Part shown: positions 1 to 35,933 of the stretch, piece after piece
Layout: each line of letters begins with the position of its first letter
How positions within the stretch are numbered: the first letter of the stretch is position 1
IMG/VR virus record: IMGVR_UViG_2684623171_000008
DNA: 35,933 nucleotides
DNA from: a virus
Taxonomy: Duplodnaviria > Heunggongvirae > Uroviricota > Caudoviricetes
Reading direction: 5' to 3' (one strand)
The notes under the pieces: model-generated
What the model was told of the DNA's origin: nothing
Seen by the model: the letters and a program-made list of their open reading frames with translations, nothing else
The model's database searches: none
Translations under genes and position numbers: made by a program

Positions 1-141
1 TTACTGCTTACACTGTAAGAACGCCGCAAACTCCGCTCCCCAGAAGCTCATCCGTATTTCGCACAGCGAACCGTGCAGCATCCAGATGATGAGGATTGCC
101 GTCACGCAGAACGTGATGGCCGTAAGCGATTTTTGCGACAT
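1..141 (-). CDS. Hok/Gef-family type I toxin-like small membrane protein (46 aa, MSQKSLTAITFCVTAILIIWMLHGSLCEIRMSFWGAEFAAFLQCKQ)
   Basis: Own translation of the minus strand (ATG 141..139, TAA 3..1); ORF too short for the supplied track. N-terminal hydrophobic helix plus SLCEIR and AAF motifs resemble Hok/HokA. Confidence 0.5.
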   Translation of the reverse strand: MSQKSLTAITFCVTAILIIWMLHGSLCEIRMSFWGAEFAAFLQCKQ

Positions 142-271
142 AGCACTTGCTCCTTTTCCGGAGAGGCGCTAACCTTTCACTTGTCAAGGTAATGCGGTTA
201 GGGCCTCGGTTAAACAGAAATGTTTTCCGGGGCCTTTCCACATCTGGCCTTCGGGTATTCCCTCCGACCAT
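8..271 (-). CDS. Possible Mok-like overlapping frame covering the Hok-like ORF
   Basis: Track ORF of 87 aa in an alternative frame that overlaps the whole hok-like ORF, as mok does in hok/sok loci. No independent support. Confidence 0.2.
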   Translation of the reverse strand: MVGGNTRRPDVERPRKTFLFNRGPNRITLTSERLAPLRKRSKCYVAKIAYGHHVLRDGNPHHLDAARFAVRNTDELLGSGVCGVLTV

Positions 272-331
272 CAGCCGAAAGGCACCCGCGCGTAATCTAT
301 CGCTTTTTTGTTACTCCGGCAATTCTGCCTG

Positions 332-592
332 TTAATTCTGAGGTAAAGGCAAACTCATCTGGTTGTTTCCCCTGTGCGAAGCTGGCAGCTCATTCCACGG
401 GATGCCCTCTGAAGAGTGAACGCCGGGAGCGTGTTTCGATGTGAATTTATGGAAAGCCTCCAGTGTTGAGAAGCATACGCCGCATTCCAGATTGTTACAC
501 TGGTAATATTTTTGCCGCACTGTGTTTGAATCATTTTCCGGACGACTGGTGCGGATACGGGCAGATGCGCCACAAAGCGGACAACGGAACAT
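332..592 (-). CDS. ogr: Ogr/Delta-family zinc-finger late-gene transcription activator
   Basis: Begins MFRCPLCG...YYQCNNLECG, the Cys4 pattern of P2 Ogr; AAGGGAGG RBS upstream; lies downstream of D as in P2. Confidence 0.8.
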   Translation of the reverse strand: MFRCPLCGASARIRTSRPENDSNTVRQKYYQCNNLECGVCFSTLEAFHKFTSKHAPGVHSSEGIPWNELPASHRGNNQMSLPLPQN

Positions 593-752
593 AGCGACCT
601 CCCTTAACGTGATGCTGCCGCTATTCTAAGTTGTACTGACTCAGACTCCAACCGTTAGTCCGCTTTGAATGGTAAATGGAATTGTTTTCTCTTCAGAATT
701 AACTATAAAAATGCATTGTATTCAATAAGTTACCATCTAATGATTTGTTATC

Positions 753-1358
753 TTATTTAGGTTCATCATAAATTTCGTTTCCATCTTCATCCCTATATCC
801 CTGTAGTCCTGTGAGGTAATCAACAAAATATCCATTCCCTAAATCGGCTTCATGTTCTACCTGATTACTTGTAAAGTACTTTTCGGAAGACATATTCAAA
901 TTATTTGGAAGATGTGTCGAAGGCTCTTCACACCATGATGGTAACTTTTCATCAGGCTTCTGATGTCGATTAAAATTGTTATACAAATCTTTAGGGCATT
1001 GATAGCGGCTTATTCCGTCAAATAAAAACTCGTGAGTTACACATGAGGGATAGTGATTATTGATAAATGATTCCACTAAACAGGCAACTTCTTCAGGGTG
1101 CACAGAAAAACACTCACTTTTACTGCCGGTGCTAAGGTGACGTATACGCTTAACACCAGGTTGAGACTCAAGATATACCAAAAGATTAGACTCAATCTCA
1201 TGAACATCACCGTCTATGATGTTATAAGCAGTGTAAATAAAGAACCCTGGGTTCTGGGATGAGACATGTCTATTCTGCAGACCGCGAGTTGTTTTTCCTA
1301 CTTTTGACCATTGGTGATCATTAATATTAGCACCAACATATATCCAGTTATTGCTCAT
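753..1358 (-). CDS. T5orf172/GIY-YIG-like domain protein (cargo gene between D and ogr)
   Basis: N-terminus WIYVGANIN...KVGKTTRGLQNR fits the IY-(N10)-KIGxT-R pattern of T5orf172/GIY-YIG domains; AT-rich gene with its own upstream promoter-like sequence; no P2 counterpart at this position. Confidence 0.55.
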   Translation of the reverse strand: MSNNWIYVGANINDHQWSKVGKTTRGLQNRHVSSQNPGFFIYTAYNIIDGDVHEIESNLLVYLESQPGVKRIRHLSTGSKSECFSVHPEEVACLVESFINNHYPSCVTHEFLFDGISRYQCPKDLYNNFNRHQKPDEKLPSWCEEPSTHLPNNLNMSSEKYFTSNQVEHEADLGNGYFVDYLTGLQGYRDEDGNEIYDEPK

Positions 1359-1394
1359 ACAGTTCTCTTATTATGGGGAAGAAATACCATGAAA

Positions 1395-1422
1395 ATTTTA
1401 TCGTTTATTGGGTTGTGTTCAA
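1395..1422 (-). promoter_or_regulatory. Putative sigma70 promoter for the cargo gene (TTGAAC-N16-TAAAAT on minus strand)
   Basis: Hexamers read on the minus strand, about 35-65 nt upstream of the ATG at 1358. Confidence 0.3.
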
Positions 1423-1510
1423 GAAATTAATGTAGAGTGAATTGTCTTAATGAGCTTAGTGTGCGCAATAAATATACTGACTTAGGTCTGAGTAAGGGCA
1501 TCTAAATTGC

Positions 1511-2620
1511 TCATTCTGTTTCCGCTATCCATTCCGGGATTTTGGCTTCAAGCTCAAGCTGCGTGGTAAAGCCGCTGTTATCAATGGTGTGCTCGGCTTT
1601 TGCAATAATCCAGTCCTGATTGTCGATGTCACTTTTGAAGCCTGTCACCGTGCCATGCATTTCAGGGTAGAGTTCTGCACGTCCACGCGCCAGCGTGATG
1701 GAGAATGATGCGGCTCCGCGTTGTAGTTGCTGCCACTTTGCCGCCGCTGCACGCCTTGCTGCCTGCTCGTTCTGGTAAGTCTTGCGTAACACAAACACAT
1801 TGCCTGCCGCACCTTCCATATAATCACCTTCACGGCTGCTGCTTTTCTCCTTTTTGGGTTTTGGCGGTTTGCGGCGTTTCACGCTGACTTTTTTCTTTTT
1901 CCCGTAATTAAGATCAAGCCAGTAAGCGCGTACCCCCGTATACGCTTCGCGGTCAGCAATGCGGAACTGATGGCGATCGCCGCTGCTGCGTGTGATGGCG
2001 AACGAGGGCAACGGCTGGCCCTGTGCATTCACGCCACCGCCGGGCATGATGAATAACAGATTACCGCTTTTTACCGTGGTGATTGCGCCCAGCATTTCCG
2101 CCATGCGTGTAAGGAAGGACATGTCGCTTTCTTCGGTCTGGTCGGCGTGGTCGATTTCAATATCCATCAGCATTTCGCTGATTTGCGGTTTCAGACCGTA
2201 CCGATGAGCGATGGCGGATACCACGCGCTCAACGGTCACATCATGCCAGGACACCTCACGTTTAACGTTAAATTCATCCCGAAAATCTGCGCTTCTGGCT
2301 GAAACAGTCAGCCTGTCGGGCGGTCCTTCATGAGCAATTTCATCAACAATGTAAGTGCCTTTTTCTGTCAGCGGTTCTCCTTTCCAGCCAATGAGAACCG
2401 TCAGGCGCGCGCCCCGTGGCGGTAGCTGCAACTGACCATCCGCATCATCCAGCGTGATGGCGATCTGGTCTGCCTCAAATCCCCGGTTGTCGGTCAGCGA
2501 CAGGCTCATCAGGCGCTCCGCCACGCCGGACAGCGTTTTACCCTCCGCGAGAATATCAAAATCCGGCATTTTTACGGGGTCTGTGCTCTGACTGAGCAAT
2601 TGCATGGTGGTGTCGGTCAT
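1511..2620 (-). CDS. D: Tail protein D (P2 gpD-like)
   Basis: Resembles P2 gpD from MTDTTMQLLSQ onward; start set at the internal ATG at 2620 preceded by GGGAGG, not the longer track ORF. Confidence 0.85.
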   Translation of the reverse strand: MTDTTMQLLSQSTDPVKMPDFDILAEGKTLSGVAERLMSLSLTDNRGFEADQIAITLDDADGQLQLPPRGARLTVLIGWKGEPLTEKGTYIVDEIAHEGPPDRLTVSARSADFRDEFNVKREVSWHDVTVERVVSAIAHRYGLKPQISEMLMDIEIDHADQTEESDMSFLTRMAEMLGAITTVKSGNLLFIMPGGGVNAQGQPLPSFAITRSSGDRHQFRIADREAYTGVRAYWLDLNYGKKKKVSVKRRKPPKPKKEKSSSREGDYMEGAAGNVFVLRKTYQNEQAARRAAAAKWQQLQRGAASFSITLARGRAELYPEMHGTVTGFKSDIDNQDWIIAKAEHTIDNSGFTTQLELEAKIPEWIAETE

Positions 2621-2777
2621 CTGTTCCCTCCCTGTGCGGCATGGTCGCATGTGCGTGCGGAGGGGGTTACTGCTTTTTGTTGTCGCCGTGGCGGGAGAAT
2701 GGCGCAGGGGTGAGATTACGCGCGTGGTGGGTGATGATTGTTGCCGAATCATTTAACGGATACAAGGGGGTGAAGCT

Positions 2778-3962
2778 ATGAGTGAAACTCGTTTTCATGG
2801 TGCCCGTGTTACGGAAAATACCGACCTGGTAACAGCGATTAACGATGTTGATTCCAGCGTTATCGGTATCGTGGCAACGGCGGATGATGCGGACGCGAAG
2901 CTGTTCCCGCTGAACAAGCCCACACTGCTGACCCGCGTCAATGACGTGCTGGGAAAATGCGGAACAACGGGGACGCTTTATCGTGCGCTTAAGGCCATCG
3001 CAGACCAGGTGAGCACAAAGGTGATCGTCGTTCGCGTGGCTGAACACAAAGAAGAAGACGGAAAGACGCAGGATCAACTGGTTATCGGTGGTTCTGAGGA
3101 TGACGGCAGCTATACGGGGATGTATGCGCTGCTTGTTGCAGAACAGGATGAAAGCATCGGATACCGTCCGCGTATTCTGGCCGCGCCGGAGCTGGACACG
3201 GAGGCGGTGACAAAATCCCTGTGCGTGATTGCGGGTAAGCTGCGCGCGTTTGTGTATGCCTCATGTCACGGCTGTAACACGATGGCTGAGGCGATTACCT
3301 ACCGCCAGAAATTCAACGAACGTGAGGTGATGCTCTTATGGCCGGACTTCATCGCCTACAACCCGAAAAGTGGCAAAAACGAAACGTTCCCCGCGCCTGC
3401 CTATGCGTGCGGCCTTCGTGCGTACATTGACCATGAGCAGGGCTGGCACAAATCGCTGTCCAACGTTCCGGTTAAAAATGTGCTGGGAATGTCCAGGCAT
3501 GTGTTCTGGTCGTTGCAGGCCGAAGACAGTGATGCCAACAGCCTCAACAACAAAGAAATCACGACCATTATTCGTCGCAACGGGTTCCGCTTCTGGGGCA
3601 ACCGCACACCGGAAACGAACGCCTACATCTTTGAGGTGTATACCCGAACCGCACAGGTGCTGGCTGATTCAATTGCGGAAGCGCAGTTTGAAACCATCGA
3701 CAGTCCACTGACGCCTGCGAACGTGAAGGATGTTATCAGTGCCATCAGGGCAAAACTGGATTCACTGGTTACTGCCGGGAAACTGATTGGCGCGTCGTGC
3801 TGGTATGACGTGGTGGATAACAGCACCACGGATTTACGTCAGGGGCGTGTGCGTATTCGCTACAAATATACGCCCGTTCCTCCGCTGGAAGATATGGAGC
3901 TTTACCAGACGTTTACTGATGAATACTTTGATCCCGCATTTGCGGTGTTGGGAGGTGTCTGA
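2778..3962 (+). CDS. FI: Contractile tail sheath protein FI
   Basis: 394 aa; conserved P2 FI stretches (FPLNKP, LRAF.YAS, GWHKSLSNV, RRNGFRFWGNRT, YTPVPPLE). Confidence 0.9.
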   Translation: MSETRFHGARVTENTDLVTAINDVDSSVIGIVATADDADAKLFPLNKPTLLTRVNDVLGKCGTTGTLYRALKAIADQVSTKVIVVRVAEHKEEDGKTQDQLVIGGSEDDGSYTGMYALLVAEQDESIGYRPRILAAPELDTEAVTKSLCVIAGKLRAFVYASCHGCNTMAEAITYRQKFNEREVMLLWPDFIAYNPKSGKNETFPAPAYACGLRAYIDHEQGWHKSLSNVPVKNVLGMSRHVFWSLQAEDSDANSLNNKEITTIIRRNGFRFWGNRTPETNAYIFEVYTRTAQVLADSIAEAQFETIDSPLTPANVKDVISAIRAKLDSLVTAGKLIGASCWYDVVDNSTTDLRQGRVRIRYKYTPVPPLEDMELYQTFTDEYFDPAFAVLGGV

Positions 3963-4474
3963 TGGCTGTACCAAAACATCTTCGCTTTTTTACGCTGTTT
4001 GTGAATGGTGAAAACGAAGTGGGTAAGGTGACGTCCGTCACTCCACCTAAACTGACGCGCAAAACTGAAAGCTATCGTGGCGGTGGCATGATGGGGGCGG
4101 TGAGTATCGACCTCGGTCTTGATGATTCTGCGCTTGATGCGAGTTTTGTCATGGGGGGCGCAGTTCGTGAGCTGTTCCTTAAATATGGCGGCACGATTGA
4201 CGGCACGTTGCTGCGTTTTGCGGGTGAATACTACACCGATGCAGAAAGTGATCTGTATGAAATCGAGATGCGCGGGCGTGTGACGGAAATTGATATGGGG
4301 GAAGCCAAACAGGGCGAAGCCACATCACACACTTACGCTGTCAAAAACACCTACTACAAGCTGAGCGTTAACGATCGTCCGCTGTGGGAAATCGACCTGC
4401 TGAACCACATCTACCGGAAGGACGGCAAGGACATCGTGCCTGATCGCATCCGTTCCGCGCTTGGGCTTGGCTGA
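3962..4474 (+). CDS. FII: Tail tube protein FII
   Basis: 170 aa; ATGA overlap with the FI stop; P2 FII-like. Confidence 0.9.
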   Translation: MAVPKHLRFFTLFVNGENEVGKVTSVTPPKLTRKTESYRGGGMMGAVSIDLGLDDSALDASFVMGGAVRELFLKYGGTIDGTLLRFAGEYYTDAESDLYEIEMRGRVTEIDMGEAKQGEATSHTYAVKNTYYKLSVNDRPLWEIDLLNHIYRKDGKDIVPDRIRSALGLG

Positions 4475-4528
4475 TAAGTAATATGCAGGCGGCGCAGTGC
4501 GCCGCCTCTGACTGAAAGGAGTTTCCTG

Positions 4529-4894
4529 ATGAAAGAGACGAAAAACATCGATACCGAAAACACGGTAGTTGCTGACACTGTGAAAGAAACCAGTGAGCGT
4601 GGCGTAAAACTTACCCAACCAATTGAGCGAGGCGGCGAAAAAATCACGTATGTGGAGATCACCGGGGCTATTGAGCAGGCTGGATCTCTGCGAGATTTGT
4701 CGCTGTCTGATGTGCTGAATCTGAAAGCGGAATCCATGTTTACGCTGCTGTCACGCGTGACATCACCGCGACTGGATGAAGTGACGATCAAAAAAATGGC
4801 ATCCCGTGACTTTATTCAGTTATGTGTGGTTGCCGTAAATTTTTTGAGCGGTGCGGACTCTGGCGGGAAGAACGAACAGGCGACGGAAGCCTGA
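4529..4894 (+). CDS. E: Tail assembly chaperone E
   Basis: 121 aa; AAGGAG RBS; sits between the tube and tape-measure genes and contains the slippery site. Confidence 0.8.
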   Translation: MKETKNIDTENTVVADTVKETSERGVKLTQPIERGGEKITYVEITGAIEQAGSLRDLSLSDVLNLKAESMFTLLSRVTSPRLDEVTIKKMASRDFIQLCVVAVNFLSGADSGGKNEQATEA

Positions 4895-5058
4895 TCACGG
4901 TTGTGTGCTTTGAGCACATAGAAGACTTTGTGGCAGATATTGCCGTTATTTTTAACTGGTCGCCCGCCGAAATCTTCATGATGACGCCCGGCGAAGTGGT
5001 TAGCTGGCGTGAGCGGGCGGCACTTCGCAGCGGGAATGCAGACAATGAAGACTCTTGA
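4529..5058 (+). CDS. E+E' frameshift fusion product (-1 shift at 4840-4846)
   Basis: E frame to the slippery site, then the -1 frame (track ORF 4822..5058) to TGA at 5056-5058. Confidence 0.65.
4840..4846 (+). other. Programmed -1 frameshift slippery heptamer T_TTT_TTG (E to E')
   Basis: Codons AAT TTT TTG in the E frame; the -1 frame stays open to 5058. This is the heptamer used by P2 E/E'. Confidence 0.7.
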
Positions 5059-7852
5059 TATCCGGGTCGCTTTCAGCGCCGTTGACAGGCTGACCCGACC
5101 TGCAGAAAACGCACGCCGCCTGATGGGGCAGTTTGGTGACTCCATCCAGCGAACGCAGGGGGCGATCAAAAATCTCGAGCGTCAGGCGCGTTCATTTGAG
5201 CGCGCCCGCGACGCTGTCAGTAAAGCGGATGCGGGTATCGTGAAAGCACGACGCCAGCTTAACGCCCTTAATCAGTTACAACGCACGGGTACAGTGCTCA
5301 GCGAAAAACAACAAAAGCTGATGCAGCAGTTAAGCACCCGGCTTGAACGCCTGAATGAATCGCGCACACGGGAAATTCAGAAAATGCGGGAGCTTGGCGG
5401 AGAGCTGAAACGCCACGGCATTTCCCTGACAGGCAGCGATAACACCATCCAGCAGGCCATCAGACGCACCGAACAGTACAACAACCAGCTTGAACGCGAA
5501 CGGCAGGCGCTTGCGCGTGTAACGCGGGCGCGTGAGCGGTATTCGCGCGCACAGGAAACAGCGGGAAAACTGAAAACAGGTGGTGCGCTGGCAATTGGTG
5601 CGGCAGCTGCGGGCGGCTATGCTGCCGGGCGTTTTTTGCAGCCTGCGATCGGGTTCGGGAAAGAGATGTCCCGCGTTCAGGCACTGACGCGAATCGACAA
5701 AAACAGCCCGCAGTTTAAGGCGCTGCGTGAGCAGGCGTTAAAACTTGGCTCTGAAACGCAGTTCACCGCAGGCGATGCCGCCAGTGGGCAGGCATTTCTT
5801 GCAATGGCTGGTTTTACTCCGCAGGCCATTCAGGCTGCGCTTCCCGGCGTGCTGAGCATGGCAACGGCTGGCGGTATGGATCTCGGCGAGACGGCGGATA
5901 TTGGCTCAAATATCCTGACGCAGTTCGGCCTTTCTGCTGACCAGATGGACCGGGTCGGTGACACACTTACCGCAGCGTTTACCCGTACCAACACTGACCT
6001 TCGCGCACTGGGTGAAACCATGAAATATGCAGGTCCGGTGGCGGGCAAGCTGGGAATATCGCTGGAGCAGGCCGCAGCGATGGCGGGCGTACTGGCGAAT
6101 ATGGGTATCAGGGGAAGTGATGCCGGGACGGCAATGCGTGCCAGCCTGGCTCGTCTGGCATCACCGCCAAAGGCGGCGGCAGAAGCTCTGAAAGAGCTGG
6201 GCGTGTCCGTCTCTGATGCGAACGGCAAAATGCGCCCGATGGAGGATTTGCTGGCCGACCTTTATAAAGCCACCCGCAAATACGGGGAAGTTGACCGGGT
6301 ATCGTTCTTTAAGGACATTGCCGGAGAAGAGGCTTTCACATCATTTATGGCCCTCGTTGATGCGGCAGGTGACGGCTCCTTACCTAAACTGAGAAAAGAA
6401 CTTGAAGGCGCGCGCGGTGAGGCTGAGCGCACGGCAAAGGTTATGGCCAACAACCTTGACGGCGATCTGAAATCACTCGGCAGTGCATGGGAAGGGTTGC
6501 GCATCCGCATTGCAGATCTGATTGACGGTCCGCTGCGTTCTGTCACGCAGTGGCTAACGCGGGTGGTCTCAAAGGTGACGGCACTGGCGCAGGCCCATCC
6601 TGTACTGACGCGCCAGCTACTGATTGCAGGCGGTGCGCTGCTGGCAGTGACTGCAACCGTAGGCTCGTTGTCGCTTGCTCTTGGTGTGCTTGCTGGCCCA
6701 CTGGCAAAACTGCGTCTTGGTTTTTCCCTCCTGACCGGATCAATGAATGCTGTCAGGCTCCTGCCAGCACTATGGGGAATGGTGACGGGTTCCGTTTCTT
6801 TGCTGGGGGGTGCTATCGGGGCGCTGTTCAGTCCGGTTGGTCTTATCGTGGCTGCGCTTGCCGGAGCTGCCGTTCTTATCTGGAAATACTGGGATCCCAT
6901 CAGGGCATTTTTTGCCGGGGTGTTCAGCGGGATTATGGAAAGGCTGGCCCCGTTGCGCGAAACCTTTGAACGGTTTGGTTCTGTTTTTGACGCAATCGGA
7001 AGCGGGATCAGCCAGGTGTTTAACTGGTTTAAATCGCTGCTGTCACCGATGGAGTCCAGCAAGGAAACGCTGGATAAATGTACCAGTGCTGGCGAGATAT
7101 TCGGTAACGTTCTTGGCGGTGCGTTACAACTTGTTCTGACGCCTGCAAAAATGCTACTGGATACGCTGGCGTGGATACTTGAAAAACTTGGCGTCCTTCC
7201 GGATGAAGCGGAAAGGGCGCGCAAGAAAATCGAAGACGCACAGCGTGCGGCCATTCTTCAGGACAAGGTTGCCTTGCTTCAGGGGGACCTGGCGAAAATC
7301 AATCCGCCGAAGCCTGTGGAAAATGGCAATGGCACCGGAGGTGATAAACCCAAAGACAACAAACCGCTCACAGACAGCAATACCGGTACGCTACGCAGAC
7401 TCAGCAAAATTGCTGATAACACAGGTAAGCTGGTTGATGAGACGAAAAAACGCATTGGCCCCGGCGATATTGTCTTTAAGAACCTGCCCCGCGCACTTGC
7501 TGTTCGTGGGGAGTGGCAGGAGCGGAAGATTGCGCAGGTCAGTAAGCCTGCTTCCGCAATCAACATCACACCCGTGGTCCCGACTCCTCTGCCTCCGGCG
7601 CTGGTCCCTGTTGTTGCGGCCAGCTCCCGCCCGGTGGCGGAGGCCATACGATCGCCAGTGGCATCAGTTCCTGCAACTTCCCGTAACCGGGAGCCTGTTG
7701 TCTCCGGATTTGGCGGTGAAATTCATGTTCATCTGCATAACGTTGTTACGCAGAATCCCCGCGAACTGGCGAAACTGGTCGGTGAAATGGTCAGGGCAGA
7801 ATTGGAACGACGCGACCGTGCCGGACGTGGCAGTTTTTACGATAAAGATTGA
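5036..7852 (+). CDS. T: Tail tape measure protein T
   Basis: About 940 aa; coiled-coil N-terminus, central hydrophobic/Gly-Ala-rich region; overlaps the E' end. Start uncertain (5009, 5036 or 5045). Confidence 0.85.
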   Translation: MQTMKTLDIRVAFSAVDRLTRPAENARRLMGQFGDSIQRTQGAIKNLERQARSFERARDAVSKADAGIVKARRQLNALNQLQRTGTVLSEKQQKLMQQLSTRLERLNESRTREIQKMRELGGELKRHGISLTGSDNTIQQAIRRTEQYNNQLERERQALARVTRARERYSRAQETAGKLKTGGALAIGAAAAGGYAAGRFLQPAIGFGKEMSRVQALTRIDKNSPQFKALREQALKLGSETQFTAGDAASGQAFLAMAGFTPQAIQAALPGVLSMATAGGMDLGETADIGSNILTQFGLSADQMDRVGDTLTAAFTRTNTDLRALGETMKYAGPVAGKLGISLEQAAAMAGVLANMGIRGSDAGTAMRASLARLASPPKAAAEALKELGVSVSDANGKMRPMEDLLADLYKATRKYGEVDRVSFFKDIAGEEAFTSFMALVDAAGDGSLPKLRKELEGARGEAERTAKVMANNLDGDLKSLGSAWEGLRIRIADLIDGPLRSVTQWLTRVVSKVTALAQAHPVLTRQLLIAGGALLAVTATVGSLSLALGVLAGPLAKLRLGFSLLTGSMNAVRLLPALWGMVTGSVSLLGGAIGALFSPVGLIVAALAGAAVLIWKYWDPIRAFFAGVFSGIMERLAPLRETFERFGSVFDAIGSGISQVFNWFKSLLSPMESSKETLDKCTSAGEIFGNVLGGALQLVLTPAKMLLDTLAWILEKLGVLPDEAERARKKIEDAQRAAILQDKVALLQGDLAKINPPKPVENGNGTGGDKPKDNKPLTDSNTGTLRRLSKIADNTGKLVDETKKRIGPGDIVFKNLPRALAVRGEWQERKIAQVSKPASAINITPVVPTPLPPALVPVVAASSRPVAEAIRSPVASVPATSRNREPVVSGFGGEIHVHLHNVVTQNPRELAKLVGEMVRAELERRDRAGRGSFYDKD

Positions 7853-7858
7853 GGAGTC

Positions 7859-8353
7859 ATGGCCATGATGATGATCTACGGCATGTTTGTTTTTGAGCTG
7901 CGCACATTGCCGCATCAGCAGTTACAGCAAAATAAAAGCTGGCGGCATGTGAAAAATGAACGCGTTAACCGTTCAGCAAGCTGGCAGTATATCGGGGCAG
8001 GCGATGATCGCATCGTGCTTTCTGGTGTGCTTTATCCTGAAATCACAGGTGGCGAAGTGTCGCTGTCGCTGCTGACCACGCAGGCGTATACAGGACGCCC
8101 CTGGCCTCTGATTGATGGCGTCGGACAGATTTACGGCATGTATGTACTGACTGAAACGAATACGACCCGCTCCGAGTTTGATCGCTACGGTAAGGCGAAA
8201 AAGATAGAATTTTCACTGACTCTTGAACGCTGTGATGAGGATTTGCGGGAGCGCCTGCAATCCTCATCGTTCAGTGATATGCTGTCCGGCTTCAAAGATA
8301 AGGTCACATCATCCCTTAACAGCGCGGCCAGCTCCGTTAAAGGGCTGTTTTGA
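7859..8353 (+). CDS. U: Tail protein U
   Basis: About 160 aa directly after T; P2 gpU-like. Start may be ATG 7865, which has better GAGGAG spacing. Confidence 0.8.
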   Translation: MAMMMIYGMFVFELRTLPHQQLQQNKSWRHVKNERVNRSASWQYIGAGDDRIVLSGVLYPEITGGEVSLSLLTTQAYTGRPWPLIDGVGQIYGMYVLTETNTTRSEFDRYGKAKKIEFSLTLERCDEDLRERLQSSSFSDMLSGFKDKVTSSLNSAASSVKGLF

Positions 8354-8360
8354 TTAACGC

Positions 8361-8390
8361 AAAACCGCTAATGGTCAGATTAGCGGTTTT
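8361..8390. terminator. Perfect 12-bp-stem hairpin between convergent U and invertase (bidirectional terminator-like)
   Basis: AAAACCGCTAAT-GGTCAG-ATTAGCGGTTTT; overlaps the invertase stop codon; T-rich flank on the plus strand. Confidence 0.5.
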
Positions 8391-8979
8391 CATTTTCCTG
8401 AATCTGCCTGATTGTTTCTTCAGCCTGTATATCGCCTACAGGGTGATAACGATAAATCGTCGATATGCCGATGTCGTAAATGATCGCCAGTTGTTTCCTG
8501 TCATGACCGTTTTTAATCAGCCTCGCTATTTGCTCGTGTTGTTCTTTTGTCAACTTCGGGCGACGTCCGCCAATGCGTCCTTGTGCGCGTGCTGCTGCCA
8601 GCCCGGCCAGTGTACGCTCTACAATTAATTCACGTTCCATTTCGGCTAAAGCTCCCATGACGTGAAAAAAGAAACGCCCCATGGGTGTTGATGTGTCAAT
8701 GCTGTCCGTCAGACTACGGAAATTAACACCTTTTTCCCGCAATTCCTCAATAAGCGTGATCAGGTGTTTCATACTTCTGCCCAGTCTGTCCAGCTTCCAG
8801 ACAACCAGCGTATCTCCTTCTGATAGCGTTCTGAGCAGTTTTTTCAATCCCGGTCTGGCTGATTTCGTTCCGCTGATTTTATCTTCAAAAATCAGTTCAC
8901 ATCCTGCGCACTCCAGCGCGTTACGCTGCAATTCTGTATTCTGGTCATTTGTTGATACGCGGACATAGCCAATAAGCAT
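8380..8979 (-). CDS. Serine-recombinase DNA invertase (Gin/Pin/Cin/Hin family)
   Basis: 199 aa; MLIGYVRVSTNDQNT...VVWKLDRLGRSMKHL...GRIGGRRPKLT, with catalytic Ser region and C-terminal HTH; GGGGA RBS. Confidence 0.9.
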   Translation of the reverse strand: MLIGYVRVSTNDQNTELQRNALECAGCELIFEDKISGTKSARPGLKKLLRTLSEGDTLVVWKLDRLGRSMKHLITLIEELREKGVNFRSLTDSIDTSTPMGRFFFHVMGALAEMERELIVERTLAGLAAARAQGRIGGRRPKLTKEQHEQIARLIKNGHDRKQLAIIYDIGISTIYRYHPVGDIQAEETIRQIQENENR

Positions 8980-9034
8980 GATGGATCCCCTGAATAAAAA
9001 CCGGGGATGATGCCAGTTAGCCGTAATCTCTGCA

Positions 9035-9060
9035 TTTTCTTAAACGTTGGTTTGGGAGAA
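9035..9060. other. Invertase crossover site A (gix/hix-like 26 bp, 12-2-12)
   Basis: TTTTCTTAAACG-TT-GGTTTGGGAGAA; its reverse complement shares 14 identical bp (TTCTCCCAAACCAA) with site B. Confidence 0.65.
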
Positions 9061-9420
9061 GCGGCAAAACGGGATGTGGGGACAGGGGAAAATCAGATAC
9101 CGGACATGGCCTCTTTTGCCAGTGGTGATGGGTGGATGAAATTACCCAACGGGAAAATCCTGCAATATGGTCGTGGTGCGGTTACGCCGACATTATCGAC
9201 GCAAACAATGAGAATTACATTCAGCATCCCTTTCCCCAAAAAAGCGGACTGCGCCATGCTTACTCATTCTGGTGATGGCGGTGCGCCTTTAGGCGCTGGG
9301 CGAGGGTTCGTGATGACTGCAGAAGGCCCAACGTTAACCGGCTTTAATTCTGCTTACAGAACGTCATCAACCAGCGACACGGTATCGATGAATTACAGTT
9401 GGTGGGCTGTTGGTGAGTAA
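9049..9420 (+). CDS. Alternative (currently unfused) tail-fibre C-terminal segment, expressed only after inversion
   Basis: Open frame from site A (..GLGEAAKRDVG...) to the stop at 9420, in the same frame as H relative to the shared GLGE codons; the track ORF start at 9007 is not a real N-terminus. Confidence 0.55.
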   Translation, partial: GLGEAAKRDVGTGENQIPDMASFASGDGWMKLPNGKILQYGRGAVTPTLSTQTMRITFSIPFPKKADCAMLTHSGDGGAPLGAGRGFVMTAEGPTLTGFNSAYRTSSTSDTVSMNYSWWAVGE

Positions 9421-9431
9421 TTTTATTCAGG

Positions 9432-9884
9432 GTGATTTATATGAACGAATATGTTTATAGCGCAAGGCATAATGCTTTTTTCCCTGTGGATATGATTGAT
9501 AAATATAAATCAGAGGGATGGGATTTATCAGACGCTAAGGAAGTAAATCAAAATATTATCAGTGAGTTTATGGCTGAACCGCCACAAGGAAAAATCCGTA
9601 TTGCCGGAGATGATGGGCTGCCTGCGTGGGCAGATATTCCTCCACCCACGCATGAAGAGCTTATTGAAATTACTGAATCAGAAAGACAGCTACTAATTAA
9701 CCAGGCCAACGAATACATGAACAGTAAGCAATGGCCCGGTAAAGCCGCTATTGGTCGTCTGAAAGGTGAGGAACTGGCGCAATATAATTTGTGGCTGGAT
9801 TATCTGGACGCACTGGAACTGGTTGATTCCTCCAGTGCGCCAGATATTGAATGGCCTACGCCTCCGGCAGTTCAGGCCAGATGA
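9432..9884 (+). CDS. Tail fibre assembly chaperone, alternative copy (tfa')
   Basis: 150 aa; C-terminal APDIEWPTPP tail resembles the other tfa (APDVIWPELP); lies inside the invertible segment. Confidence 0.7.
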   Translation: MIYMNEYVYSARHNAFFPVDMIDKYKSEGWDLSDAKEVNQNIISEFMAEPPQGKIRIAGDDGLPAWADIPPPTHEELIEITESERQLLINQANEYMNSKQWPGKAAIGRLKGEELAQYNLWLDYLDALELVDSSSAPDIEWPTPPAVQAR

Positions 9885-10458
9885 CATCCGGCGCGGTGCT
9901 GGTATCTGTTGCCGTCACCGCGTCAATGTAATCCAGCACAGCGTTAAGTCGGGTGGTTTCTGCCTGCGTCAGTTTACGTCCGGCCTGCAATTTCAGTTGA
10001 ATCAGACTGATGGAAGCCATTGCAGTATCAATCAGCGACTGGCGCTGTGCTTCTGCCGCTTCTACTGCGGTACCGTGTTGTGCCTCAGTATCTGTCACCC
10101 ATTTTTCACCATCCCATTTATCGTATGGCGTTAACGGGGCGATAGTGGTTGTATTTTCGGGATAGTCGCCTAGTGCTGTGATTTCTTTGGCATCTCCCGT
10201 TTCGGTGTTATAGACGATTTCACCGCGATGGTCTGACACATATTCCCATGATTTTAAATCCACAGAACGGCAAATTGTATAACCAGCCTTAGATGTAACA
10301 GGAGCGTCTAAACAGGAATATGCTGGAATACCGACACCCACAGCAAGATATTCAGTTGATGCAGAAATATACTCCCGTGTTTCACCATCATAGTTATAGA
10401 CAGTAATATTCCCCGCCTTCGTGGCAATAAGCTCGCCATTTAATACAGCGTTATCCAT
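9856..10458 (-). CDS. G: Tail fibre assembly chaperone (P2 G-like), currently expressed copy
   Basis: 200 aa immediately downstream of H; its 3' end overlaps tfa' convergently by 29 bp. Confidence 0.75.
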   Translation of the reverse strand: MDNAVLNGELIATKAGNITVYNYDGETREYISASTEYLAVGVGIPAYSCLDAPVTSKAGYTICRSVDLKSWEYVSDHRGEIVYNTETGDAKEITALGDYPENTTTIAPLTPYDKWDGEKWVTDTEAQHGTAVEAAEAQRQSLIDTAMASISLIQLKLQAGRKLTQAETTRLNAVLDYIDAVTATDTSTAPDVIWPELPEA

Positions 10459-12092
10459 TATGCAGCCCTCACGATATAGTTAAATGCAATATTCCGTGGA
10501 CGAGTTTCATTTATCCCATATGCTGTTGTTCTCTGATTCCCGACAAAATATCCATTTGGATTCGAAGATACATAGTAATCATCAAAATCAAGTGGACTAT
10601 CAGCGCCCGGAGTCAGACTGGCAATATATCCTCTACCCATAACTTCTGATGCTGGTATTTCTTTTGTACGATAATCACTGACTCTGAATATCTGCCCCTG
10701 ATGAGTATGTAATTCTACCCCTCCATTCTGAAGACTTAGCAAGGCACGTACAGCATCAATACCACGCCCGTCATCCCAGCCACGAATAAACTCACCACGT
10801 AAATCAGGCAATTTATTTGTCGGATAAGCCTTTGCCAGTTCCGGGTATTCTTCAGCAGAAAAAGCGGCACCGTTGCATTTCAGCCAGCCTGTTGGCGGAG
10901 TGGCTGAAGGCCACGGAACAGGCACCCCAACCGGTAATGCAGAGCCTTCTCCCAAACCAAGGTAATCAAGAACTCCCTGAGTGCTGGTTTTACCAAGAAT
11001 GGCACGTCCAACACTTGTCAACGCGGTTAACGCGGCACGATCTGCCCCTGTAAAATATGGGAGTTTATCTGCTGATGTAGCAAGCTCCGCCAGCGCCGTC
11101 AGGGTGGCATCCTTCGGTTGCTTACCCGCAAGCGCGTTAGTCATGGTGGTCGCAAAATTCGGGTCATTGCCCAGCGCCGCAGCCAGTTCGTTCAGCGTGT
11201 TCAGTGCATCAGGTGACGAATCTACAAGTGCGGCAATCGCGGCCATAACGAAAGCCGTGCTTGCGATCTGGGTACTATTAGTTCCCTGTGGCGCTGTTGG
11301 TGTTGTTGGCGTTCCGGTCAGTGCCGGGCTGTTTAATGGTGCTTTCTTGTTCGTTTCATCCATTACCACCTTAACAGCTTTTGGTGTCGCTGCCAGCGTT
11401 TCAGACGTGCTGTTCGTGGCGCTACTGAGCTGAACAATCCCTTTTTGTATAGTGGTGGCGTTCTGGGCGGTATATTTCCCGTTAGCCAGGTCATATGCAG
11501 CCTTAACCGCTTTCGGTGTTGCGGCCAGTGTTTCTGATTCACTGTTAATTGCACTGCTTAACTGAGTAAAACCTTTTGCGGTCAGCGAGGCGTCCGGGTG
11601 ACGTCGTGACTGTTCGTGCTCTGAGATTTTATCATCCACATATTTGCGGGTTGCCAGAACCACAGACGGGTCGATTTTCAGCGTGATAGCTTCGGTGTTC
11701 GTGACAACCAGAATCATGCGGATAGTCTGGGTGCGTCCACTGCCTTCCTGCAACTGCGGTTTGTACGTTTCCGGGCAGTTTGCCACCGCAATGAGTACAC
11801 CTTCATCATCATAAAGACCAATCTCACGGATCCAGAATCCTCCCTCGTTTTCAGGGATGATTTGCTCCGCAATAATCTGGCTCTGATTGTTAGGGTCAAC
11901 ACTCAGAAGATTCAGCGGTGCAATGCGTTTCTGGTTAATCAGTTTTGTTTGTGCAGGGTCTGGTGTTGGTAACACACCATTTGCATCACCAACGGCCATT
12001 TGCGTCAGATTCAGCTTACTGCCGAGCATCGTCGCGTTAGCCAGTCGTGCTGCGCCCTGATTAGTCAGAATGGCGTAGTATTTCACTGTCAT
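10458..12092 (-). CDS. H: Tail fibre protein H (constant N-terminal part plus currently fused variable C-terminus)
   Basis: 544 aa; long stretches close to P2 H (DPSVVLATRKYVDDKISEHEQSRRHPDASLTAKGFTQLSSA...). Crossover site B lies at codons ..DYLGLGEG.. Confidence 0.9.
   Translation of the reverse strand: MTVKYYAILTNQGAARLANATMLGSKLNLTQMAVGDANGVLPTPDPAQTKLINQKRIAPLNLLSVDPNNQSQIIAEQIIPENEGGFWIREIGLYDDEGVLIAVANCPETYKPQLQEGSGRTQTIRMILVVTNTEAITLKIDPSVVLATRKYVDDKISEHEQSRRHPDASLTAKGFTQLSSAINSESETLAATPKAVKAAYDLANGKYTAQNATTIQKGIVQLSSATNSTSETLAATPKAVKVVMDETNKKAPLNSPALTGTPTTPTAPQGTNSTQIASTAFVMAAIAALVDSSPDALNTLNELAAALGNDPNFATTMTNALAGKQPKDATLTALAELATSADKLPYFTGADRAALTALTSVGRAILGKTSTQGVLDYLGLGEGSALPVGVPVPWPSATPPTGWLKCNGAAFSAEEYPELAKAYPTNKLPDLRGEFIRGWDDGRGIDAVRALLSLQNGGVELHTHQGQIFRVSDYRTKEIPASEVMGRGYIASLTPGADSPLDFDDYYVSSNPNGYFVGNQRTTAYGINETRPRNIAFNYIVRAA
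10947..10972. other. Invertase crossover site B inside H (gix/hix-like 26 bp)
   Basis: Plus strand TTCTCCCAAACC-AA-GGTAATCAAGAA; inverted relative to site A with identical central dinucleotide (TT in the H reading direction). Confidence 0.65.
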
Positions 12093-12697
12093 GCGTTTAC
12101 TCTCAGATTATCAATTAAATGAATGGCCGGGGCAGGGAAATAATCCCCTTCGACAATAATGGACTCCGGGGTGTAGGGATAAACCGTCAGGGCATCGCCG
12201 TGATAGCATCCCGTACCAACGAAAATCTTTCCGTTCACACTCAGGCTGATCGCCAGCCCCGTCAGATGGCGACTTACTGGTTTTGCATCCGCAATAAGGC
12301 GCTCAAGTTCCTGATACATTTCATCGGTGATGCCCTGATCAAGTACTCCGACAACAATGCGAAATGTTCCTGGCTCCTCGTTGAGTTGCCACCACTCCTT
12401 TACTTCAATCAGGTAGCCGAGAGGCTCCACGGCTCTTCGCAGTGCGCTGATGGTCCCTTTGTGTCGGTGTATCAGCCATGCATCACGAATTACCTGTCGC
12501 TTTGTCTCTTCCGGCCAGTTGCGATCCCAGCGGTCAACGGAAAACGCCCAGGCGAGATAAGGCAGCAGATGCACCGGGCAGGTGTCCGGCGACCACAGCG
12601 TGTTGAGGTCTACCGGAATGTCTGTAATGCGTGTTCCGACGGCTTCGGCACAACGCATGAAATTGCTGGCTGATGGTGGTAACAACGAATTACTCAT
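12089..12697 (-). CDS. I: Baseplate assembly protein I
   Basis: Follows J and precedes H; start set at ATG 12697 (MSNSLLPP.., GAAGGTGGA RBS) rather than the longer track ORF. Confidence 0.75.
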   Translation of the reverse strand: MSNSLLPPSASNFMRCAEAVGTRITDIPVDLNTLWSPDTCPVHLLPYLAWAFSVDRWDRNWPEETKRQVIRDAWLIHRHKGTISALRRAVEPLGYLIEVKEWWQLNEEPGTFRIVVGVLDQGITDEMYQELERLIADAKPVSRHLTGLAISLSVNGKIFVGTGCYHGDALTVYPYTPESIIVEGDYFPAPAIHLIDNLRVNA

Positions 12698-13586
12698 TGC
12701 GTCCACCTTCGCTGATGGTGAATGACTCACAGCGCGCCGCCTGTATGTCGCTGATGGTCATATTCTGTGTGGGTTCGATTATCTCCACGCGTTGCACACC
12801 GTGCACATGCAGTGCGGCAGCAATGGCGGACAACGCCACGTCCTGACCGATAAGCCCCTGCTCAGCCAGCCACTTCCTGAACGACGATTCAGCCGCGGCC
12901 AGAATAGGTTCGGATTCCGGGCCGGGGTAAAAGTACAGTTTTGCATTCAGCCGCCATGTCACGATTCTGGCGCTCTGTACGGTCAGGCGGTCGGCCACCG
13001 GGCGGGTATCCTCTGCATTCAGAACGGCGCGAACGGTATTAAGCAACGCCTCCGTTGCTGTGCCGTCGCCCTCAGTGGACAGGATGGAAACCGTCACATT
13101 TGCCGGAGACGGGCTGATAGCCCGCGCATCACGCACCAGACCGCTGGCGCTGCGGGCAAAATACTCGTATGCACCTGACGGGCCAGCAACACTCAGGCCG
13201 TCGTACGCCCGCTGCGCCCGCAGTCTCAGCGAGGTGTCGCTCTCCATCACCGCGTCGGTGGTATCCGTTGCCGGAGTGATGGTCAGGCGCTTTGTGTTCA
13301 TATTGCCCGCGAGGTTGTCCAGGTCTGTCCCGGCGCTGTGGCTTAACATGCAGGCGCGTGCCCCCTCATTGACCCGCTGGCGTAACAGCATTTCACGAAA
13401 CGCTGTTGTCTGGGCGATAACGTTCAGGGGTTCCGATTCCAGCTCCAGCGCGGCGGAAACGGCTTCACGCTGTTCGGCGGGATAAGCCGCAATCATCATG
13501 GCCTTTGTGTCAGCCAGAATTGCCTCAAAATCAGGCTTCGCGATGATGGCGGGTTCCGGTAACTGGGAAAGGTCAACAGCAGGCAT
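12690..13586 (-). CDS. J: Baseplate protein J
   Basis: 298 aa; position and size match P2 gpJ. Confidence 0.8.
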   Translation of the reverse strand: MPAVDLSQLPEPAIIAKPDFEAILADTKAMMIAAYPAEQREAVSAALELESEPLNVIAQTTAFREMLLRQRVNEGARACMLSHSAGTDLDNLAGNMNTKRLTITPATDTTDAVMESDTSLRLRAQRAYDGLSVAGPSGAYEYFARSASGLVRDARAISPSPANVTVSILSTEGDGTATEALLNTVRAVLNAEDTRPVADRLTVQSARIVTWRLNAKLYFYPGPESEPILAAAESSFRKWLAEQGLIGQDVALSAIAAALHVHGVQRVEIIEPTQNMTISDIQAARCESFTISEGGRNE

Positions 13587-13589
13587 GAT

Positions 13590-13940
13590 TTACTCTCTCA
13601 GCGTGATGGTTAATTCAACATTCTGCATGGTCTGCATAACAGTGCCCGACAGCGTCACCCCGGCGCGGCCTCCTGCCTTCCAGACAACGTCGATAGCGTC
13701 CAGGGCAATGCGGGGTTCCCATCGTGTCAGCGCAATCACGGCAGCACTCATGCATTGCAGACGCGTGGTGTTATTCATGGGTTCGTCAATCAAATCAGGC
13801 ACAAGGCTGCCATATTCCCGTCGCATAACCCGGCTTGCCAGCGGGGTGGTCAGGATGTCCCTGACTGACTGTTTCAGGTGCTCCATATCGTTCAGGTTTC
13901 CCGTTCCGTCCGGGTTCATTCCTGTGTAGCGGGTTGTCAC
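13590..13940 (-). CDS. W: Baseplate protein W (gp25-like)
   Basis: 116 aa between V and J. Confidence 0.8.
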   Translation of the reverse strand: MTTRYTGMNPDGTGNLNDMEHLKQSVRDILTTPLASRVMRREYGSLVPDLIDEPMNNTTRLQCMSAAVIALTRWEPRIALDAIDVVWKAGGRAGVTLSGTVMQTMQNVELTITLRE

Positions 13941-14518
13941 TGCGGGCCTCCTGTCGAATCGCTGCCACCTTTAACGCCACCGTGCTTATGCGTATGCACT
14001 GTGATGCCGTTTGAGGTGAAATCGCCGCCGCTGTGCGTGATATTGCCGCTCATCTTTCCCCCTTTTGTGACGTCAATCTCGGCTGTTTTCAGAAGGTTTG
14101 TGCATTCCACGACGGGCGTATCCAGTTTCACGCTGACGGATGCCTGCAGGGTGGCTGTTTTCATGCCGCTGGCGCTCAGTGCGCCTGCGTCCGCGTCGTA
14201 GCGGAACACCGCGCCATCCGGCGCGCTGACCACGATTTCTTTCAGGCTTTTGCCGGGGGCCGGATTGGCATCACTCCACAGGCTGCCAATTATCATGGCG
14301 GTTTCCGGGTTGCCGCCAATGCAGGCAATTACCACCTGTTCGCCCACTGATGGCGGCAGCCACACATTGAAGGTTCCCGCGCGCGTGGTGTTCCAGCGCA
14401 ACCAGCCTGTTTCCAGTTCGCCGCTGCGAACGCGCACGCGCCAGGACTTCTCATCAACTTCAGAGATGATCCCGGTGCGGATGATATTGCTCAGCAGTCG
14501 CATGAGTTCTGCGCTCAC
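13937..14518 (-). CDS. V: Baseplate spike protein V
   Basis: 193 aa; ATGA-type overlap with W; Gly-rich C-terminus. Confidence 0.8.
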   Translation of the reverse strand: MSAELMRLLSNIIRTGIISEVDEKSWRVRVRSGELETGWLRWNTTRAGTFNVWLPPSVGEQVVIACIGGNPETAMIIGSLWSDANPAPGKSLKEIVVSAPDGAVFRYDADAGALSASGMKTATLQASVSVKLDTPVVECTNLLKTAEIDVTKGGKMSGNITHSGGDFTSNGITVHTHKHGGVKGGSDSTGGPQ

Positions 14519-15159
14519 CGTACAGCCTCCGCAATCCGGCCCAGCACCGTGTTATAAATCAGACGCTCATCTGCCTGGCTGATACCCAGCAGCTCACGTA
14601 CCGGGTAATCGGTGAAAATGCCCGGCGCAACCTGATCGCGCTCACCGTACTGATGAACGCGGGCAATACGTGCGGCTACGCCGCTGTAACCCACCGTCAC
14701 ACCGGAAGCATCTGCACGGGCTTTCAGGTAGCGGGCGGTGCGCAGTTTTACGAACATGGGGACGCGCTTTGTGCTGTCCTGGTTGATGCGCCGGGTGCGT
14801 ATTTCCAGAAAACGGTCGATGTCATCCCGATAAAACGTGCGGATATTGTTTTTATCCTCATCCCACCCGGTAATGGTTCGCCCGTATTTCCCCGTGTCGT
14901 GATGCCAGTTTTTCAGCGTGCGTGCTTCGTTATTCCAGATAAAGCGAATGCGCTCCTGTATCCGGGTTACGCGGCGTCTGCGTGGTGTCCATGCGGTCCC
15001 GTCCGGCGCTTTCTGTGACCGGATGCGCGCCTGCTGGGCGCGGCGTAAATCCTGTGCCAGCTTTCTGGCGATGTTATTGATGGCCTGCTGATTCAGGCTG
15101 TCGCGGATAGCCTCAAAGGTTTCATCCACGCGGGTGAATGCCTTATCCATCGCTTTCAC
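14515..15159 (-). CDS. S: Tail completion / virion morphogenesis protein (S position)
   Basis: 214 aa between R and V; assigned mainly by gene order. Confidence 0.55.
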   Translation of the reverse strand: MKAMDKAFTRVDETFEAIRDSLNQQAINNIARKLAQDLRRAQQARIRSQKAPDGTAWTPRRRRVTRIQERIRFIWNNEARTLKNWHHDTGKYGRTITGWDEDKNNIRTFYRDDIDRFLEIRTRRINQDSTKRVPMFVKLRTARYLKARADASGVTVGYSGVAARIARVHQYGERDQVAPGIFTDYPVRELLGISQADERLIYNTVLGRIAEAVR

Positions 15160-15610
15160 CCCGCGTCACATCCTGGAATACATGCGACCAGTCGCCTTCG
15201 GAAGAGGGCAGGCGGGGTTTTGGCTCCGGCAGGTGTTCTGCCTGCGGTGTGCCCTGACTGTTGCGCGTAATGCGAACGCGTTCCCGCAGGGGGAGCGTAA
15301 ACAGGAGATCGGCGCTGTCATCGTCATTGATAACGGCGGAAAATTTGATGTCCTGATTACGCTCCGGATTGAGCAACAACTGTGGCTGATTTTCGGATAA
15401 CCACGCCAGCAGCGGCAGCGTGAGGTCGTCCAGCTCCCCGGCGTAATCCATGACAAACATCACCATCTGATAGTGGTAAACAAACGAGGGAGTTTCTCCG
15501 GTCGTTTCAATGTTGCCGCTCTCCACGAAAATGGTGAATTTTTCCGGGTTAGCCTGACACCATCGGCATGAACGGGTCATGGCTTCACGCAGGGAATCAG
15601 TTTTCAGCAT
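15143..15610 (-). CDS. R: Tail completion protein R
   Basis: 155 aa; start MLKTDSLREAMTRS resembles P2 gpR. Confidence 0.75.
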   Translation of the reverse strand: MLKTDSLREAMTRSCRWCQANPEKFTIFVESGNIETTGETPSFVYHYQMVMFVMDYAGELDDLTLPLLAWLSENQPQLLLNPERNQDIKFSAVINDDDSADLLFTLPLRERVRITRNSQGTPQAEHLPEPKPRLPSSEGDWSHVFQDVTRGESDG

Positions 15611-15887
15611 GGTTGTTATCCTCGTTGTTCAGTCGTTGCAGCCTGCGTTGTTCCAGTAATTCAATGGCCCGTTTATCCGCGTTACAGGTTTCCAGTGCAT
15701 CCAGAAGGCGGTCGCCCCATATACCGAGATTTCCCCATGTGGGAGTGTCAGGGAAGGGGGGAGGCGTTACCGGTATGGTCAGCGTCTGCGGTATAAGCCG
15801 GACTGACGGCGCTGGCAGTGGCGCGTTCTGCGTGCCTGCGCAGCCTGTCAGTAAAACGAGCGTCAGGCAAAGCGTGGGCGCATTCAT
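15597..15887 (-). CDS. o-spanin (LysC/Rz1-like outer-membrane lipoprotein)
   Basis: MNAPTLCLTLVLLTGCAG lipobox signal, Pro-rich; starts inside the i-spanin gene in another frame. Confidence 0.6.
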   Translation of the reverse strand: MNAPTLCLTLVLLTGCAGTQNAPLPAPSVRLIPQTLTIPVTPPPFPDTPTWGNLGIWGDRLLDALETCNADKRAIELLEQRRLQRLNNEDNNHAEN

Positions 15888-16155
15888 CTTTTGCAATATC
15901 GTTGCGTAGCTGTTCACGTCTTACCTCTCCGTCCTGATTGCGTTGCTGATTTTCCACGCGGAGTTGCGCCAGCACCTGCTGCATATCCTGTACCCCGGCG
16001 CTGATGATATTCAGGGTGTCGGCGGTACTTTTCAGGGTGCTGGCCTGCGCTTCGTTTCTGGCGTTCTCCCGGCCCAGCGACCACGACAGACGCATGGATG
16101 TTCCCCATCCGGCAATCAGAAGGAAAGCGACGCCAAGCGTGGGCCAGAGCTTCAT
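15748..16155 (-). CDS. i-spanin (LysB/Rz-like)
   Basis: Start set at MKLWPTLGVAFLLIAGWG (N-terminal TM helix) followed by a coiled coil; lies directly after the endolysin. Confidence 0.6.
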   Translation of the reverse strand: MKLWPTLGVAFLLIAGWGTSMRLSWSLGRENARNEAQASTLKSTADTLNIISAGVQDMQQVLAQLRVENQQRNQDGEVRREQLRNDIAKDECAHALPDARFTDRLRRHAERATASAVSPAYTADADHTGNASPLP

Positions 16156-16544
16156 GCCGGATAGGCTCCGTGTGGTAACTGAAAATGCGGTCCGTCTTTC
16201 AGGGTCTTCCAGTCGCCGCCCCATTCCACCGGAATATTCAGTTCCCGGCTGGCCTGTCTGAATGCTGCTGCGATTTTTTCGTACAGCGGCCATTCCCATG
16301 ACACCTGGCTGCCGATATAAGCCACAACATCCACGGCATGCCCCGTAAGGTGGCGGCTGTTCATGGTCTGGCTCTTACCTGTGGCCACAAGTTGCTTCTG
16401 GCGGTAACGGCTGCGCAACCCTTCGGTGATACCAAAATCCACTTCCGAGATTTCCAGTGCCCGTCGGGTCACTTTCACCAGATCAGGATTTACGCCCTGC
16501 AAATTCTTTTCGCTCCGGCTGCTGAATTTAAATGTGTTGCTCAT
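16152..16544 (-). CDS. Endolysin, peptidase M15 (L-alanyl-D-glutamate / VanY-like) family
   Basis: 130 aa; SRHLTGHAVDV and DGPHFQ zinc-ligand motifs typical of M15 peptidases. Confidence 0.7.
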   Translation of the reverse strand: MSNTFKFSSRSEKNLQGVNPDLVKVTRRALEISEVDFGITEGLRSRYRQKQLVATGKSQTMNSRHLTGHAVDVVAYIGSQVSWEWPLYEKIAAAFRQASRELNIPVEWGGDWKTLKDGPHFQLPHGAYPA

Positions 16545-16864
16545 TCGTCTTTCTCCTTCACCCTGCGATTAAAGGCCGCAATAACCTTGTCGCGTGCTTT
16601 CTCTGCCCCCATAAAACCGATTGATGCGCCGATAAACGTCACGGCATCTTCAGGAAAACCGAAGAAGCGCAACGACCCGGCCACGGCCATGGCAAGAACG
16701 CCGCACGCCAGCGATCCCGTTACGGTCTGAACCAGTGTTCGTCCGTCATAAAGACTCATCAGCGCGGAAATGCTGACCGCCGCGCCTACTGCATACACCG
16801 TTGGCAGGTGGTCAAAGAGCCACGCAATAACCTGCTCTGTGATCCCTGTTTGAATGGTGCTCAC
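16541..16864 (-). CDS. Holin
   Basis: GTG start after the X stop with GGGGAG RBS; three predicted TM helices and a charged C-terminus. Start uncertain. Confidence 0.6.
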   Translation of the reverse strand: MSTIQTGITEQVIAWLFDHLPTVYAVGAAVSISALMSLYDGRTLVQTVTGSLACGVLAMAVAGSLRFFGFPEDAVTFIGASIGFMGAEKARDKVIAAFNRRVKEKDE

Positions 16865-16866
16865 TG

Positions 16867-17067
16867 CTACTCCCCCCACAACTGAATCATTTCTCGTTTC
16901 TTCTTCTCCGGCTCCGGCATCTCCACTTCCTGCCCGGCGTCCAGAAATACCTGCTGACAGAGTCCGGGGTTGGCATCCAGCACCTTTTCGGTGACGCCCT
17001 GCGTCGTGCCGTAGTACCGGAAACAGAGCGAATCCACGGTGTCGCCTTCCAGTGCCTTCACTTTCAT
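16867..17067 (-). CDS. X: Tail protein X (LysM-like)
   Basis: MKVKALEGDTVDSLCFRYYGTTQGVTEKVLDANPGL resembles P2 gpX; internal start chosen. Confidence 0.75.
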   Translation of the reverse strand: MKVKALEGDTVDSLCFRYYGTTQGVTEKVLDANPGLCQQVFLDAGQEVEMPEPEKKKREMIQLWGE

Positions 17068-17570
17068 CAGCACAACTCCGCAAAGATTCGCGGGCGGCAC
17101 AGAATGTCAGAGATGGCCCAGCTCACATCGCGCCACAAATCCGATGTCTGTATATCCAGTGCGTCCGCCCGGCGGTCGCCCTTGTCCGTTGTGTCCGCAT
17201 CGCGGTAACGCTCCAGAATCAGGGCGCGTGTGGCGGTGTAAACCGCATTGCGCCAGTGCCAGAGATTGACGCTTTCTCCGTTAATTACGGGTGCCGGAAC
17301 ATCGGCCAGCGTCTGATGGCCAGCCGCCTGCTGTTCCTGCTGCCACGCTTCCAGCTCGCGGGTAACGTGTGCCACGGCCCCGGTGGCTGTATGCAGCAGG
17401 CGGGAGGTGGTCACACGGCCCGGCAGTCGTACCGCCAGACGCAGCTCACGCAGCACAATATCCGGCCAGAATGCACCTGCTGAAATACGGGTATCACCAT
17501 CATCGGTATCGGTGATGTCGTCCTCTGCGGGTCCGGGGTTGGTTCTGGCAACCATACTCATGGGGTTCAC
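17067..17570 (-). CDS. L: Head completion/stabilisation protein L
   Basis: 167 aa downstream of M; P2 gpL-like. Confidence 0.75.
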   Translation of the reverse strand: MNPMSMVARTNPGPAEDDITDTDDGDTRISAGAFWPDIVLRELRLAVRLPGRVTTSRLLHTATGAVAHVTRELEAWQQEQQAAGHQTLADVPAPVINGESVNLWHWRNAVYTATRALILERYRDADTTDKGDRRADALDIQTSDLWRDVSWAISDILCRPRIFAELC

Positions 17571-17662
17571 TCCTGAAAAAATCGGGCGGTGGGTGCGCGG
17601 TGTAAACGGTCACGGAGTCAAACCGGAACACCGCGCACGCCGCCCGCTGACGGGGTCAGTCG

Positions 17663-18463
17663 TTAACCGCGCTTCGCCTTCTGCGTCGCGGTGGTTTTTC
17701 GTGTTGCAGGCTTCCGCGTTGTCTTTTTACTTTTGCTGCTTTCGTCCTGCGCCTGCGGTGTGCTGGCATCTTCTGGTGCGGCTGCGGAATCGGCTTTTTT
17801 CAGGGCGCGGGAAAGGGTTGCAATCTCGCGTTTCACACCTGCGTTCGGGTTCAGGTGCATCGCTTCGCGCAGCAGCTTCAGTGATGAGGCCATGCTGTCC
17901 GCATCGGTCAGGCCACGGCGGGCAAAGGCGCACGCTTTGCATAATTTGGCGCGCACTTCGTCCGGCATGTCCTGGTCGGTGACAATCTCCCGGAGGGTGT
18001 CCAGTGGTTCGATAAAGGCGGACAAATCCGCGTCGGCATCCGTCCCGGCCTGCGTCAGTACCGGATTACAGATTTCTTCGGTCAGTACCGTGGCAGCAGT
18101 ACGTCCAAAGTTATCCGGCATGATGAGGTTGTGACGGACCACATATGCACCAATACGCAGCGCCAGCGGAAGATCGCCGCAGTCAATCGCCCACACCATC
18201 AGCGTGGCAATCACTTCATCCTGCTGCCCGCCGTCAGCCTCCAGCGTTCCCTCAATCCAGCCGGAAAAGTCCGGCAATAACTCTTTTTTGATGGCGGCTT
18301 TCGCGCTTCTGGCCTGTACGCCCTTAAGCCGGGCCTGTGCCAGACGCAGACGATACAGCACCTCTTCATGCGCGGTACGCGCGGCGTGGTCCACGCCTTC
18401 ATTCGCCCGGCCTGCGCGCTGTGCCATCACGTTCTGCCAGTGTTGCTGTGCAGGAGTAATCAT
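17663..18463 (-). CDS. M: Terminase endonuclease (small) subunit M
   Basis: 266 aa with a basic C-terminal tail; follows N. Confidence 0.8.
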   Translation of the reverse strand: MITPAQQHWQNVMAQRAGRANEGVDHAARTAHEEVLYRLRLAQARLKGVQARSAKAAIKKELLPDFSGWIEGTLEADGGQQDEVIATLMVWAIDCGDLPLALRIGAYVVRHNLIMPDNFGRTAATVLTEEICNPVLTQAGTDADADLSAFIEPLDTLREIVTDQDMPDEVRAKLCKACAFARRGLTDADSMASSLKLLREAMHLNPNAGVKREIATLSRALKKADSAAAPEDASTPQAQDESSKSKKTTRKPATRKTTATQKAKRG

Positions 18464-18508
18464 TTTTTCTCTCCGTTACAGGCGGGCATGATGCCCGCCG
18501 TGAGGTGA

Positions 18509-19561
18509 TTAGCTGTCGGCGAACTTCAGGCCAGTGACCATCGCGCACTTGCCATAGTCTTCAACGACATAAGCGTCATTGATGGACTGGTAGGTGGCGA
18601 TGCGGTTGTATTCCGGCTCGTCTTTCATCAGGCGACGCATTGTTCCTTTCTGCCAGTAAATTGACAGGTTGTTGAACGAGGTGATCAGCATCGTTGCATC
18701 CGGGAAGAACGGCGCAAGGAATACATCCAGCCCGCCAATGGCGCGCGATGACAGGATGAGCTGTCCGGCAAGTAATTCCGCATTGGGATTCTGGCCGCTG
18801 ATGCTGTTCAGCACGGGTAGACGCAGCGAGTTAAACAGGTTGCGCCCCATAATCACCACGAGGTCGTCAGCTTCCTTGTGCCATTCATCCAGCAGGGATG
18901 AGCGCGCGTCCTGTACCAGAGCATCAGCGTTCGCATATTTACCCGCGTGCGCCACGGTGTTGTCCATGTTGCGGGAGGTCAGCGTTACATCATTCATAAC
19001 GCGCTCGCTGGCGTCGGTTCTGATGTGCTCCAGCCATCCCACGTTAACGTCCTGAAGCAGCTTGTTAGTGCTGAAGTTGGACTCATCCGCGTGAGACGTG
19101 CCGTTGAAACCGATCATGATGCGGTCAAGCGCCACCTGCCGGGCAATCTGTGTGCTGACGCGGGACTGAAAATCAGGGTGTGCCGCCCAGGCATCAAGCT
19201 GCGGATACGAAATAAACGTGTCGTAGTTCACCTGTTCGCACTGGTATTTGCGGTTTTTCAGATCAACCACGTTATTCGGGTTACGGCGTTTTGTGCCGTC
19301 ATAACTGGTATTCGTGCGCGCAATCGGCCCGGTGGTGTCCAGGAGGATTTTTTCGCCTTTCTGGTCAGTCACACCGAACACGTTAATTTTTTTTGTAAAT
19401 TCAGTGCTCTCCTTTACTGCGTTTTCAAAACGCTGCTGCACCGAGGGTTCCACGGTAAATCGCGATACCAGTGCAGATACCGGGATATTGTTAAGCGACG
19501 CCTGCTGCGCCATATAGCAACCCAGCTTGTTGCGGGTAATATCTGACATCACCAGATTCAT
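18509..19561 (-). CDS. N: Major capsid protein N
   Basis: 350 aa; P2 gpN-like stretches (FTVEPSV, YECEQ.N, MLQDV.VGWL, LSIYW). Confidence 0.9.
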   Translation of the reverse strand: MNLVMSDITRNKLGCYMAQQASLNNIPVSALVSRFTVEPSVQQRFENAVKESTEFTKKINVFGVTDQKGEKILLDTTGPIARTNTSYDGTKRRNPNNVVDLKNRKYQCEQVNYDTFISYPQLDAWAAHPDFQSRVSTQIARQVALDRIMIGFNGTSHADESNFSTNKLLQDVNVGWLEHIRTDASERVMNDVTLTSRNMDNTVAHAGKYANADALVQDARSSLLDEWHKEADDLVVIMGRNLFNSLRLPVLNSISGQNPNAELLAGQLILSSRAIGGLDVFLAPFFPDATMLITSFNNLSIYWQKGTMRRLMKDEPEYNRIATYQSINDAYVVEDYGKCAMVTGLKFADS

Positions 19562-19583
19562 AAAAATTTGCTCCTTTGTCTTA

Positions 19584-20420
19584 TCAGAAGTCAGCCAGCT
19601 GGTCGGAGGCTGCGCCCGTTGCGGTGAAGCGGTTCTGCGGATCGCCGTCCTGCGTGCGCAGTTTTTCCTTCAGTGCTGTCAGCTCTGTGGTCAGTGACGT
19701 GATTTTCTGGCGGTCCTGCTGATGGCGGGTTTCCAGCACATTAAAACGGTCGATAATGTCGGCCTGTGACGTTGCGACGCCTTCCACCGCTTCCTGAATA
19801 CGGGAGAAACTGGCGTCATCCGCTTTGCGGCCACGACCAATAATCCCCATTACGCGGTTAAACCACTGGGTGCCTTCTTCCTGGCGTTGTTCTGCCATTT
19901 CGATGATTTCAGACTCGATGGCTTCGGAAATGAGCGGTGCTTCACCCTGGACACTGTTGAACGTCATCACCGCCTGACGTTGCTGTGCCGTGAATTTCAG
20001 GCGCTCAGTGCCCAGGCTTGCCGGGGTGTCGGTCATCGCCAGCCCGACCAGATAGGCGCGCCCGTTAACGGAGAACTGCGGGTGCAGTTCGATACTGGAA
20101 TAGATTTTCTTGCCGTCCGCGACAAGCTGCTTCATGCGCTCGGTCGGTTCGATTTCTGCATACAGCGCAGTACGTCCGGCCAGCGGACCTTCCGTAATGT
20201 CTTCCGTACTCAGTGCGGTGACATCGCCCATTGCGGAAAATTCGCTTGACGGGCATGGCGAGAGATAGTGCTCAACGTTCACGCGGGCAGCGTAAACATC
20301 CGGGTTGAAGTTCTCGGCGGCTTCACGCAGATGCACCGGACTGATTTCACGGCCATCAACAGTTGATCCGGAGACAGCCACGCGAAACTTTTTGCGGGAT
20401 GTCTTTTTTTCATTAGCCAT
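19584..20420 (-). CDS. O: Capsid scaffold protein O
   Basis: Start set at ATG 20420 (MANEKK.., GAGGGG RBS); diverges from P as in P2. Confidence 0.85.
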   Translation of the reverse strand: MANEKKTSRKKFRVAVSGSTVDGREISPVHLREAAENFNPDVYAARVNVEHYLSPCPSSEFSAMGDVTALSTEDITEGPLAGRTALYAEIEPTERMKQLVADGKKIYSSIELHPQFSVNGRAYLVGLAMTDTPASLGTERLKFTAQQRQAVMTFNSVQGEAPLISEAIESEIIEMAEQRQEEGTQWFNRVMGIIGRGRKADDASFSRIQEAVEGVATSQADIIDRFNVLETRHQQDRQKITSLTTELTALKEKLRTQDGDPQNRFTATGAASDQLADF

Positions 20421-20574
20421 AGTTTTTGCCCCTCTGACTGGTTCTTCAGTCATGATGGCAAAGCGTAACAGGCTGATACAAAGGGCTTTTGTTGTAAGAA
20501 AACGGCCAGAACAGGGGGTTAAGGAGAACGGTTTCGCGCGCGGGTAATCTTCCTGTAATTACTCAGGGGGAGCA

Positions 20575-22326
20575 ATGATTCAGGACGCTTTTGTGCGCCA
20601 GCGTGCGCGGCAACTTTACTGGCAGGGTTATCCGCCCGCAGAAATATCACGTCTGATGGGAATAAACCCGAACACGATTTATGCGTGGAAAAAACGCGAC
20701 CAGTGGGATGAAACGCCACCCGTGCAGCGTGTCACGCAGTCCATCGATGCGCGCCTCATCCAGCTTACTGAAAAACAGAATAAAACAGGTGGTGACTTTA
20801 AGGAAATAGACCTGCTGACCCGGCAGCTTAAAAAACTGCATGATGGCCAGCCGGATGCGACGGCCACAGGAAAGAAAGGCCGGGCGAAAAAACTTAAAAA
20901 TCATTTCACGCCGGAGCAGATTGCCGCACTGCGGGAAAAAATCATCAGCAGGCTGGAGTGGCATCAGCGGGGCTGGTTTGACTCCCTGACCCTTTGCAGT
21001 GAAGCCGGGATACGTAACAGGATGATCCTGAAATCCCGACAGATTGGGGCGACCTGGTATTTTGCACAGGAAGCACTGCTGATGGCGCTGCGTGACGATG
21101 TGGCACAACCTTACCAGCGTAACCAGATTTTTTTGTCTGCGTCGCGTCGTCAGGCGTTCCAGTTTAAAAGCATTATTCAGAAGGCCGCGGCTGAAGTTGA
21201 TGTGGAGCTGAAAGGGGGCGATAAAATCATCCTCTCCAACGGCGCAGAACTGCATTTTCTCGGTACTTCTGCTGCGACGGCACAGTCCTACACAGGCAAT
21301 TTTTATTTTGATGAATTTTTCTGGGTCAGTCGCTTTGCTGAACTGCGCAAGGTGGCTGGCGCTATGGCAACCCTCAGCGGGCTGCGACGCACCTACTTCT
21401 CCACGCCATCCACCGAAACGCACGAGGCATACGTCTATTGGAACGGCGACCGCTGGAACGAGAAAAAGGCCGCGCATAAACGCCAGCGTTTTTCTGTGGA
21501 CTGGAAAACGCTGCATAACGGGCTTATCTGCCCCGACCGGACGTGGCGGCAAATTGTCACGCTGGAAGATGTGGTTAATCACGGCTGGAAACACACCGAT
21601 ATTGATGAAATTCGTGATGAAAACACCGAAGACGAGTTCCGCAATCTCTATATGTGTGAGTTTGTCCGCGAAGGGGAATCGGCATTTAACCTGAATATCC
21701 TGATTGGCTGCGGTGTTGATGGATACGACGACTGGAAAGACTGGAAACCTTTTGCTCCCCGCCCGATGGGGAATCGTCCGGTATGGATTGGGTATGACGC
21801 AAACGGCAGCAGTGGAAACGGCGACAGCGGCGCTGTGTCCGTGGTGGTTCCTCCGGCTGTTCCTGGTGGCCGTTTTCGAACGGTGGAAACGCGACGCGTT
21901 CAGGGGCTGGAGTTTGAAGAACAGGCCAGAGTCATTGAAGAGTTCACGTGTCGCTACAACGTGGAACACATCGGCATTGATGCGACTGGCGGGCACGGGG
22001 ATGCCGTTTATCAGATAGTGAAACGGTTTTTCCCTGCTGCTATTCCGTACACCTTCACGCTGTCATCAAAACGGTCGCTGGTACTGAAAATGCTGCAAAT
22101 AATGCGTGCCGGGCGGTGGGAATACGATCGCGCCGAACGCGAGCTGGTCGCGGCCTTTAACGCCGTGCGTAAGGTGAAAACACCGGGCGGCTTTATCACT
22201 TACGAAACGGACCGAGCGAGGGGGATCAGCCACGGCGACCTTGCGTGGGCAACCATGCTTGCTGTCATTAATGAACCGATTGGCGGCGAAGGAGAAAACG
22301 AGCGTTTCACGGTTATGGAGTTCTGA
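20575..22326 (+). CDS. P: Terminase ATPase (large) subunit P
   Basis: 583 aa; P2 gpP-like with ATPase and nuclease regions. Confidence 0.9.
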   Translation: MIQDAFVRQRARQLYWQGYPPAEISRLMGINPNTIYAWKKRDQWDETPPVQRVTQSIDARLIQLTEKQNKTGGDFKEIDLLTRQLKKLHDGQPDATATGKKGRAKKLKNHFTPEQIAALREKIISRLEWHQRGWFDSLTLCSEAGIRNRMILKSRQIGATWYFAQEALLMALRDDVAQPYQRNQIFLSASRRQAFQFKSIIQKAAAEVDVELKGGDKIILSNGAELHFLGTSAATAQSYTGNFYFDEFFWVSRFAELRKVAGAMATLSGLRRTYFSTPSTETHEAYVYWNGDRWNEKKAAHKRQRFSVDWKTLHNGLICPDRTWRQIVTLEDVVNHGWKHTDIDEIRDENTEDEFRNLYMCEFVREGESAFNLNILIGCGVDGYDDWKDWKPFAPRPMGNRPVWIGYDANGSSGNGDSGAVSVVVPPAVPGGRFRTVETRRVQGLEFEEQARVIEEFTCRYNVEHIGIDATGGHGDAVYQIVKRFFPAAIPYTFTLSSKRSLVLKMLQIMRAGRWEYDRAERELVAAFNAVRKVKTPGGFITYETDRARGISHGDLAWATMLAVINEPIGGEGENERFTVMEF

Positions 22327-23372
22327 TGAGCAGAAAAAATAAAAAAGTGCGCATGAGTTCACGCATTGATCTCGCTGATGCGCTCAGGAAAGAATCATCG
22401 CTCAGTGCATTCACATTTGATGGTCCTTATCGCCTGACCGGGCATGACCTGCTGGACAATATGTACTGTGCTGATAACGGGCGGTGGTATGAAACCCCAG
22501 TGGACTGGTACGGTCTGGCAAGAGCTGCCCGGCAAACGTCCTGGCATCAGTCTGCGCTTTACTTTAAGCGCAATGTATTGCTCGGCTGCTATATTCCGCA
22601 CCCGCTGCTTTCCCGGCAGGATTTCTCGGCGCTGGCGCTGGACTGGTTTGTGTTCGGTAACGCATTCCTTGAGCTTCGGAGCAATATGCTCGGCGAACCG
22701 CTTAAATTACGGCACGCCCTGGCGAAATACATGCGACGCGGAAGCGATCTTGAATCATGGTGGTATGTGCAGGATGGCAAGGATGCGTTTCAGTTTCGTC
22801 CTGGCAAAGTGTGCCACCTGATGAATCCGGATATTAACCAGGAAATCTACGGCATGCCGGAATATCTTGGCGCATTACTCTCGGCCAGCCTTTCTCATTC
22901 GGCGGACATGTTCAGAAAACTGTACTACGACAACGGATCCCACGCCGGGTGCATCATCTACATCGGTGCAGCGCAGGTAAACCGCGAAAGCATGGACTCC
23001 CTGAAAGAAACGCTACAGGGGGCACGTGGTGGTGGTGCGTTTAAAAACGTGCTCATTCATGCGCCCAACGGGGGCAAAGAGGGGGTGCAAATTTTGCCGT
23101 TCCAGCAGATCACCGCAAAGGATGAGTTCATGAATGTTAAGGCGGCATCCCGTGATGATGTGCTGGCTGCGCACCGCGTTCCGCCGCAACTGATGGGGGC
23201 GATGCCGGGCGAAAAAAGTGCGTTTGGTGATGTGGAGAAGGCCGCGCGGGTTTACGCAATTAACGAGCTGATGCCCGTCATGGAGGCCATGAAGCACATC
23301 AATGACTGGCTTGGCGAAGAGGTGATCCGCTTTAACCCTTACGCACTGTTAGATACCCAGCCCACATCCTGA
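22326..23372 (+). CDS. Q: Portal (capsid vertex) protein Q
   Basis: 348 aa; ATGA overlap with the P stop; last gene before the presumed cos region. Confidence 0.9.
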   Translation: MSRKNKKVRMSSRIDLADALRKESSLSAFTFDGPYRLTGHDLLDNMYCADNGRWYETPVDWYGLARAARQTSWHQSALYFKRNVLLGCYIPHPLLSRQDFSALALDWFVFGNAFLELRSNMLGEPLKLRHALAKYMRRGSDLESWWYVQDGKDAFQFRPGKVCHLMNPDINQEIYGMPEYLGALLSASLSHSADMFRKLYYDNGSHAGCIIYIGAAQVNRESMDSLKETLQGARGGGAFKNVLIHAPNGGKEGVQILPFQQITAKDEFMNVKAASRDDVLAAHRVPPQLMGAMPGEKSAFGDVEKAARVYAINELMPVMEAMKHINDWLGEEVIRFNPYALLDTQPTS

Positions 23373-23825
23373 CGCGCTTCGCTTGTCTGCTGCTTCGCCG
23401 GGGCATAAAAAATTTATGCCCCGACTCTCCAGCTCCTGTATCAGTCAGATAATTTCACGACGCTTTCCTGCTTATTGCCATCATCGACGGTCAGATTCTT
23501 ACGCAATCCCACTGCGCTGACTGCATGTTCTCGCCGCCTCAGTGCGATTTTGACGGCCTTACCTTTCACCCCATCAAACCAGAATCCCTCACGTATTTTT
23601 CACGCTCAGCGTGAGAAATACGGCCATTCTGTCGTGTCGCTGCGACATCGTTAAGGGAACGCTATTTACCCCCCTGAAACGCGGGCTGTTCCCCCGTCAC
23701 TTGCGCGCAGAAAAAACGCGTTTTTTTGTGCACGTACGGATCCTTGACGGATCCAGCCACCACGCGGGCCGGAAGTACAAAAAGTCGTTCAAAAAAATTG
23801 TGCAAACTTGTGCACTATCGTGCAA

Positions 23826-23851
23826 ACAAAAAAAGCGCCTTATCGGCGCTT
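23826..23851 (-). terminator. Rho-independent terminator for the leftward ORF at 23860-24129
   Basis: Hairpin AAGCGCC-TTATC-GGCGCTT followed on the minus strand by a U-run. Confidence 0.5.
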
Positions 23852-23859
23852 CAAAAGTA

Positions 23860-24129
23860 TCAATTGTTGCTGTTTATTAATCGCCAACCACGAACATATG
23901 CTTCATAGGCATCTCTGTGCCTTACAGTTCCAGCCTGGCTAAACGGAATGTTAGCTAAAACTAAATCATTCTGAGCCATAGCGCGTCCTTCAAGCGCATC
24001 TTTTATGCCTAGCTCAAAAGCACAGGCAGCGCATTTGTGCCGACCTTCTTGTCCTTGATATTCAGGGAGAGACAGAAATGTTGGATTATAACGATGAGGG
24101 TTCTTGCAAATACCTGTTTTAGCCCGCAC
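23860..24129 (-). CDS. Hypothetical Cys-containing protein (89 aa) in the old/tin cargo position
   Basis: GTG start; preceded by a long structured leader and followed by a terminator; no recognisable family. Confidence 0.35.
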   Translation of the reverse strand: MRAKTGICKNPHRYNPTFLSLPEYQGQEGRHKCAACAFELGIKDALEGRAMAQNDLVLANIPFSQAGTVRHRDAYEAYVRGWRLINSNN

Positions 24130-24258
24130 TTTATTTACCTCATAGGAAAAATATGCGTGCCTTTACAGAGGTGCGTGTAAGCAATAAAATATACGACGCA
24201 CATTTTGATTTACTTCGGAAGGCACGCATATCAGGTTAAGTGAGTCCGACCGAGTTTT

Positions 24259-24293
24259 ACGCCCCAATAGTTGCTGCTATTGGGGCGTTTTGC
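24259..24293 (+). terminator. Strong hairpin with T-run (plus-strand terminator-like) inside the leader region
   Basis: ACGCCCCAATAG-TTGCTG-CTATTGGGGCGT followed by TTTTG. Confidence 0.45.
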
Positions 24294-24337
24294 ATGGACA
24301 ATGCCGCGCAATTATCTTGTCGCTCACAATGCGAACG

Positions 24338-24365
24338 ATCTTACAAAAAGGCACATTACTGTCAA
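24338..24365 (-). promoter_or_regulatory. Near-consensus sigma70 promoter (TTGACA-N16-TAAGAT, minus strand) overlapping a 13-bp inverted repeat
   Basis: Hexamers read directly; the -35 lies within arm GTCAAGATAATTG, whose partner CAATTATCTTGTC is at 24310-24322. Confidence 0.4.
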
Positions 24366-24493
24366 GATAATTGATCGTTTTAATCGATAGATAATAGACA
24401 ATCTATTTGTTTAACAGATCGATTATTGAAGTAAGTGTGCCAAATGGAATGATACTGTCTCTATAAACGTGAGCATTTTTCGCGCAGATGCTT

Positions 24494-24805
24494 TTACTCA
24501 GGAAATAACGCCCGGATATTCCCAGCCATCTGGCTGGTTATCTTAGCCACTGGTGCAGACTGTGCTTCAAACTTTTTTGAGCTGATTTGTGTCACAGGTA
24601 ACATCTCATCATCAGCCCATGCGGCCAGTCGGTAAGCCTCTGCCGGATTCGTCTTCAGAAGTGCCAGCCCGGCCAGAAAAGCCACGCGTTGGCCGCTTTT
24701 GCGGGCTTCTGGTGTAAGGCTGTCCAGCCAGGCGCATGCTTCTCCTTCGTTCTTGACGGCGGCGGGCTTCAGATAGAAACTTATCCGTCTGGTTGGTGTC
24801 GTCAT
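24494..24805 (-). CDS. ParR/StbB-like partition adaptor protein
   Basis: 103 aa from ATG 24805 (AAGGAG RBS); ISFYLKP...LDSLTPEARKSGQRVAFLAGLAL...LFPE resembles plasmid R1 ParR; directly follows the parM-like gene. Confidence 0.65.
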   Translation of the reverse strand: MTTPTRRISFYLKPAAVKNEGEACAWLDSLTPEARKSGQRVAFLAGLALLKTNPAEAYRLAAWADDEMLPVTQISSKKFEAQSAPVAKITSQMAGNIRALFPE

Positions 24806-24809
24806 TGGT

Positions 24810-25769
24810 TTACTCCTTGTCCATTGCGTACAGCCCATTAACCAGAGCAAACTGTGGCACCCCGTCCGCGATGAAAGTCGCATTAACTCCGCAGGCTTCG
24901 CGGATAGCGGGTGCCACAATCTCCGCCCCGCCACCGACAACCATCACCCGCCCGTAACCCGAAAAAACCGCCAGCGCGCGGATCACGCGTTGTTTCAGTG
25001 TTTCTTCCTTTTCACGAATAACCGCCATCAGGCTGGCGTAATGCGCGTCATTGTGGATGTGCTGGCGCAGCCAGGCTTCATTATGGCGATGTTCGATAAT
25101 GGTATTGGCGATGTGGTGACTGGTGCGCATACCGTTAGTGGCCATCACCGACAGTACGGCATCGGCCATAAGAGAAACGCCTACGTGTGGATCGCAAAAC
25201 ACCTGGCTGATACCTGCCAGTTGCCCCTGAACCTTTGCCACATCCAGCGTGGTTCCGCCCAAATCCACAATCAGCAGGGATTCAAACGGACTCATGTCAG
25301 CCAGTGCTTTAAAGCCAGCCGGAATGGATTCAGGCATAACCCGTACGTTACGGATAGTGAATGCTTCGCCGTTCTGGTACTCCACCGGGCGCATGACGTT
25401 CGCTTTTTTGCGGTTGATGTTGGCCATGTCCGGCTGTGCGTTTGTGTCGAAATATTCGCTCAGTGGCAGGGTAACAACCACATCCACTTCCTGTGGCGTG
25501 ATGTCTGATTTGACCAGCGCGTGATGAATGGCAATGACATTCACATCGCTGTACTGGTATTGCGTGTCGGTCGTCTGGACAAAGCGATCGCTGACCGGAT
25601 CAAAACCATAGCGCACGCCATCAAGCATGTAGTTAGCAGGCTGCGAGCCACCGAACGGCGCAGACCATTCCGACTTGAAGCTGTTCGGGCTGATGGCGTT
25701 GCGGCGTTCGCCGTTCTCAGTCCATGCCAGCTTGATGTTGGTGGAGCCGTCGTCGATGTAAATTTTCAT
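24810..25769 (-). CDS. ParM/StbA-like actin-type segregation ATPase
   Basis: 319 aa; MKIYIDDGSTNIKL, LIVDLGGTTLD and VMVVGGGAEI are actin-fold phosphate and adenosine motifs; extensive resemblance to R1 ParM as recalled from memory. Confidence 0.85.
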   Translation of the reverse strand: MKIYIDDGSTNIKLAWTENGERRNAISPNSFKSEWSAPFGGSQPANYMLDGVRYGFDPVSDRFVQTTDTQYQYSDVNVIAIHHALVKSDITPQEVDVVVTLPLSEYFDTNAQPDMANINRKKANVMRPVEYQNGEAFTIRNVRVMPESIPAGFKALADMSPFESLLIVDLGGTTLDVAKVQGQLAGISQVFCDPHVGVSLMADAVLSVMATNGMRTSHHIANTIIEHRHNEAWLRQHIHNDAHYASLMAVIREKEETLKQRVIRALAVFSGYGRVMVVGGGAEIVAPAIREACGVNATFIADGVPQFALVNGLYAMDKE

Positions 25770-25798
25770 GTCGGTTTTCCTTATGTTGATTAATTAAT

Positions 25799-25912
25799 CG
25801 TTTACGGGATTCTGAAATCCCGTTTTTGCCTGTTTTGTGCGCGCCTCATATATCGCTGCGCGTTTTTTGCTCATTTACGGGATTCGTGAGTCCCGTTTCT
25901 GTCTGTTTTTTG
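25799..25912. repeat. Two ~41-bp direct repeats, each with an 8-bp-stem hairpin, upstream of parM (candidate parC-like centromere/operator)
   Basis: Repeat 1 at 25799-25839 and repeat 2 at 25872-25912 (TTTACGGGATTC..TCCCGTTT..CTGTTTT), 73 bp apart; repeat 2 lies in the last codons of gene A. Confidence 0.45.
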
Positions 25913-28686
25913 TTTCCACTGGTCAGGCCACCCCGCAGCAGGTCTGCTTTGCGGCTGGCGCGTTCAGTGGTTTCACTGATTCTCTGTGCGTGCTCTGCGT
26001 CGCGGATGGCGCGCAGCATGTCAGAAAGCACGGTAACGGGTGTTTTCATGGTGTTCTGGTCCTGCTGAAGTGTGGATGCCAGGCGTGCGGCGGCTTCAGG
26101 GTCTGATGCCCCCAGCTGTGCCAGATAGCTGGCGACCGGGTTATGGCGGATCTCCGTGCTGCTTACGCCATGATTACGGCTCAGACGCTGCCAGAGCTGC
26201 GTGATTCGGCTGTCCGGGCGGGTATCCGGTTTGCGTACAATTTCAAATCCCTGCGGTGCAATGATGCTGCCGTCAACGTACAGACTGCCGCCCCGTAACA
26301 GGTGCTGCATCTGTTGTTCACCGATATGCAGGCCGAGAGATTCAGCAGACTCCCGCCATTCTTTAGCGAGTAACTCGTGGTTATCAGGCAAAGGCCGCTG
26401 CTGTTTGCGGCTCTGTGTCCAGTTCTGCATTTCATCGCTGCTGTTTTTTGCCTGTTTGTCACGAAGCGAACGCATCAGCGCCCGGCGTTCGTGCCGTTTC
26501 AGTGAGCGCATCCATTCATTTACTTCAACGCCGTCAGGAAGCTGCGGCCACGGTGCTGGCCGTTCTTCCGGCTGTTCTGTCCCGTTGTTGCCTGTTTCCT
26601 GTACACGGGGACAGTTATTGCCACGAGTCCAAGGGGCGGCAGGGCCGCCCTGAAGGTCAAAACCATTTTCGCGGGCGCTGTCTTCCGCTTCCGGTTTGCG
26701 TCTTACCAGCTTCCAGTTATCCGGATGCGTGCATACGCGGGAAGACTCCCCAATGAGCGGCGACCAGATCCCGTAAATCTGTACGCTCTGTTCACCGTAA
26801 TCGTTCAGCTCATCTGCGAGGTCGTAGGCGGTGCGAATCAGGTAGTCTTTGCGTGGAACAAGTACGCCACCCTGTTTCTCAATGTAGGTGGCAAAACATC
26901 CGGCATCAGCGGCAGCGAGTACCGCGTCCATTGCGTCATCCTTCAGCCGTTGCGGGCCTTCCGGATTGCGTGCCATCTGGCTGGCAAGGCGGCGCAGTTC
27001 ACGCCACACCTGACGGGAGGGGATGCCAAAGAACTGGAACTGACGGACCCGGTGAAGGCGCGCCCAGCCGATGGCGCGCTCCACGCTCTCGGCCATTGAT
27101 TTACCTGTTTCGTGGTCAACGCGTGGCTTGCCCGTTTTCGGGTCGATGCCATCCACGGCGCGGCTGTCCAGGTTCTTTCCGATGTAGGTGGCGATGTAGC
27201 TGGTTGGCGTGCCTTTTGAGCCGTCGACGTACTCCGCCTTAAAACGCGGAGTTATGTCATCGCCCAGCTCGTGGCGGTCTTCCTGAATGGCAATATCGCA
27301 GACGTGGGACACGATGGTTTCAATCTCGTCCGGATGTGCAAAGACCATCATATGCCAGTGCACAGTGCCGTCATGGTGAGGCTCCACCGTGCGGATGCCA
27401 TACCAGCGCAGGCCGTCGCGGTTCAGTTTTTTGCGGACCGCCGCAAAAAACGTGTTAACCAGGTAATCGCTGGAGTCGCGCATTGTGGCCCCGTTCCATT
27501 TGGGATTCGGATGACCGTTCTCCGTTGTTGCGTGGTATTTTGACGGGCAGGTGACAGTCAGAAACACCGCTCTGTCGCCACGGGCTTCGGCCAGAAGTTC
27601 CAGCCCCTTCATGGTGGCCATCATTTCTGCCTTACGGTGAACCGGGTTACTTACTCCCGCGTAATACACCGTCTCGAGATCAATCGTGAACCCGTCTTCA
27701 TTTTCCAGCATGAAACTTTTCAGGAAATCGCGTGTTTTCTCGCGCTGTGCGCGAAACTCGCTTAACGCGTCCTGGCTCAGATAGGGTGATGTTTTTCTGG
27801 AAACCAGACAGGCGGCGCGGAGTTGTTCTTCCCGCCACTCGCAACGTAACAGCCACAGTTTGCGTTTCCACCATTCCGCACAGGTCAGGCGAAGGATTGC
27901 GCCCGGCAGCAGCTCCGTGTCCGGTTCGTTCCTCCGGTCTTTGTCTGTTGTCAGTGCGTCATAATGTGGAGGCATGGCGTGCAGGTGTAACGCCATGCGG
28001 GCCAGCATCTGATACGCCTTCAGCGTTACATCCATGGTCAGCTCACCATCGGTCGCGCCAAAGCCATCGCAGAGTTTTTCGAAGGTGCTGCTGAACATCG
28101 CCGCCGTCATGGTGGCCAGCGTCTGTATCTGGTGCTTGTTGAGCTGCGGCAGGTAAAGCAAATCATCCAGGCGTTCGCGTCCGGCAAGGGAGCGATAACC
28201 CGGTGTCAGCCAGCGGTGGTCGGTGCGGTCCAGGCGTTCGAATATTTTGCGCAGGGTTCCGCGCGCGTAGCGTTCAGCCTGCCAGCTCTTTTTGCCTTTC
28301 TGGCGATCGGCTTCCTGTTTTTTGCGCAGGAAAGAGAGGTGGCGGCTCAGAGGTTCACGCAGATAAACGGGAAGCACCTTCAGTGTGGCAAAAGCACGGG
28401 CCACCGGGTCTTGTTCTGTTGCCTGACGCTTGCTGATGATGCTTTGTGCCAGCTTTTCACGCTGTCCGGCTTCCTCAAGGGATGCCATGAGTTTTTTACC
28501 CACGGTGGATTGTGCGAAAAAGGCTTCCTCCTTCGCTTCCTGTTCTTCCAGAGCCTTTTTGTCTGCCTCAAGGTAGTAACGGATGGCGCGTTGCAGGTCG
28601 GTTTCAGTTTCCTGCCTGTGCTCCGTAAATCTGGCCGGATCAATGGCTGGCCGTGGTTCATTCCAGCTCCATGCAAACTCATTCAT
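25846..28686 (-). CDS. A: Rolling-circle replication initiator A (P2 gpA-like HUH endonuclease)
   Basis: About 946 aa; HWHMMVF (HUH) motif and downstream Tyr-containing region; ATGA coupling to the upstream ORF. Longer than P2 gpA as recalled from memory. Confidence 0.85.
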   Translation of the reverse strand: MNEFAWSWNEPRPAIDPARFTEHRQETETDLQRAIRYYLEADKKALEEQEAKEEAFFAQSTVGKKLMASLEEAGQREKLAQSIISKRQATEQDPVARAFATLKVLPVYLREPLSRHLSFLRKKQEADRQKGKKSWQAERYARGTLRKIFERLDRTDHRWLTPGYRSLAGRERLDDLLYLPQLNKHQIQTLATMTAAMFSSTFEKLCDGFGATDGELTMDVTLKAYQMLARMALHLHAMPPHYDALTTDKDRRNEPDTELLPGAILRLTCAEWWKRKLWLLRCEWREEQLRAACLVSRKTSPYLSQDALSEFRAQREKTRDFLKSFMLENEDGFTIDLETVYYAGVSNPVHRKAEMMATMKGLELLAEARGDRAVFLTVTCPSKYHATTENGHPNPKWNGATMRDSSDYLVNTFFAAVRKKLNRDGLRWYGIRTVEPHHDGTVHWHMMVFAHPDEIETIVSHVCDIAIQEDRHELGDDITPRFKAEYVDGSKGTPTSYIATYIGKNLDSRAVDGIDPKTGKPRVDHETGKSMAESVERAIGWARLHRVRQFQFFGIPSRQVWRELRRLASQMARNPEGPQRLKDDAMDAVLAAADAGCFATYIEKQGGVLVPRKDYLIRTAYDLADELNDYGEQSVQIYGIWSPLIGESSRVCTHPDNWKLVRRKPEAEDSARENGFDLQGGPAAPWTRGNNCPRVQETGNNGTEQPEERPAPWPQLPDGVEVNEWMRSLKRHERRALMRSLRDKQAKNSSDEMQNWTQSRKQQRPLPDNHELLAKEWRESAESLGLHIGEQQMQHLLRGGSLYVDGSIIAPQGFEIVRKPDTRPDSRITQLWQRLSRNHGVSSTEIRHNPVASYLAQLGASDPEAAARLASTLQQDQNTMKTPVTVLSDMLRAIRDAEHAQRISETTERASRKADLLRGGLTSGNKKQTETGLTNPVNEQKTRSDI

Positions 28687-29072
28687 GGCTGGTATCCCGT
28701 CACGCGCTGCCACTCCTGCGAGAAGAGGGCAGAAAGGCGGTTAAATTCAGCGGTGTATTCACTCAGCGAGGCACACCCGCCAGCAGTGCGATGCGCCAGC
28801 ATTGCCGCAAATACGGAGGCCGGGGAGTCGTAATACGCCAGCAGTGATTCTCCGTGTGGTGTCAGGCAGTGCAACGCCAGCCCGTGTGGTGTGAAGTCCA
28901 CGCGGTAGCAGTCGTCTACTGTGAAATAAAGGGTGTCTGCATTCTCCGGTTTTGTGGTGCGTGCTCTGTTGTCACGACCACGGATGTAGAGATCAAATAA
29001 TCCCTGAAGAACGGGAGCCAGACGGGTGTCCTGTGTGCGCACCCATCTTGTGAAGTCATGAGCGTCAATCAT
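28683..29072 (-). CDS. Hypothetical early-operon protein (129 aa)
   Basis: Translationally coupled to A (ATGA overlap). Confidence 0.45.
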   Translation of the reverse strand: MIDAHDFTRWVRTQDTRLAPVLQGLFDLYIRGRDNRARTTKPENADTLYFTVDDCYRVDFTPHGLALHCLTPHGESLLAYYDSPASVFAAMLAHRTAGGCASLSEYTAEFNRLSALFSQEWQRVTGYQP

Positions 29073-29144
29073 GCTGCAATTCTCTTTACTACAGATGTGC
29101 GAAGGCCTCCCGCCGCAAGGTGCAGGAAAGGCCCGGAACAGGAA

Positions 29145-29375
29145 TTAATGGGGTTTGTTTTGCTGCTCGATGAGCTGCTGAAGCTCGCGCAGATCATCCG
29201 CCAGATAGCTAAATACTGCGGCGGAGTAGGCGTTTGACAGCACGTGGCTGTGCTCATGTGACATGTTGATGAACATGATACGAGCGACGCGTGATGCGCG
29301 GTAAAGTCTGCGGTTGATTTCAGTCTGGATGTGACGACGCGCAGCGTATGCGCGCTGTTGTTTGCGGTTTGCCAT
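29145..29375 (-). CDS. Hypothetical early-operon protein (76 aa)
   Basis: ORF in the early operon downstream of a structured non-coding region. Confidence 0.35.
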   Translation of the reverse strand: MANRKQQRAYAARRHIQTEINRRLYRASRVARIMFINMSHEHSHVLSNAYSAAVFSYLADDLRELQQLIEQQNKPH

Positions 29376-29552
29376 GGGGTGGCCTCTTTGGTTGTAAGTT
29401 TTGAAAACTCACCATCCAGAGGTGGAAAACTCGGGGTGGTGAGACGTACAGGGTTTCCACAACCGGCAACCAAAGAACCCGGCCCGACCGAAGTCGGCCC
29501 TGTACGCCCCACCATAATTCGTGTGCGAAAAAGACGTGGCGATACGGTACGC

Positions 29553-29576
29553 ACAAAAAAACCGCTGGCGCGGTTG
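29553..29576 (-). terminator. Rho-independent terminator-like hairpin within the early operon
   Basis: AACCGC-TGGC-GCGGTT hairpin followed on the minus strand by a U7 run. Confidence 0.45.
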
Positions 29577-29697
29577 TGCGCTTTGGTTGTCAGCGGGGTG
29601 GAAATCCCGGCACCCGTTTTATGAGGTGCAGCGGAAATGTAACCTGACTGATTGCGGCATGGCAAGCGGTTTTTTTGTGTGTGCATGTTCTGGTTTC

Positions 29698-29997
29698 TTA
29701 CTGGTTCAGAAAAAAATCAAAAACCTTGTCAATGCGTTGCAGCAGCTCTTGCTGTATTGCTTCCGGCGTTTCCGGTTCGCCCGGCGCCTCCAACGTCGCG
29801 CAGAAATCAGCGATTTCATGATGGAGCGTCAGGCGAATGGCAGGAGCCGTGGTTCTGGCGTGCTCCAGCTCATTCAGCAGTGCCAGCACAGCAGACGGCG
29901 AGAGCATTGCGCGAAATGCCAGTAATTTTTGAGGCGTTGCCATTCGTTGCAGGGCAAATGCCAGTTCGCGTAGCTTCTGGTGGTTGATGGTGCTCAT
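29698..29997 (-). CDS. Hypothetical early-operon protein (99 aa)
   Basis: ATGA-type coupling with the upstream ORF. Confidence 0.45.
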   Translation of the reverse strand: MSTINHQKLRELAFALQRMATPQKLLAFRAMLSPSAVLALLNELEHARTTAPAIRLTLHHEIADFCATLEAPGEPETPEAIQQELLQRIDKVFDFFLNQ

Positions 29998-30260
29998 GCT
30001 CTGGCTTCCTTCAGTAGCTGGTTAAACATGTGAGTAAGTGGATTGCTACACCCGAACGGCATCGGGTTTACGTGGTAAGAAGCCTGGCCTCCTGTTTTGC
30101 GAGCGCGACCACCTGTGCTGCGGTTTGTTCTGATGACTAAGCCGCCGCGCCAAAGTCGGCGTAACTCAGCATTAATGGCTGTGGTTGGGGTATTCAGTGC
30201 TGCGGCGATCTCTCCGCCGCTACACCCCGGATGAGTAGCGATGTAGTCCAGAATGGTCAT
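29994..30260 (-). CDS. Hypothetical small protein, possible winged-helix DNA-binding fold (88 aa)
   Basis: Translationally coupled on both sides; the fold assignment is a guess from sequence character. Confidence 0.4.
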   Translation of the reverse strand: MTILDYIATHPGCSGGEIAAALNTPTTAINAELRRLWRGGLVIRTNRSTGGRARKTGGQASYHVNPMPFGCSNPLTHMFNQLLKEARA

Positions 30261-30460
30261 CTGCGTGGCTCCTGTACCTGTCGGATAAGATTTACTCGCG
30301 CCACGTTGGTGGCGCAGAAGTAAGTGCCGTCAGTGAGGTAGATGTGGTGTGCATCCTTTTCCGAACGATGTTTGTCGATAGTGGTAATCAGGCGTTCGTC
30401 GACCTCGTATTCGCGCCCTCTGGAGGTAAAGCGAACGACGGGAAAATGCTTAATTGCCAT
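30257..30460 (-). CDS. Hypothetical early-operon protein (67 aa)
   Basis: Coupled to the downstream ORF. Confidence 0.4.
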   Translation of the reverse strand: MAIKHFPVVRFTSRGREYEVDERLITTIDKHRSEKDAHHIYLTDGTYFCATNVARVNLIRQVQEPRR

Positions 30461-30483
30461 TGCGCCCCCTTTGTCCAGTAACC

Positions 30484-30837
30484 CTATGCGTTAAATACGG
30501 CACGTTGCGCGTCATCAATGAATACAGCTTGAGAGCGTTCTATCAGGCGGAGATTTGTCAGAAGCTCTGACTCTTTTGTGTGGTAAGGCGTTATCAGGTA
30601 TTTGCCGTGCAGTTCGGCAATAATGGTGTATTGCGTCATTATTGCCGAACCAAGAATGTAAATGCGGCGTCCAATGCTGGACGGATTCATGGCTGCAACT
30701 GTTGACTGTGTTTTAAGAGTATCGATTTCTTTGCCCTGTTCCTCAATAATTTTGGCTGCGTCAGCGGTGATTTTTGCAATGGTCAGTGCGTGAAGTGCTG
30801 CCATATGTTGGCTACGCTTCACGGCATCTTTAGCCAT
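30484..30837 (-). CDS. Hypothetical early-operon protein (117 aa)
   Basis: First gene after the AT-rich intergenic region containing a T9 tract. Confidence 0.45.
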   Translation of the reverse strand: MAKDAVKRSQHMAALHALTIAKITADAAKIIEEQGKEIDTLKTQSTVAAMNPSSIGRRIYILGSAIMTQYTIIAELHGKYLITPYHTKESELLTNLRLIERSQAVFIDDAQRAVFNA

Positions 30838-30993
30838 TTCATCTTCCGCTTCTGATATTTTTTTTTAATGTGTCGATAATGCCTTCTTCTTTTGCTTTCA
30901 TTTTATATCTCCGTTATTTACGCGTGCGAATACCTCCATTAATACGGATGGTTTTCACGTTTTCTTATTTAATTTGATGTTTTATTTGTATCG

Positions 30994-31107
30994 TTATTCA
31001 TCAGAGAAAAAACGCTCGATCTTTTTCACTGAATTAATAATTCGCATAATCCCAATGGCGCAGACCACCGAAATAATCAGAACAAGCCATGAGATAAATA
31101 TACTCAT
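30994..31107 (-). CDS. Small hydrophobic peptide (36 aa, MSIFISWLVLIISVVCAIGIMRIINSVKKIERFFSDE)
   Basis: Own translation; ATG overlaps the stop of the upstream 81-aa ORF (ATGA coupling); single predicted TM helix. Confidence 0.35.
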   Translation of the reverse strand: MSIFISWLVLIISVVCAIGIMRIINSVKKIERFFSDE

Positions 31108-31349
31108 GCGATATTTCCCAGCTTATACGGTTCAATATGTTCCCCGCATTCTGCGGCACAGATCAGCTCGGAAAGTTCGTTAAGTGCATCCAGATCATCA
31201 GCGTAAAAAGCCACGTCATACAGACTTCGGATTGCTCTGGTCAATGAGTCACGGGCCGCACGTTCAGCATGAGCGCCTGATGCACTTAAGCGAAAATAAA
31301 AACGCTCAAGTGCTTTGTTAATGAGAGTTTTATATTCTTTGCCCATCAC
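31104..31349 (-). CDS. Hypothetical early-operon protein (81 aa)
   Basis: ORF in the early operon. Confidence 0.45.
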   Translation of the reverse strand: MMGKEYKTLINKALERFYFRLSASGAHAERAARDSLTRAIRSLYDVAFYADDLDALNELSELICAAECGEHIEPYKLGNIA

Positions 31350-31357
31350 AACGCCCT

Positions 31358-31645
31358 TTAATCTGCTTTCTGTATTTCAGCTTCTGAATCCATACAAATA
31401 ATTTCGATATAGGGTTCATCGGCATTAACCTGGCGTGCCTTTTCAGCTTCGCTAATGATTTCTCGTACGGTCTGGTACGGAAGTTCCACAAGCAGTCGCG
31501 TGCCGTTCAGATAAACGTAAGTGGCTTCGTCGGTTCCGTTTTTACCCGCCGGAGTCACTCCGTCAATAGCGGATGCACGTAATAACAGTTCACCGCGAAA
31601 ATCAATAAAACGGATAAATACACCTTGTGCATGGTCTTTGGTCAT
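31358..31645 (-). CDS. Hypothetical early-operon protein (about 95 aa; start uncertain)
   Basis: The track ORF would overlap the upstream gene by 100 nt; internal ATG 31645 chosen. Confidence 0.35.
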   Translation of the reverse strand: MTKDHAQGVFIRFIDFRGELLLRASAIDGVTPAGKNGTDEATYVYLNGTRLLVELPYQTVREIISEAEKARQVNADEPYIEIICMDSEAEIQKAD

Positions 31646-31655
31646 AAAGCGCCTG

Positions 31656-31994
31656 TTATAAATCAGCCTGTTTAATAAAACTTTGCCCGCGAAGCAGACG
31701 ATCAACCGTGCGAAGTGCTTCGTATAATGTGAAATCCTGCCCGAACTGATTGTCGCCACAGCTCAATGCAAAAATGCGGTTTCCGGTAAACGGATTGCGT
31801 GGGCATTTGTGGATCACGATTCCAGCTTTCTCAATCAGCCAGGCGTGCTCGCCGATTTGTTTTACTGGGTAGCCATCCGGCGTTGCGTGTGTATCACTCA
31901 GGCTGTAGCGGATGTTGCTGCGTGATGCACTGGTAGTGAAACGGTTAGCGTGGCGTTCTGTTCCGGTACGAAAATTACGGCGTTGCTTCAGCAT
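31656..31994 (-). CDS. Hypothetical early-operon protein (112 aa)
   Basis: Second gene of the early operon after cox. Confidence 0.45.
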   Translation of the reverse strand: MLKQRRNFRTGTERHANRFTTSASRSNIRYSLSDTHATPDGYPVKQIGEHAWLIEKAGIVIHKCPRNPFTGNRIFALSCGDNQFGQDFTLYEALRTVDRLLRGQSFIKQADL

Positions 31995-32008
31995 AAAATG
32001 ACACCTCG

Positions 32009-32287
32009 TTATTTTGTCATCTGCACGTATTTTTCTGCGCTCCTGATTGTTTTCAGGAAAAGAGCGAAGAGATTTACTGTGCGTCTTGAGTTCTTTTCAT
32101 CCTGGTTGATGGGAATTGAACCTCTGTCAGCCTGTCTTTTCACTGTGTTAACAGCTTGGTTGGTACGCTTTGCGTAATCTTTCAGGCTTTCTTCAAGTAC
32201 TGGTAACCCATGCTCATCGCGGTAGGGATAGAACGCTGCTAAACGCTCAAAGTCTGCCTGTTCGTGTGTGTTCAGGACTTTTGCCAT
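32009..32287 (-). CDS. cox: Cox/Apl-like excisionase and early regulator (first early gene)
   Basis: 92-aa basic protein transcribed divergently from C with operators between; assigned by position. Confidence 0.55.
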   Translation of the reverse strand: MAKVLNTHEQADFERLAAFYPYRDEHGLPVLEESLKDYAKRTNQAVNTVKRQADRGSIPINQDEKNSRRTVNLFALFLKTIRSAEKYVQMTK

Positions 32288-32325
32288 GTGTGATAACCTG
32301 CGCTATCTGTGGTTGTTTGTGACTT

Positions 32326-32379
32326 GGTGTACTTATAAGTACACCTTGTGCGCAAGCTTAGTGTACTTATAGGAACACT
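32326..32379. promoter_or_regulatory. Immunity-switch operator pair: 20-bp perfect palindrome GGTGTACTTATAAGTACACC and related repeat AGTGTACTTATAGGAACACT
   Basis: Two related sites 34 bp apart (centre to centre) between cox and C. Confidence 0.5.
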
Positions 32380-32383
32380 GTCA

Positions 32384-32692
32384 ATGCTTATCGGTGAAAA
32401 AATTAGAGTGATTCGTGAATCAGAGGATTTAACGCGCGAAGAATTTTGCGGCCTGATTGATGTGCCTATCGGCACTTTGCGTCGTTATGAAACGGGGCGG
32501 ATTGAAAACATAGGGGGCGAAGTGCTTATCAAGATTGTTAATCACCCTCGCTTTTTTAAGTACATGAATTGGCTTATGACGGGAAAAACAAATGAGGCTG
32601 CTGGGCAGATCAGTCCGTCTCTCTCCCCTGATGGGCCAAAAAGCACATCGCCTTCTCAAAAACCCCGCAAGACTGGCACACAGCCCGGCTAA
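32384..32692 (+). CDS. C: Immunity repressor C (P2 C-like)
   Basis: Start at ATG 32384 (AGGAA RBS); GEKIRVIRESEDLTREEF...GTLRRYETGR HTH region resembles P2 C. Confidence 0.75.
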   Translation: MLIGEKIRVIRESEDLTREEFCGLIDVPIGTLRRYETGRIENIGGEVLIKIVNHPRFFKYMNWLMTGKTNEAAGQISPSLSPDGPKSTSPSQKPRKTGTQPG

Positions 32693-32741
32693 TCATGGAG
32701 CGCTGGGGGCATGGTGGTCTTGTAACGCTGGGGTTTCACGA

Positions 32742-33719
32742 ATGAGCATAAAATCAATTCCGGGAGGGTATCTTCTTGACATGCGCCCTGAGGGGCGTAA
32801 AGGCAAACGCATTCGCAAAAAATTTAAAACGAAATCGGATGCAGTTTTATATGAGCGGTGGGTGCTGGCGCAACAGCATAACAATGAGTGGAAAGGAAAC
32901 TCTATTGATCGCCGTCCTCTGTCAGTGCTTATTGACTTGTGGTGGAAATACCACGGCCAGCTAATGAAGTCAGGGCATAACACGCGCCTTAAATTGCTGC
33001 GCTTGAGTGAGGCAATGGATGACCCGTGCGTGCATAAACTTAATACAACAATGCTCACCGAGCTACGTGTGTCCAGGATAGAGCAGGGGATACAGCCCAG
33101 CACCATAAATCGAGAGATTGGGGCGTTAAGCGCGATGTTTACCGCACTCATCTCATCCGGCCATTTTCTTAATGATAACCCCGTTCAAGGCCTTAAAGGA
33201 ATGAAGGTTAACGAGCGTGAAATGGGATATCTGAGTAAGTCTGAATGTGTTCAGTTGCTGGATGCACTGGCTGAAAATCCCGATGAACGGCTGGCTGTCG
33301 AAATCCTTCTGTCGACCGGGGCGCGATGGGGCGAGGTAGCGGCACTGGAGCAGCGCCGTGTTCTTCATTGTCGAATCACTTTTTCAAAAACGAAGAACAG
33401 CAAAAACCGTACCGTTCCTATTTCTGAAAGCCTGTTTGAAAAGATCAAAAAACGGGGCGGGAAACTGGTGTTTCCGACGCTGGATTATCCATTGGTTCGC
33501 GATGTCATCAAAACGGTCGCACCTGATGTTCCCGACGGCCAGGCTGTTCATGCGCTGCGCCACACCTTCGCCAGTCATTTCATGATGAACGGCGGCAATA
33601 TTCTGACGCTCCAGAAAATTCTGGGGCACGCAAAGATTCAGACAACGATGATTTATGCCCATCTTGCGCCGGATTACTTGCAGGATGCGGTGAGGTTTAA
33701 TCCCTTGGGAGGAATGTAA
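32742..33719 (+). CDS. int: Tyrosine integrase (P2 Int-like)
   Basis: 325 aa from ATG 32742; MSIKSIPGGYLLDMRPEGRKGKRIRKKF, LSTGARWGE, HALRHTFASHF and ILGH...MIYAHLAP resemble P2 Int. Confidence 0.9.
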   Translation: MSIKSIPGGYLLDMRPEGRKGKRIRKKFKTKSDAVLYERWVLAQQHNNEWKGNSIDRRPLSVLIDLWWKYHGQLMKSGHNTRLKLLRLSEAMDDPCVHKLNTTMLTELRVSRIEQGIQPSTINREIGALSAMFTALISSGHFLNDNPVQGLKGMKVNEREMGYLSKSECVQLLDALAENPDERLAVEILLSTGARWGEVAALEQRRVLHCRITFSKTKNSKNRTVPISESLFEKIKKRGGKLVFPTLDYPLVRDVIKTVAPDVPDGQAVHALRHTFASHFMMNGGNILTLQKILGHAKIQTTMIYAHLAPDYLQDAVRFNPLGGM

Positions 33720-33721
33720 CT

Positions 33722-34222
33722 ATGGAAATAAAAAAACCTACAAAAAAAGAGTTATATGACTATTTACTATCGAAATATATAGAAGATAAATGCAAAGAAG
33801 AAGCTGATGAAATCAATAAGAAGTCGATGAGTCGTGTCAAAAAACATAAAGAGCGGCTGATGGAGATTACGCCAGAAATCTTCTTCCGTTTCTTGTCTGA
33901 GAAGGGGGTCTCCAGTGTCTGCCCTTCATGTGGATCGTCGCGATTATCTATTCCTGAAAGTATGGATCTTTGTTGGGATAAAAATAAGAAACCAGAAAAT
34001 TTTAACAATCTACCCTTGGAGGAGCAGAGTGAGTTAATTAAAGAGAACATAAAGCATTATGTATCTTATACTTTTTTTGGTGATGTTAAGAGCATACCTG
34101 ATATGCGCAAAACTTATTACACGCTGCATTGCCTGAATTGTGGTTACCTGAGCCTTTACCGTACGTCTGCGGTGCTGAAGTGGTTGGAGAAAGACAAAGC
34201 GCAGGATGGTGAAAATGGGTAA
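33722..34222 (+). CDS. Hypothetical zinc-ribbon protein (166 aa; CPSCG...CLNCG), AT-rich cargo
   Basis: ATG 2 nt after the int stop; two Cys pairs; no recognisable family. Confidence 0.5.
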   Translation: MEIKKPTKKELYDYLLSKYIEDKCKEEADEINKKSMSRVKKHKERLMEITPEIFFRFLSEKGVSSVCPSCGSSRLSIPESMDLCWDKNKKPENFNNLPLEEQSELIKENIKHYVSYTFFGDVKSIPDMRKTYYTLHCLNCGYLSLYRTSAVLKWLEKDKAQDGENG

Positions 34223-34760
34223 TGCAGCAAGAAACCTTTTCGGTAATTCAGCAGGTAGTATGTCGCATTCTGAGCGTGATGTGCTTTATCATGGCGGCGA
34301 TGGCGGCAGTAGTGGAGGCGGAATGTCAGATAAACTTGAAAGGCGAATTGAGCGACTCGAAGGTGATTTATCGCTAACAAGAAACGACCTTGCGACGCTT
34401 ACTGAACGCACTACAAACCTCTCAACCAAAGCTGATGTTGGTGAGGTGAAAGGTGAGCTCAAAGCAGACATTGCTCATCTGAAAGGTGATCTTAAATGCG
34501 ATATTGCGAATCTAAAAGGTGAGCTTAAATCTGATACAGCTCACCTGAAAGAGCAGCTCAAATCAGACATTAACAGCCTGAAGGGTGAGCTTACCGAAGC
34601 GATGGATAAACGCTTTGACAAGATTATGGATGAGATGAATCGGCGGTTTGACAAGGTTGATGATAATACGAAGTGGCGTTGGAGTGGCATTATTGTGCCA
34701 GTATGCACAACCATTTTCACGGCGGCGGTTGCTGTATTTGTTGCTAAATTTGTTGGCTGA
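34206..34760 (+). CDS. Coiled-coil protein with tandem 11-residue repeats and a C-terminal TM anchor (start uncertain; ATG 34323 has a GGAGG RBS)
   Basis: Repeats DIAHLKGDLKC / DIANLKGELKS / DTAHLKEQLKS / DINSLKGELTE; hydrophobic C-terminus IIVPVCTTIFTAAVAVFVAKFV. Confidence 0.5.
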   Translation: MVKMGNAARNLFGNSAGSMSHSERDVLYHGGDGGSSGGGMSDKLERRIERLEGDLSLTRNDLATLTERTTNLSTKADVGEVKGELKADIAHLKGDLKCDIANLKGELKSDTAHLKEQLKSDINSLKGELTEAMDKRFDKIMDEMNRRFDKVDDNTKWRWSGIIVPVCTTIFTAAVAVFVAKFVG

Positions 34761-34869
34761 TGATCCACAAATTGACCACATCCCTGTTATTTGTTGTGGT
34801 TGGCTGTGTTTTTGTGTGTCTGTAAGTCTTTGATAATTATCTAACTTATTGATTTTTGCTTGTGTTTAT

Positions 34870-34894
34870 GGCCGCTCTGCGGCCTTTTTTCTTT
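34870..34894 (+). terminator. Rho-independent terminator
   Basis: GGCCGC-TCT-GCGGCC followed by TTTTTT. Confidence 0.5.
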
Positions 34895-34952
34895 TCACTG
34901 TCGAAGAGTCACCGTAAAATCAACGCCATGACACTTCAGCAGAACGGATACC

Positions 34953-35933
34953 ATGCTGACACTTGCCCGCCAACAACAGCGACAAAATATTCGCTGGTTA
35001 TTATGCCTGTCAGTTTTGATGCTGCTGGCGCTTCTCTTAAGCCTTTGCGCCGGTGAACAATGGATCTCGCCAGGTGACTGGTTTTCTCCTCGTGGCGAAC
35101 TGTTCGTCTGGCAAATTCGCCTGCCACGTACGCTGGCTGTATTGCTGGTTGGTGCGGCGCTGGCTATATCCGGCGCTGTAATGCAGGCGTTGTTTGAAAA
35201 TCCTCTGGCAGAACCTGGACTACTTGGCGTCTCTAACGGCGCAGGCGTGGGGCTTATCGCCGCGGTATTGCTTGGGCAAGGGCAACTCCCCAACTGGGCG
35301 CTAGGGCTGTGTGCGATTGCTGGGGCGCTTATCATCACTTTAATACTCTTACGTTTCGCCCGTCGTCATCTTTCGACCAGTCGGTTATTGCTGGCTGGCG
35401 TTGCATTAGGGATTATCTGTAGCGCACTAATGACGTGGGCTATCTACTTTTCCACCTCTGTTGATTTACGTCAGCTGATGTACTGGATGATGGGCGGTTT
35501 TGGCGGCGTAGACTGGCGGCAAAGCTGGCTGATGCTGGCATTGATCCCCATGTTGTTGTGGATCTGTTGTCAGTCCAGGCCGATGAATATGTTAGCACTT
35601 GGCGAGATCTCGGCGCGGCAACTGGGTTTACCCCTGTGGTTCTGGCGCAATGTGCTGGTGGCAGCGACCGGCTGGATGGTTGGCGTCAGTGTAGCGCTGG
35701 CGGGTGCTATCGGCTTTATTGGTCTGGTGATCCCACATATTCTTCGGTTGTGTGGTTTAACCGATCATCGCGCATTACTTCCCGGCTGCGCGCTGGCAGG
35801 GGCGAGCGCATTGCTGCTGGCCGATATTGTAGCGCGCCTGGCATTAGCTGCCGCAGAGCTGCCTATTGGCGTGGTCACCGCAACGTTGGGTGCGCCGGTG
35901 TTTATCTGGTTATTGTTAAAAGCAGGACGTTAG
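34953..35933 (+). CDS. btuC: Vitamin B12 ABC transporter permease BtuC (host gene, complete)
   Basis: 326 aa; 10-TM permease whose sequence I recognise as enterobacterial BtuC; ends with TAG at the window edge. Confidence 0.95.

Follow-up and report, generated by a model that had tools for sequence, protein, structure and literature searches.

A predicted hok/sok-type cassette without a conserved mok frame between ogr and the attachment site of a P88-like prophage

The toxin gene and its prophage setting

The window, by which we mean the whole stretch of 35,933 nucleotides that was analysed, extends from the stop codon of a small toxin gene to btuC and covers a P88-like (P2-family) prophage between ihfA and btuC. 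The toxin gene, hok, is on the minus strand with its start codon ATG at 141-139 and its stop codon TAA at 3-1, and the first base of the window coincides exactly with this stop codon. Immediately upstream of the hok cassette lies ogr. The 3'-untranslated region (3' UTR) of hok is found to the left of the window, and its sequence was taken from the locus L001. All features are collected in Table 1.

Table 1. Features of the hok cassette and of its prophage surroundings, in window coordinates (negative numbers lie to the left of the window)
Feature	Position	Strand	Basis
hok, Hok/Gef-family toxin CDS, 46 aa, MSQKSLTAITFCVTAILIIWMLHGSLCEIRMSFWGAEFAAFLQCKQ	1..141	-	complete ORF, Pfam and PHROG
87-aa 'Mok-like' open frame, judged no conserved gene	8..271	-	ORF
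hok mRNA leader homologous to Rfam 'sok' RF01794	128..287	-	cmscan
Hairpin occluding the hok translation-initiation region	141..171	-	folding and comparison
Predicted Sok promoter: -35 TTGCTC (147-152), 17-nt spacer, -10 TAACCT (170-175)	147..175	+	read from sequence
Predicted Sok RNA, ~58 nt	183..240	+	fold
sokT hairpin with GAGG, arms GGCCCCGG...CCGAGGCC	234-202	-	within leader
ucb AAAGGCCCC	237-229	-	within leader
Predicted hok mRNA 5' end (+1 ~287) and tac GGGUGCCUUU	278..287	-	Rfam alignment start, 3'-UTR pairing
Predicted hok promoter: -35 TTGCCG (322-317), 17-nt spacer, -10 TAGATT (299-294)	294..322	-	read from sequence
ogr, P2-type late-gene activator	332-592	-	Pfam Ogr_Delta 52.3 bits (cut-off 26.3), RefSeq annotation
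att core copy ggccgctctgcggccttttttcttt, ihfA terminator	34870-34894	+	25-nt exact direct repeat
Hairpin directly after hok stop, GACGGGGGAGCAAUCCCCCGUC	left of window (3' UTR)		
fbi box AAGGCAUCC, complementary to 5' end	-63 to -55 (L001 5937-5945), 55-63 nt past hok stop		
Intrinsic terminator with U-run	-113 to -86; mRNA end about -90 to -120		
Second att core copy	-287 to -263 (L001 5713-5737)		25-nt exact direct repeat

Judged from its sequence, the minus-strand frame is a genuine Hok-family membrane-toxin gene, the toxicity itself being predicted. Its product matches Pfam PF01848 (HOK_GEF) over profile positions 5-42 of 42 with 29.9 bits (E 4e-7), which exceeds the gathering score of 22, and the same domain is precomputed for most of its database relatives. 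In PHROG 251, named 'MokW-like host killing', residues 1-46 fall on profile positions 2-49 of 50 with E 1.3e-22, and RefSeq holds an identical protein, WP_000078916.1, under the PGAP name 'Hok/Gef family protein'. The alignment to Hok family members that had been proposed from the letters alone was made by BLASTP against R1-type Hok, a query verified by its 100% identity in more than 2600 plasmid records; it gave 12 identities in 31 positions (39%), with SLCEIR identical in both peptides and the AAF motif aligned. Thus the sequence-only reading of a Hok-like 46-aa peptide with SLCEIR and AAF motifs at this place is confirmed by the complete ORF, Pfam and PHROG. The peptide also has the build by which the family is recognized, namely about 50 residues, an N-terminal hydrophobic helix and a core of Cys, LCE(I/V)R and AAF, and among 16 diverse relatives the residues C27, E28, A39, A40, L42 and C44 do not vary. 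In NCBIfam HokA (NF007290, an equivalog) it scores 34 bits against a cut-off of 89, and hence is no orthologue of a named K-12 hok. A PADLOC run on Hok gave no match.

A database search brought 67 relatives hosted by E. coli, Shigella, Salmonella and Klebsiella oxytoca, nearly all of them 46 aa long, and every named one is Hok/Gef. About 60 unique relatives come from P2-like phages, lambdoid phages and plasmids in several genera, and nearly all of them have the 46-codon ORF undamaged; the median dN/dS of the hok frame over 33 unique coding sequences (Nei-Gojobori) is 0.26, which indicates purifying selection. The gene and its family assignment are already known from RefSeq, PHROGs and phage records; in a literature coverage that is incomplete, we found no publication on the 46-aa Hok subfamily.

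As to the origin of the gene, it had been noticed earlier that the hok frame lies just beyond ogr and may therefore be either prophage-terminal cargo or host-flanking sequence. The adjacency holds, with ogr adjoining on the same strand, and the first of the two options is borne out. The 25-nt att repeats, which are spaced 35,157 bp in the lysogen, enclose hok, so that hok is inside the integrated element. The outer copy, located together with the fbi box and the terminator by the look to the left of the window that had been advised, is 263 nt beyond the hok stop, and hok is situated between ogr and att. The insertion point is the ihfA terminator, and the empty site of K-12 has 100 bp from ihfA to btuC, with a single copy of ggccgctctgcggccttttttcttt and without hok. 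What is more, the ogr-hok stretch occurs at 95-97% identity in the genomes of the phages P88, PhiR44_2, Chuche and 500465-2 (genus Xuanwuvirus). That hok might be a chromosomal gene of the host flank merely standing beside the prophage end would agree with its place beyond ogr, the last gene of P2-type prophages, and with the lack of any integrase or phage gene between hok and ihfA; this explanation is already refuted by the att repeats, stands against the hok-free site of K-12 and the four phage records as well, and is left with next to no probability.

The cassette is therefore a mobile module, carried as prophage cargo and not part of the host flank, and its settlement at the ogr-att junction concerns a very common prophage type of E. 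coli. Positions 1-700 of the window are 100% identical in E. coli O157:H7 strains such as FRIK944, the ogr-hok junction is found in 1158 of 5426 complete E. coli genomes when counted by the presence of at least 80% of window 1-700, and the prophage is at ihfA in all four lysogens inspected. Without ogr, the hok cassette (about window 1-310, at 78-88% identity) is found beside lom in Stx2 phages, in phage 1720a-02 and on IncI/K plasmids; ETEC IncF plasmids carry it together with an ogr fragment.

The predicted hok mRNA and Sok RNA

Positions on the hok mRNA are denoted p, for which the window coordinate is 288 - p. The predicted hok promoter comes directly after the ogr stop codon and agrees with 8 of 12 sigma-70 consensus positions, which is under the threshold of the scan, and the predicted +1 sits 6-7 nt downstream of its -10. 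The Stx-phage, plasmid and 1720a-02 copies have TTGnnn and TAnnnT hexamers in equivalent places, and the DNA further upstream is unrelated among them. The leader that follows is homologous to RF01794, for which cmscan aligned the full model (1-157) to 287-128 with 49.4 bits and E 1.2e-9; this is below the gathering score of 59 and places the homologous leader outside the curated family boundary. The Rfam family is named 'sok' yet matches the hok-mRNA strand, ending at an AUG. The order of the leader elements is colinear with that in hokB and hokC, namely GGGUGCC (tac) at the 5' end, ucb, the GAGG hairpin, a variable stretch and the hok ribosome site.

The last of these elements is occluded. 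The hok Shine-Dalgarno (SD) sequence AAGGAG at 155-150 is inside the initiation-region hairpin, in which GGAG is paired to CUCC and a UAGCGC/GUGCUA pairing reaches the A of the AUG. The minimum free energy (MFE) of this hairpin is -13.1 kcal/mol, compared with -13.8 to -16.3 kcal/mol in hokB, hokC and the hokW-type and IncFII/R1-type loci, and the pairs of its outer helix are kept in 61 of 61 relatives, with alternation between G-C and G-U.

From the +1 near 287 to the terminator, the predicted hok mRNA has about 410 nt and folds to -175.8 kcal/mol (z -8.1; none of 100 shuffles as good). In the full-length fold nt 1-15 pair with a box in the 3' UTR, tac GGGUGCC with fbi GGCAUCC, and the control IncFII/R1-type hok mRNA folds with the same end pairing, so that the long-range tac-fbi pairing characteristic of full-length hok mRNAs is present here. 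The fold-back elements whose search had been suggested are present, with tac inside the window and fbi and the terminator just to its left. The comparison set had 61 unique members of about 362 nt with 64-99% identity to the copy in the window, namely viral contigs picked by an exact 15-mer of the leader plus annotated loci. In 59 of these 61 the pairing of the 5' end with the 3' UTR is part of the MFE fold, the two exceptions including E. coli SE11 with an A-to-C change in the fbi box; for the duplex that the first 18 nt form with the 3' UTR the mean energy is -27.8 kcal/mol, as against -17.0 kcal/mol with shuffled 3' UTRs. In the window copy the duplex is weaker (-23.1 kcal/mol, equalled by 7 of 200 shuffles), and its fbi box reads GGCAUCC, with a G-U wobble, where the family consensus is GGCACCC. 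Since the tac and fbi boxes are almost invariant among the 61 relatives and have no double-sided covariation, the pairing is supported by conservation and energy and not by compensatory change. RNAalifold on the same relatives recovered the 5' hairpin, the initiation-region hairpin and the 3' hairpin, of which only the 3' hairpin has clear compensatory changes (A-U to G-C); elsewhere there is almost no double-sided covariation.

Because the sampling 15-mer includes the Sok -10, the conservation of that element in the set holds by construction, and the key checks were for this reason repeated on loci found through the protein, which offsets the bias in part. The protein-based scan of genome contigs gave only 7 loci, 3 of them in implausible hosts. 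All 5 with a readable leader and 3' UTR, among them those of Salmonella, S. diarizonae, E. albertii and Citrobacter braakii, have GGGUGCC, the end pairing and TAACCT; a sixth contig, cut at its 3' side, keeps GGGUGCC and TAACCT and lacks the 3' UTR that the pairing needs. Folding of 3'-truncated mRNAs (1-340 and 1-330) produced no textbook tac-ucb refolding and did not open the hok SD: the 5' end forms a local hairpin with nt 24-35, and the accessibility of the SD and of the Sok target barely changes, hence the activation step is not demonstrated in silico.

On the opposite strand, the search for a sok-like antisense promoter that had been advised for 142-331 found both promoter and RNA features within 147-240. 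The predicted Sok promoter matches just 6 of 12 consensus positions, and its spacing equals that of annotated sokB, which has TTGCCG, 17 nt, TAAGAT, 7 nt and a start at G; here the 7 nt lead to G183. Its hexamers recur in the loci that were sampled through the protein and not by a DNA pattern. A generic sigma-70 scan of the cassette reported no promoter, and the hok and Sok promoters are predictions proposed solely from homology and geometry. The predicted Sok RNA begins with an unpaired 5' tail from 183 to about 200, which is followed by a stem-loop at 201-235 and then by UUUCC. Its folding energy of -26.0 kcal/mol (z -5.2) was equalled by none of 200 shuffles, and the Sok/sokT stem folds in 21 of 21 sequence variants. 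In the 24-27-nt segment between this stem and the Sok -10, which is the target of the Sok 5' tail, there are 22 variants among 61 sequences, and such hypervariability is the pattern expected of a specificity-determining antisense target. A covariation between this target and the 3'-UTR segment to which it is paired in the full-length fold was considered as well and set aside as too weak, with means of -16.6 kcal/mol for cognate and -14.6 kcal/mol for non-cognate pairs and 35% of the non-cognate partners equally good. As far as a cis-encoded antisense gene with its own promoter in the leader is concerned, the sequence features are thus present and conserved with sokB-like geometry, the transcription being predicted.

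The 87-aa frame and the canonical mok

The frame at 8-271, which was described in the sequence-only reading as a Mok-like frame mimicking the hok/mok arrangement, does exist as an ORF; the hok/mok geometry, however, is not reproduced, for the mok ATG is absent. In canonical loci this ATG stands at -56 to -58 from the hok ATG (-57 in hokC, -58 in hokB and -57 in the IncFII/R1-type), 7-8 nt after GAGG in the region of the Sok 5' tail, and the ORF that it opens continues past the hok start; in the same viral collection it is present in 96 of 98 unique hokW-type prophage loci. At the homologous position (GAGG plus 7 nt) the window has CGC, and the relatives have AUA, ACU, CAC or CAU. None of 60 unique relatives has an ATG, GTG or TTG anywhere at -50 to -62.

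Nor is there a consistent substitute elsewhere in the leader. In 37 of the 60 relatives no frame has an ORF leading from a start codon before the hok SD to the hok start, and in the remaining ones the starts are scattered over -130, -103, -100, -76 and -46. P88, which is 95% identical, has a stop in each of the three frames shortly before the initiation-region hairpin, and its 87-aa frame is closed; in many relatives this frame ends early, at +83. Its median dN/dS is 1.8 as against 0.26 in the hok frame, which is weak evidence against mok because the sequence of the Mok peptide is unimportant in R1 too. Two other leader ORFs were tried as candidates. The AUG at mRNA 45-47 opens a uORF of 19-20 codons in the P88 and O157 types and of 1-9 codons in other lineages, and is not conserved; likewise, the Stx type is without the mini-ORF GUG-xxx-GGU-UAG, which is not conserved either.

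It was reported for R1, by a mutational study, that Hok is synthesized only if the mok start codon is present and mok is translated as far as the hok initiation region (PMC9841398). The locus might then still be a canonical hok/mok/sok system, in which the 87-aa frame, or the version of it that starts at UUG 187-185, would serve as mok, be blocked by Sok and open the hok ribosome site. This finds some footing in the O157 lineage, where the frame stays open through the leader and hok until 7 nt short of the hok stop, and in the occlusion of the hok initiation region as in the canonical loci which need mok translation (PMC9841398). The frame has three possible starts, AUG 271-269, GUG 241-239 and UUG 187-185, of which the in-frame UUG (-46) alone falls under the predicted Sok tail (nt 3-5), the right geometry for control. 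But this UUG has no SD sequence, the GAGG being 16 nt upstream of it, and no ATG, GTG or TTG occupies -56 to -58 as the ATG does in hokB, hokC, the IncFII/R1-type and nearly all of the hokW-type loci. The missing or inconsistently starting leader ORFs of the relatives, P88 included, the early end at +83 and, as weak evidence, the dN/dS of 1.8 all speak against it too, and we regard a canonical mok here as quite improbable. What the window offers in place of an overlapping mok ORF that starts in the Sok target is a set of non-homologous starts without SD, and the 87-aa frame is no conserved mok and probably incidental, as judged by comparison of the sequences.

Proposed mechanism and comparison with known systems

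Taken together, window 1-322 with about 120 nt to its left very probably forms a type I toxin-antitoxin cassette of the hok/sok type, carried as cargo of a P88-like prophage and without a conserved mok. By analogy with the R1 and hokW systems, the full-length folded hok mRNA would be a stable and translationally inert reservoir, and slow 3' trimming would strip fbi from it, upon which the 5' end would refold and the mRNA would be activated (PMC9841398, PMC1635323, PMC8621323). The short-lived Sok would keep Hok off by pairing with a stretch of the leader that lies 45-105 nt upstream of the hok AUG, the block proceeding, if R1 is a guide, via cleavage of the duplex by RNase III and/or barred access of the ribosome. 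Once the supply of Sok ends, Hok would be made, insert in the inner membrane, depolarise it and kill or lyse the cell; prophage loss, the shut-off of host transcription by an infecting phage and possibly induction are conceivable occasions for such an end.

Since mok is absent, the canonical route to Hok translation is missing, and the locus could be poorly expressed or silent. Our working interpretation, put forward tentatively and with some doubt, is that the 46-aa subfamily may nevertheless be a functional hok/sok system without mok, in which Sok would exert control without translational coupling, for example through RNase III alone or at a GAGG standby site. Candidate ways for such control are decay by RNase III alone, occlusion of a standby site in the GAGG region and a non-canonical start. 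The subfamily has kept tac and ucb, the GAGG-bearing Sok stem, the fbi box and the occlusion of the hok ribosome site. Its carriers are P88-like phages, Stx phages and IncI/IncF plasmids, and the hosts are E. coli, Shigella, Salmonella, Citrobacter and Klebsiella.

The cassette could instead be a decaying or silent hok relic, inherited with the phage like the inactivated chromosomal hok loci of K-12, which are reported inactive (PMC1635323). A mok start lost while the hok initiation region stays occluded, a weakened fbi in the window copy and the weak fit of the promoters to consensus would all be in keeping with decay. Against a relic stand the 46-codon ORF, undamaged in nearly all of the about 60 unique relatives across several genera, and the median dN/dS of 0.26 in hok. 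In addition, the Sok target diversifies next to conserved tac, fbi and Sok-stem elements, which is the behaviour to be anticipated if the antisense pair is active. We consider the relic unlikely.

As a whole, this is a system of a known kind with its RNA elements on the known hok/sok plan, and the apparently mok-less architecture of the 46-aa subfamily is its only unusual point. The R1 paradigm deems the mok frame essential for the translation of Hok, and the 46-aa subfamily lacks that frame; if active, the cassette would be a natural test of antisense control exerted 45-105 nt upstream of a structured start without a leader peptide. It could serve prophage retention, the exclusion of superinfecting phages or, as shown for the different hokW-sokW locus, the timing of lysis, all of which is speculative for a P2-type prophage.

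Among known systems, hok/sok of plasmid R1/IncF (parB) has in common with the window locus the Hok/Gef peptide with its SLCEIR core, an mRNA of about 400 nt whose 5' end is paired to the 3' UTR, the occluded hok initiation region and an antisense RNA encoded in the leader with a 5' tail and one stem-loop, the last being predicted here. It differs in the length of Hok (52 aa in R1, 46 aa here, at 39% identity), in having a mok ATG at -57, which the window locus is without, and in being plasmid-borne, whereas the cassette of the window is prophage-borne and known here from sequence. With hokB/sokB and hokC/sokC of K-12 it shares the colinear leader, the GGGUGC 5' end, GAAAGGCCCCG, the Sok stem GGCCUCGG...CCGGGGCC and GAGG, and with sokB the spacing of the Sok promoter; these K-12 loci have the mok ATG 7-8 nt after GAGG, and the window locus reads CGC there. 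For control without an intervening leader ORF, tisB/istR-1 offers a parallel: as Darfeuille et al. in 2007 reportedly described, the antitoxin RNA binds far upstream of the structured toxin ribosome site. This is a functional analogy with no sequence relationship, and a standby site in the hok leader of the window is purely what we infer.

The remaining comparison is with hokW-sokW, since the 46-aa protein itself is called 'MokW-like host killing' in PHROG and in RefSeq phage annotation. HokW is a different peptide of 51 aa, HokC-like, whose loci keep the mok ATG in 96 of 98 cases, and in Stx phages the 46-aa cassette sits elsewhere than hokW, beside lom. P2-type phages are not known to be SOS-inducible in the same way as Stx2 prophages. 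Both systems are nevertheless prophage-borne forms of hok/sok; hokW-sokW of the Stx2 prophage Sp5/933W aids lysis and phage release after the induction of Sp5, partly in dependence on RNase III and Hfq (PMC8621323), and this role is a plausible model, by analogy, for the cassette in the window.

Distribution of the hok cassette

The same stretch of about 400 bp that carries the hok cassette in the window (1-322), the gene of the 46-aa Hok/Gef toxin with its predicted Sok antisense, was found in unrelated carriers, as seen by comparison with the loci L006, L007 and L009. The cassette adjoins lom in Stx2 phages and trbA on an IncI-gamma/K1 plasmid, while on ETEC IncF plasmids it is accompanied by an ogr fragment and adjoins a group II intron. 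The homology shared by these copies extends from the -35 element of hok to just past the fbi box, the 3'-UTR element that is predicted to pair with the 5' end of the hok mRNA. The cassette has moved between these carriers.

Hok loci were also met in three genome contigs (L135, L136 and L139), with protein identities of 72-98% to the 46-aa query, and the record titles name a Planococcaceae MAG, Vagococcus sp. and Xanthomonas pisi. Since the leader beside hok in these contigs is the same one from enterobacterial phages, the three records probably represent contamination.

In E. coli SE11 (locus L002, position about 5940), the fbi box reads GGCCCCC instead of GGCACCC, and apart from the SE11 copy just one other member of the family loses the pairing between the 5' and 3' ends in the predicted fold; the SE11 copy may represent a natural fbi mutant.

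Variable slot between gpD and ogr

Between gpD and ogr, the GC content of the window falls to 35-39% (600-1500), vs 50-57% in the surroundings, and the orphan ORF lying in this island (see the table) has no match in Pfam, NCBIfam, PHROG or PADLOC. The corresponding slot in E. coli SE11 is occupied by a different gene, of 384 aa and on the opposite strand. The gpD-ogr slot is a second variable cargo slot of the P88-like prophage type. As for the gpD-like gene itself, RefSeq gives just an 801-nt CDS and a small pseudogene fragment on the other strand, whereas the ORF list shows an open frame through the whole interval, which may be an annotation inconsistency.

Features of the prophage outside the hok cassette
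Feature	Position	Strand	Remark
Orphan ORF, 201 aa	753-1358	minus	within the AT-rich island
gpD-like tail gene	1511-2752	minus	413 codons in the ORF list
ParM-type segregation ATPase and 'plasmid partitioning/stability family protein'	about 24490-25770	minus	RefSeq annotation
166-aa protein gene	33722-34222	plus	between integrase and att core; Cys-x2-Cys pairs; phrog_4293
145-aa DUF1640 protein gene	34323-34760	plus	between integrase and att core

Partitioning genes and the integrase-att interval

According to RefSeq, the ParM-type ATPase and partitioning/stability genes lie inside the prophage and adjoin the replication endonuclease, which is unusual equipment in an integrating P2-like phage. 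At the other locus, the DUF1640 protein shows, on reading its sequence by eye, an apparent coiled-coil and a hydrophobic C-terminus, and its matches in PADLOC are weak only, being to the ZorA, LmuB and LeoBC models (E 2e-5 to 5e-3). P2 has no genes from the integrase to the att core, whereas the prophage of the window carries two small genes there.

What the first reader, a model, noticed from the sequence alone, without database searches (positions are those of the whole stretch)
753..1422. AT-rich T5orf172/GIY-YIG-like cargo gene with its own promoter between D and ogr
A 201-aa protein with an IYV...KVGKTTR...R N-terminal pattern typical of T5orf172/GIY-YIG-like domains occupies a position that is empty in P2. 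It is much more AT-rich than the neighbouring structural genes and has a plausible sigma70 promoter, so it is probably expressed in the lysogen. Such cargo genes are candidates for superinfection exclusion or defence.
Basis: partly seen in the sequence, partly recalled or inferred. Interest (0 to 1): 0.55.

Follow-up and report, generated by a model that had tools for sequence, protein, structure and literature searches.

The report
Orphan GIY-YIG nuclease gene in prophage hotspot
A P2-like (P88-type) E. coli prophage carries, at a swap-prone spot between its tail gene D and its late-gene activator ogr, a rare stand-alone nuclease-like gene with its own promoter that is most likely an uncharacterised anti-phage gene, although no experiment supports that yet.

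Summary
A 201-aa ORF lies at 753-1358 on the minus strand, between gpD and ogr, in the most AT-rich stretch of the window. Its promoter-like site lies at 1422-1395.

The gene is cargo, not a structural part. Only 8 of about 1,500 E. coli genomes with this D/ogr pair carry it. The same junction is either empty or holds at least 15 other AT-rich cassettes, including PifA-like, PIN, HEPN and PRTase genes.

Homologues sit in other P2-like variable loci, in satellite-like islands and beside restriction-modification or PARIS-like genes. About 75 nt of upstream DNA, including the promoter-like site, is shared with a homologue at another locus.

A defence nuclease is the best reading (about 0.45). A selfish homing endonuclease is the main rival. 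The acidic C-terminal module is unique to the family and argues against an I-TevI-like DNA-binding arm.

The parts
753..1358 (-). CDS of the 201-aa orphan protein (stop codon at 753-755)
   Evidence: ORF list. It has 40 homologue clusters and is annotated only as 'hypothetical protein'. dN/dS is 0.08-0.42.
1071..1346 (-). N-terminal T5orf172 / GIY-YIG-fold domain (about residues 5-96). It holds invariant Y7, K19, G21, T23, R30, H31, E56 and E82.
855..962 (-). Variable linker predicted to be disordered (about residues 133-168); homologues have length variation here
   Evidence: pLDDT is below 50 for residues 133-168. The alignment has insertions and deletions in this stretch.
756..881 (-). Conserved acidic C-terminal beta-hairpin module (about residues 160-201; YFTGNQVEHExDLGxGxFVDxxTGxQGYRDEDGNxEW). 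It is found only in this family.
   Evidence: The model shows four short strands with pLDDT of about 75. Only 15 hits were found in 1.84 billion representatives: several short proteins of family size (P0048 confirmed as a member) and long repeat-rich proteins judged spurious. Mean net charge is -7 and pI 4.3 across all 38 members.
1395..1422 (-). Sigma-70-like promoter of the cargo gene: -35 TTGAAC (1422-1417), 16-nt spacer, -10 TAAAAT (1400-1395)
   Evidence: Consensus scan. The element is kept as TTGGGC-16-TAAATT or TAAAAT in homologues at the Q-A and S-V loci. An 'ATGATAAAAT'-type motif lies about 45 nt upstream of the ATG in most contexts. Nucleotide homology with L113 spans window 1435-720.
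1364..1369 (-). Shine-Dalgarno-like AAGAGA, 5 nt upstream of the ATG
   Evidence: Read directly from the sequence.
634..1509 (.). The 876-bp cassette that is absent from empty D-ogr sites. It is bounded by a 9-bp direct repeat: TCTAAGTTG at 625-633 and TCTAAATTG at 1501-1509.
   Evidence: Junction comparison with the empty site L008 and with other cassettes.
623..651 (-). Conserved ogr-proximal cassette end, inferred to be the ogr promoter: TTGGAG (651-646), 17 nt, TAGAAT (628-623)
   Evidence: It is conserved in all 15 cassette types. Its position relative to the ogr ATG matches the annotated P2 ogr promoter. The motif GTTGGARTCTGAG occurs only upstream of ogr in the loci held.
332..592 (-). 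ogr (late-gene activator), the downstream flank of the hotspot
   Evidence: Pfam Ogr_Delta 5.3e-14.
1511..2620 (-). gpD (tail/baseplate hub protein, 369 aa), the upstream flank of the hotspot
   Evidence: Pfam Phage_GPD and phrog_52 at 1e-165. Called as a 369-aa gene in identical loci.

Best explanation
The gene is a self-contained accessory unit ('moron') made of a promoter plus one ORF. It sits in a cassette hotspot between gpD and ogr of a P88-like (Xuanwuvirus) P2-family prophage.

Its product is a divergent T5orf172-clade GIY-YIG nuclease with an apparently intact active site (Y7, R30, E82). A flexible linker joins this domain to a family-specific, strongly acidic C-terminal beta-hairpin module.

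Most likely it is an anti-phage, inter-MGE conflict gene. Expressed from its own sigma-70 promoter in the lysogen, the nuclease would cut invading (or, in an abortive mode, cellular) nucleic acid. The acidic C-terminal module would act as a protein-binding sensor or an autoinhibitory lid, not as a DNA-binding arm.

Shown here: the ORF, the fold and family, purifying selection, cargo status, hotspot status, recurrent defence-type neighbourhoods, and a promoter-like element conserved with the gene.

Inferred only: nuclease activity, expression in the lysogen, the defence phenotype, the substrate, and the role of the C-terminal module.
For: Fold and family. Invariant catalytic-type residues are in T5orf172 motif order. 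In the T5orf172 nuclease Odn the equivalent Arg and Glu are conserved, and E180A abolishes cleavage (PMC8263062). dN/dS is 0.08-0.42.

Cargo status: the gene is in 8 of 1,499 E. coli genomes that carry this D/ogr pair, and phage P88 itself has an empty site.

Hotspot: the junction is empty in 34 of the 76 IMG/VR loci where both anchors were found. It otherwise holds at least 15 unrelated AT-rich cassettes, mostly of one gene. These include a PifA-like KAP NTPase (2.4e-64), PDC-S31, a PsyrT-like PRTase pair, PIN_12 and a HEPN-like protein.

Homologue contexts: the classical P2 gpQ-gpA (old/tin) hotspot (L025, L112); between S and V (L113); and beyond ogr (L114). Others lie in integrase/AlpA/DUF927 islands beside Eco57I/BsuBI restriction-modification genes, beside type I restriction-modification genes, near DUF4435/AAA_15 (PARIS-like) and YobI ATPase genes, and next to an RVT_1 gene.

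Promoter: about 75 nt of upstream DNA, including the -35/-10 element, is shared with the L113 homologue at another locus.
Against: There is no experimental data of any kind.

The protein matches no PADLOC model even at E<=10 and no phage record.

The promoter match alone is at chance level.

No intrinsic terminator separates the gene from the ogr promoter (z = 0.5). Constitutive transcription might therefore read into ogr, which would be awkward for a lysogen.

The whole protein is acidic (pI about 5), which is unusual for a DNA nuclease.

The best-studied phage T5orf172 proteins are homing endonucleases or their derivatives (PMC10448857), not host-protective systems.

Neighbourhood association is suggestive only, and only about 12 homologue contexts were examined.
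Confidence: 0.45

Rival explanations
1. It is a free-standing homing endonuclease: a selfish GIY-YIG/T5orf172 gene. It would persist by cutting cassette-free alleles (or other target sites) and being copied in during repair, with no benefit to phage or host.
For: T5orf172 genes in ICP1, T5-like and other phages are interpreted as homing endonuclease genes that sit between essential genes (PMC10448857). Here the gene lies between the essential genes D and ogr and is sporadic (8 of about 1,500 genomes). It has an N-terminal nuclease domain, a flexible linker and a C-terminal module, and its catalytic-type residues are invariant.
Against: The same junction, with the same 9-bp repeat and the same conserved ends, is used by at least 15 unrelated cassettes. 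Six of them lie on the opposite strand. Site occupancy is therefore a property of the locus, not of this gene.

Family members sit at four or more different loci in P2-like phages, and also in chromosomal islands beside restriction-modification or PARIS-like genes.

The protein has none of the Zn-finger DNA-binding domains found in 87% of T5orf172 homing endonucleases (PMC10448857). Its C-terminal module has net charge -7, so it is unlikely to bind DNA.
Confidence: 0.2
2. It is a weapon or regulator for phage-satellite or phage-phage conflict that works for the phage during lytic growth. One form would be an Odn-like nuclease against P4-like satellites or competing prophages. Another would be a CapR-like domesticated DNA-binding protein. 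On this reading it is co-expressed with D and ogr, not in the lysogen.
For: T5orf172 proteins Odn (anti-PLE nuclease) and CapR (a satellite-encoded repressor) are the only functionally dissected non-homing members (PMC8263062, PMC8096241). P2-family phages are parasitised by P4-like satellites. The gene lies on the same strand as D and ogr, with no terminator before ogr. Homologues also occur in satellite-like integrase/AlpA/primase islands.
Against: tblastn against 50,697 phage records found no similarity, so there is no sign of a borrowed replication-initiator or other phage- or satellite-derived targeting domain. (That the collection holds P4 was not checked.) Invariant catalytic-type residues argue against a purely DNA-binding role. 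The promoter-like element that is conserved with the gene fits autonomous expression better.
Confidence: 0.12
3. It is an anti-defence or DNA-mimic-type accessory protein. The highly acidic protein, and above all its C-terminal module, would bind and block a host DNA-binding defence protein. The GIY-YIG domain would serve as a scaffold.
For: The whole protein has a pI of about 4.9. The C-terminal module has net charge from -3 to -11 in every member. Phage hotspots also carry counter-defence genes (PMC13586616).
Against: Strict invariance of the Tyr, Arg and Glu positions and of the KxGxT motif is not expected for a mere scaffold. The neighbours are defence genes, not anti-defence genes. PMC13586616 found anti-defence genes in only 28 of 1,511 P2-like elements.
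Confidence: 0.05

Closest known systems
ICP1 T5orf172 homing-endonuclease genes (e.g. gp53, gp121, gp130, gp174; Barth et al. 2023, PMC10448857)
   Same: They share the T5orf172-clade GIY-YIG nuclease domain at one terminus, joined by a linker to a second module. They are also sporadic genes lying between conserved phage genes.
   Different: Those proteins carry CapR/DUF723/DUF4397 Zn-finger DNA-binding repeats and occur in lytic phages. This protein has no Zn finger and an acidic C-terminal module. It occurs in temperate phages, satellite-like islands and chromosomal islands, and it shares its site with unrelated cassettes.
ICP1 Odn (Gp88), an origin-directed anti-satellite nuclease (PMC8263062)
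   Same: It is a stand-alone T5orf172 nuclease used in conflict between mobile elements. Its catalytic Arg and Glu are conserved.
   Different: In Odn the T5orf172 domain is C-terminal and is fused to a RepA_N-like DNA-binding domain copied from its target. No such borrowed domain is detectable here.
PD-T4-3, a GIY-YIG type IV (5hmC-dependent) restriction endonuclease of E. coli (PDB 9u75)
   Different: No sequence-level relationship was found: there is no PADLOC hit and no hit to PDB sequences. The second domain is different.
P2 lysogenic-conversion genes old, tin and fun(Z), and the P2/P4 defence hotspots (Rousset et al. 2022, PMC9122126; PMC13586616; bioRxiv 10.1101/2024.10.15.618418)
   Same: These are also AT-rich, non-essential cargo genes that are swapped rapidly at fixed junctions between core genes of P2-family prophages. 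Homologues of this gene sit in the old/tin (gpQ-gpA) hotspot itself.
   Different: The junction is a different one, gpD-ogr in P88-like phages. That junction is not named in the main text of the three hotspot papers I searched. [quoted passage not shown] The protein family is unrelated to Old, Tin or Fun.
SLX1 / HIGLE URI-type GIY-YIG structure-specific nucleases
   Different: Sequence identity is only about 10%. They are eukaryotic repair enzymes with RING/PHD partner domains and SLX4 dependence. The match establishes the fold only.

Membership tests
T5orf172 / MUG113 (Pfam PF10544 / PF13455; GIY-YIG clan) | The protein itself matches the family profile at or above the curated cutoff | tested here: not met
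   The window protein gave no Pfam family at E<=1, and none at E<=10 when scanned as member 1 of A1.
T5orf172 / MUG113 (Pfam PF10544 / PF13455; GIY-YIG clan) | Homology to bona fide members, established through intermediate sequences | tested here: met
   Of 38 relatives, 20 hit MUG113 (best 4.8e-4) and 12 hit T5orf172 (best 3.6e-5). P0048 scores 30.1 bits against a 20-bit cutoff over profile positions 2-98 of 101. P0048 aligns to the family profile at hhalign probability 100%, E 3e-49, 43% identity.
T5orf172 / MUG113 (Pfam PF10544 / PF13455; GIY-YIG clan) | GIY-YIG alpha/beta fold | tested here: met
T5orf172 / MUG113 (Pfam PF10544 / PF13455; GIY-YIG clan) | Catalytic Tyr (strand 1), Arg (helix 1) and Glu retained | tested here: met
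   Y7, R30 and E82 are invariant in 38 sequences and occur in T5orf172 motif order (WIYVG…KVGKTT…R…IE..L…SECF). Their equivalence to I-TevI or Odn residues is inferred from motif order and was not checked on coordinates. hhalign against I-TevI gave nothing.
T5orf172 / MUG113 (Pfam PF10544 / PF13455; GIY-YIG clan) | Endonuclease activity | not testable with these tools
   This needs purified protein and catalytic mutants.
Free-standing GIY-YIG/T5orf172 homing endonuclease | A DNA-binding module (Zn-finger CapR/DUF723/DUF4397, NUMOD or HTH) tethered to the nuclease | tested here: not met
   No member gave such a Pfam hit. The C-terminal module has pI 4.3 and net charge -7. It has no convincing relatives outside the family.
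Free-standing GIY-YIG/T5orf172 homing endonuclease | A gene-specific insertion site with presence/absence polymorphism among close relatives | tested here: inconclusive
   Presence/absence polymorphism exists. However, the identical junction also hosts at least 15 unrelated cassettes, and homologues occupy other loci.
Free-standing GIY-YIG/T5orf172 homing endonuclease | Cleavage of the gene-less allele and super-Mendelian inheritance | not testable with these tools
   This needs in vitro cleavage assays and phage crosses.
Catalogued anti-phage defence systems (PADLOC-DB v2) | A match to a defence-protein model | tested here: not met
   There were no PADLOC families at E<=10.
Anti-phage defence gene (functional class) | Recurrent location in defence islands or MGE defence hotspots | tested here: met
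   The D-ogr hotspot carries PifA-like, PDC-S31, PRTase, PIN and HEPN cassettes. Homologues lie in the P2 gpQ-gpA hotspot, and beside restriction-modification, PARIS-like, YobI and RT genes.
Anti-phage defence gene (functional class) | Protection of the host against phage infection | not testable with these tools
   This needs plaque or efficiency-of-plating assays.
Odn-like chimeric anti-satellite nuclease | A targeting domain homologous to a satellite or phage replication protein | tested here: not met
   tblastn of the whole protein against 50,697 phage records found no match at E<=0.01.
P2-family 'moron' / lysogenic-conversion cargo | Non-essential, compositionally deviant, autonomous transcription signals, variable among close relatives | tested here: met
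   GC is 0.37 against about 0.55 in the flanks. The gene is absent from P88 and from most relatives. A promoter-like element is conserved with the gene.

The most novel reading that the evidence does not exclude
The 201-aa protein founds a new single-gene anti-phage (or anti-satellite) system. In this reading, a T5orf172 nuclease is gated by a previously undescribed acidic beta-hairpin sensor or autoinhibitory module. The promoter-plus-gene unit shuttles among at least four variable loci of P2-family phages, and into satellite-like islands and defence islands. The gpD-ogr junction of P88-like phages would then be a defence-cassette hotspot not described in detail before, with conserved ends and a 9-bp repeat.
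Probability: 0.35. Interest if true: 0.55.

Novelty: new member of a known kind. Interest (0 to 1): 0.42.

Why it matters
If the defence reading is right, three things follow.

First, there would be a new, very compact defence candidate of about 0.7 kb including its promoter. Its nuclease domain is known so far mainly from homing endonucleases and phage-satellite warfare. Its regulatory module has no relatives, so it offers a tractable case of how a GIY-YIG nuclease is kept safe in its own cell.

Second, the gpD-ogr junction of P88-like prophages is present in about 28% of complete E. coli genomes. It is a further mine of single-gene candidates: at least 15 cassette types were seen in a sample of fewer than 100 loci, most of them unannotated.

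Third, the conserved cassette ends suggest how cargo is exchanged without disturbing ogr regulation.

If the homing-endonuclease reading is right instead, this would be a rare case of such a gene in a temperate P2-family phage. It would also be a caution against inferring defence from hotspot residence.

Tried and rejected
(1) Direct profile searches of the protein against Pfam, PHROGs, NCBIfam and PADLOC found nothing. tblastn against phage records found nothing.

(2) A profile search against PDB sequences gave only a chance hit, microplusin at E 0.72.

(3) Transposon-like terminal inverted repeats. By eye the cassette ends looked like imperfect 18-bp inverted repeats. A local-alignment test against shuffles showed no excess (best fraction 0.06), and same-cassette scores were about equal to cross-cassette scores. 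Rejected.

(4) Mobile ends that travel with the gene. The ogr-proximal motif occurs only upstream of ogr and is absent around homologues elsewhere. Rejected.

(5) A structured RNA at the D-proximal end. The consensus fold is only -3.6 kcal/mol, and Rfam finds only sok in 1-3000. Rejected.

(6) A conserved small ORF at the ogr-proximal end. There is no consistent start codon or length. Rejected.

(7) An intrinsic terminator between the cargo gene and ogr. None was found (z = 0.5).

(8) The C-terminal module as a known domain. A k-mer search found one fragment. The exhaustive profile search found 15 hits. The long ones are repeat-rich proteins, one of which also has WW domains, and I judged them spurious.

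(9) The afdb50 fold library was unavailable.

(10) A partner or immunity gene inside the cassette. There are only out-of-frame ORFs of 43 aa or fewer.

Full report
**1. The observation**

The window holds a 606-nt ORF at 753-1358 on the minus strand (201 aa, ATG start).
- Downstream on the same strand, 332-592 is an Ogr/Delta zinc-finger protein (Pfam 5e-14).
- Upstream, 1511-2620 is gpD (Phage_GPD; phrog_52 at 1e-165).
- GC falls to 0.33-0.41 across about 600-1500, against 0.52-0.60 in the flanks. The 601-1200 bin is the lowest of the whole 35.9-kb window.
As a bare consensus match it is at chance level (3 found, 3.9 expected).
- In phage P2 the D-ogr spacer is 81 bp and holds only the annotated ogr promoter.

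**2. What the protein is**

The protein itself matches nothing in Pfam (E<=1), PHROGs, NCBIfam or PADLOC (E<=10). It matches no phage record by tblastn.

A search of 5.8 billion proteins found only 40 clusters. All are 'hypothetical' and all come from Gammaproteobacteria: E. coli, Citrobacter, Serratia, Morganella, Vibrio, Shewanella and Psychrobacter.

The homologues are full-length, 46-75% identical, with 30 invariant columns. dN/dS is 0.08-0.42, so this is a functional gene.

Family assignment rests on relatives, not on the protein itself:
- Scanned one by one, 20 of 38 relatives hit MUG113 and 12 hit T5orf172.
- A more distant member, P0048, passes Pfam's T5orf172 cutoff (30.1 against 20 bits, covering the whole domain).
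- P0048 aligns to the family profile at hhalign probability 100%.

Structure agrees. The AF2 model has mean pLDDT 75.6, with the N-domain at 80-95.
- Among viral models, T5orf172-named proteins are among the top hits (ranks 2-4; probability 1.00).

The invariant residues follow T5orf172 motif order: WIY7VG, K19xGxT, R30, IE56..L, SE82CF. In the T5orf172 nuclease Odn, the corresponding Arg and Glu are conserved and E180A abolishes cleavage (PMC8263062).

**3. The rest of the protein**

Residues 133-168 are predicted to be disordered and vary in length among homologues.

Residues about 160-201 form a conserved module of four short strands (YFTGNQVEHExDLGxGxFVDxxTGxQGYRDEDGNxEW).
- An exhaustive profile search of 1.84 billion representatives found only 15 hits. 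Several are short proteins of family size; the long ones are repeat-rich proteins judged spurious.
- The module is strongly acidic in every member: mean net charge -7 and pI 4.3. The whole protein has pI of about 4.9.

It is thus not a plausible DNA-binding arm. No member has the Zn-finger domains that accompany 87% of T5orf172 homing endonucleases (PMC10448857).

**4. The locus is a cassette hotspot**

The prophage is P88-like (Xuanwuvirus, Peduoviridae). It is integrated between ihfA and a btuC-like gene.

The D/ogr pair occurs in 1,499 of 5,426 complete E. coli genomes, but the cargo gene is in only 8, always 100% identical. The exact protein is indexed in 837 blocks of the assembly collection. 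All ten loci shown have the same D-cargo-ogr arrangement, at two different chromosomal sites.

In a spread sample of RefSeq hits and in 80 IMG/VR loci, the junction was either empty or occupied:
- It was empty in 34 of the 76 IMG/VR loci where both anchors were found. The empty state has 42 bp between the D stop and the ogr start.
- It otherwise held at least 15 unrelated cassettes of 0.9-2.8 kb. All have GC 0.32-0.42, most hold one gene, and six lie on the opposite strand.

Their cargo includes:
- a PifA-like KAP NTPase (PADLOC 2.4e-64);
- PDC-S31;
- a PsyrT-like PRTase with a partner gene, which recalls the DprA-PRTase system (my inference);
- PIN_12, a HEPN (RiboL-PSP-like) protein and a ParA-type ATPase;
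- a SEC-C/YecA protein, a membrane protein and others.

This is the signature of a defence-type hotspot. The main text of the hotspot papers I searched does not name 'ogr' or 'gpD' (PMC9122126, PMC13586616). [quoted passage not shown] The hotspot is therefore at most partly known.

**5. Where the family lives elsewhere**

Within P2-like elements:
- between portal gpQ and gpA, the old/tin hotspot of Rousset et al. 2022, in a Serratia prophage (L025) and an IMG/VR contig (L112);
- between S and V (L113). From memory this is the P2 orf30 position, which I did not check;
- beyond ogr at the prophage end (L114).

Outside P2-like elements:
- integrase/AlpA/DUF927 islands at trmE in two Vibrio species, next to Eco57I-type and BsuBI/PstI restriction-modification genes;
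- a DUF5906/AntA island in Morganella;
- a HigBA islet in Citrobacter;
- next to an RVT_1 gene in Shewanella;
- beside a type I restriction-modification system in Psychrobacter;
- near DUF4435/AAA_15 (PARIS-like) and YobI-ATPase genes on a metagenomic contig.

Distant relatives of the N-domain are on large Klebsiella plasmids. There is no conserved partner gene, and the window cassette holds no other credible ORF.

**6. Does the promoter belong to the gene?**

Nucleotide homology between the window and L113, which sits at a different locus, runs from 1435 to 720. That takes in 77 nt upstream and 33 nt downstream of the ORF.

The -35/-10 pair is kept in the two closest homologues: TTGGGC-16-TAAATT in L112 and TTGGGC-16-TAAAAT in L113. 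An 'ATGATAAAAT'-like motif lies about 45 nt before the ATG in most contexts.

This is better evidence for an autonomous promoter than the consensus match alone. Whether it fires in the lysogen is untested.

No intrinsic terminator lies between the stop codon and ogr.

**7. Cassette ends**

Every cassette keeps about 45-75 conserved nucleotides at each end, which the empty site lacks. Every cassette also has a 9-bp direct repeat (window TCTAAGTTG at 625-633 and TCTAAATTG at 1501-1509), present once in empty sites.

The ogr-proximal end reads TTGGAG-17-TAGAAT (651-623, minus strand). It sits where P2's annotated ogr promoter sits relative to the ATG, so I infer that it is the ogr promoter.

The D-proximal end begins with a mini-ORF that overlaps the D stop codon and shows codon-like variation. 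Its meaning is unexplained.

My first impression of transposon-like inverted repeats failed a shuffle test. The ends do not travel with the gene, and no conserved RNA fold was found.

Either exchange through the conserved ends plus deletion between the 9-bp repeats, or targeted insertion, would fit the data.

**8. Mechanism and rivals**

Best reading (about 0.45): a single-gene conflict or defence nuclease carried as a promoter-plus-gene moron. The acidic C-terminal module would serve as a sensor or autoinhibitor. The fold, conservation, cargo status and neighbourhoods are shown; the activity, expression, phenotype and module role are inferred.

Main rival (about 0.2): a free-standing homing endonuclease, which is what most studied phage T5orf172 genes are thought to be. 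Three findings weaken it. The junction is shared by unrelated cassettes. The family sits at many different loci, including non-phage islands. And there is no DNA-binding arm.

Lesser rivals:
- an Odn- or CapR-like phage-satellite weapon or regulator (about 0.12). No borrowed targeting domain was detected;
- a DNA-mimic-type anti-defence protein (about 0.05).

**9. Verdict**

The gene is a new, uncharacterised member of the T5orf172/GIY-YIG kind. It has a family-specific second module and sits in a P2-family hotspot that has been little described.

Interest is moderate. P2-family hotspots and nuclease cargo are well known. On the other hand, the family is absent from defence catalogues, is compact and is easy to test.

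Noticed in passing
window 593-1510, and the matching D-ogr spacer in L008-L014 and L032-L111: The gpD-ogr junction of P88-like prophages is a cassette hotspot. It was empty in 34 of the 76 IMG/VR loci with both anchors, and otherwise held at least 15 unrelated AT-rich cassettes, mostly of one gene. Cargo includes a PifA-like protein, PDC-S31, a PRTase pair, PIN_12, a HEPN-like protein, ParA and a SEC-C protein. Most of these cassettes have no defence annotation.
   Followed up: yes
window 623-651 and 1440-1513; first and last ~75 nt of each cassette in L009-L013, L034, L040-L042, L049, L053, L062, L101, L104: All cassettes share conserved ends and a 9-bp direct repeat (CAACTTAGA on the D-to-ogr strand), which is single-copy in empty sites. 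The ogr-proximal end looks like the ogr promoter (TTGGAG-17-TAGAAT). The D-proximal end starts with a mini-ORF that overlaps the D stop codon (MSNLDAL(A/T)QT…) and shows codon-like variation. Inverted-repeat and RNA-structure explanations failed their tests, and the origin of the ends is unexplained.
   Followed up: partly
window 2778-8353 (+) versus 332-2620 (-): The FI-FII-E-T-U tail genes are on the opposite strand to D and ogr, and diverge from D. In P2 the genes FI through D and ogr form one co-directional block. All P88-like loci examined share this arrangement, so D-ogr must have its own transcription signals.
   Followed up: no
window 1-287: A hok/gef toxin ORF (1-141, minus strand) and a sok antitoxin RNA (128-287, minus strand; Rfam 49.4 bits, below the 59-bit gathering score, E 2e-9) lie at the prophage end next to ihfA. 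This is a plasmid-type addiction module inside the prophage.
   Followed up: partly
window 24494-25769 (-): In this prophage the classical gpA-gpQ (old/tin) hotspot holds a ParM/StbA actin-like ATPase plus a Plasmid_stab_B (ParR-like) gene. This is a partition system, not a defence system. It fits the report that about a quarter of P2-like phages carry one there (PMC9122126).
   Followed up: partly
window 8380-10458: A serine invertase (Resolvase + HTH_7, 8380-8979, minus strand) lies next to a tail-fibre C-terminal segment and a tail-fibre assembly gene on the plus strand (9007-9884), opposite the fibre and assembly genes on the minus strand (9856-12092). This is probably an invertible host-range switch.
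   Followed up: no
window 33722-34760 (+): Two AT-rich ORFs (166 aa, no family; 184 aa, coiled-coil, with weak ZorA/LmuB-type PADLOC hits) lie between the integrase (32592-33719) and the chromosomal btuC-like gene (34953 onward). This is the integrase-att position reported as a minor P2 defence hotspot (PMC13586616).
   Followed up: partly
window 1511-2752 (-); L001 6912-7765: RefSeq annotates gpD as a truncated 266-aa 'VgrG/Pvc8 family' protein plus a small pseudogene fragment. The intact ORF encodes 369 aa (up to 413 aa from the first ATG), and other pipelines call it that way. This is probably an annotation artefact repeated across hundreds of genomes.
   Followed up: partly
H62-H76 (plasmids collection): Distant relatives of the N-domain (29-31% identity) are annotated as hypothetical proteins on about 65 plasmids. 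Most are large conjugative Klebsiella or Raoultella plasmids. One near-full-length relative is on a Photobacterium damselae plasmid.
   Followed up: no

Follow-up and report, generated by a model that had tools for sequence, protein, structure and literature searches.

P2-like tail gene clusters and the organization of the window

In phage P2 the F operon runs PF-FI-FII-E-E'-T-U-D, with D as its last gene and ogr downstream of D. Late promoters of the P2 type carry an activator box near -55, upstream of a late gene, and the consensus of this box is TGT-N12-ACA (PMC3931495). At the promoter pair PP/PO of P2, one box of the form TGT-N12-NNA is located between the diverging late genes P and O, and the mapped starts at 3016 and 3127 are each 55.5 nt away from it. 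Invertible segments of the Gin/Cin/Pin/Hin type are represented by the G segment of Mu, the C segment of P1 and the P segment of e14; P2 has no invertase. The closest described relatives of the DNA analysed here are the phages P88, 500465-2, P884B11 and Shae_phiSM. Phages with the layout described below are functional, P88 being inducible and lytic and PhiSM spontaneously active (PMC5285337, PMC6456863).

The DNA under study, a viral stretch of 35,933 nucleotides (hereafter the window), came from a P88-like E. coli prophage of the genus Xuanwuvirus, family Peduoviridae. The four phages were 93-96% identical to it at the nucleotide level over most of positions 1-12500. The genus assignment refers to these first 12.5 kb, of which 72% (P88) to 77% (500465-2) were covered at 93.6% identity. 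The annotations of P88 and Shae_phiSM gave the same order and the same strands as the window for ogr, D, FI-U, the invertase, the fibre cassette, H, I, J and W. E. coli O157:H7 FRIK944 was 100% identical to the window at both the D/FI and the U/invertase junction. The P88 group differed from the window in its fibre/invertase cassette, with the invertase 86% and H 64-70% identical, and in the cargo carried between ogr and D.

On the minus strand, ogr (332-592) encodes an Ogr/Delta zinc-finger late-gene activator of 86 aa (52.3 bits with Pfam Ogr_Delta, cut-off 26.3); the overlapping frame 355-573 was rejected as ogr. Between ogr and D lies an ORF of 201 aa and unknown function (753-1358, minus), a cargo gene in a stretch of low GC content (0.38 over 501-1500) that had no match in Pfam, NCBIfam or PADLOC and no equivalent at that place in P88. 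D (1511-2620, minus; Pfam Phage_GPD) encodes the baseplate hub or late control D protein of 369 aa and shared 97.8% identity with the D proteins of P88 and Shae_phiSM. Its ORF stays open to 2752; the start was set at the ATG at 2620, which is used in P88 and Shae_phiSM and aligns with the start in other genera.

The plus strand carries FI, the tail sheath gene (2778-3962; Pfam Phage_sheath_1, Gp18_domIII_N and Phage_sheath_1C), and FII, the tail tube gene (3962-4474; Phage_tube, E = 7e-46). Next come E (4529-4894) and a GpE-domain frame (4903-5058; Phage_P2_GpE), which form a tail assembly chaperone pair and are annotated as two tail proteins in P88. T, the tape measure gene (PhageMin_Tail and P88 annotation), extends to 7852; its ORF is open from a GTG at 5009, and the start equivalent to that of P88 is at about 5045. 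The tail protein gene U (7859-8353; Phage_P2_GpU) is the last of this unit. It converges on a minus-strand gene for a serine DNA invertase of the Gin/Hin/Cin/Pin type (8380-8979; Resolvase and HTH_7), beyond which lie tfa (9856-10458, minus) and the tail fibre gene H (10458-12092, minus; Phage_tail_fib, Phage_fiber_2 and Collar). In the V-W-J-I-H operon, H is the last gene to be conserved before the fibre cassette. FI, FII, E/E', T, U, D and Ogr each scored above the Pfam cut-off, giving a P2-like contractile-tail gene set, and the proteins were 32-49% identical to their P2 counterparts.

Gene families and internal order of FI-U are thus those of the P2 F operon, but the block from PF to U is inverted and D forms a separate, divergent unit. 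A first-pass annotation of the window had described this arrangement, and the ORF map and Pfam scans bore it out: D and ogr are on the minus strand and FI-FII-E/E'-T-U (2778-8353) on the plus strand. The co-directional P2 order H-G...FI-FII-E-T-U-D-ogr to which it had been compared agrees with the GenBank record, and, compared with P2 and all outgroups examined, FI-U is reversed. Given the D start at 2620, D and FI diverge from a spacer of 157 bp (2621-2777). Members of the clade with this order are still placed in Peduoviridae by the ICTV.

A terminator scan found a hairpin at 8361-8390 with a 12-bp stem, an A-run before it and a T-run after it, which is likely to be a bidirectional terminator between U and the invertase gene. 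The hairpin extends into the final codons of the invertase gene and covers its stop codon (8380-8382). In E. coli relatives without an invertase, the similarity to the window ends at about 8355-8359, and the hairpin is therefore part of the invertase cassette and not of the inverted block.

Distribution and origin of the inverted FI-U block

Among P2-related phages of enteric bacteria, a large group has the inverted FI-U block as its normal and ancient order. SEN5, Kp4871-3 and Kp4847-1, representing three other genera with D proteins 63-73% identical, had the same layout as the window. Bacterial genomes were surveyed through the best 80 of 433 matches, a sample biased towards Enterobacterales, and 62 of these 80 loci showed the inverted order. 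The order followed the identity of D to that of the window: at 61% or above the block was inverted (62 loci), and at 53% or below it was co-directional (18 loci). Many inverted loci came from Xenorhabdus, Photorhabdus, Kosakonia and Klebsiella. The clade includes the genera Xuanwuvirus, Senquatrovirus, Reginaelenavirus and Reipivirus together with many prophages and tailocin-like loci, and D was on the strand opposite to FI-U throughout. All 65 loci of the clade had the block in one and the same orientation. The co-directional order was found in P2, Felsduovirus, RE2010 and relatives of Pseudomonas, Burkholderia, Mannheimia and Vibrio.

Within E. coli, the D/FI junction was contiguous in 1356 of 5426 complete genomes, or about a quarter. 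At least 80% of the junction query was covered in 1358 of 1381 E. coli records, and the partial matches among those listed were short fragments or had D truncated by IS30. The first-pass annotation implied a recent or unusual event; this has to be given up, as close relatives have the divergent arrangement as their normal order, a possibility it had itself named. The papers on P88, SEN4/SEN5 and PhiSM and two tailocin papers make no mention of the inversion, and no description of it was found in the literature.

Simple neighbour-joining trees with bootstrapping were calculated for D, FI, FII, U, J and V. The split between inverted and co-directional loci was recovered in 200/200 bootstraps for D, 100/100 for FI, 87/100 for FII and 98/100 for U. 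The trees of J and V did not follow it (0/100 and 26/100, respectively), which indicates that the baseplate module is mosaic, and both genes were dropped as additional clade markers. The trees of D, FI, FII and U point to one ancient inversion. The segment comprising PF, FI, FII, E/E', T and U would have been flipped once, as a block, in the common ancestor of the enteric-phage clade. Such an event would have separated D from the rest of the ancestral FI-FII-E-T-U-D operon, so that D, with ogr behind it, now points away from FI. Taken as a whole, the best explanation is a lineage-standard layout that arose by one ancestral block inversion, with D expressed from a predicted Ogr-dependent bidirectional promoter; its probability is put at roughly 85%.

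Serine invertase, tail-fibre cassette and alternative origins

Like Mu, P1 and e14, the window has an invertible segment next to its invertase gene. This segment of about 1.9 kb (9037-10970) contains alternative fibre C-termini and tfa genes, and the site scan placed inverted crossover sites at its two ends (9037-9062 and 10945-10970), with an inverted repeat (9044-9061/10946-10963) that is 94% complementary over 18 nt. The 5.7-kb FI-U block differs from such segments, as it lacks crossover-like sites at its ends and had one fixed orientation in the relatives examined. No pair of inverted crossover sites of about 26 bp flanked 2621-8392: the best scores at its boundaries were 14/26 (2600-2800) and 13/26 (8330-8400), which is background. 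A search for inverted repeats across 1-12500 found none that joined the block boundaries, the only meaningful pair being the tail-fibre crossover sites. The absence of a convincing site at either boundary, as stated in the first-pass annotation, was thereby confirmed.

The same annotation had raised the possibility that the adjoining invertase inverted the block. Among the best 80 of 433 matches, an invertase gene adjoined U in only 7 of the 62 inverted loci, and in two co-directional loci it adjoined FI. Next to U, no invertase gene is present in SEN5 or the two Klebsiella phages, and the U/invertase junction was present in 620 E. coli genomes versus 1356 for the D/FI junction. The resident serine invertase played no part in the block inversion. 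The enzyme belongs to an exchangeable tail-fibre cassette, always at the end of the V-H operon, and this position puts it beside whichever end of the F block faces the end of that operon.

It is accordingly very improbable that the invertase recently inverted the block at secondary sites in this prophage or its immediate ancestors. Gin/Hin-family enzymes occasionally act at secondary sites, and the invertase gene does abut the U end of the block, but 65 loci share the orientation and the breakpoints, with D identities as low as 61%, the neighbouring gene is missing from 55 of the 62 inverted genome loci, and the boundaries have neither crossover scores above background nor a linking inverted repeat. 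An assembly error that placed the 5.7-kb block in the wrong orientation had nothing to recommend it beyond the departure from P2 order. It was excluded because the D/FI junction is contiguous in those 1356 complete genomes; the 620 genomes with the U/invertase junction and the identical layout of independently sequenced phage genomes make such an error practically inconceivable. An ancient module replacement, in which another P2-like phage donated FI-U together with the promoter and the unit was inserted in the opposite orientation, deserves more consideration and is still unlikely. P2-like phages have mosaic genomes, the trees of J and V depart from the split, and the tail-fibre cassette is common to unrelated phages. 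Against this, the well-supported split is the same whether the gene lies outside the block (D) or within it (FI, FII and U), and all four are similarly far from P2 (49, 46, 44 and 46% identity, respectively), as co-inheritance predicts; the donor would have to be just as distant as the D gene of the recipient. At this depth an inversion in situ is not strictly distinguishable from an ancient backwards replacement of the FI-U module.

The D-FI spacer and its predicted promoters

The spacer between D and FI contains a P2-type activator box, TGT-N12-AGA, at 2681-2698 (centre 2689.5). It has one mismatch to the consensus (AGA instead of ACA in one half-site), as have the PF and PO boxes of P2 (CCA). 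The distance from its centre to the FI ATG is 88.5 nt, compared with 82.5 nt at PF of P2. Of the 65 inverted loci, 59 had a box, at distances of 74-88 nt from the FI ATG, and the spacers of the P88 group were near-identical to that of the window, box included. Exact matches to TGT-N12-ACA occurred in the window at only two unrelated sites. The form TGTTGT-N12-AGA was found at one other place, the window's own O-P spacer (20490-20510), a count that is no independent test since the pattern was defined after both sites had been seen.

On the FI side, a -10-like hexamer, GATGAT, is located at 2733-2738 (plus strand), where its position relative to the box matches the geometry of P2 PF; it predicts a start site near 2745 for the equivalent of PF, and relatives have a conserved GAnnAT there. 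On the D side, spacings based on D starts estimated by tblastn were too imprecise, the N-termini of D being variable, and an anchored alignment was used instead. A predicted extended -10, TGcGACCAT, at 2641-2649 (minus strand) is conserved in this cross-genus alignment, with a start site predicted near 2634. Among 60 inverted loci, 41 had a TGn+NANNNT motif beginning 35-36 nt past the box, compared with a mean of 1.6 in shuffles, and the figure of 41/60 overstates the number of independent observations, as the loci are phylogenetically related. Between the box and this -10 lies a G+C-rich block (2648-2659) that is conserved across genera and more so than most of the spacer. Read toward D, it is CGCGCGCGCATG as the consensus of the relatives and CGCACGCACATG in the window, and CGCGCG or GCGCGC was present in 48 of the 60 loci. 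Co-directional relatives lacked this D-side block on the mirror side of PF. A scan of 2621-2777 for the sigma-70 consensus gave no match, as expected for activator-dependent late promoters.

Both -10 elements predict starts at 55.5 nt from the centre of the box, the distance mapped at PP/PO. Its sequence suggests that the 157-bp spacer is a bidirectional late promoter that depends on Ogr and resembles PP/PO in construction, the difference being that the pair would drive D and FI instead of P and O. The single dyad-type box would serve both predicted starts, and D, the 201-aa ORF and ogr could be read from the D-side promoter late in infection. D probably has its own late promoter. The earlier proposal that D has left the F operon and needs a promoter of its own is right, and the conserved promoter-like element facing D supports it.

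Expression of D from an Ogr-independent promoter or by other means, with the D-side block serving another role such as the site of a different regulator, is a less likely reading, to be taken more seriously than the alternative origins of the block. Extended -10 promoters can work without an activator, and the D-side element is of this kind; the strong conservation of the G+C-rich block also fits. The fixed offset of the -10, which puts the predicted start at the PP/PO distance from the box centre, argues for Ogr dependence. In P2, the structural tail protein encoded by D is required when the other late proteins are, which likewise speaks against this reading.

It can be proposed, at about even odds, that the inversion was tolerated as D landed by the upstream face of PF, where a dyad-symmetric Ogr box could activate in both directions, and that the clade then fixed the extended -10 on the D side. 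The result would be a second promoter of the PP/PO type and the division of the F operon into two co-regulated units, FI-U and D, possibly with ogr. If true, this would document the fission of an operon by inversion in which a symmetric activator site acted as the buffer; no description of such a case was found in the literature searched.

The tail-gene layout of the window is ordinary for its lineage. The gene order of P2 is not universal in Peduoviridae, as a large and common clade has the unit from the sheath gene to U reversed, and in this clade a departure from P2 synteny does not point to a rearrangement, an assembly error or the action of an invertase. Which way FI-U points relative to D is a clean clade marker and easy to score, and the predicted bidirectional late promoter between D and FI would be a small, testable addition to the model of P2 late regulation.

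Gene order of the window and its relatives

The layout of the window was determined from an ORF map and Pfam scans. Starting at the window edge, the minus strand carries a gene for a 46-aa type I toxin of the Hok/Gef family (1-141; Pfam HOK_GEF, 29.9 bits), ogr (332-592; Pfam Ogr_Delta), a 201-aa ORF of low GC content (0.38; 753-1358) and D (1511-2620; Pfam Phage_GPD). Beyond a spacer of 157 bp the plus strand carries the tail block FI (2778-3962; sheath domains), FII (3962-4474; Pfam Phage_tube), E with the GpE-domain frame (4529-5058; Pfam Phage_P2_GpE on 4903-5058), T (about 5045-7852; Pfam PhageMin_Tail) and U (7859-8353; Pfam Phage_P2_GpU). It is followed by a serine invertase gene on the minus strand (8380-8979; Resolvase and HTH_7), whose stop codon is overlapped by a strong hairpin with a subsequent T-run at 8361-8390. 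The invertible tail-fibre segment, with genes on both strands (9037-10970), is bounded by inverted crossover sites at 9037-9062 and 10945-10970. The genes tfa (9856-10458; Pfam Caudo_TAP), H (10458-12092; tail-fibre domains) and, downstream of H, I, J, W and V, detected by tblastn to their P2 homologues, are all on the minus strand. In the P2 GenBank record the order V-W-J-I-H-G ... FI-FII-E-E'-T-U-D-ogr is co-directional. The ORF map, the Pfam matches and this record bear out the first-pass annotation, which had placed the FI-U block opposite to D and to the P2 order.

Several genes flanking the block have further features of note. At the position equivalent to the toxin, phage P88 carries a 'MokW-like host killing' gene. 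The Ogr homologue has the cysteine spacing C-X2-C-X24-C-X4-C, two residues longer than the C-X2-C-X22-C-X4-C given for P2 Ogr (PMC3931495), and at 86 aa, compared with 72 aa in P2, it also has a longer C-terminal tail. The 201-aa ORF between ogr and D, for which Pfam, NCBIfam and PADLOC gave no match, has the look of a cargo (moron) gene; it would be part of any late transcript running from D to ogr. The tail-fibre segment is of the Gin/Cin type, with ORFs for alternative fibre C-termini on the plus strand at 9007-9420 and 9432-9884. The fibre cassette shares 85-94% identity with those of unrelated phages, among them P1-like vB_EcoM-673R5 and Klebsiella phage KP12.

The first 12.5 kb of the window showed 93-96% identity to phages 500465-2, P88 and P884B11 (Escherichia) and Shae_phiSM (Citrobacter), all of the genus Xuanwuvirus. 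Their annotations place D on one strand and the genes from sheath to U on the opposite one, with the invertase convergent on U. The window element therefore belongs to a genus that is already classified by the ICTV and whose annotated public genomes show the same order, and the gene order is already on record, although no comment on it was found in the literature searched. Of 5426 complete E. coli genomes, 1356, among them E2348/69, IHE3034, O104:H4 and O157:H7, matched the D/FI junction (query 2200-3300) contiguously; in O157:H7 FRIK944 the identity was 100%. This excludes misassembly as the source of the block orientation. The viability of phages P88 and PhiSM (PMC5285337, PMC6456863) shows that the layout is functional.

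Extent and probable origin of the inverted order

A tblastn search with D matched 524 phage records. Mapping of the tail genes by tblastn revealed the inverted block in Salmonella phage SEN5 (Senquatrovirus), where the annotation agrees, and in Klebsiella phages Kp4871-3 (Reginaelenavirus) and Kp4847-1 (Reipivirus), whose D proteins are, like that of SEN5, 63-73% identical to the window D. RE2010 (Felsduovirus; D 53% identical) and P2 (D 49%) are co-directional. For a survey of bacterial genomes, a D alignment was used to scan one genome of each species, and the best 80 of 433 matches were mapped. The block was inverted in all 62 loci with D at least 61% identical to the window D and co-directional in all 18 loci with D at most 53% identical, counts which overstate independent support because the loci are phylogenetically related. 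The hosts of the 62 inverted loci were Salmonella, Edwardsiella, Serratia, Erwinia, Pantoea, Kosakonia, Klebsiella, Xenorhabdus, Photorhabdus, Providencia, Morganella, Yersinia, Hafnia and others. The arrangement is thus ordinary for the lineage, and its interpretation as an unusual event is not supported. Pseudomonas, Burkholderia, Mannheimia and Vibrio supplied more distant relatives; these too were co-directional, so the inverted state is derived.

Two relatives deserve comment. A 226-kb contig labelled Vagococcus sp. WN89Y (NZ_JBQPOM010000071.1) carries a prophage with proteins 97-98% identical to those of the window phage; its assignment to a Gram-positive genus probably reflects contamination or mislabelling of the assembly. 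The prophage of E. coli O157:H7 ECP19-798, the common O157:H7 relative, is defective, since IS30 truncates D, T carries a frameshift and an IS3-family element interrupts the fibre region. Its ParM and partition genes adjoin the replication endonuclease, an echo of the window ORF 24810-25769.

The first-pass annotation had also raised the possibility that the neighbouring invertase caused the rearrangement. The survey did not support such a link, as no more than 7 of the 62 inverted loci among the best 80 of 433 matches have an invertase beside U. It is not beside U in SEN5, Kp4871-3 or Kp4847-1, and it adjoins FI in two co-directional loci; sitting at the end of the fibre module, it adjoins whichever end of the block faces that module. 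In E. coli the U-invertase junction was contiguous in 620 genomes, compared with 1356 for the D/FI junction, and other genomes have different cargo after U; one O157:H7 strain, for instance, carries a serine O-acetyltransferase there. The cassette of invertase and fibre genes also occurs in unrelated phages. Similarity to the phage's real crossover sites was at background level at the two block boundaries (14/26 and 13/26), and no inverted repeat joining them was found. Unlike a site-specific invertible segment, the 5.7-kb block has no crossover sites and has one orientation only among the relatives examined. On these counts the invertase is very unlikely to have played a part in the block inversion.

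Neighbour-joining trees built from tblastn segments recovered the split between inverted and co-directional loci for D (200/200 bootstraps), FI (100/100), FII (87/100) and U (98/100), and D and the block have therefore been inherited together since one event. An ancient module replacement, in which FI-U was inserted backwards rather than inverted in situ, is unlikely: D and FI-U are equally diverged from P2 (44-49%) and their trees are congruent, which argues for inversion in situ. The split was not recovered in the trees of the baseplate genes J (0/100) and V (26/100), and this module has evidently been exchanged between lineages of the two tail-operon types. Between the two groups of mapped loci the identity of some J proteins reaches 77%.

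The predicted promoter in the D/FI spacer

As stated in PMC3931495, which cites Christie and Calendar 1985, P2 late promoters contain an activator box, TGT-N12-ACA. The divergent promoters PP and PO share one such box in the P2 record, at 3063-3080; its distance to the P start (3016) is exactly 55.5 nt, and so is that to the O start (3127). At the FI promoter PF the distance from the box centre is 56.5 nt to the start site and 82.5 nt to the FI ATG. The window spacer contains TGT-N12-AGA at 2681-2698, centred 88.5 nt from the FI ATG, and in 59 of 65 inverted loci a box lies 74-88 nt from this codon. Judged from these positions, PF evidently moved along with the block. Elsewhere in the window TGTTGT-N12-AGA occurs only in the O-P spacer (20490-20510), although this count is not an independent test, as the pattern was defined after both sites had been seen. 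The capsid-scaffold gene O probably starts at its second ATG (20420, MANEKK..., preceded by GAGGGG) and not at 20453; the box at 20493-20510 would then have a plausible start site 55.5 nt away on either side, like its P2 counterpart.

When 36 dereplicated spacers, drawn from many genera, were aligned, the D side showed, in this order, the box, a G+C-rich block with the consensus CGCGCGCGCATG and an extended -10 element with the consensus TGnAAyyAT (TGcGACCAT in the window). The motif TGn+NANNNT begins 35-36 nt past the box in 41 of 60 loci, compared with a mean of 1.6 in shuffles. In co-directional relatives the PF box is retained, but its mirror side has no D-side block. The offset of the extended -10 element predicts a D start near 2634, 55.5 nt from the box centre, and the FI-side hexamer GATGAT (2733-2738) predicts an FI start near 2745.

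The small addition made here is this predicted D/FI promoter with a shared box. On the simplest reading of the sequence, a bidirectional late promoter of the PP/PO type would drive FI-U in one direction and D in the other. The D-directed transcript may extend past the cargo ORF as far as ogr. P2 offers a precedent for late transcription into this gene, since its record annotates one terminator, placed after ogr, for the ogr transcript and for the F operon alike.

Follow-up and report, generated by a model that had tools for sequence, protein, structure and literature searches.

We describe a 1,910-bp invertible segment (positions 9049–10958) in the window, by which we mean the whole 35,933-nt stretch of DNA that was analysed: a P88-like (P2-family) prophage located between ihfA and a btuC-like gene of E. 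coli O157:H7. Together with its flanking genes, the segment is very probably a working tail-fibre switch operated by an invertase of the Din family. It belongs among the genuine invertible switches of the Hin/Gin/Cin/Pin group and is an ordinary example of a long-known phage trick, for which there is ample documentation that extends to P2-like prophages.

The constant N-terminal part of the tail fibre gene H (10959–12092, minus strand, codons 1–378) lies outside the segment and contains a Pfam Phage_tail_fib N-terminal domain and Phage_fiber_2 repeats. It is presently continued by tip A (10458–10958, minus strand, 166 aa), the current C-terminus of H, in which a tail-collar domain precedes a T4 gp37-like region (Pfam Collar; PDB T4 gp37 2xgf, E = 5.6e-18), and by the chaperone gene G paired with this tip (9856–10458, minus strand, 200 aa; Pfam Caudo_TAP, E = 2e-32). 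On the opposite strand, tip B (9049–9420, plus strand, 123 aa) is an alternative C-terminal cassette of H with a gp53-like C-terminal domain (PF21882, E = 7.7e-13) and without an H N-terminus of its own; RefSeq annotates this region as a separate 136-aa gene, with an ATG at 9007/9010 located upstream of the crossover site. Its chaperone, G' (plus strand, ending at 9884; Pfam Caudo_TAP, E = 1.9e-30), may start with the GTG at 9432 (150 aa), as the sequence-only reading of this DNA had it, or, more likely, with the ATG at 9441 (147 aa), which is the RefSeq start. Each tip is thus followed by its own Caudo_TAP chaperone ORF, and the two chaperone genes overlap convergently by 29 bp (9856–9884), exactly as had been read, whichever start of G' is taken.

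The in-frame exchange of the H C-terminus and its chaperone, predicted in the same reading, agrees both with frame arithmetic and with an in silico flip. Codon 379 of H starts at 10958, and position 9049 is in phase with the ORF ending at 9420; flipping the segment fuses H codons 1–378 in frame to the 123-aa tip B, followed by G', and changes H from 544 aa (present orientation, A) to an open ORF of 501 aa (flipped orientation, B). The tip lengths given earlier need a small correction: the present C-terminus, counted as 163 residues, comprises 166 aa from the crossover, or 162 after the shared GLGE, and the alternative one, correctly placed at 9049–9420 and counted as 124 residues, comprises 123 aa, or 119 after GLGE. 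A promoter scan (8 matches in total, 5.9 expected) gave nothing at the tip B cassette or immediately upstream of it; the segment contains a single plus-strand match, which falls in the 3' portion of G'. We propose that a cassette is silent unless joined to the constant part of H, and that tip A and G, being so joined, are the ones currently expressed.

Both orientations are present in public genomes. The flipped 3,301-nt sequence was found at 100% identity in O157:H7 BB24-1 and RM19259, and the unflipped form at 99.7–100% in FRIK944, FRIK2533, FRIK2455, FRIK2069 and ECP19-2498. The BB24-1 prophage occupies the same chromosomal place as that of the window and, after flipping 9049–10958 back, shows 0 differences from it over 31.7 kb, so that the expectation of two orientations is borne out in an otherwise base-identical prophage. 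This comparison confines the crossover to 9046–9061, an interval containing the predicted core; the fused 501-aa H ORF is intact in BB24-1 and the constant part of H is unchanged. A second, related prophage (95.3% identity) is likewise present in both orientations. The evidence of inversion is a comparison of finished assemblies, from which we infer switching within one clone. In addition, Escherichia phage pro483 (Peduovirus) possesses the same invertible segment (93% identity; the homology stops at the crossover sites) and an invertase. There, a full-length H continues into tip B at the same LGLGE, with 122 of the 123 tip residues identical: the alternative fusion is a real gene. Unlike the window, pro483 follows the canonical P2 gene order, and the constant part of its H is different.

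The segment is bounded by two inverted 26-bp sites, both at the positions assigned to them in the sequence-only reading. The invertase-proximal site (9035–9060, core TT at 9047–9048) reads TTTTCTTAAACG-TT-GGTTTGGGAGAA, or TTCTCCCAAACC AA CGTTTAAGAAAA on the minus strand; the site inside H (10947–10972, core AA at 10959–10960) reads TTCTCCCAAACC AA GGTAATCAAGAA and encodes ...LDYLGLGE. The latter spans H codons 374–382, and DYLGLGE, the peptide to which it had been assigned, corresponds to residues 376–382. Read from the inner half-site TTCTCCCAAACC, the two have an identical AA core. The pair was the top-ranked (longest) inverted repeat of the region in a repeat finder (arms 9044–9061 and 10946–10963, 18 nt, 94% complementary), and TTCTCCCAAACCAAGG with up to 3 mismatches occurs in just two places of the 35.9-kb window, both of them the crossover sites, against 0.21 expected from shuffles, which speaks against a chance match. 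Compared with gix, cix and pix sites extracted from the Mu, P1 and K-12 records, both resemble pix and cix: the proximal site matches the invertase-proximal pix of e14 (TTCTCCCAAACC AA CGTTTATGAAAA) at 25 of 26 bases, and the H-internal site has the same inner half-site as both pix sites of e14.

Adjoining the proximal site is the gene of a serine DNA invertase of the Pin/Gin/Cin/Hin (Din) family (8380–8979, minus strand, 199 aa). That a Gin/Pin-family invertase sits beside the 1.9-kb segment was recognised from the start, and is upheld by Pfam (Resolvase, E = 6e-52; HTH_7, E = 1e-12), by identities of 82% to PinE (Pin) of e14, 75% to P1 Cin and 73% to Mu Gin, and by PDB matches to Gin (4m6f, E = 1.5e-91; 3uj3, E = 7.5e-91). 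With E = 1.5e-91 for Gin against 1e-31 for gamma-delta resolvase, the matches place the enzyme in the Pin/Cin/Gin invertase group, closer to invertases than to resolvases. The catalytic Ser9 within YVRVST and the C-terminal helix-turn-helix are present, and D64-R65-LG-R68 and the GRIGGRRPK arm are intact and conserved with PinE, Gin and Cin. Residue 114 is the wild-type Met that enhancer-dependent Gin also has, and not the activity-raising M114V change found in both solved Gin chains. A hairpin with a 12-bp stem (8361–8390; folding z = -3.6 on the plus and -4.2 on the minus strand) lies between the stop codons of gpU (plus strand) and the invertase gene (minus strand), and is a terminator-like end for these convergent transcripts.

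The 5' part of the invertase gene contains a candidate recombinational enhancer (8890–8961, minus strand). This stretch, nucleotides 19–90 of the gene, aligns without gaps to the annotated cin enhancer of P1 (NC_005856, 31678–31749), with 57 of 72 positions identical, and includes two Fis-like G-N13-C 15-mers at 8944–8958 and 8895–8909 (nucleotides 22–36 and 71–85 of the gene), whose centres are separated by 49 bp. At third codon positions, 15 of 24 agree with pinE in the candidate enhancer and 49 of 110 in the remaining gene, both of them small numbers; since the stretch is also coding, conservation of an enhancer is hard to separate from constraint on the protein. The stretch may act as the enhancer, and inversion may depend on Fis and on negative supercoiling, as is typical of Din-family invertases.

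We propose the following mechanism. Dimers of the invertase would bind both 26-bp sites, which would pair with the Fis-bound enhancer near the 5' end of the invertase gene; cutting at the central AA/TT of both sites, strand rotation and religation would then invert the 1,910 bp between 9049 and 10958. Only the cassette joined to the 378 constant codons of H would be transcribed and translated, within the late V-W-J-I-H-G operon, giving in orientation A a 544-aa H with a collar/gp37-like tip and a TfaE-like chaperone, and in orientation B a 501-aa H with a gp53-like tip and a TfaP-like chaperone. Because tips A and B belong to unrelated families (Collar/gp37-like and gp53-like, respectively), they likely use different receptors, and by analogy with known switches inversion may change the host range; with two tip orientations, a lysogenic culture would release a mixture of phages of two receptor specificities.

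In this scheme inversion is catalysed by the enzyme encoded at 8380–8979, as we infer from its sequence and position. Alternatively, the segment might be inverted by another Pin-like recombinase acting in trans, with the resident gene dispensable or poorly expressed. Each O157:H7 chromosome matches our query in three places, two besides this one, and the sigma-70 consensus scan (again, 8 sites against 5.9 expected) revealed no clear promoter for the invertase gene and nothing convincing upstream of it. There are also precedents for cross-reaction: the Salmonella H segment is inverted by Fin of Fels-2 (PMC4122451) and the P segment of e14 by PinQ (PMC12529663), and Phi4 of EC958 inverts although its invertase is truncated (PMC4134206). 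Against this, the resident gene is intact, lacks none of the catalytic and DNA-binding residues of Pin, Gin and Cin, and is found in the canonical position, adjoining a site with a 25/26 match to pix. We therefore regard action in trans as improbable and favour the resident enzyme.

The switch was initially likened to the G segment of Mu. The comparison holds in that an invertible H-tip switch is present, but the nearest relative is the P segment of e14 (82% invertase identity to Pin against 73% to Gin). In e14 of E. coli K-12 (PinE; stfP-tfaP / tfaE-stfE), half-site TTCTCCCAAACC and the AA core are identical to those here, and the elements follow in the same order: fibre constant part, site, tip and chaperone, opposite-strand chaperone and tip, site, invertase. 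The e14 Tfa genes also overlap convergently by 29 bp, equal to the overlap of G and G'. TfaE is 85.5% identical to G, StfE 58% to tip A and TfaP 53% to G', and cassette A is 96% identical to its e14 homologue over the first 209 nt past the site. Differences exist as well: e14 is a defective lambdoid remnant with stfE a pseudogene, whereas the switch described here is part of a P2-type tail operon that looks complete; tip B, being gp53-like, has no counterpart in StfP of e14; the segment measures 1,910 bp here and 1,797 bp in e14 (PMC12529663); and the invertase here has a 15-aa C-terminal extension relative to PinE. The Mu G segment (S/U versus S'/U') shares the architecture and logic, with gin just outside the segment past the second site, and its site peptide NLGLQE is similar to YLGLGE. 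However, gix has GA/TC in place of AA/TT as its core, the G segment spans approximately 3 kb, U and U' do not overlap, and the Mu tips are unrelated to those here, save for fibre repeats in the constant part. The cix sites of P1 have, as here, an AA core and a TTCTCTTAAACC-type half-site, and P1 S is 48% identical to the H constant part over 315 aa; unlike the invertase gene here, cin is located upstream of cixL, across the 4.2-kb C segment from the S constant part.

The resemblance to e14 permits a different view of the benefit, namely that the switch pays mainly the lysogen, the prophage-expressed tip protein of one orientation blocking adsorption of other phages. StfE2, the e14 inversion product (PinQ), is reported to block adsorption of T2 (PMC12529663), and cassette A is homologous to StfE/TfaE of e14. 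The prophage itself argues otherwise, since H lies in an apparently complete P2-type late operon, with I, J, W and V upstream. Operons of this type generally depend on Ogr and stay silent in the lysogenic state. The window contains a P2-type gene set including gpU, I, J, W, V, D, FI, FII, GPA, ogr and a P2-family capsid gene (Pfam and RefSeq annotation; Pfam GpU, Tail_P2_I, GPD and GPA), and the initial assignment to a P2-like genome is corroborated by the best matches, the Peduoviridae P88, 520873 and 500465-2 (95–96% identity over 83–86% of the first 25 kb). The canonical P2 order (H-G followed by FI-FII-E-T-U-D, all on one strand) is not found in the window, where the FI-to-U block (2778–8353) is on the strand opposite to H and D. 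This layout is common to 500465-2, whereas the P2-like phage T22 has the canonical order; the departure is a lineage trait and no argument against P2-family membership. Rather than a cryptic remnant, the element resembles an almost complete phage akin to P88, 520873 and 500465-2, which makes a pay-off chiefly to the lysogen a rather remote prospect.

Least credible of all is a now fossil switch, whose database orientations would be products of rare RecA-dependent recombination between the inverted repeats or assembly artefacts: the inversion evidence is a finished-assembly comparison, but the shared repeat of just ~16–18 bp falls below the length at which homologous recombination works efficiently in E. 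coli, the breakpoints fall exactly on a canonical crossover site, zero substitutions in flanks and interior over 31.7 kb imply a very recent flip, two distinct prophage lineages each occur in both orientations, and each state is backed by several independent assemblies.

Similar tail-fibre inversions have been observed by reads or PCR in prophages Phi1, Phi2 and Phi4 of EC958 (PMC4134206) and in P2-like prophages of EPEC E2348/69 (PMC4272514). Like the switch described here, these and the experimentally demonstrated Fin system of Salmonella Fels-2 combine a constant part with Phage_fibre_2 repeats, a tail-collar variable part and a downstream minor fibre or chaperone gene with a mirror-image allele (silent in those systems, predicted to be so here), 26-bp sites and an adjoining invertase (PMC4134206, PMC4272514, PMC4122451); they are other prophages, with other cassettes. 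The sites of EC958 Phi2, ..ATTACCTT GGTTTAGGAGAA and ..TAAACGTT GGTTTGGGGGAA, closely resemble both sites of the window. At one EPEC locus three repeats give rise to four variants, as opposed to the two sites found here. Among the closest relatives, 500465-2 and P88 are 95–96% identical over the whole backbone and have the same gene order as the window, while the cassette sequences of 500465-2 differ from those of tips A and B and their chaperones.

Both states of the tail-fibre locus occur in complete Escherichia coli genomes. The region 8400-11700 in the orientation of the window (orientation A) was found at 99.7-100% identity in O157:H7 FRIK944, FRIK2533, FRIK2455, FRIK2069 and ECP19-2498, and its flipped version (orientation B), built in silico and searched against the complete E. 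coli genomes, matched as a single piece at 100% identity in O157:H7 BB24-1 and in strain RM19259. The prophage of BB24-1 lies at the same chromosomal place, and BLAST matched it to the window at 100% on the plus strand for 1-9061 and 10946-31700, and on the minus strand for 9047-10963. Once 9049-10958 is flipped back, BB24-1 shows no differences from the window across 31.7 kb and one difference from FRIK944 across 43.3 kb. Any crossover point within 9046-9061, an interval that includes the predicted core (9047-9048), reproduces the BB24-1 sequence, and points farther out do not. The inversion is thus precise, site-specific and younger than any point mutation in the element. A second prophage, 95%-related, was also seen both ways (NCCP 14541 and CEC03102 versus CEC08123 and PA2).

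The locus is laid out as follows. A 199-aa invertase ORF (8380-8979, minus strand; Pfam Resolvase and HTH_7) is separated by 55 bp from the invertase-proximal 26-bp crossover site (9035-9060). The plus strand then carries tip B, the presumably silent alternative C-terminus of the fibre (ORF 9007/9049-9420; Pfam Gp53-like_C), and its chaperone G' (9432/9441-9884; Pfam Caudo_TAP, tail-fibre assembly chaperone). Chaperone G (9856-10458, also Caudo_TAP) and the tail-fibre gene H (10458-12092; Pfam Phage_tail_fib N-terminal domain, Phage_fiber_2 repeats and Collar) are on the minus strand; H contains the second 26-bp site (10947-10972) and presently ends in tip A (10458-10958). The convergent 29-bp overlap previously noted between the two chaperone genes was borne out (9856-9884). 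The same overlap is kept exactly in e14 (tfaP/tfaE), the T22 P2-like phage, 500465-2 and pro483 (comparison records L005 3518-3546, L001 7299-7327, L002 7512-7540 and L008 3813-3841), whereas Mu U and U' do not overlap.

Codon 379 of H starts at 10958, and in the 9007-9420 frame a codon starts at 9049; since these phases match, inversion of 9049-10958 in silico keeps the frame open. The present H has 544 aa and the product of the flip 501 aa, with residues 1-378 kept and followed by GLGEAAKRDVG...WWAVGE; in BB24-1 this fused gene is an intact ORF. Counted from the crossover, the variable parts measure 166 and 123 aa (162 and 119 after the shared GLGE), so that the 163 and 124 aa originally given were slightly off. 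The sequence-only reading had otherwise described an invertible tail-fibre switch and interpreted it as one of the Mu G-segment kind; the sites, the open frame and the two natural orientations confirm the former and, with the enzyme family, support the latter.

The longest inverted repeat of the region detected by the repeat finder was 9044-9061/10946-10963 (18 nt, 94%). The 16-mer TTCTCCCAAACCAAGG, allowing up to 3 mismatches, was present at two places only in the 35.9-kb window (0.21 expected from shuffles). A multi-site shufflon of the p15B Min type, or like the three-repeat locus of EPEC, was discarded, the whole-window site search having found only the two known sites. For comparison, each site was read from its inner half-site, those of Mu, P1 and K-12 being taken from their records. 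The site within H reads TTCTCCCAAACC AA GGTAATCAAGAA and the invertase-proximal one, on the minus strand, TTCTCCCAAACC AA CGTTTAAGAAAA; the e14 pix sites (crossover sites of Pin) are TTCTCCCAAACC AA CGTTTATGAAAA next to pinE and TTCTCCCAAACC AA GGTTTTCGAGAG within stfP, P1 cixR is TTCTCTTAAACC AA GGTATTGGATAA and Mu gix TTCCTGTAAACC GA GGTTTTGGATAA. The invertase-proximal site differs from the pinE-side pix at a single base out of 26. Translated, the site within H gives YLGLGE and, in the corresponding frame, the Mu site gives NLGLQE. The asymmetric AA core is common to both window sites, which face opposite ways, as is required for inversion and not deletion.

Aligned with sequences taken from the K-12, P1 and Mu records, the invertase shows 82% identity with e14 PinE, 75% with P1 Cin and 73% with Mu Gin, and it keeps Ser9 in YVRVST, the D64-R65-LG-R68 motif and the GRIGGRRPK arm. 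Its top solved structures are those of Gin (4m6f, E=1.5e-91; 3uj3, E=7.5e-91), with resolvases at just ~1e-30. Residue 114 is Met, as opposed to Val in both solved Gin chains, which we take to be the Fis-independent M114V mutant; dependence on an enhancer is therefore to be expected. In the P1 record, nt 19-90 of cin are annotated as the Cin enhancer. An alignment of the four invertase genes is gap-free over their first 120 nt, and the window and cin are identical at 57 of 72 positions across the enhancer stretch. Two G-N13-C 15-mers, whose centres are separated by 49 bp, occur at nt 22-36 and 71-85 of the invertase gene (window 8944-8958 and 8895-8909). Third-codon-position identity to pinE is 15/24 inside the stretch and 49/110 outside, a suggestive pattern in small numbers from what is also coding sequence. 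An enhancer is likely to lie within the 5' part of the gene. A scan of 8200-12300 for sigma-70 promoters and terminators yielded 8 promoter-like sites against 5.9 by chance, i.e. no excess, and no convincing sigma-70 promoter for the invertase. A weak hairpin at 8999-9018, in the spacer that separates the site from the invertase, was discarded as an attenuator, being no stabler than shuffled sequence (z=-0.35).

The cassettes are mosaic. G is 85.5% identical to TfaE of e14, and tip A is 58% identical to StfE, with 96% identity over the first 209 nt past the site; G' shows 53% identity with TfaP, and the cassette comparison with e14 revealed no counterpart of tip B there. Tip A is similar to part of T4 gp37, the collar and needle region (PDB 2xgf, E=5.6e-18), and tip B belongs by Pfam to a gp53-like family unrelated to that of tip A. 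In the PDB sequence search, chaperone G had no useful match and tip B one marginal match (E=0.028). In several phages, homology is limited to the invertible segment and stops at the crossover sites; Citrobacter phage Omnitron (93.9%) and pro483 (93.1%) both match across 9042/9044-10960. In pro483, where the constant part of H is built differently, the junction falls at ...AYLGLGE and the tip beyond it is identical to tip B at 122/123 residues; next come G', then G and tip A on the opposite strand, and lastly an invertase. Judged from its sequence, the tip B fusion is a real gene there.

On the model of the homologous Gin, Hin, Cin and Pin, we propose that invertase dimers bound at both sites would join the Fis-bound enhancer in one complex on supercoiled DNA; cleavage at the 2-bp cores, strand rotation and religation would then invert 1,910 bp. 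We infer that this invertase, and not a paralogue in trans, does so, and Fis would presumably be needed. H and the downstream chaperone would be read last in the late V-W-J-I-H-G operon, so that only the cassette joined to codons 1-378 would be made. Virions from a lysogenic population would each bear either of the two tips, with a probable change of host range. Strong RNA hairpins lie directly 3' of each chaperone stop, in sequence antisense to the 3' end of the other chaperone gene (9770-9970): the minus strand at 9770-9870 folds at -38.7 kcal/mol (z=-5.0) and the plus strand at 9870-9970 at -43 kcal/mol (z=-3.6), both without a U-tract. These putative hairpins might end or stabilise the active transcript, whichever the orientation.

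After inversion by PinQ, the e14 product StfE2 is reported to block the adsorption of T2 (PMC12529663). A similar second role of the present switch, as phase-variable protection of the lysogen, would have the StfE-like tip A, or the ORF placed by RefSeq over the presumably silent cassette, expressed weakly from the prophage and occupying outer-membrane receptors, so that T2-like phages could not adsorb in one of the orientations. We regard this as very improbable, because H belongs to an apparently complete late operon, expected to be silent in lysogens. The exchange of tips on virions is the reading retained here.

The invertible tail-fibre segments G of Mu, C of P1 and P of e14 are of the textbook kind (Sandmeier 1994, as cited in PMC4134206). 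Alternative PacBio contigs were obtained for EC958 prophages with 26-bp sites closely resembling ours (PMC4134206), P2-like prophages of EPEC E2348/69 showed reproducible phase variation (PMC4272514), and phage tail genes are a major target of inversion in genome-wide screens (PMC9881135). The Fin invertase of Fels-2 can even act on the Salmonella H segment and invert it, according to a secondary source (PMC4122451). By sequence, the locus is one more member of these systems, closest to e14 Pin. The scientific gain is small: the invertase-driven swapping of tips was long ago established with Mu, P1 and e14, and sequencing has already demonstrated it in P2-like prophages of E. coli. What the locus nevertheless provides is a pair of natural receptor-binding tips, each with its matching chaperone, on a P2-type fibre with LGLGE as fusion point. 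They are directly usable in P2/P4-based delivery vehicles like those of PMC9942202, a study that used P1 S' and phiV10 and not the tips of this prophage.

Automatic annotation of the flipped locus can make an intact prophage seem degraded. In flipped genomes, the fibre gene, intact at 501 aa, is broken up by RefSeq into a 137-aa 'gp53-like' CDS and two 'incomplete' pseudogene fragments (22188-23693 in L003, the BB24-1 record). The presumably silent, apparently promoterless cassette (9007-9420) is a free-standing RefSeq gene in both orientations, its ATG lying upstream of the crossover site. Gene D is given by RefSeq as a truncated 267-aa protein (1511-2311) and a small pseudogene; its 413-aa ORF (1511-2752) is open and equal in length to the 500465-2 annotation, with Pfam GPD at residues 136-393.

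The prophage is inserted after ihfA and runs from its hok/ogr end to an integrase, followed by a FecCD-family (btuC-like) host gene. Its first 25 kb share 95-96% identity with phages 520873, P88, 500465-2 and Xuanwuvirus P884B11 (across 83-86%) and with Citrobacter phage Shae_phiSM (across 81%). The annotated matches are Peduoviridae, and the description of the genome as P2-like was therefore right. The tail block FI-FII-E-E'-T-U (2778-8353, plus strand) has the opposite orientation to that in the canonical P2 order and converges on the invertase; gene D (minus strand) diverges from FI, their start codons being 25 nt apart. An invertase-made origin of this block was rejected, its flanks having neither inverted repeats nor pix-like sites. 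The layout is common to 500465-2 and P88-like phages, which marks it as an old lineage feature; in the T22 P2-like phage the order is canonical. Between the convergent stops of gpU and the invertase, a perfect hairpin with a 12-bp stem (8361-8390; z=-3.6 on the plus and -4.2 on the minus strand) looks like a two-way terminator. A Hok/Gef-type toxin gene lies at the ogr end (1-141). Next to replication gene A (24810-25769) are a segregation gene for an actin-like protein of the ParM type and its small partner, which is annotated as partitioning/stability. For a P2-family phage that integrates, this is maintenance equipment of a plasmid-like sort.

Follow-up and report, generated by a model that had tools for sequence, protein, structure and literature searches.

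A small gene lying beside the partition cassette of a P2-like prophage is probably gated by a cis-antisense RNA transcribed from inside its own mRNA leader; its product is an 89-residue protein predicted to bind zinc. Taking the explanation as a whole, we hold it reasonably probable that the region is a self-contained accessory-gene ("moron") cassette placed in the variable hotspot between gpA and gpQ. A convergent pair of sense and antisense promoters appears to fit its features better than the operator and attenuator put forward in the original prediction, and the sRNA and target pair that had been offered there as another option is now the favoured one, the RNA being predicted as cis-encoded, from the strand opposite the leader. 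The features flagged in this region are far denser than chance: in the window, the whole 35,933-nucleotide (35.9-kb) stretch of DNA analysed, inverted repeats with an 11-nt perfect seed within 80 nt number only 15, and three of these sit in the 225 nt from 24151 to 24373. The elements of the sense unit, from upstream to downstream, are:

24375-24445, minus strand: conserved block preceding the sense promoter and a candidate UP region or regulator-binding site, with the near-palindrome ATCTGTTAAACAAAT, ATAGAT-N8-ATCTAT, and GATC at 24417-24420 and 24373-24376
24309-24319 and 24363-24373: promoter-flanking inverted repeat CAATTATCTTG / CAAGATAATTG, 11 bp perfect, arms 43 nt apart
24338-24365, minus strand: sense promoter TTGACA-N16-TAAGAT, matching 10 of 12 consensus positions
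24337-24340: GATC overlapping the 3' end of the sense -10
About 24331, minus strand: predicted mRNA start, about 7 nt after the -10
24130-24331, minus strand: folded 5' mRNA leader of about 202 nt if the start is about 7 nt after the -10
24219-24231, minus strand: 5' arm of the long helix SL3, ATATGCGTGCCTT on the mRNA, inside the predicted antisense target
24151-24163, minus strand: 3' arm of SL3, AAGGCACGCATAT, the "middle segment", abutting the complement of the antisense -35
24141-24138 and 24129-24127, minus strand: Shine-Dalgarno GAGG and GTG start, with a local CCU/AGG hairpin
23860-24129, minus strand: GTG open reading frame of 89 codons, small predicted zinc-binding protein (phrog_3941)
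23825-23852, minus strand: intrinsic terminator of the open reading frame, GAAGCGCC-GATAA-GGCGCTTT then TTTTGTTT (stem 23852-23832, followed by the T run)

The sense promoter, read from 24365 to 24338 as first described, is real, and an equivalent of the form TTGAnn-N16-18-TAnnAT is present in most of 26 representative relatives; in a few, e.g. L158, L142 and L035, the search pattern failed or chose a doubtful site. The nearest diverged relatives, L122, L124 and L125, keep the promoter hexamers and about 70 nt upstream almost unchanged—the upstream block is about 95% conserved, and it is the leader and the protein (about 63% identity) that diverge. The inverted repeat thought to make this an operator-overlapped promoter exists, but as 11 perfect base pairs with a mismatch at the next position (12 of 13) rather than as the 13-bp perfect repeat reported; one of its arms covers the -35, the other falls at about +13 to +23, and only one is transcribed. 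It is missing from L122, L124 and L125 even though these keep the promoter, and because it is not conserved there we regard it as lineage-specific or fortuitous. GATC sites are more regular: of the 25 relatives in which a promoter was recognised, 19 have one 9-11 nt before the -35, these 19 all belonging to the main group, and promoters and leaders of the 26 representatives contain 79 GATC against 20.8 expected, at fixed positions. Subgroup B shows no GATC enrichment. Taken together, the promoter repeat, the conserved palindromic block and the flanking GATC sites make protein- or methylation-level control of the promoter, of some kind, likely in addition to the RNA layer.

The leader, put at roughly 200 nt from the outset, comes to about 202 nt from the predicted start, and structure prediction, proposed as a check, gives it a fold of -71.4 kcal/mol (z = -3.6 against dinucleotide shuffles). 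The leaders of relatives are about 172-175 nt long, with the elements in the same order. The open reading frame runs, as had been stated, from its GTG to a canonical terminator (23852-23832), and its description as a separately transcribed, post-transcriptionally regulated unit is supported by these predicted signals. We also weighed a conserved leader peptide and dropped the idea: neither L004 nor L014 has the two short open reading frames (12 and 22 codons) of the window's leader.

On the opposite strand, the following elements can be recognised:

24162-24190, plus strand: antisense promoter TTTACA-N17-TAAAAT, inside the leader, matching 10 of 12 consensus positions
24259-24288, plus strand: hairpin SL2, 12 bp, perfect and GC-rich (arms 24259-24270 and 24277-24288), followed by GTTTTG
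24197-24294, plus strand: predicted cis-antisense RNA of about 97 nt, deduced from promoter and terminator

The original prediction had overlooked both the promoter at 24162-24190 and the plus-strand GTTTTG tail of the hairpin. Sense and antisense promoters are convergent. Of distinct leaders from gammaproteobacterial phages or prophages, 60 of 60 contain the pattern TTTAC[AT]-N17(18)-[TC]AnnnT, 28-41 nt before the start codon; of 52 leaders from other phyla, none does. TGTAAAG is invariant in the leader alignments, and the -10 varies at positions 3-5 (TAAAAT, TAGACT, TAATCT, TACTCT, TAGAAT, TACGAT, CACAAT and others), a confinement which points to a promoter signature and not to paired RNA.

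The hairpin at 24259-24288 proved to be the perfect 12-bp stem that had been reported, with a stem energy of -20.6 kcal/mol. Its tail in the window has only four T, and a terminator scan made no call there; over 26 relatives the tail averages 5.3 T per 10 nt on the antisense side against 1.4 on the sense side, and subgroup B presents a canonical stem and then TTTTTTT (6-8 T) on the antisense side. On the mRNA strand the 3' flank is A-rich, with no U tail in any of the 26 representatives; SL2 is therefore no sense-strand terminator, and the attenuator once proposed is not supported. Since plain MAFFT alignments of the leaders misaligned SL2, a covariance model was used, and reverse-strand and spurious rows in the resulting hairpin set were filtered by script. 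Among 25 distinct homologues 94.7% of pair cells are canonical, compared with 68.8% in column shuffles, a value reached by none of 1000 shuffles, and compensatory changes are found at 8 of 11 pairs; these statistics are optimistic, the alignment having been fitted by the covariance model and the sequences being related. Covariation among relatives had been suggested as a check on the paired regions: SL2 shows it at most of its pairs and the long helix at two, and the 11-bp promoter repeat is not conserved. SL2 thus reads as the intrinsic terminator of an antisense RNA.

The RNA so delimited would be well folded (-35.6 kcal/mol, z = -4.1) and complementary to about +38 to +135 of the leader. 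Its overlap with the leader stops some 65 nt short of the start codon, leaving the Shine-Dalgarno sequence and start codon uncovered, and any effect on translation would therefore be indirect. Rfam gave two sub-threshold matches in the window, both on the plus strand and covering only the hairpin: ctRNA_pGA1 (RF00236) at 22.1 bits against a gathering score of 45, and sar (RF00262) at 22.0 against 43; no family was found in the homologous leaders at 14 other loci. The predicted antisense RNA appears to be conserved and previously undescribed.

How an RNA that stops short of the ribosome-binding region might affect it is suggested by the second 13-bp repeat, ATATGCGTGCCTT / AAGGCACGCATAT, which is real and perfect as described, with coordinates corrected by 1-2 nt to 24151-24163 and 24219-24231. 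The 5' arm of this helix, SL3, forms a duplex with the 3' arm region at -22.8 kcal/mol (z = -5.6), and the same middle segment is partly complementary to the Shine-Dalgarno/start region (-15.3 kcal/mol, z = -2.1, weak in the window). Such dual complementarity of the middle segment, to the antisense-covered arm and to the ribosome-binding site with z < -2 for each, is found in 20 of 26 relatives, none in subgroup B. RNAalifold recovers the long helix, with two compensatory pairs in its outer stem. From these complementarities, SL3 can be a switch helix, its 3' arm pairing with either the antisense-covered arm or the ribosome-binding region. The window's local Shine-Dalgarno hairpin is only 3 bp, with a predicted ribosome-binding site accessibility of 0.72; relatives have stronger hairpins, made from different sequences, which sequester both Shine-Dalgarno and AUG. 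When the antisense target was masked in 26 leaders, mean predicted accessibility of the ribosome-binding site fell modestly, from 0.45 to 0.35, being lower in 15 leaders, higher in six and unchanged in five. This thermodynamic test lends the refolding model weak support.

The elements, their conservation and covariation and the gene neighbourhoods were read directly; from them we infer antisense RNA synthesis, repression, its mode and the role of the protein. The near-consensus sigma-70 promoter, flanked by Dam (GATC) sites, would produce an mRNA with a folded leader of about 200 nt, which encodes the 89-residue zinc-binding protein and would stop at the terminator. The convergent promoter within the leader would give rise to the cis-antisense RNA of about 97 nt, with its 3' end at the 24259-24288 hairpin and full complementarity to the middle of the leader. 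Most likely, pairing of the two RNAs would lead to double-strand-specific cleavage and decay; in addition, the antisense RNA, by occupying the 5' arm of SL3, would release the 3' arm to pair with the Shine-Dalgarno/start region and so close the ribosome-binding site. As a net effect, the protein would be produced at a low set level or just in bursts, e.g. while a newly replicated or introduced promoter is active and antisense RNA has yet to accumulate.

The protein is real and carries the invariant motif C8-x3-H12...C33-x2-C36 and two QxGxxRH[KR] repeats. A word-indexed search returned only near-identical E. coli proteins, and an exhaustive HMMER search was needed for the family to be seen: it comprises 173 clusters, in which C8, H12, R30, G41, Q65, R70 and H71 are invariant. 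It is hydrophilic, with no long hydrophobic or membrane-spanning stretch, and its structure model (pLDDT 90) predicts an all-soluble helical zinc-binding fold. Pfam gave no match and no helix-turn-helix, NCBIfam no match, PHROGs only a family of unknown function, and comparison of the model with PDB and BFVD no structural match; neither the open reading frame nor the cassette matches a PADLOC model.

Outside Enterobacterales, in 38 of 62 loci, the nearest neighbour of the family is a Dam-class methylase, a DpnA-class methylase or a DpnII endonuclease. At least 12 loci from other phyla are arranged as Dam - small gene - DpnII, with gaps of 2-48 nt; these copies have no long leader and lie co-oriented, directly upstream of the endonuclease gene. 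The family domain is also found fused to HNH, NOV_C nuclease, DndB and WYL proteins. Because it sits between methylase and endonuclease in DpnII-type operons, the protein is most likely a DNA-associated regulatory or accessory factor of GATC-specific (DpnII-type) restriction-modification systems, a role assigned by guilt by association only. No restriction-modification system adjoins the small gene in the window, and the phage copy is, on the same grounds, most likely such a factor kept as a stand-alone gene. The Dam methylases beside the small gene often carry an HTH-like extension of their own, so that a separate controller may be unnecessary.

A further-reaching combination of these ideas is conceivable, though we think it unlikely to hold as a whole: the family would be a new non-HTH zinc-binding class that reads GATC or its methylation and times the endonuclease in DpnII-type operons, captured by phages and placed under a switch. 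The captors would be temperate phages of Dam-positive enterobacteria, the protein there being a stand-alone sensor, an anti-restriction factor or an exclusion factor. Its wiring would combine a Dam-sensitive promoter with gating by a new antisense RNA through a three-part decoy switch, in which an upstream copy of the start-codon region would compete with the real one for the anti-Shine-Dalgarno segment.

The neighbour of the small gene in the window is a ParMRC type II partition cassette, in which genes for an actin-like ParM (Pfam StbA_N, E = 1e-80; ParM_N, E = 3e-68) and a ParR adaptor (Plasmid_stab_B, E = 2e-23) lie in tandem. The hotspot between gpA and gpQ is the old/tin locus of P2, in which about one P2-like phage in four has a partition system (PMC9122126); bstA occupies the gene slot downstream of cI (PMC8585504). 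In P2-like and P22-like phages the small-gene cassette occupies exactly these slots, with its own terminator, and its architecture is common to three unrelated phage slots:

Slot 1: P2 gpA-gpQ (the window and L121-L125)
Slot 2: P22-like phages, downstream of cI (L005)
Slot 3: lambdoid phages, between Q and the lysis genes, on the opposite strand (L004 and L006)

These are always places where temperate phages keep defence and conversion genes. Since the lambdoid and P22-like phages carry the module without parMR, adjacency to the partition genes is not a functional requirement, and the link drawn earlier with the partition cassette is not supported. As a separate matter, a ParR operator shared with the region upstream of parM was rejected, the parM-proximal repeats AACGGGA-N7-ATCCCGT being absent upstream of the small gene. 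Among 5426 complete E. coli genomes, 166 (about 3%) carry the cassette, which also occurs in phages of at least 12 enterobacterial and Orbaceae genera. All 172 of 172 E. coli copies are chromosomal, none plasmid-borne, and a search of plasmid DNA gave no high-identity match.

Other explanations can be set against a gene gated by its own antisense RNA. The one originally favoured, a repressor acting on the promoter-overlapping repeat with the leader hairpins as a sense-strand attenuator or riboswitch-like element, draws on the 11-bp perfect repeat that brackets the promoter, on the highly conserved palindromic block just upstream of the -35 and on the GATC sites that flank the promoter in most relatives. 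L122, L124 and L125 nevertheless keep the promoter without the repeat, 43 nt separate its two arms, only one of them transcribed, and the hairpin is devoid of a sense-strand U tail in 26 of 26 representatives; with no Rfam riboswitch or leader family matching and no leader peptide shared with L004 or L014, we judge this mechanism improbable. That the elements have nothing to do with one another—the hairpin serving to insulate the open reading frame from the par operon or to end transcription between them, the plus-strand promoter a product of chance and the long repeat an mRNA stabiliser—seems to us very improbable indeed. Promoter-like sites are, it is true, no commoner in the region (2) than in shuffled sequence (mean 2.2), and the window's antisense terminator is weak by scan criteria, but 60 of 60 diverged leaders keep the position, spacing and A2/T6 of the plus-strand promoter, the hairpin is found after the sense promoter rather than between operons, and the polarity of its tail is consistent across relatives.

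Post-segregational killing by a type I toxin-antitoxin pair is a stronger contender, though still an unlikely one: the 89-residue protein would be toxic, an unstable antisense RNA would be the antitoxin, and the pair would complement parMR as hok/sok does parMRC on R1, the replicon that they share. The architecture is typical, with its cis-antisense RNA, long folded leader with paired 5' end and sequestered Shine-Dalgarno, and a complementary antisense RNA gene is indeed predicted here (promoter and hairpin yielding about 97 nt); sequestration by Shine-Dalgarno/AUG hairpins is strong in most relatives, and in the window amounts to 3 bp (accessibility 0.72). A cassette found on prophages and plasmids, here directly beside the partition genes, with a patchy, mobile distribution (166 of 5426 genomes), would also suit such a role. 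Type I toxins, however, are usually shorter than 60 residues, hydrophobic and membrane-active, whereas this protein, at 89 residues, is hydrophilic, without a membrane-spanning stretch, and contains a widely conserved, folded zinc-binding domain; PADLOC and NCBIfam toxin models do not match it, and the E. coli copies are chromosomal in 172 of 172 cases. The copies in other phyla, lacking the long leader and lying 2-48 nt from methylase or endonuclease genes, are hard to reconcile with an intrinsically toxic product.

The proposed gating by a leader-encoded antisense RNA has precedents in part. Like bsrG/SR4 and hok/sok, the cassette would set a cis-encoded antisense RNA against a highly structured prophage or plasmid mRNA. 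SR4, from the SPbeta prophage of B. subtilis, promotes both decay of bsrG mRNA and a refolding that tightens sequestration of a distant ribosome-binding site (PMC3834814), the dual action that we propose here. SR4 overlaps the 3' end of its target, whereas the predicted RNA overlaps the 5' leader, and the regulated product is a soluble predicted zinc-binding domain of 89 residues instead of a short hydrophobic peptide. CopA/CopT of R1, the IncI-alpha Inc RNA, the pT181 and pIP501 RNAs and P22 sar are likewise complementary to a leader and act indirectly, by refolding upstream of the ribosome-binding site; the cassette is not a member of these groups, as Rfam matches only the hairpin, below threshold, and the gene under control encodes no replication initiator and no antirepressor.

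The IS10 promoters for RNA-IN and RNA-OUT are close together and convergent, the antisense RNA is a small, stable stem-loop directed at the 5' part of the mRNA, and pIN is under Dam control through a GATC overlapping the sense promoter. The cassette has the same layout: close convergent promoters, a predicted antisense stem-loop complementary to 5' sequence of the mRNA and a GATC overlapping the sense promoter. By analogy, expression might follow DNA replication or entry and then be damped as antisense RNA builds up. RNA-OUT directly overlaps both the ribosome-binding site and the start codon; the overlap of the predicted RNA stops about 65 nt before that codon.

Reverse promoters and antisense RNA are also used by restriction-modification units, e.g. 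EcoRI and Eco29kI, and fusions of C protein to endonuclease (C-R) have been cited in a review of their regulation (PMC12707154). The copies of the small gene in other phyla resemble C-protein genes in size and in lying just upstream of the endonuclease gene, and the fusions of its domain to nucleases parallel the C-R fusions. Known C proteins, in contrast, are helix-turn-helix proteins (Xre-type) that bind an operator (C-box) and control endonuclease transcription; this family lacks a helix-turn-helix and any Pfam match. With the P2 old/tin and bstA defence loci the cassette shares slots, in which it is separately terminated.

RNA and protein are both uncatalogued, the one without an Rfam family and the other without a Pfam, NCBIfam or PADLOC model or a structural relative. 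If the antisense RNA is real, a well-conserved cis-antisense switch joins the short list of those in Gram-negative prophages. To our knowledge, no controller of DpnII-type systems is known; if the link to GATC restriction-modification is functional, the protein could explain how these systems are regulated, and could show what a phage gains from carrying a lone copy of the gene.

The window is the genome of a P2-like phage (Peduoviridae, Xuanwuvirus), and Escherichia phage 520873 matches its small-gene region at 98.9% identity. The cassette lies in the gpA-gpQ interval, a known variable hotspot of P2-like phages, about a quarter of which carry a putative partition system there (PMC9122126). 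Its surroundings are as follows:

25846-28713, minus strand: gpA, replication gene
24810-25769, minus strand: parM
ending at 24494, minus strand: parR
24375-24445: conserved block upstream of the small gene, with the near-palindrome ATCTGTTAAACAAAT and ATAGAT-N8-ATCTAT
after the small-gene region: cos-proximal gap
plus strand: portal and terminase genes

The order parM-parR-small gene-portal recurs in other P2-like phages. In a second group of these, compared over 24494-25769, ParM is 95-99% identical to that of the window, whereas ParR is just 48-55% and the small protein about 63% identical, a mosaic break within the partition cassette. Candidate parC/ParR binding sites lie 5' of parM at 25788-25885, a stretch that runs into the 3' end of gpA: AACGGGA-N7-ATCCCGTAAA, present twice, and the palindrome GATTAATTAATC. 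They bear no relation to the conserved block 5' of the small gene. In the 955-aa gpA product the Phage_GPA domain covers residues 194-518 only, no domain being assigned to the long C-terminal part. The cos-proximal gap (23592-23830), which follows the ORF terminator, contains three GTGCAAAC-like units as direct repeats (23797-23827), with palindromes at 23592-23622 and at 23711-23726. The strongest inverted repeats elsewhere in the window, at 32326-32378 and 30612-30650 (18 nt at 89% complementarity; 14 nt perfect), may be operators or terminators. The GenBank record NC_049343 (Escherichia phage 500465-2) starts at window position ~23956, within the 89-aa ORF; this looks like an arbitrary linearisation point, not a genome end.

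What the original prediction flagged is real, and its organisation goes beyond what was proposed. The promoter TTGACA-N16-TAAGAT (24365 to 24338), the 12-bp hairpin (24259-24288), a second, perfect 13-bp inverted repeat (24151-24163 / 24219-24231 by our tools), the 89-aa GTG ORF (23860-24129) and its terminator (23852-23832) are all present; the repeat said to overlap the promoter exists (24309-24319 / 24363-24373) but is perfect over 11 bp, not 13. Folding of the leader is 3.6 SD more stable than for shuffled sequence. Since three of the 15 inverted repeats of such quality in the 35.9-kb window fall within 225 nt here, their clustering is not due to chance.

What had been overlooked is a plus-strand, promoter-like site, TTTACA-N17-TAAAAT (24162-24190), equal in quality to the sense promoter in the same scan and directed toward the 12-bp hairpin, which on that strand is followed by GTTTTG. 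Promoter and hairpin together would yield an RNA of ~97 nt (about 24197-24294), complementary over its whole length to the central part of the leader and folding well alone (z = -4.1). A TTTAC[AT]-N17(18)-[TC]AnnnT motif occurs on the antisense strand 28-41 nt 5' of the start codon in all 60 distinct leaders from elements of Enterobacterales, Morganellaceae and Orbaceae, and in none of 52 from other phyla. TGTAAAG, the complement of the -35, is unchanged throughout alignments that have diverged elsewhere. In the -10, T1, A2 and T6 alone are kept, which is how a promoter behaves. Rfam gave no threshold match in the small-gene region; the sole signals, two sub-threshold plus-strand matches of the hairpin to the antisense-RNA families ctRNA_pGA1 and sar (22 bits, against 45 and 43), are leads, not membership. 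We regard it as probable that this antisense RNA is produced and that it represses the ORF. In an Arsenophonus plasmid-prophage (L006, 5145-5328), adjoining matches to isrK and C4 antisense RNA reach the Rfam threshold.

A covariance model of the hairpin retrieved 25 distinct homologues of it on the strand of the gene. Pair cells are canonical in 94.7% of cases, against 68.8% after column shuffling (none of 1000 shuffles attains the observed value), and 8 of the 11 pairs show double, compensatory changes, figures that are optimistic because the alignment is model-fitted and the sequences related. The 10 nt that follow the hairpin average 5.3 T on the antisense and 1.4 T on the sense strand in a set of 26 representatives; a second subgroup, of chromosomal copies in Enterobacter, Citrobacter, Klebsiella and Serratia, has a textbook terminator on the antisense side, with a run of 6-8 T. 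The loop occurs in either orientation among close relatives, a change harmless for a cis-antisense pair, in which both loops remain complementary. Otherwise near-identical relatives (L132 and L136; L008 and L011/L147) differ in this way, which implies that the loop has been inverted, at the DNA level, between the arms of the stem.

The second inverted repeat forms a long-range helix, SL3, in the window and its relatives; RNAalifold recovers it, with two compensatory pairs in the outer stem. The antisense promoter lies inside SL3, whose 5' arm falls within the antisense target and whose 3' arm adjoins the antisense -35. The segment with the 3' arm is significantly complementary both to the 5' arm (-22.8 kcal/mol, z = -5.6 in the window) and to the SD/start region (-15.3 kcal/mol, z = -2.1). 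Each duplex outdoes its shuffled controls by over 2 SD in 20 of the 26 representatives, and the upstream arm of the P22-like subgroup even repeats the start-codon context (...AGAAUG...). Such dual complementarity suggests a three-part switch, in which antisense pairing with the 5' arm would free the middle segment to close the ribosome-binding site. A thermodynamic test backs this weakly: modelled mean unpaired probability of that site falls from 0.45 to 0.35, going down in 15 leaders, up in 6 and staying the same in 5. SD and AUG are buried in local hairpins of quite different sequence in most relatives; that of the window has 3 bp only. Antisense pairing may also trigger decay through the duplex, which we rate at least as likely as refolding; the two may act together, as they do when SR4 acts on bsrG (PMC3834814). 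The specific refolding mechanism is put forward tentatively, and we think it rather doubtful.

The sense promoter (TTGAnn-N16-18-TAnnAT, leader ~172-175 nt) is recognisable in most of the 26 representatives. The proposed operator is not supported by the comparison: its 11-bp repeat is missing in the nearest diverged relatives (L122, L124, L125), which keep both hexamers and a nearly unchanged ~70-nt block 5' of the -35 (24375-24445). The family-wide conserved feature at the promoter is GATC. Of the 25 representatives in which a promoter was recognised, 19 have one 9-11 nt 5' of the -35. A further GATC overlaps the -10 or comes after it (TAAGATC in the window, 24337-24340), and additional sites lie in the SL3 loop and the antisense promoter spacer, 79 in all against 20.8 expected (maximum 33 in 200 shuffles); subgroup B, the chromosomal copies with the textbook antisense terminator, is without those sites. 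It is reasonable to suppose that Dam methylation, or a protein that reads GATC, may control the promoter. The GATC-reader idea for the small protein we consider unlikely.

A 571-bp stretch of the region is present at ≥99% identity in 166 of 5426 complete E. coli genomes, always chromosomal and annotated as "hypothetical protein" or not at all. In other mobile elements, protein-level searches detected the ORF at 40-60% identity, and 160 further loci came from scanning IMG/VR and species-representative genomes. In lambdoid phages of Providencia and Arsenophonus the gene is encoded on the opposite strand, flanked by the Q antiterminator and the lysis genes; in a P22-like Salmonella phage it comes immediately 3' of cI, the slot of bstA in BTP1 (PMC8585504). 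In Salmonella phage BIS08P22 (L005, 2665-2901), the annotated "hypothetical protein" that separates cI from the small gene overlaps the module's conserved promoter and leader and is probably not a real gene.

The ORF itself is a real gene. It matches phrog_3941, a family of unknown function, and has 173 relatives at the 50% cluster level, with C8, H12, R30, G41, Q65, R70 and H71 invariant and Q25, H31, C33 and C36 nearly so, a pattern indicative of a putative C-x3-H...C-x2-C metal site and two QxGxxRH[KR]-helix repeats. Fusions join the domain to HNH nucleases, NOV_C (PD-(D/E)xK) nucleases, DndB-like proteins and one WYL protein. Most informative is the neighbourhood outside enterobacterial phages: the 63 nearest-neighbour ORFs from 62 loci submitted to Pfam include 16 D12-class (Dam) adenine methylases, 15 DpnII endonucleases, 14 N6_N4 methylases and one C5 methylase. 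At least one methylase or DpnII neighbour occurs at 38 of the 62 loci, and at least 12 are arranged as an operon, Dam - small gene - DpnII, in which the genes lie 2-48 nt apart. The Dam-class methylases encoded upstream at Firmicutes-type loci come in two forms, of 356 aa with an N-terminal HTH-like extension and of 295 aa without it. The small gene resembles those of R-M controller proteins in position and size, but its product lacks an HTH; a recent review of how R-M systems are regulated names no regulators other than HTH controllers, methylase-fused repressors and antisense RNAs (PMC12707154). We take the family to be an accessory component of GATC-specific R-M systems, one that probably binds DNA.

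The cassette is predicted to resemble type I toxin-antitoxin systems in its antisense gating, and to work like the IS10-type antisense gate, but its protein does not match the small hydrophobic toxin that defines the former. Because of this, and because the Rfam threshold was not reached, we file it as a variant of known regulation with an uncharacterised protein family. The cassette is mobile and self-contained, and its five elements are a promoter bearing Dam sites, a folded leader, a convergent promoter inside that leader that would produce a cis-antisense RNA, a small, putative zinc-binding protein of an R-M family, and a terminator. The phage copies are orphan versions of this R-M-associated family, candidates for a regulator, a reader of methylation state, an anti-restriction or exclusion factor, or a toxin.

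Follow-up and report, generated by a model that had tools for sequence, protein, structure and literature searches.

Known Actin-Type Partition Systems

The closest described relative of the cassette reported here is the parMRC (stbAB) locus of the IncFII plasmids R1 and NR1, in which the parC region of R1 is split, with a promoter between its two halves (PMC5016525). A second system is srpMRC of the R391 ICE, a type II-like partition locus that lowers loss of the element (Carraro et al. 2015, PMC4489591). In the CGP3 prophage of Corynebacterium glutamicum, the actin-like protein AlpC and its adaptor AlpA are needed for efficient viral DNA replication (PMC4446434, PMC5539076). Finally, the "putative plasmid partitioning system" reported in the gpA–gpQ hotspot of P2 (PMC9122126) is the same object as the present cassette. 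Rousset et al. 2022 assigned a putative partition system to about one quarter of P2-like phages, devoted a single sentence to it, as a part of the hotspot that probably does not serve defence, and speculated on plasmid maintenance (PMC9122126). Table S5 of that study gives "StbA + Plasmid_stab_B + hypothetical" as WP_000708312, WP_000211267 and WP_001594304 (PMC9122126), the accessions annotated on the FRIK944 locus, which is 100% identical to this cassette. The passages searched in its main text and supplement do not address sites, selection, phylogeny or function (PMC9122126), and the searchable literature yielded no experiment on this cassette.

The cassette lies beside the replication gene of a P2-like (P88-type) prophage of E. 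coli. It was examined within a window of 35,933 nucleotides, the whole stretch analysed here, and resembles parMRC of R1/NR1 in several features. First, ParM homology is full length, and all nucleotide-binding motifs are present. Second, ParR belongs to the same Pfam family as R1 ParR and has a similar C-terminal KNAxxL tail. Third, the order of candidate cis site, parM and parR is the same, and the repeats are split by a spacer. In contrast to the low-copy theta plasmids R1 and NR1, the phage cassette is carried by an integrating prophage that replicates by rolling circle. Its distal candidate site overlaps the end of a replication gene, unlike that of R1/NR1, and its proteins form a clade of their own.

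Compared to srpMRC of SXT/R391, the phage cassette likewise belongs to a normally integrated element with a transient circle replicated by an HUH-type nickase, and srpMRC is a precedent from another integrating element replicated by an HUH endonuclease. The two differ in that one is found in an ICE and the other in a tailed phage, and stabilisation has been shown for srpMRC alone. The relationship of SrpM and SrpR to R1 ParMR is distant, that of the phage ParM to R1 ParM close. The AlpAC/alpS system, for which experiments have established a part in viral DNA replication or transport, shares with the phage cassette a prophage actin-like ATPase, a DNA-binding adaptor and upstream candidate or known binding sites. 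It differs in its Gram-positive host and its very divergent actin-like protein, and is related to the phage ParM by analogy only.

The original prediction had called a type II partition system in a P2-like prophage unexpected. This judgement does not hold, as PGAP and PHROGs already name the cassette as a partition system and Rousset et al. 2022 listed it. The cassette is neither rare nor new, having been annotated already and in print since 2022. What is added here is the fixed synteny within a single clade, the purifying selection on parM, the conservation of the ParR N-terminus and C-terminal tail, and the recurrent two-site layout.

The ParM and ParR Proteins

The parM gene (24810–25769, minus strand) encodes a putative actin-fold partition ATPase of 319 amino acids, with matches in Pfam, PDB and PHROGs. 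Pfam searches matched StbA_N at 9.7e-81 and the ParM C-terminal domain at 3e-68. R1 ParM (PDB 1mwk) aligned with E 7.7e-92 over amino acids 1–316 at about 50% identity, and phrog_691, "partition protein", was matched at 1.9e-88. The three motifs named in the original prediction are all present, with DDGSTN at amino acids 6–11, DLGGTTLD at 169–176 and GGGAE at 279–283. Across the phage-clade ParMs, residues D6, D7, G8, S9, T10, E147, D169, G171, G172, T173, T174 and G279–G281 are invariant, and pN/pS of parM is 0.069. The gene is under strong purifying selection (pN/pS about 0.07), and its product is assigned to the ParM/StbA family of ATPases with intact nucleotide-binding motifs.

The parR gene (24494–24805, minus strand) encodes a putative centromere-binding adaptor of 103 amino acids. 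Its ATG at 24805 lies 4 nt past the parM stop, its Shine-Dalgarno sequence AAGGAG sits within the parM 3′ end, and the reading frame ends at 24494. The protein matched Pfam Plasmid_stab_B (PF10784) at 9.8e-24 over model positions 1–66 of 72 and phrog_2515 at 2.3e-59, and shares about 33% identity with R1 ParR across amino acids 1–61. These matches place it in the StbB/ParR adaptor family, directly downstream of parM. The adjacent ParR-like protein that had been proposed was thereby borne out, and profile searches against the ParM/StbA and ParR/StbB families, which had been put forward as a check, were significant for both proteins. Together, the full-length ParM and the ParR/StbB protein are confirmed by homology as a bona fide plasmid-style partition cassette of the kind already annotated. 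NCBIfam gave sub-threshold matches only and no equivalog.

Conservation along ParR is uneven. The N-terminal RRISFYLKP is invariant, the linker at amino acids 65–90 is hypervariable and the C-terminal NI(R/Q)ALFPE is conserved. All phage-clade ParRs share a C-terminal (K/R)xNAxxLFP despite very divergent linkers and alleles, and this motif aligns with KKNAMKLIN at the C-terminus of R1 ParR. The pN/pS of parR is 0.34 in the N-terminal part, 0.86 in the linker and 0.25 in the C-terminal part. Constrained ends joined by a near-neutral linker are the pattern that would be expected of a working adaptor.

Structural comparison, also suggested in the original prediction, succeeded for ParM with 1mwk and gave no match for ParR. 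An AF2 monomer model of ParR, built from an alignment of 18 sequences, had a pLDDT of 58, left the N-terminal 17 amino acids unmodelled and contained low-confidence helices at 20–29, 32–52, 54–61 and 86–100 with a disordered linker. The strand of the ribbon-helix-helix forms in the dimer only, while the model is of a monomer. Foldseek of the model against PDB returned no match below E 5.8, and phmmer of ParR against PDB sequences found no match even at E 10. The ribbon-helix-helix fold of ParR was not confirmed because of the low pLDDT, the meaningless Foldseek matches and the lack of a PDB sequence match.

Upstream Repeats and Expression

Two direct repeats of 42 nt, 81% identical and 73 nt apart from start to start, lie upstream of parM. 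The proximal repeat (25798–25839), a candidate ParR site (parC half or operator), contains a perfect 8-4-8 palindrome at 25804–25823, 35–55 nt upstream of the parM ATG. The palindrome of the distal repeat (25871–25912), at 25877–25896, has one mismatch and is perfect in many relatives. Each 20-nt palindrome has the form ACGGGATT-N4-AATCCCGT. The distal repeat falls within the 3′ coding end of the gene A reading frame, a feature that the original prediction missed; its pair of direct repeats of about 41 bp, each with a hairpin, was otherwise recovered.

The pattern ACGGGATTNNNNAATCCCGT, with up to three mismatches, occurs at two sites only in the 36-kb window, both of them in the repeats. By chance 0.15 matches would be expected, and none of 100 shuffles gave two or more. 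Among 60 distinct P88-like segments the palindrome arms are largely conserved, with recurrent changes in the 4-nt centre. Similar layouts recur in other hosts. In Plesiomonas the repeat pair is spaced 72 nt, and its distal copy likewise lies in the gpA 3′ end. Both Plesiomonas and Hafnia have two sites about 72–85 nt apart, at roughly −40/−59 and −113/−131 from the ATG, and in Serratia and Enterobacter this interval holds sites with GGGA in a different arrangement. Collectively, these features suggest that the upstream repeats are a parC-like region holding candidate ParR sites.

The array is small. R1 has ten 11-bp direct iterons, compared to two 42-nt repeats with 20-bp palindromes in the phage, and this difference counts against a functional partition module. 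The proximal repeat holds three WWACRGR units, a pattern chosen post hoc, and at most six such short units are present in the array.

Directly upstream of parM is gene A (25846–28713, minus strand), the P2-type rolling-circle replication endonuclease, annotated by PGAP as "replication endonuclease". The spacer between the repeats (25840–25870, minus strand) was read as containing the gene A stop (25846–25848) and a weak promoter-like ATGAGC-16-TATATG, which scored below the threshold of the promoter consensus scan; a consensus sigma-70 promoter scan of the coding strand detected none. Closer to parM on the same strand (25778–25794), comparison of upstream sequences revealed a ATTAATCAA motif at 25794–25786, followed by the parM Shine-Dalgarno sequence AAGGA at 25782–25778. 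This motif, a candidate −10 region, is shared by the sequences ahead of parM in Hafnia and Plesiomonas.

Distribution and Synteny

The cassette, nearly always chromosomal, was found in about 1,300 of the 5,426 complete genomes of E. coli. Among P88-type (Xuanwuvirus) phages it is 95–100% identical. It occurs in 14 phage records at 94–98% identity, and 242 stretches in IMG/VR encode a relative. It belongs to the core of Xuanwuvirus (P88-like Peduoviridae), where practically every member carries it at one and the same position.

The order gpA, parM, parR, variable cargo and portal is constant for the phage ParMs in seven genera. The P2-like prophages of Hafnia, Plesiomonas, Serratia and Enterobacter carry parM at the same position with variable genes downstream of parR, and Phage_GPA is found upstream of parM in all distant relatives. 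ParMs at least 53% identical to this one all have gpA upstream and ParR and portal/terminase downstream; among those at most 52% identical, none has this context. The phage ParMs form a single clade nested among plasmid ParMs.

The original prediction had placed the cassette in the cargo position where P2 carries old/tin. That it lies in a prophage with an integrase, with gene A on one side and portal/cos on the other, stands, but the cassette is not interchangeable cargo, as 1279 E. coli genomes have parM and 1320 the P88-type gene A (about 97%). The position of cos stays presumed, because no copy of the P2 cos 19-mer occurs in the window.

Some candidates for a separate replicon were rejected. 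The records "Escherichia phage 520873/503458" resembled separate replicons by accession number; that of phage 520873 turned out to be a stretch of prophage cut out together with host genes and an IS element. A 44-kb Apirhabdus plasmid with a ParM like those of the phage clade was considered as a P2-type phage-plasmid, and its parM is frameshifted with no gpA nearby.

Function of the Cassette

The reading tentatively preferred here, with doubt slightly outweighing confidence, is that the cassette is a functional type II (ParMRC-type) module of a P2-like phage lineage which partitions transient extrachromosomal phage circles. Since the prophage is normally integrated and rolling-circle replication by gpA is its only replicon, the module would most likely act on transient circles. 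Alongside the protein identity, conservation, synteny and site architecture observed above, the proposal includes binding of ParR to the repeats, a time of expression and a biological benefit, which we infer. ParR dimers would bind the two repeat clusters upstream of parM via an N-terminal ribbon-helix-helix, and the C-terminal tail of ParR would capture the ends of ParM-ATP filaments, whose growth would push copies of the phage genome apart. The targets would be circles present after infection and before integration, and again after excision, while gpA makes monomer circles. Both daughter cells would then receive a copy, and the element would not be lost before integration or completed lytic growth. 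Transcripts of the early operon (cox...A) would probably read through into parMR, and a weak promoter at the repeats, repressed by ParR, may contribute. Still more tentative is the broader view that ParMRC is an anciently acquired, integral part of the replication region, and that these phages would have an actively partitioned, plasmid-like transient phase or would use the module to organise rolling-circle progeny.

An unlikely explanation that nevertheless deserves weight is a lytic-only role like that of AlpAC, in which ParM filaments tethered by ParR to the repeats would position or disperse replicating circles and those that serve as packaging substrate. The gain would be efficient gpA-driven replication or packaging, not inheritance by daughter cells. 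P2 replication yields monomeric circles, which are the packaging substrate, in keeping with such a role. In addition, parMR lies directly downstream of gene A, and a terminator scan of the coding strand between gene A and parM found no terminator-like site, which suggests co-expression with the replication genes. The part of AlpC and AlpA of CGP3 in viral DNA replication offers a precedent (PMC4446434, PMC5539076). However, AlpC and ParM are no more than distant relatives, which limits the analogy to function, and ParMRC spindles are known at low copy number, as opposed to many circles in a cell that will soon lyse.

The repeats themselves allow an improbable alternative, namely that they are tandem intrinsic terminators against antisense (plus-strand) transcription from the cargo/cos side, shielding gene A; in that case the binding site of ParR would be at another place, or the two proteins would need no cis site. 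On the plus strand, each repeat forms a hairpin with an 8-bp stem (−10 kcal/mol) and a T-rich tail that scores as terminator-like, and the tail belongs to the conserved 42-nt unit. As these hairpins resemble intrinsic terminators, the repeats may serve a different purpose or a further one. However, the Plesiomonas repeats keep spacing and position while forming poor hairpins, no other candidate site was found in the window, and a position upstream of parM straddling a spacer is the layout of parC (PMC5016525). The terminator and centromere roles are also not mutually exclusive.

Partition of transient circles must further be distinguished from a standing episome. The original prediction had raised an episomal, phage-plasmid-like state, and Rousset et al. 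2022 published a similar speculation (PMC9122126), whereby the cassette would support a facultative plasmid-prophage, that is, an autonomous and actively partitioned episome. One record speaks for it. NZ_CP148288.1, a 34,461-bp circle deposited as a plasmid, comprises the complete genome of a P88-like phage, parMR and integrase included, and is the sole phage-sized circular record found. However, a sister strain carries an integrated copy of this phage at 100% identity, and a lone circular contig can be an induced replicative form. Among complete E. coli genomes, 1441 of 1443 parM places and 1628 of 1630 gene A places are chromosomal, so that a standing form is poorly supported. The integrase is intact, the prophage studied here adjoins btuC, and prophages sit at chromosomal attachment sites; the record of phage 520873 is a cut-out prophage with host flanks. 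To judge from P2 biology, the only replicon, gpA, would lie within a repressed early operon. Extrachromosomal maintenance of the P1, N15 or SSU5 type was not found, and the plasmid-prophage is highly doubtful.

A known defence system was rejected because a search of PADLOC-DB at E up to 1 matched no family for ParM, ParR or the neighbouring 89-aa ORF. It is scarcely credible that the cassette serves competition, either by excluding related phages or plasmids or being incompatible with them, or through an unrecognised defence role typical of the gpA–gpQ hotspot, for although the locus is a known defence hotspot (PMC9122126) and several divergent ParR alleles stand beside a nearly invariant ParM, the PADLOC matches are absent for all three proteins, the predicted DNA-contacting N-terminus of ParR and the sites are conserved and not diversified, and the module is fixed in position while defence genes vary downstream.

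Significance

At present, these results are mainly a confirmation of existing annotation and of a published remark. About one quarter of sequenced E. coli strains carry the cassette within a P2-like prophage. If the cassette partitions transient circles, the idea that ICEs behave like plasmids would extend to tailed temperate phages, and the cassette would be the first tailed-phage counterpart of the ICE srpMRC, with actin-based positioning of viral DNA in E. coli. The phage may then gain raised lysogenisation, less loss after excision, or an organised arrangement of the circles made as rolling-circle progeny. The system would also make the use of a bacterial cytoskeleton by viruses easy to study genetically in E. 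coli.

Protein components of the cassette

The ORF table and the raw sequence placed parM at 24810-25769 (minus strand, 319 aa) and parR on the same strand from an ATG at 24805 to a stop at 24494 (103 aa), with a gap of 4 nt between them and the parR ribosome-binding site, AAGGAG, within the end of parM. The original prediction of a ParM-like ATPase adjacent to a ParR-like protein was borne out, as were the positions of the two ORFs, and the three actin-fold motifs quoted for the former were found in the 319-aa ORF. HMM searches confirmed the family assignment: ParM matched Pfam StbA_N (9.7e-81) and the ParM C-terminal domain (3e-68), and ParR matched Plasmid_stab_B, the StbB/ParR family (9.8e-24). 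ParM aligned end to end with the crystal structures of plasmid R1 ParM (E 7.7e-92, ~50% identity), and both proteins belong to PHROGs families named "partition protein". The cassette is a real feature. For ParR, NCBIfam gave sub-threshold matches only and a PDB sequence search gave no relative. Foldseek matches were meaningless because confidence in the AlphaFold monomer was low (pLDDT 58). This low-confidence model left the N-terminal 17 residues unmodelled and predicted three helices, followed by a disordered linker and a helix at the C-terminus, as should be expected of a putative ribbon-helix-helix adaptor whose flexible tail binds ParM.

Over 60 distinct P88-like segments, parM had a pairwise pN/pS of 0.069 and the 3′ end of gene A one of 0.36; within parR, the value was 0.34 for the N-terminal 64 codons, 0.86 for the linker, and 0.25 for the last 13 codons. 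Both genes are clearly kept by selection, and the parR pattern is that expected of an adaptor with two functional ends. Among 40 ParR variants, the N-terminus MTTPTRRISFYLKP is invariant, the linker is hypervariable, and a C-terminal NI(R/Q)ALFPE is conserved; a (K/R)xNAxxLFP tail persists in more distant phage ParRs. This tail aligns with what we take to be the C-terminus of R1 ParR (KKNAMKLIN), and the N-terminal 61 residues are 33% identical to the R1 ParR sequence that we assumed, both of which are leads rather than tests. Several E. coli ParR alleles have in common only the first ~18 and last ~8 aa, and homology to some phage records breaks at ~24751, inside parR.

Upstream repeats and transcription signals

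The predicted upstream direct repeats, each with a hairpin, also held up. The proximal (25798-25839) and distal (25871-25912) copies are 42 nt each, 81% identical, and 73 nt apart. Each holds a 20-nt palindrome whose 8-nt arms flank a 4-nt centre, ACGGGATT-N4-AATCCCGT, and this pattern, with up to 3 mismatches allowed, occurs only at these two sites in the 35.9-kb window (expected, 0.15; shuffles with two or more sites, 0 of 100). Three WWACRGR units, a direct pair 10 bp apart and one inverted, can also be made out in each repeat; the six units in 150 nt are the window's densest cluster of this pattern, which was picked after seeing the sequence. The parC of R1 is split in halves with the promoter between them (PMC5016525), and similarly the two site clusters of the putative phage parC, as read from sequence, flank a short spacer.

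The distal repeat lies within the last codons of gene A (25846-28713, minus strand; 955 aa by first-start calling, 946 aa in PGAP), which encodes the replication endonuclease gpA and has its stop in the spacer between the repeats. It encodes the last ~20 codons of gene A, so that its sequence is under constraint from the reading frame as well as from its putative role in binding. Most of the palindrome arm sequence is conserved among P88-like loci, in which changes recur in the 4-nt centre, and the distal site is a perfect palindrome in many relatives. One related locus, L033 (IMGVR_UViG_2657245439_000011), lacks exactly one 73-nt repeat period in the region homologous to 25830-25903, so that parM is preceded by only one repeat and the C-terminus of gpA is changed; this natural one-site variant apparently arose when the direct repeats recombined. 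In Plesiomonas, two direct repeats are spaced by 72 nt and the distal copy again falls within the 3′ end of the gpA gene; in Hafnia, the spacing between two GGGATT-type palindromes is 85 nt; and in Serratia and Enterobacter, CGGGAAC half-sites sit in a long inverted repeat.

A consensus scan of the coding strand of this region found no sigma-70 promoter. The spacer holds a weak promoter-like ATGAGC-16-TATATG, and a conserved ATTAATCAA lies ~25 nt before the parM ATG in the upstream sequences compared. No U-tract follows the coding-strand hairpins, and therefore read-through from gene A is expected.

Distribution and lineage

E. coli O157:H7 FRIK944 and several other strains carry, next to btuC, a prophage with 100% identity to the cassette region, which is 94-98% identical in P88-type phages (Xuanwuvirus, Peduoviridae), including P88 and Citrobacter phage phiSM. 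Of 5,426 complete E. coli genomes, 1,279 had parM (scored at at least 80% coverage) and 1,320 had the P88-type gene A; 1,441 of 1,443 parM places were chromosomal. On these counts, the cassette is essentially core in very common P88-type prophages rather than sporadic cargo.

In the protein database, P88-type ParMs (at least 91% identity) are separated by a gap from those of Hafnia, Plesiomonas, Serratia, and Enterobacter (53-62%), followed by a large plasmid ParM group at ~50%. All four distant relatives checked were P2-like prophages with the order gpA, parM, parR (PF10784), variable genes (HicAB, KAP NTPase, Ogr, and unknowns), and portal/terminase. A genome scan at species level showed gpA, a detectable ParR, and, where the flank extended far enough, portal/terminase homologues at all loci whose ParM was at least 53% identical; none at 52% or below had this setting. 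A neighbour-joining tree placed the phage-borne ParMs as one clade nested among plasmid ParMs, including that of R1. Read most simply, the cassette was taken from a plasmid once, long ago, and has since been kept in the same place beside the replication gene, with the true variable-cargo hotspot starting downstream of parR. Compared to the window, the mosaic locus L090 (Escherichia albertii NBRC 107761, 3366-11128) has 99% identity in ParM, 97% in gpA, 54% in ParR, and 30-35% in portal/terminase.

Three Gram-positive assemblies, L091 (Vagococcus sp. WN89Y), L111 (uncultured Clostridiales), and L113 (Streptomyces morookaense), contain either a P88 prophage segment of the E. coli type, at 97% identity, or a ParM that groups with that of R1, and are likely contaminated by enterobacterial DNA. 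On a 44-kb plasmid, Apirhabdus apintestini unnamed1 (L133; CP138907.1, 5992-7001), a frameshift divides into two ORFs a parM that is 61% identical to that of the window over its N-terminal part, and gpA is absent within 6 kb upstream.

To call the cassette unexpected cargo overstated its novelty; it is essentially core, precedes the variable genes, and was already annotated. PGAP labels the FRIK944 proteins "plasmid segregation protein ParM" and "plasmid partitioning/stability family protein". Rousset et al. (2022; PMC9122126) note a putative partition system in about a quarter of P2-like phages and speculate on plasmid maintenance. In their supplementary table, StbA, Plasmid_stab_B, and a hypothetical protein appear as WP_000708312, WP_000211267, and WP_001594304, the very accessions that the FRIK944 locus carries. 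The P88 and Citrobacter prophage papers treat the cassette as at most an annotation, and a search of the accessible literature found no functional study of it. The cassette as an object is therefore already known, and the main speculation of the original prediction was already in print.

The actual variable cargo is an 89-aa ORF (23860-24129, minus strand; flanks 23832-24365; WP_001594304) in phrog_3941, a family of unknown function, with no Pfam or PADLOC match. It has its own sigma-70-like promoter, TTGACA-16-TAAGAT (24365 to 24338), and a terminator-like hairpin directly after it (23852 to 23832). Two perfect inverted repeats between this ORF and parR, one at 24151-24231 (13-nt arms, 55 nt apart) and the other at 24259-24288 (12-nt arms, 6-nt loop; ACGCCCCAATAG...CTATTGGGGCGT), may be terminators or operators. 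The whole window gave no match, at up to 3 mismatches, to what we take to be the 19-nt P2 cos; the cos of this phage type is different or lies elsewhere in 23373-23850.

Possible functions of the cassette

Protein identity, conservation, synteny, and site architecture were observed directly. Our best, tentative reading of them is that the cassette works as a ParMRC on the phage genome in its transient circular form. A role in lytic DNA replication or positioning, like that of AlpAC (PMC4446434), is a possible but unlikely alternative. Quite unlikely is that the repeats are antisense terminators and not a centromere; the opposite-strand hairpins do resemble intrinsic terminators, and such a role could also be an additional one.

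The episomal, phage-plasmid-like state of the original prediction fared poorly, and a true plasmid prophage is very unlikely. One circular phage-sized record, PLSDB NZ_CP148288.1 (34,461 bp), comprises a whole P88-like genome, integrase and parMR included. A sister strain carries the identical phage in integrated form. A standing plasmid lifestyle is poorly supported because more than 99% of occurrences are chromosomal. The "phage 520873" record, considered as a separate replicon, is a cut-out prophage with host flanks, and the other "plasmid" matches are large replicons or fragments. A role in competition or defence is highly improbable, and PADLOC gave no match to the cassette proteins.

For a ParMRC acting on transient circles, we infer ParR binding to the repeats, the timing of expression, and a benefit to the phage. 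Such a role has been demonstrated experimentally for srpMRC in SXT/R391 ICEs (PMC4489591), of which we propose the cassette as a phage analogue. Its targets would be the circle present between infection and integration and the one that gpA replicates after excision, and partition would hand copies to daughter cells and prevent loss of the element.

Follow-up and report, generated by a model that had tools for sequence, protein, structure and literature searches.

The window, by which we mean the whole 35,933-nt stretch of viral DNA that was analysed, carries on its minus strand a gene for a P2 gpA-family replication initiator (gene A), followed by a pair of repeats, the first of which lies within the 3' end of A, and by parM and parR, genes for an actin-like segregation ATPase and its predicted adaptor.

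Gene A and the predicted origin of replication within it

The longest minus-strand ORF for gene A (25846..28713) has a GTG start and would encode 955 aa. The ATG at 28686, which overlaps the stop of the upstream ORF, gives 946 aa, and this 2841-nt form is the one annotated in RefSeq (WP_001001609.1, FRIK944) and in GenBank (PhiR44_2). The Pfam Phage_GPA profile (PF05840) matches the protein with E = 1.5e-129 and over its full length (profile positions 1-321 of 321). The features of A used below are as follows.

25846..28686 (span includes the stop codon), minus strand: gene A, P2 gpA-family HUH rolling-circle replication initiator, 946 aa (ORF, Pfam PF05840)
27340..27360, minus strand: HUH motif HWHMMVF, aa 443-449 of A (from the translation)
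27184..27198, minus strand: tyrosine pair Y497-x3-Y501 (SYIATYIGKN), both invariant in the six-sequence A alignment
26605..26671, minus strand: predicted origin inside gene A (codon position and sequence homology to the P2/186 origin)

Within the HUH motif H443, W444, H445 and F449 are invariant in the six-sequence A alignment. Y497 and Y501 are taken here to be the active-site pair, by analogy with the role of two tyrosines in P2 A. The protein also has a conserved N-terminal AWxWNxPR motif that is common to P2 and 186 gpA. By profile match and catalytic motifs, A is a true HUH rolling-circle initiator of the P2 type, and it is predicted to nick at the origin.

A search for the P2 nick sequence with up to 3 mismatches gave no match anywhere in the window, after which the origin was located by codon-position homology. 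It falls in A codons ~672-694, the same codons (AAPWTRGNNC) as the annotated rep_origin of the P2-type phage fiAA91-ss and of 186. The predicted origin has a GC hairpin (GGGCGGC-CCT-GCCGCCC, 26650-26634), whose arms covary across the Klebsiella/Yersinia, P2 and 186 types, and after the hairpin a 32-nt core, CGCCCCTTGGACTCGTGGCAATAACTGTCCCC (26638-26607), within which the nick is predicted, on the model of the 186 annotation, between 26629 and 26628. Compared with the P2 origin, 22 of 27 positions of the core are identical. The entire 32-nt core is identical in the Klebsiella and Yersinia A genes (proteins 43% identical) and is the longest exact run shared with them, the next longest being 14-16 nt; with a Hafnia locus the exact run at the origin extends to 65 nt. 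The likeness to P2/186 gpA (PF05840) includes the GPA domain, the HUH and YxxxY motifs, an origin at homologous codons (..AP...NNC) and a GC hairpin just 5' of it.

The parM-parR genes and the repeats upstream of them

The cassette that adjoins A has the following parts.

24810..25769, minus strand: parM, actin-like segregation ATPase, 319 aa (Pfam)
24494..24805, minus strand: parR, predicted StbB-family centromere-binding adaptor, 103 aa (Pfam, RefSeq annotation)
25871..25912, minus strand: putative parC repeat 1, palindrome 25877-25896, in codons 925-939 of A
25798..25839, minus strand: putative parC repeat 2, palindrome 25804-25823, in the intergenic gap, 28 nt before the parM ATG
25840..25870, minus strand: inter-repeat spacer, with the A stop codon (25846-25848) and a short GC inverted repeat

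ParM is covered over its full length by StbA_N (E = 9.7e-81) and the ParM C-terminal domain (E = 3e-68), and is ~46% identical to StbA (ParM) of an IncF plasmid. The parR gene starts 4 nt after the parM stop and matches Plasmid_stab_B (E = 2.4e-23); its product is 33% identical over 61 aa to the IncF plasmid StbB (ParR) (E = 1e-8). For a defence role, PADLOC returned no hit for ParM, ParR or A. A contig scan with ParM gave 9 loci, of which 3 are near-identical prophages and the others have plasmid-type ParMs ~50% identical to it, with different repeats.

The A-parM-parR block, part of a common P2-like prophage of E. coli, is present in 1444 of 5426 complete genomes of that species. Nearly all of its places are chromosomal (1639 of 1641), which we counted against the partition reading. 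The genome count agrees with Rousset et al. 2022 (PMC9122126), where a putative partitioning system is placed between gpA and gpQ in about a fourth of the P2-like phages, and a partition cassette in P2-like phages is to that extent already known from the literature. Our search of the literature on the P88/Xuanwuvirus partition system and on PhiR44 found no functional study.

The two repeats are 42 nt each, 81% identical and 73 nt apart, repeat 2 lying within the 76-nt gap between the A stop and the parM ATG (25769). Each holds the palindrome ACGGGA-N8-TCCCGT, which occurs twice in the window against 0.05 expected and at least twice in 0 of 100 shuffles. The GGGATT..AATCCC palindrome of each repeat follows helically phased AAAC(A/G)G motifs; the spacings of AAAC(A/G), a motif picked after seeing the data, are 10, 33, 30, 10 and 22 nt, multiples of 10-11.

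The stretch of ~150 nt that opens with repeat 1 and runs up to the parM ATG is kept in all examined parMR loci, among them a Hafnia locus (L011) whose A is only 59% identical. In the Salmonella locus L013 and in L030 the repeats stand upstream of parM behind an unrelated 142- or 155-aa ORF, not behind A. The palindrome motif was not found in any examined locus without parMR, and the repeats are not in the parMR-less A loci, namely L014, L025, L027, L028, L029, Klebsiella, Yersinia, P2-type and 186. The repeats travel with parM-parR, not with A. Because they are present in every parMR locus examined, even behind a non-A ORF, and absent from A orthologues without parMR, they are best read as parC, with a putative centromere/operator function and predicted binding by ParR. 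PMC5016525 defines parC by repeats that precede the operon, either uninterrupted or in two parts, and the window repeats agree with this: they are two blocks in one locus, ending 28 nt before the parM ATG.

The locus resembles ParMRC of R1/R100 (parM = stbA, parR = stbB) in the order parC-parM-parR, in having the repeats directly upstream of parM, and in the A-rich, helically phased motifs of the repeats. The block offset is similar too, 73 nt in the window and 72 nt between the two iteron blocks of IncF (R1/R100-type) parC. R1 parC consists of ten 11-bp iterons and pSK41 parC of four 20-bp repeats, each binding one ParR dimer; the window has two 42-nt units with a 20-nt palindromic core, whereas in R1 the iterons are direct repeats in two sets of five. 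R1 parC also holds the par promoter, autoregulated by ParR. This promoter lies between the blocks, whereas the window repeats are without a recognisable one: no sigma-70 consensus promoter was found in 25600-26200, hence none in or between the repeats, and the conserved hexamers near parC, inspected by eye, are weak promoter candidates only. The small number of repeat units and the lack of a sigma-70 consensus both count against parC. There is no sense-strand terminator between A and parM, so that read-through from the early operon is possible, and we infer that parMR is co-transcribed with A from the early promoter.

Unlike the R1/R100 locus, the window locus is on an integrating phage and has repeat 1 inside a coding sequence. 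A parallel in lifestyle is srpMRC of the SXT/R391 ICEs, a ParMRC-like system for which stabilisation has been demonstrated, both of the element itself and of a test plasmid; there too the element is normally integrated and undergoes rolling-circle HUH replication once excised (PMC4489591). SrpR, however, is without recognisable ParR homology (PMC4489591), whereas the window ParR is by its sequence a clear StbB-family member.

Another reading of the palindromes is as RNA stem-loops, acting in A-parM processing, stability or parM translation, or as terminators of antisense transcription from the portal/terminase side. On the plus strand both are terminator-like, with an 8-bp stem and then a T-rich tail, and the sense RNA from 25930 to 25760 forms three hairpins in a fold of -39.2 kcal/mol (z = -4.2). 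On the sense strand, however, no U-tract follows the stems, and no plus-strand gene needs an end here, the portal gene ending 2.4 kb off at 23372. Between loci the palindromes differ in the centre alone, and since the arms are invariant, covariation cannot separate a DNA site from an RNA hairpin. Invariant arms around a variable centre are the pattern expected of a dimeric protein-binding site, and there were no compensatory changes. The tight linkage to the ParR gene makes parC the simpler reading, and we regard an RNA or terminator role as quite improbable.

The length of A and its overlap with the putative parC

The earlier note on this DNA, made from the sequence, described a long A homologue of about 946 aa with an HUH motif and a putative parC repeat in its 3' end, one copy being within the last ~20 codons. 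The ORF, the Pfam match and the RefSeq and GenBank annotation agree on the gene, and the coordinates bear out the overlap: the 42-nt copy at 25871-25912 is within the last 22 of the 946 codons. The P2-type A of fiAA91-ss is 765 aa, next to the ~760 aa that the note gave for P2 gpA, and the annotated rep_origin lies inside A both in this phage and in 186. The description of A as unusually long holds against P2 and 186 and fails against its own clade.

At 946 aa, window A exceeds the P2-type A by 181 aa and the A of 186 (694 aa) by 252 aa; the Klebsiella and Yersinia proteins have 804 and 802 aa. The alignment with the P2-type and 186 proteins, which the earlier note had proposed, placed the extra residues both before and after the origin, with ~66 aa of the excess over P2-type A before it and ~115 aa after it. 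The ~66-aa pre-origin insert is also in the 802-804-aa Yersinia and Klebsiella homologues. The post-origin tail has 254 aa in window A, compared with 139 in the P2-type protein and 77 in 186. Among the 16,881 member sequences of the cluster that holds A's own clade, 946 aa is the dominant form, and close relatives of window A have from 830 to 946 aa. On these sequence comparisons 946 aa is the standard A form in P88-like (Xuanwuvirus) prophages, and no special explanation is needed. The earlier note had set a clade-typical length and a lack of the repeats in orthologous A genes against its own reading; the length is clade-typical, and the repeats are missing only from A orthologues without parMR.

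Two features at the 3' end of A bear on its build.

25849..26610, minus strand: post-origin tail of A, aa 693-946 (six-sequence alignment)
25930..25960, minus strand: left edge of the par cassette, within the 3'-terminal part of A (DNA alignment with parMR-less L025 and L027)

In the tail a variable linker precedes a conserved C-terminal domain (~aa 795-885, 26032-26304), after which come a long helix (~aa 883-922) and a disordered end. Its AlphaFold2 model has a mean pLDDT of 77, and of ~51 over the last 24 residues; the parC-encoded residues of A are likewise at ~51 and predicted to be disordered. Neither the tail nor its model had a significant match in Pfam, in a PDB sequence search or in Foldseek against PDB. 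The conserved domain makes up most of the ~115-aa post-origin excess, and its homologues are found in distant GPA proteins and in relatives without parMR. Judged by alignment, the extra residues of A are recognisable modules shared with other A proteins, and A would be built of a variable N-terminal segment, a conserved catalytic core, the embedded origin and a clade-specific post-origin tail.

Homology of the window to same-tail relatives with other cargo (L025, L027) ends at 25930-25960, and the A genes of these relatives stop soon after the divergence, at 910 and 916 aa. The ORFs upstream of parM end at differing stops and in differing frames inside repeat 1 or the spacer: ...NEQKTRSDI-stop, ...NKNRQKRDSQIP-stop (a run of A5 versus A6), ...NKQKRDS-stop and, for orf142, ...NEQKRDS-stop. 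The par cassette would thus begin ~20-40 nt before repeat 1 with no stop codon ahead of it, and since there is no such stop, the A frame would continue through repeat 1 and end in the spacer. The last ~35 codons of A would then be an incidental, unstructured appendage from the downstream cassette and not a functional fusion.

Were the C-terminal extension of A instead a functional fusion to the partition system, the tail would have evolved to link the initiator with ParR/ParM, and the embedded repeat would be an overlap under selection, through which ParR regulates A. Within the phage collection, the tail and ParM are found together in 14 records, and neither is found outside them; according to PMC4949242, R1 ParM and ParR interact with the HUH relaxase TraI. 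However, the same tail occurs at 95-99% nucleotide identity with unrelated cargo and without parMR (L025, L027), its domain extends to distant A proteins, parMR occurs with a different tail and an intervening ORF (L013, L030), and the overlapping codons differ between loci in their frame and stop. We therefore hold a fusion to be very improbable. That A is a normal, modular protein whose tail reads into parC of the adjoining ParMRC cassette, with the origin elsewhere in A, we consider highly likely. The origin (26605-26671) and the partition site (25798-25912) can now be annotated separately, and as separate targets they help to ask why a quarter of integrating P2-like phages carry a plasmid segregation machine.

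The predicted origin core, the cargo hotspot and the origin-adjacent motif

The window cassette is flanked by A and by the portal gene Q, as is the cargo of the gpA-gpQ hotspot of P2-like phages described in PMC9122126 and PMC13586616, and the type II (ParMRC) cassette would sit in this hotspot directly downstream of A. At the same place relatives have, for instance, an AAA ATPase together with an S8 peptidase, or Fic together with Phd. The window differs from the hotspot as those passages describe it in that variability sets in within A, at the 3' edge of the core, and in that the par cassette begins ~35 codons before the A stop; this detail was not found in the passages on the hotspot of these two papers.

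For all tail types examined the point of divergence is precisely the 3' edge of the 32-nt core, and A upstream of it is 83-100% identical; the origin marks the start both of the variable tail of A and of the gpA-gpQ cargo hotspot. Since the tail types diverge at the core edge while the upstream part stays alike, the tail would be swapped together with the cargo. It is a tentative and on balance unlikely proposal that recombination on the left-hand side of the P2 cargo hotspot takes place at the origin core, the post-origin tail being swapped with the cargo (here parMRC). As to mechanism, the invariant core may be the anchor of a homologous exchange, or the HUH initiator may nick and rejoin P2-like genomes that replicate together. 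One locus (L012) has a 186-like backbone, a P88-like tail and a junction inside the 32-nt core, and was dropped as proof of recombination at the origin. Its junction is spanned by 0 of 5426 complete E. coli genomes, and its halves match different genomes, with a 32-nt overlap. L012 derives from a Logan assembly of short reads and P0099 from a metagenome assembly in ENA; either may be an assembly chimera, and neither was used as evidence of crossover within the core. The start of hotspot variability inside A is a lead on how P2 hotspots swap cargo.

One further motif is found next to the core.

26579..26597, minus strand: origin-adjacent 19-nt motif, AAACAGGCAACAACGGGAC, like the left half of the parC repeats

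This motif is directly 3' of the 32-nt core. The left half-repeat, AAACAGRCARNARCGGGAY, recurs there (26597-26579), with a related run at 26457. The window has 7 occurrences of the pattern AAC[AG]G-N5-6-AAC[AG]G where 0.6 would be expected, and 5 of these fall between 25834 and 26596. A third full repeat copy (26560-26601, 62%) was considered and rejected, only the 19-nt left half matching. The motif is present in the parMR-less L025 and L027 and absent from the parMR-positive L030. Motif and parMR thus occur independently, on which ground we rejected an extended parC array that includes the motif; the motif is probably not part of parC. More tentatively, the iteron-like motifs at the origin side and in parC may link the partition complex with the origin while the phage genome is transiently episomal.

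In the earlier note's alternative the repeats are origin-related. They might for instance be iterons, additional sites for A to bind or a lagging-strand (single-strand) origin, acting jointly with the nick site within A. This reading draws on the location of the P2 origin inside A, on the half-repeat immediately 3' of the predicted core together with the enriched AAC[AG]G pairs, and on the folding of the repeats as hairpins, but is scarcely credible: the P2/186-type origin lies ~700 nt upstream of the parC repeats, and the repeats, which are without similarity to the P2 nick sequence, are missing from parMR-less A genes with the same tail and origin (L025, L027, L014) and stay with parMR where another gene separates it from A (L013, L030), and the independent occurrence of the motif and parMR also counts against it.

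As an observation in its own right, a half-repeat-like motif immediately behind the origin core is not what a pure parC reading would predict, and favours the idea that the earlier note had raised.

Gene A, its length and its tail

The gene whose 3' end overlaps one of the repeats belongs to the P2 gpA family, of which it is an ordinary, modular representative. Its start codon overlaps the stop codon of the ORF upstream, and the Pfam Phage_GPA profile matches the protein across its entire length (E = 1.5e-129). The HUH motif and the length of about 946 aa described in the earlier note are both borne out, as follows.

25846-28686, minus strand: gene A, ATG start, 946 aa, identical form in RefSeq and GenBank
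aa 443-449 of A: HUH motif HWHMMVF
aa 497 and 501 of A: tyrosine pair Y497-x3-Y501, invariant in the alignment

The same note called A unusually long, which holds against the P2-type and 186 proteins but not within its own clade. We aligned A with the homologues from fiAA91-ss (a P2-type phage, 765 aa), 186 (694 aa) and Klebsiella and Yersinia phages (804 and 802 aa), the last two being the nearest homologues outside the clade at 43-44% identity, using an invariant NNC tripeptide as landmark. This tripeptide lies at aa 690-692 in the window protein, 624-626 in the P2-type protein, 615-617 in 186 and 679-681 in Klebsiella. The extra length consists of approximately 66 aa before NNC, relative to P2-type A, and a longer tail after it, with 254 residues versus 139 in P2-type, 123 in Klebsiella and 77 in 186. 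The ~66-aa insert separates the core from the conserved N-terminal AWSWNEPR motif and is common to the Klebsiella and Yersinia proteins. Close relatives of A measure 941, 940, 935, 916, 910, 879, 872 and 830 aa, the 90%-identity cluster of the 946-aa protein holds 16,881 member sequences, and within this clade (830-946 aa) A is no outlier. The N-terminal ~110 aa (~28360-28686, minus strand; aa 1-110) form a second exchangeable module: proteins whose cores are more than 95% identical to that of the window protein begin MNEFAWSWNEPRPAIDP... or MTTEYIRDWQQPRHAVGREG... (P0004, P0009, P0011, P0018).

The tail beyond the origin is a genuine protein module. A HMMER scan of aa 693-924 against 1.84 billion representatives returned only 26 proteins; these include distant members of the GPA family, whole or in fragments, such as P0131 (841 aa, with a GPA domain and VNNC motif). 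The distant matches have in common a region of ~90 aa, LG..LS..Q...LLRG..L...G.I.SA...GE..RRKD...DRK...LW.RM...HN.D...IR.DP.G.Y..MLK, corresponding to aa ~795-885 of the window protein. An AlphaFold2 model of aa 783-946 (mean pLDDT 77) has three strands and several helices, including a long helix at aa 883-922, and ends in 24 residues of pLDDT ~51. Searches with the tail in Pfam, against PDB sequences and by Foldseek gave nothing similar.

The predicted replication origin and the start of the variable region

The annotated rep_origin features of fiAA91-ss (GCGCCTCGGAGTCCTGTCAAT) and 186 lie within A and encode ..AP(R/S)..VNNC. The homologous codons of the window gene (AAPWTRGNNC) read GCCGCCCCTTGGACTCGTGGCAATAACTGT, identical to the P2 origin at 22 of 27 positions. 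The Klebsiella and Yersinia A genes, with proteins just 43% identical, match a 32-nt run here (26638-26607, minus strand) base for base; the next longest runs common to these genes are 14-16 nt, and in the Hafnia gene the identical run at the origin extends to 65 nt. A GC hairpin lies immediately 5' of this core, with arms that vary between types and keep their complementarity.

Hairpins 5' of the predicted origin core
Window (26650-26634): GGGCGGC-CCT-GCCGCCC
Klebsiella/Yersinia: GGGCGC-TT-GCGCCC
P2-type: GCGGC-ATC-GCCGC
186: GGGCGC-TTCT-GCGCCC

HUH-initiator origins typically have a hairpin beside a conserved nick sequence. Transferring the 186 annotation to the window by analogy would place the nick between 26629 and 26628.

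Related loci (L-numbers) were fetched by exact-protein look-up. Locus L014, from a complete genome and CP-933T-like with an 830-aa A, is 83-100% identical to the window upstream of 26600 and unrelated downstream, the identity profile breaking at the 3' edge of the core. L028, L029 and L030 likewise diverge at this edge, and L013 diverges ~55 nt later. The variable region of P2-like phages is usually placed between gpA and gpQ (PMC9122126); these breaks at or near the core edge imply that it starts inside A and that the post-origin tail is exchangeable DNA. Two further sequences are joined at the core: L012 (Logan ERR2749070, a short-read assembly) has a Klebsiella-like A core and a P88-like tail with the junction inside the 32-nt core, and P0099, from an ENA metagenome assembly, has a similar joint. 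The L012 junction was spanned by none of 5426 complete E. coli genomes, its halves matching different genomes with a 32-nt overlap, and both sequences are possibly assembly chimeras created by the common 32-mer.

Cargo 3' of A comprises an AAA ATPase and an S8 peptidase in L027, Fic, a Phd-like antitoxin and a ClpX-type zinc-finger protein in L029, small ORFs and an IS element in L014, and three unannotated reverse-strand genes in L025. This variety of cargo at one site agrees with the known gpA-gpQ hotspot.

The repeats and the partition genes

The repeat copy that the earlier note saw in the 3' end of A is real. It is one of two 42-nt repeats, 81% identical and offset by 73 nt, each containing the palindrome ACGGGA-N8-TCCCGT (two such sites in the window against 0.05 expected).

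25871-25912, minus strand: repeat 1, spanning A codons 925-939
25798-25839, minus strand: repeat 2, between the A stop (25846-25848) and the parM ATG (25769)
24810-25769, minus strand: parM, full-length (Pfam StbA_N E = 1e-80, ParM C-terminal domain E = 3e-68)
24494-24805, minus strand: parR, StbB-family by Pfam

In the N-terminal 61 residues of ParR, identity to an IncF plasmid StbB is 33%. Lying directly 5' of parM-parR, the repeats therefore occupy the exact centromere place of a type II partition locus.

Loci carrying parMR and both repeats
L011: Hafnia; A 913 aa, 59% identical; parM directly preceded by A
L013: Salmonella; A 872 aa; parM directly preceded by an unrelated 142-aa ORF
L030: Logan assembly; A 870 aa; parM directly preceded by an unrelated 155-aa ORF
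L016-L018: near-identical prophages; A as in the window; parM directly preceded by A

A stretch of ~150 nt that begins with repeat 1 and reaches the parM ATG is kept throughout these loci, both palindromes and the ribosome-binding site included; in L013, likeness to the window sets in no earlier than repeat 1. Every locus without parMR lacks the palindrome motif: L014, L028, L029, L025 and L027 (910- and 916-aa A, tail as in the window, different cargo), Klebsiella, Yersinia, P2-type and 186. From this distribution we regard the repeats as the putative parC-like site of the partition cassette.

The alternative raised earlier, that the repeats are origin-related, is not supported: orthologous A genes lacking parMR do not have them, an outcome that the earlier note itself named as refuting, and the predicted origin lies ~700 nt upstream of them. 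One observation leans towards the origin idea or an extended ParR array, and it is the sole one of its kind: AAACAGRCARNARCGGGAY, the left half of the repeat, is seen a third time at 26597-26579 (minus strand), starting nine nt past the core. A related run, AAACAGGCAAAAAACAG, lies 140 nt beyond it (26441-26457, minus strand). The window has 7 matches to AAC[AG]G-N5-6-AAC[AG]G where 0.6 would be expected, and 5 of these fall on the minus strand in 25834-26596. Since the origin-adjacent motif is kept in L025 and L027, which lack parMR, is missing from parMR-positive L030 and encodes a conserved peptide, QETxNxGTE, we regard it as tied to tail type and not to parMR. Action of the palindromes at the RNA level or as terminators is improbable, for all that they resemble terminators on the plus strand and the sense RNA of the region folds well (z = -4.2).

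Within the putative parC, AAAC(A/G), a motif chosen post hoc after data inspection, occurs on the minus strand at -139, -129, -96, -66, -56 and -34 from the parM ATG, with spacings of 10, 33, 30, 10 and 22 nt, all near multiples of the helical turn. IncF parC has two iteron blocks offset by 72 nt, matching the 73 nt found here. Spacing and offset fit a predicted arrangement of several ParR dimers on one DNA face. A promoter scan found no sigma-70 consensus promoter at parC, and no sense-strand terminator was found between A and parM; parMR may therefore be co-transcribed with the early operon.

As to why A runs into repeat 1, the window is 95-99% identical to L025 and L027 through the tail and homology fades at ~25930-25960, so that the par cassette begins ~20-40 nt before repeat 1; the A genes of L025 and L027 stop within 15-25 codons past this point, in unrelated DNA. 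The A frame of the window simply carries on into the cassette. ORFs preceding the cassette end inside it, each at a different place: window A at a TGA in the spacer (...NEQKTRSDI*), a variant with one A fewer in an A-run at a TAA past palindrome 1 (...NKNRQKRDSQIP*), Hafnia A at a TGA in the palindrome loop (...NKQKRDS*) and orf142 at a TAA in the loop (...NEQKRDS*). The varying frame and stop, with predicted disorder, indicate that the last ~35 codons of A are not under protein-level selection, and the overlap is incidental. The partition cassette was already noted as hotspot cargo; what is new is modest and comprises a precise prediction of the origin, the start of the variable region at the core of that origin, and the limits of parC.

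The prophage and its distribution

The window is a P2-like (Peduoviridae) prophage. E. coli O157:H7 FRIK944 has the prophage beside btuC on its chromosome, with a 100% identical copy of the 4.4-kb block 24400-28800. Of 5426 complete E. coli genomes, 1444 contain this block, at 1641 places of which 1639 are on chromosomes. P88/Xuanwuvirus isolates with the block include P88, PhiR44_2, 520873, P884B11 and Shae_phiSM. That nearly all copies in complete genomes are chromosomal argues against a stable plasmid state, but ParMRC may still have a role in the transient episome that follows infection or induction. Among systems that have been tested, srpMRC of SXT/R391 ICEs is the closest precedent.

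L017 (NZ_JBQPOM010000071.1, a 226-kb contig) is labelled Vagococcus sp. WN89Y, a Firmicute, yet bears this enterobacterial block, with ParM 97% identical; the assembly is likely contaminated or mislabelled.

In the early region 5' of A are two gathering-level Rfam matches, C4 antisense RNA (29432-29519, minus strand; RF01695, 82 bits) and the Hfq-binding sRNA isrK (29555-29629, minus strand; RF01394, 64 bits). They lie within an ORF annotated as hypothetical in GenBank (PhiR44_2), adjoin an 'ash family' pseudogene of the RefSeq annotation, and suggest that this P2-like phage has an antisense immunity module of the P1/P7 type. The 1.1 kb separating parR from the portal gene (23373-24493) holds short ORFs only, the sole RefSeq gene being an 89-aa hypothetical (23860-24129, minus strand).
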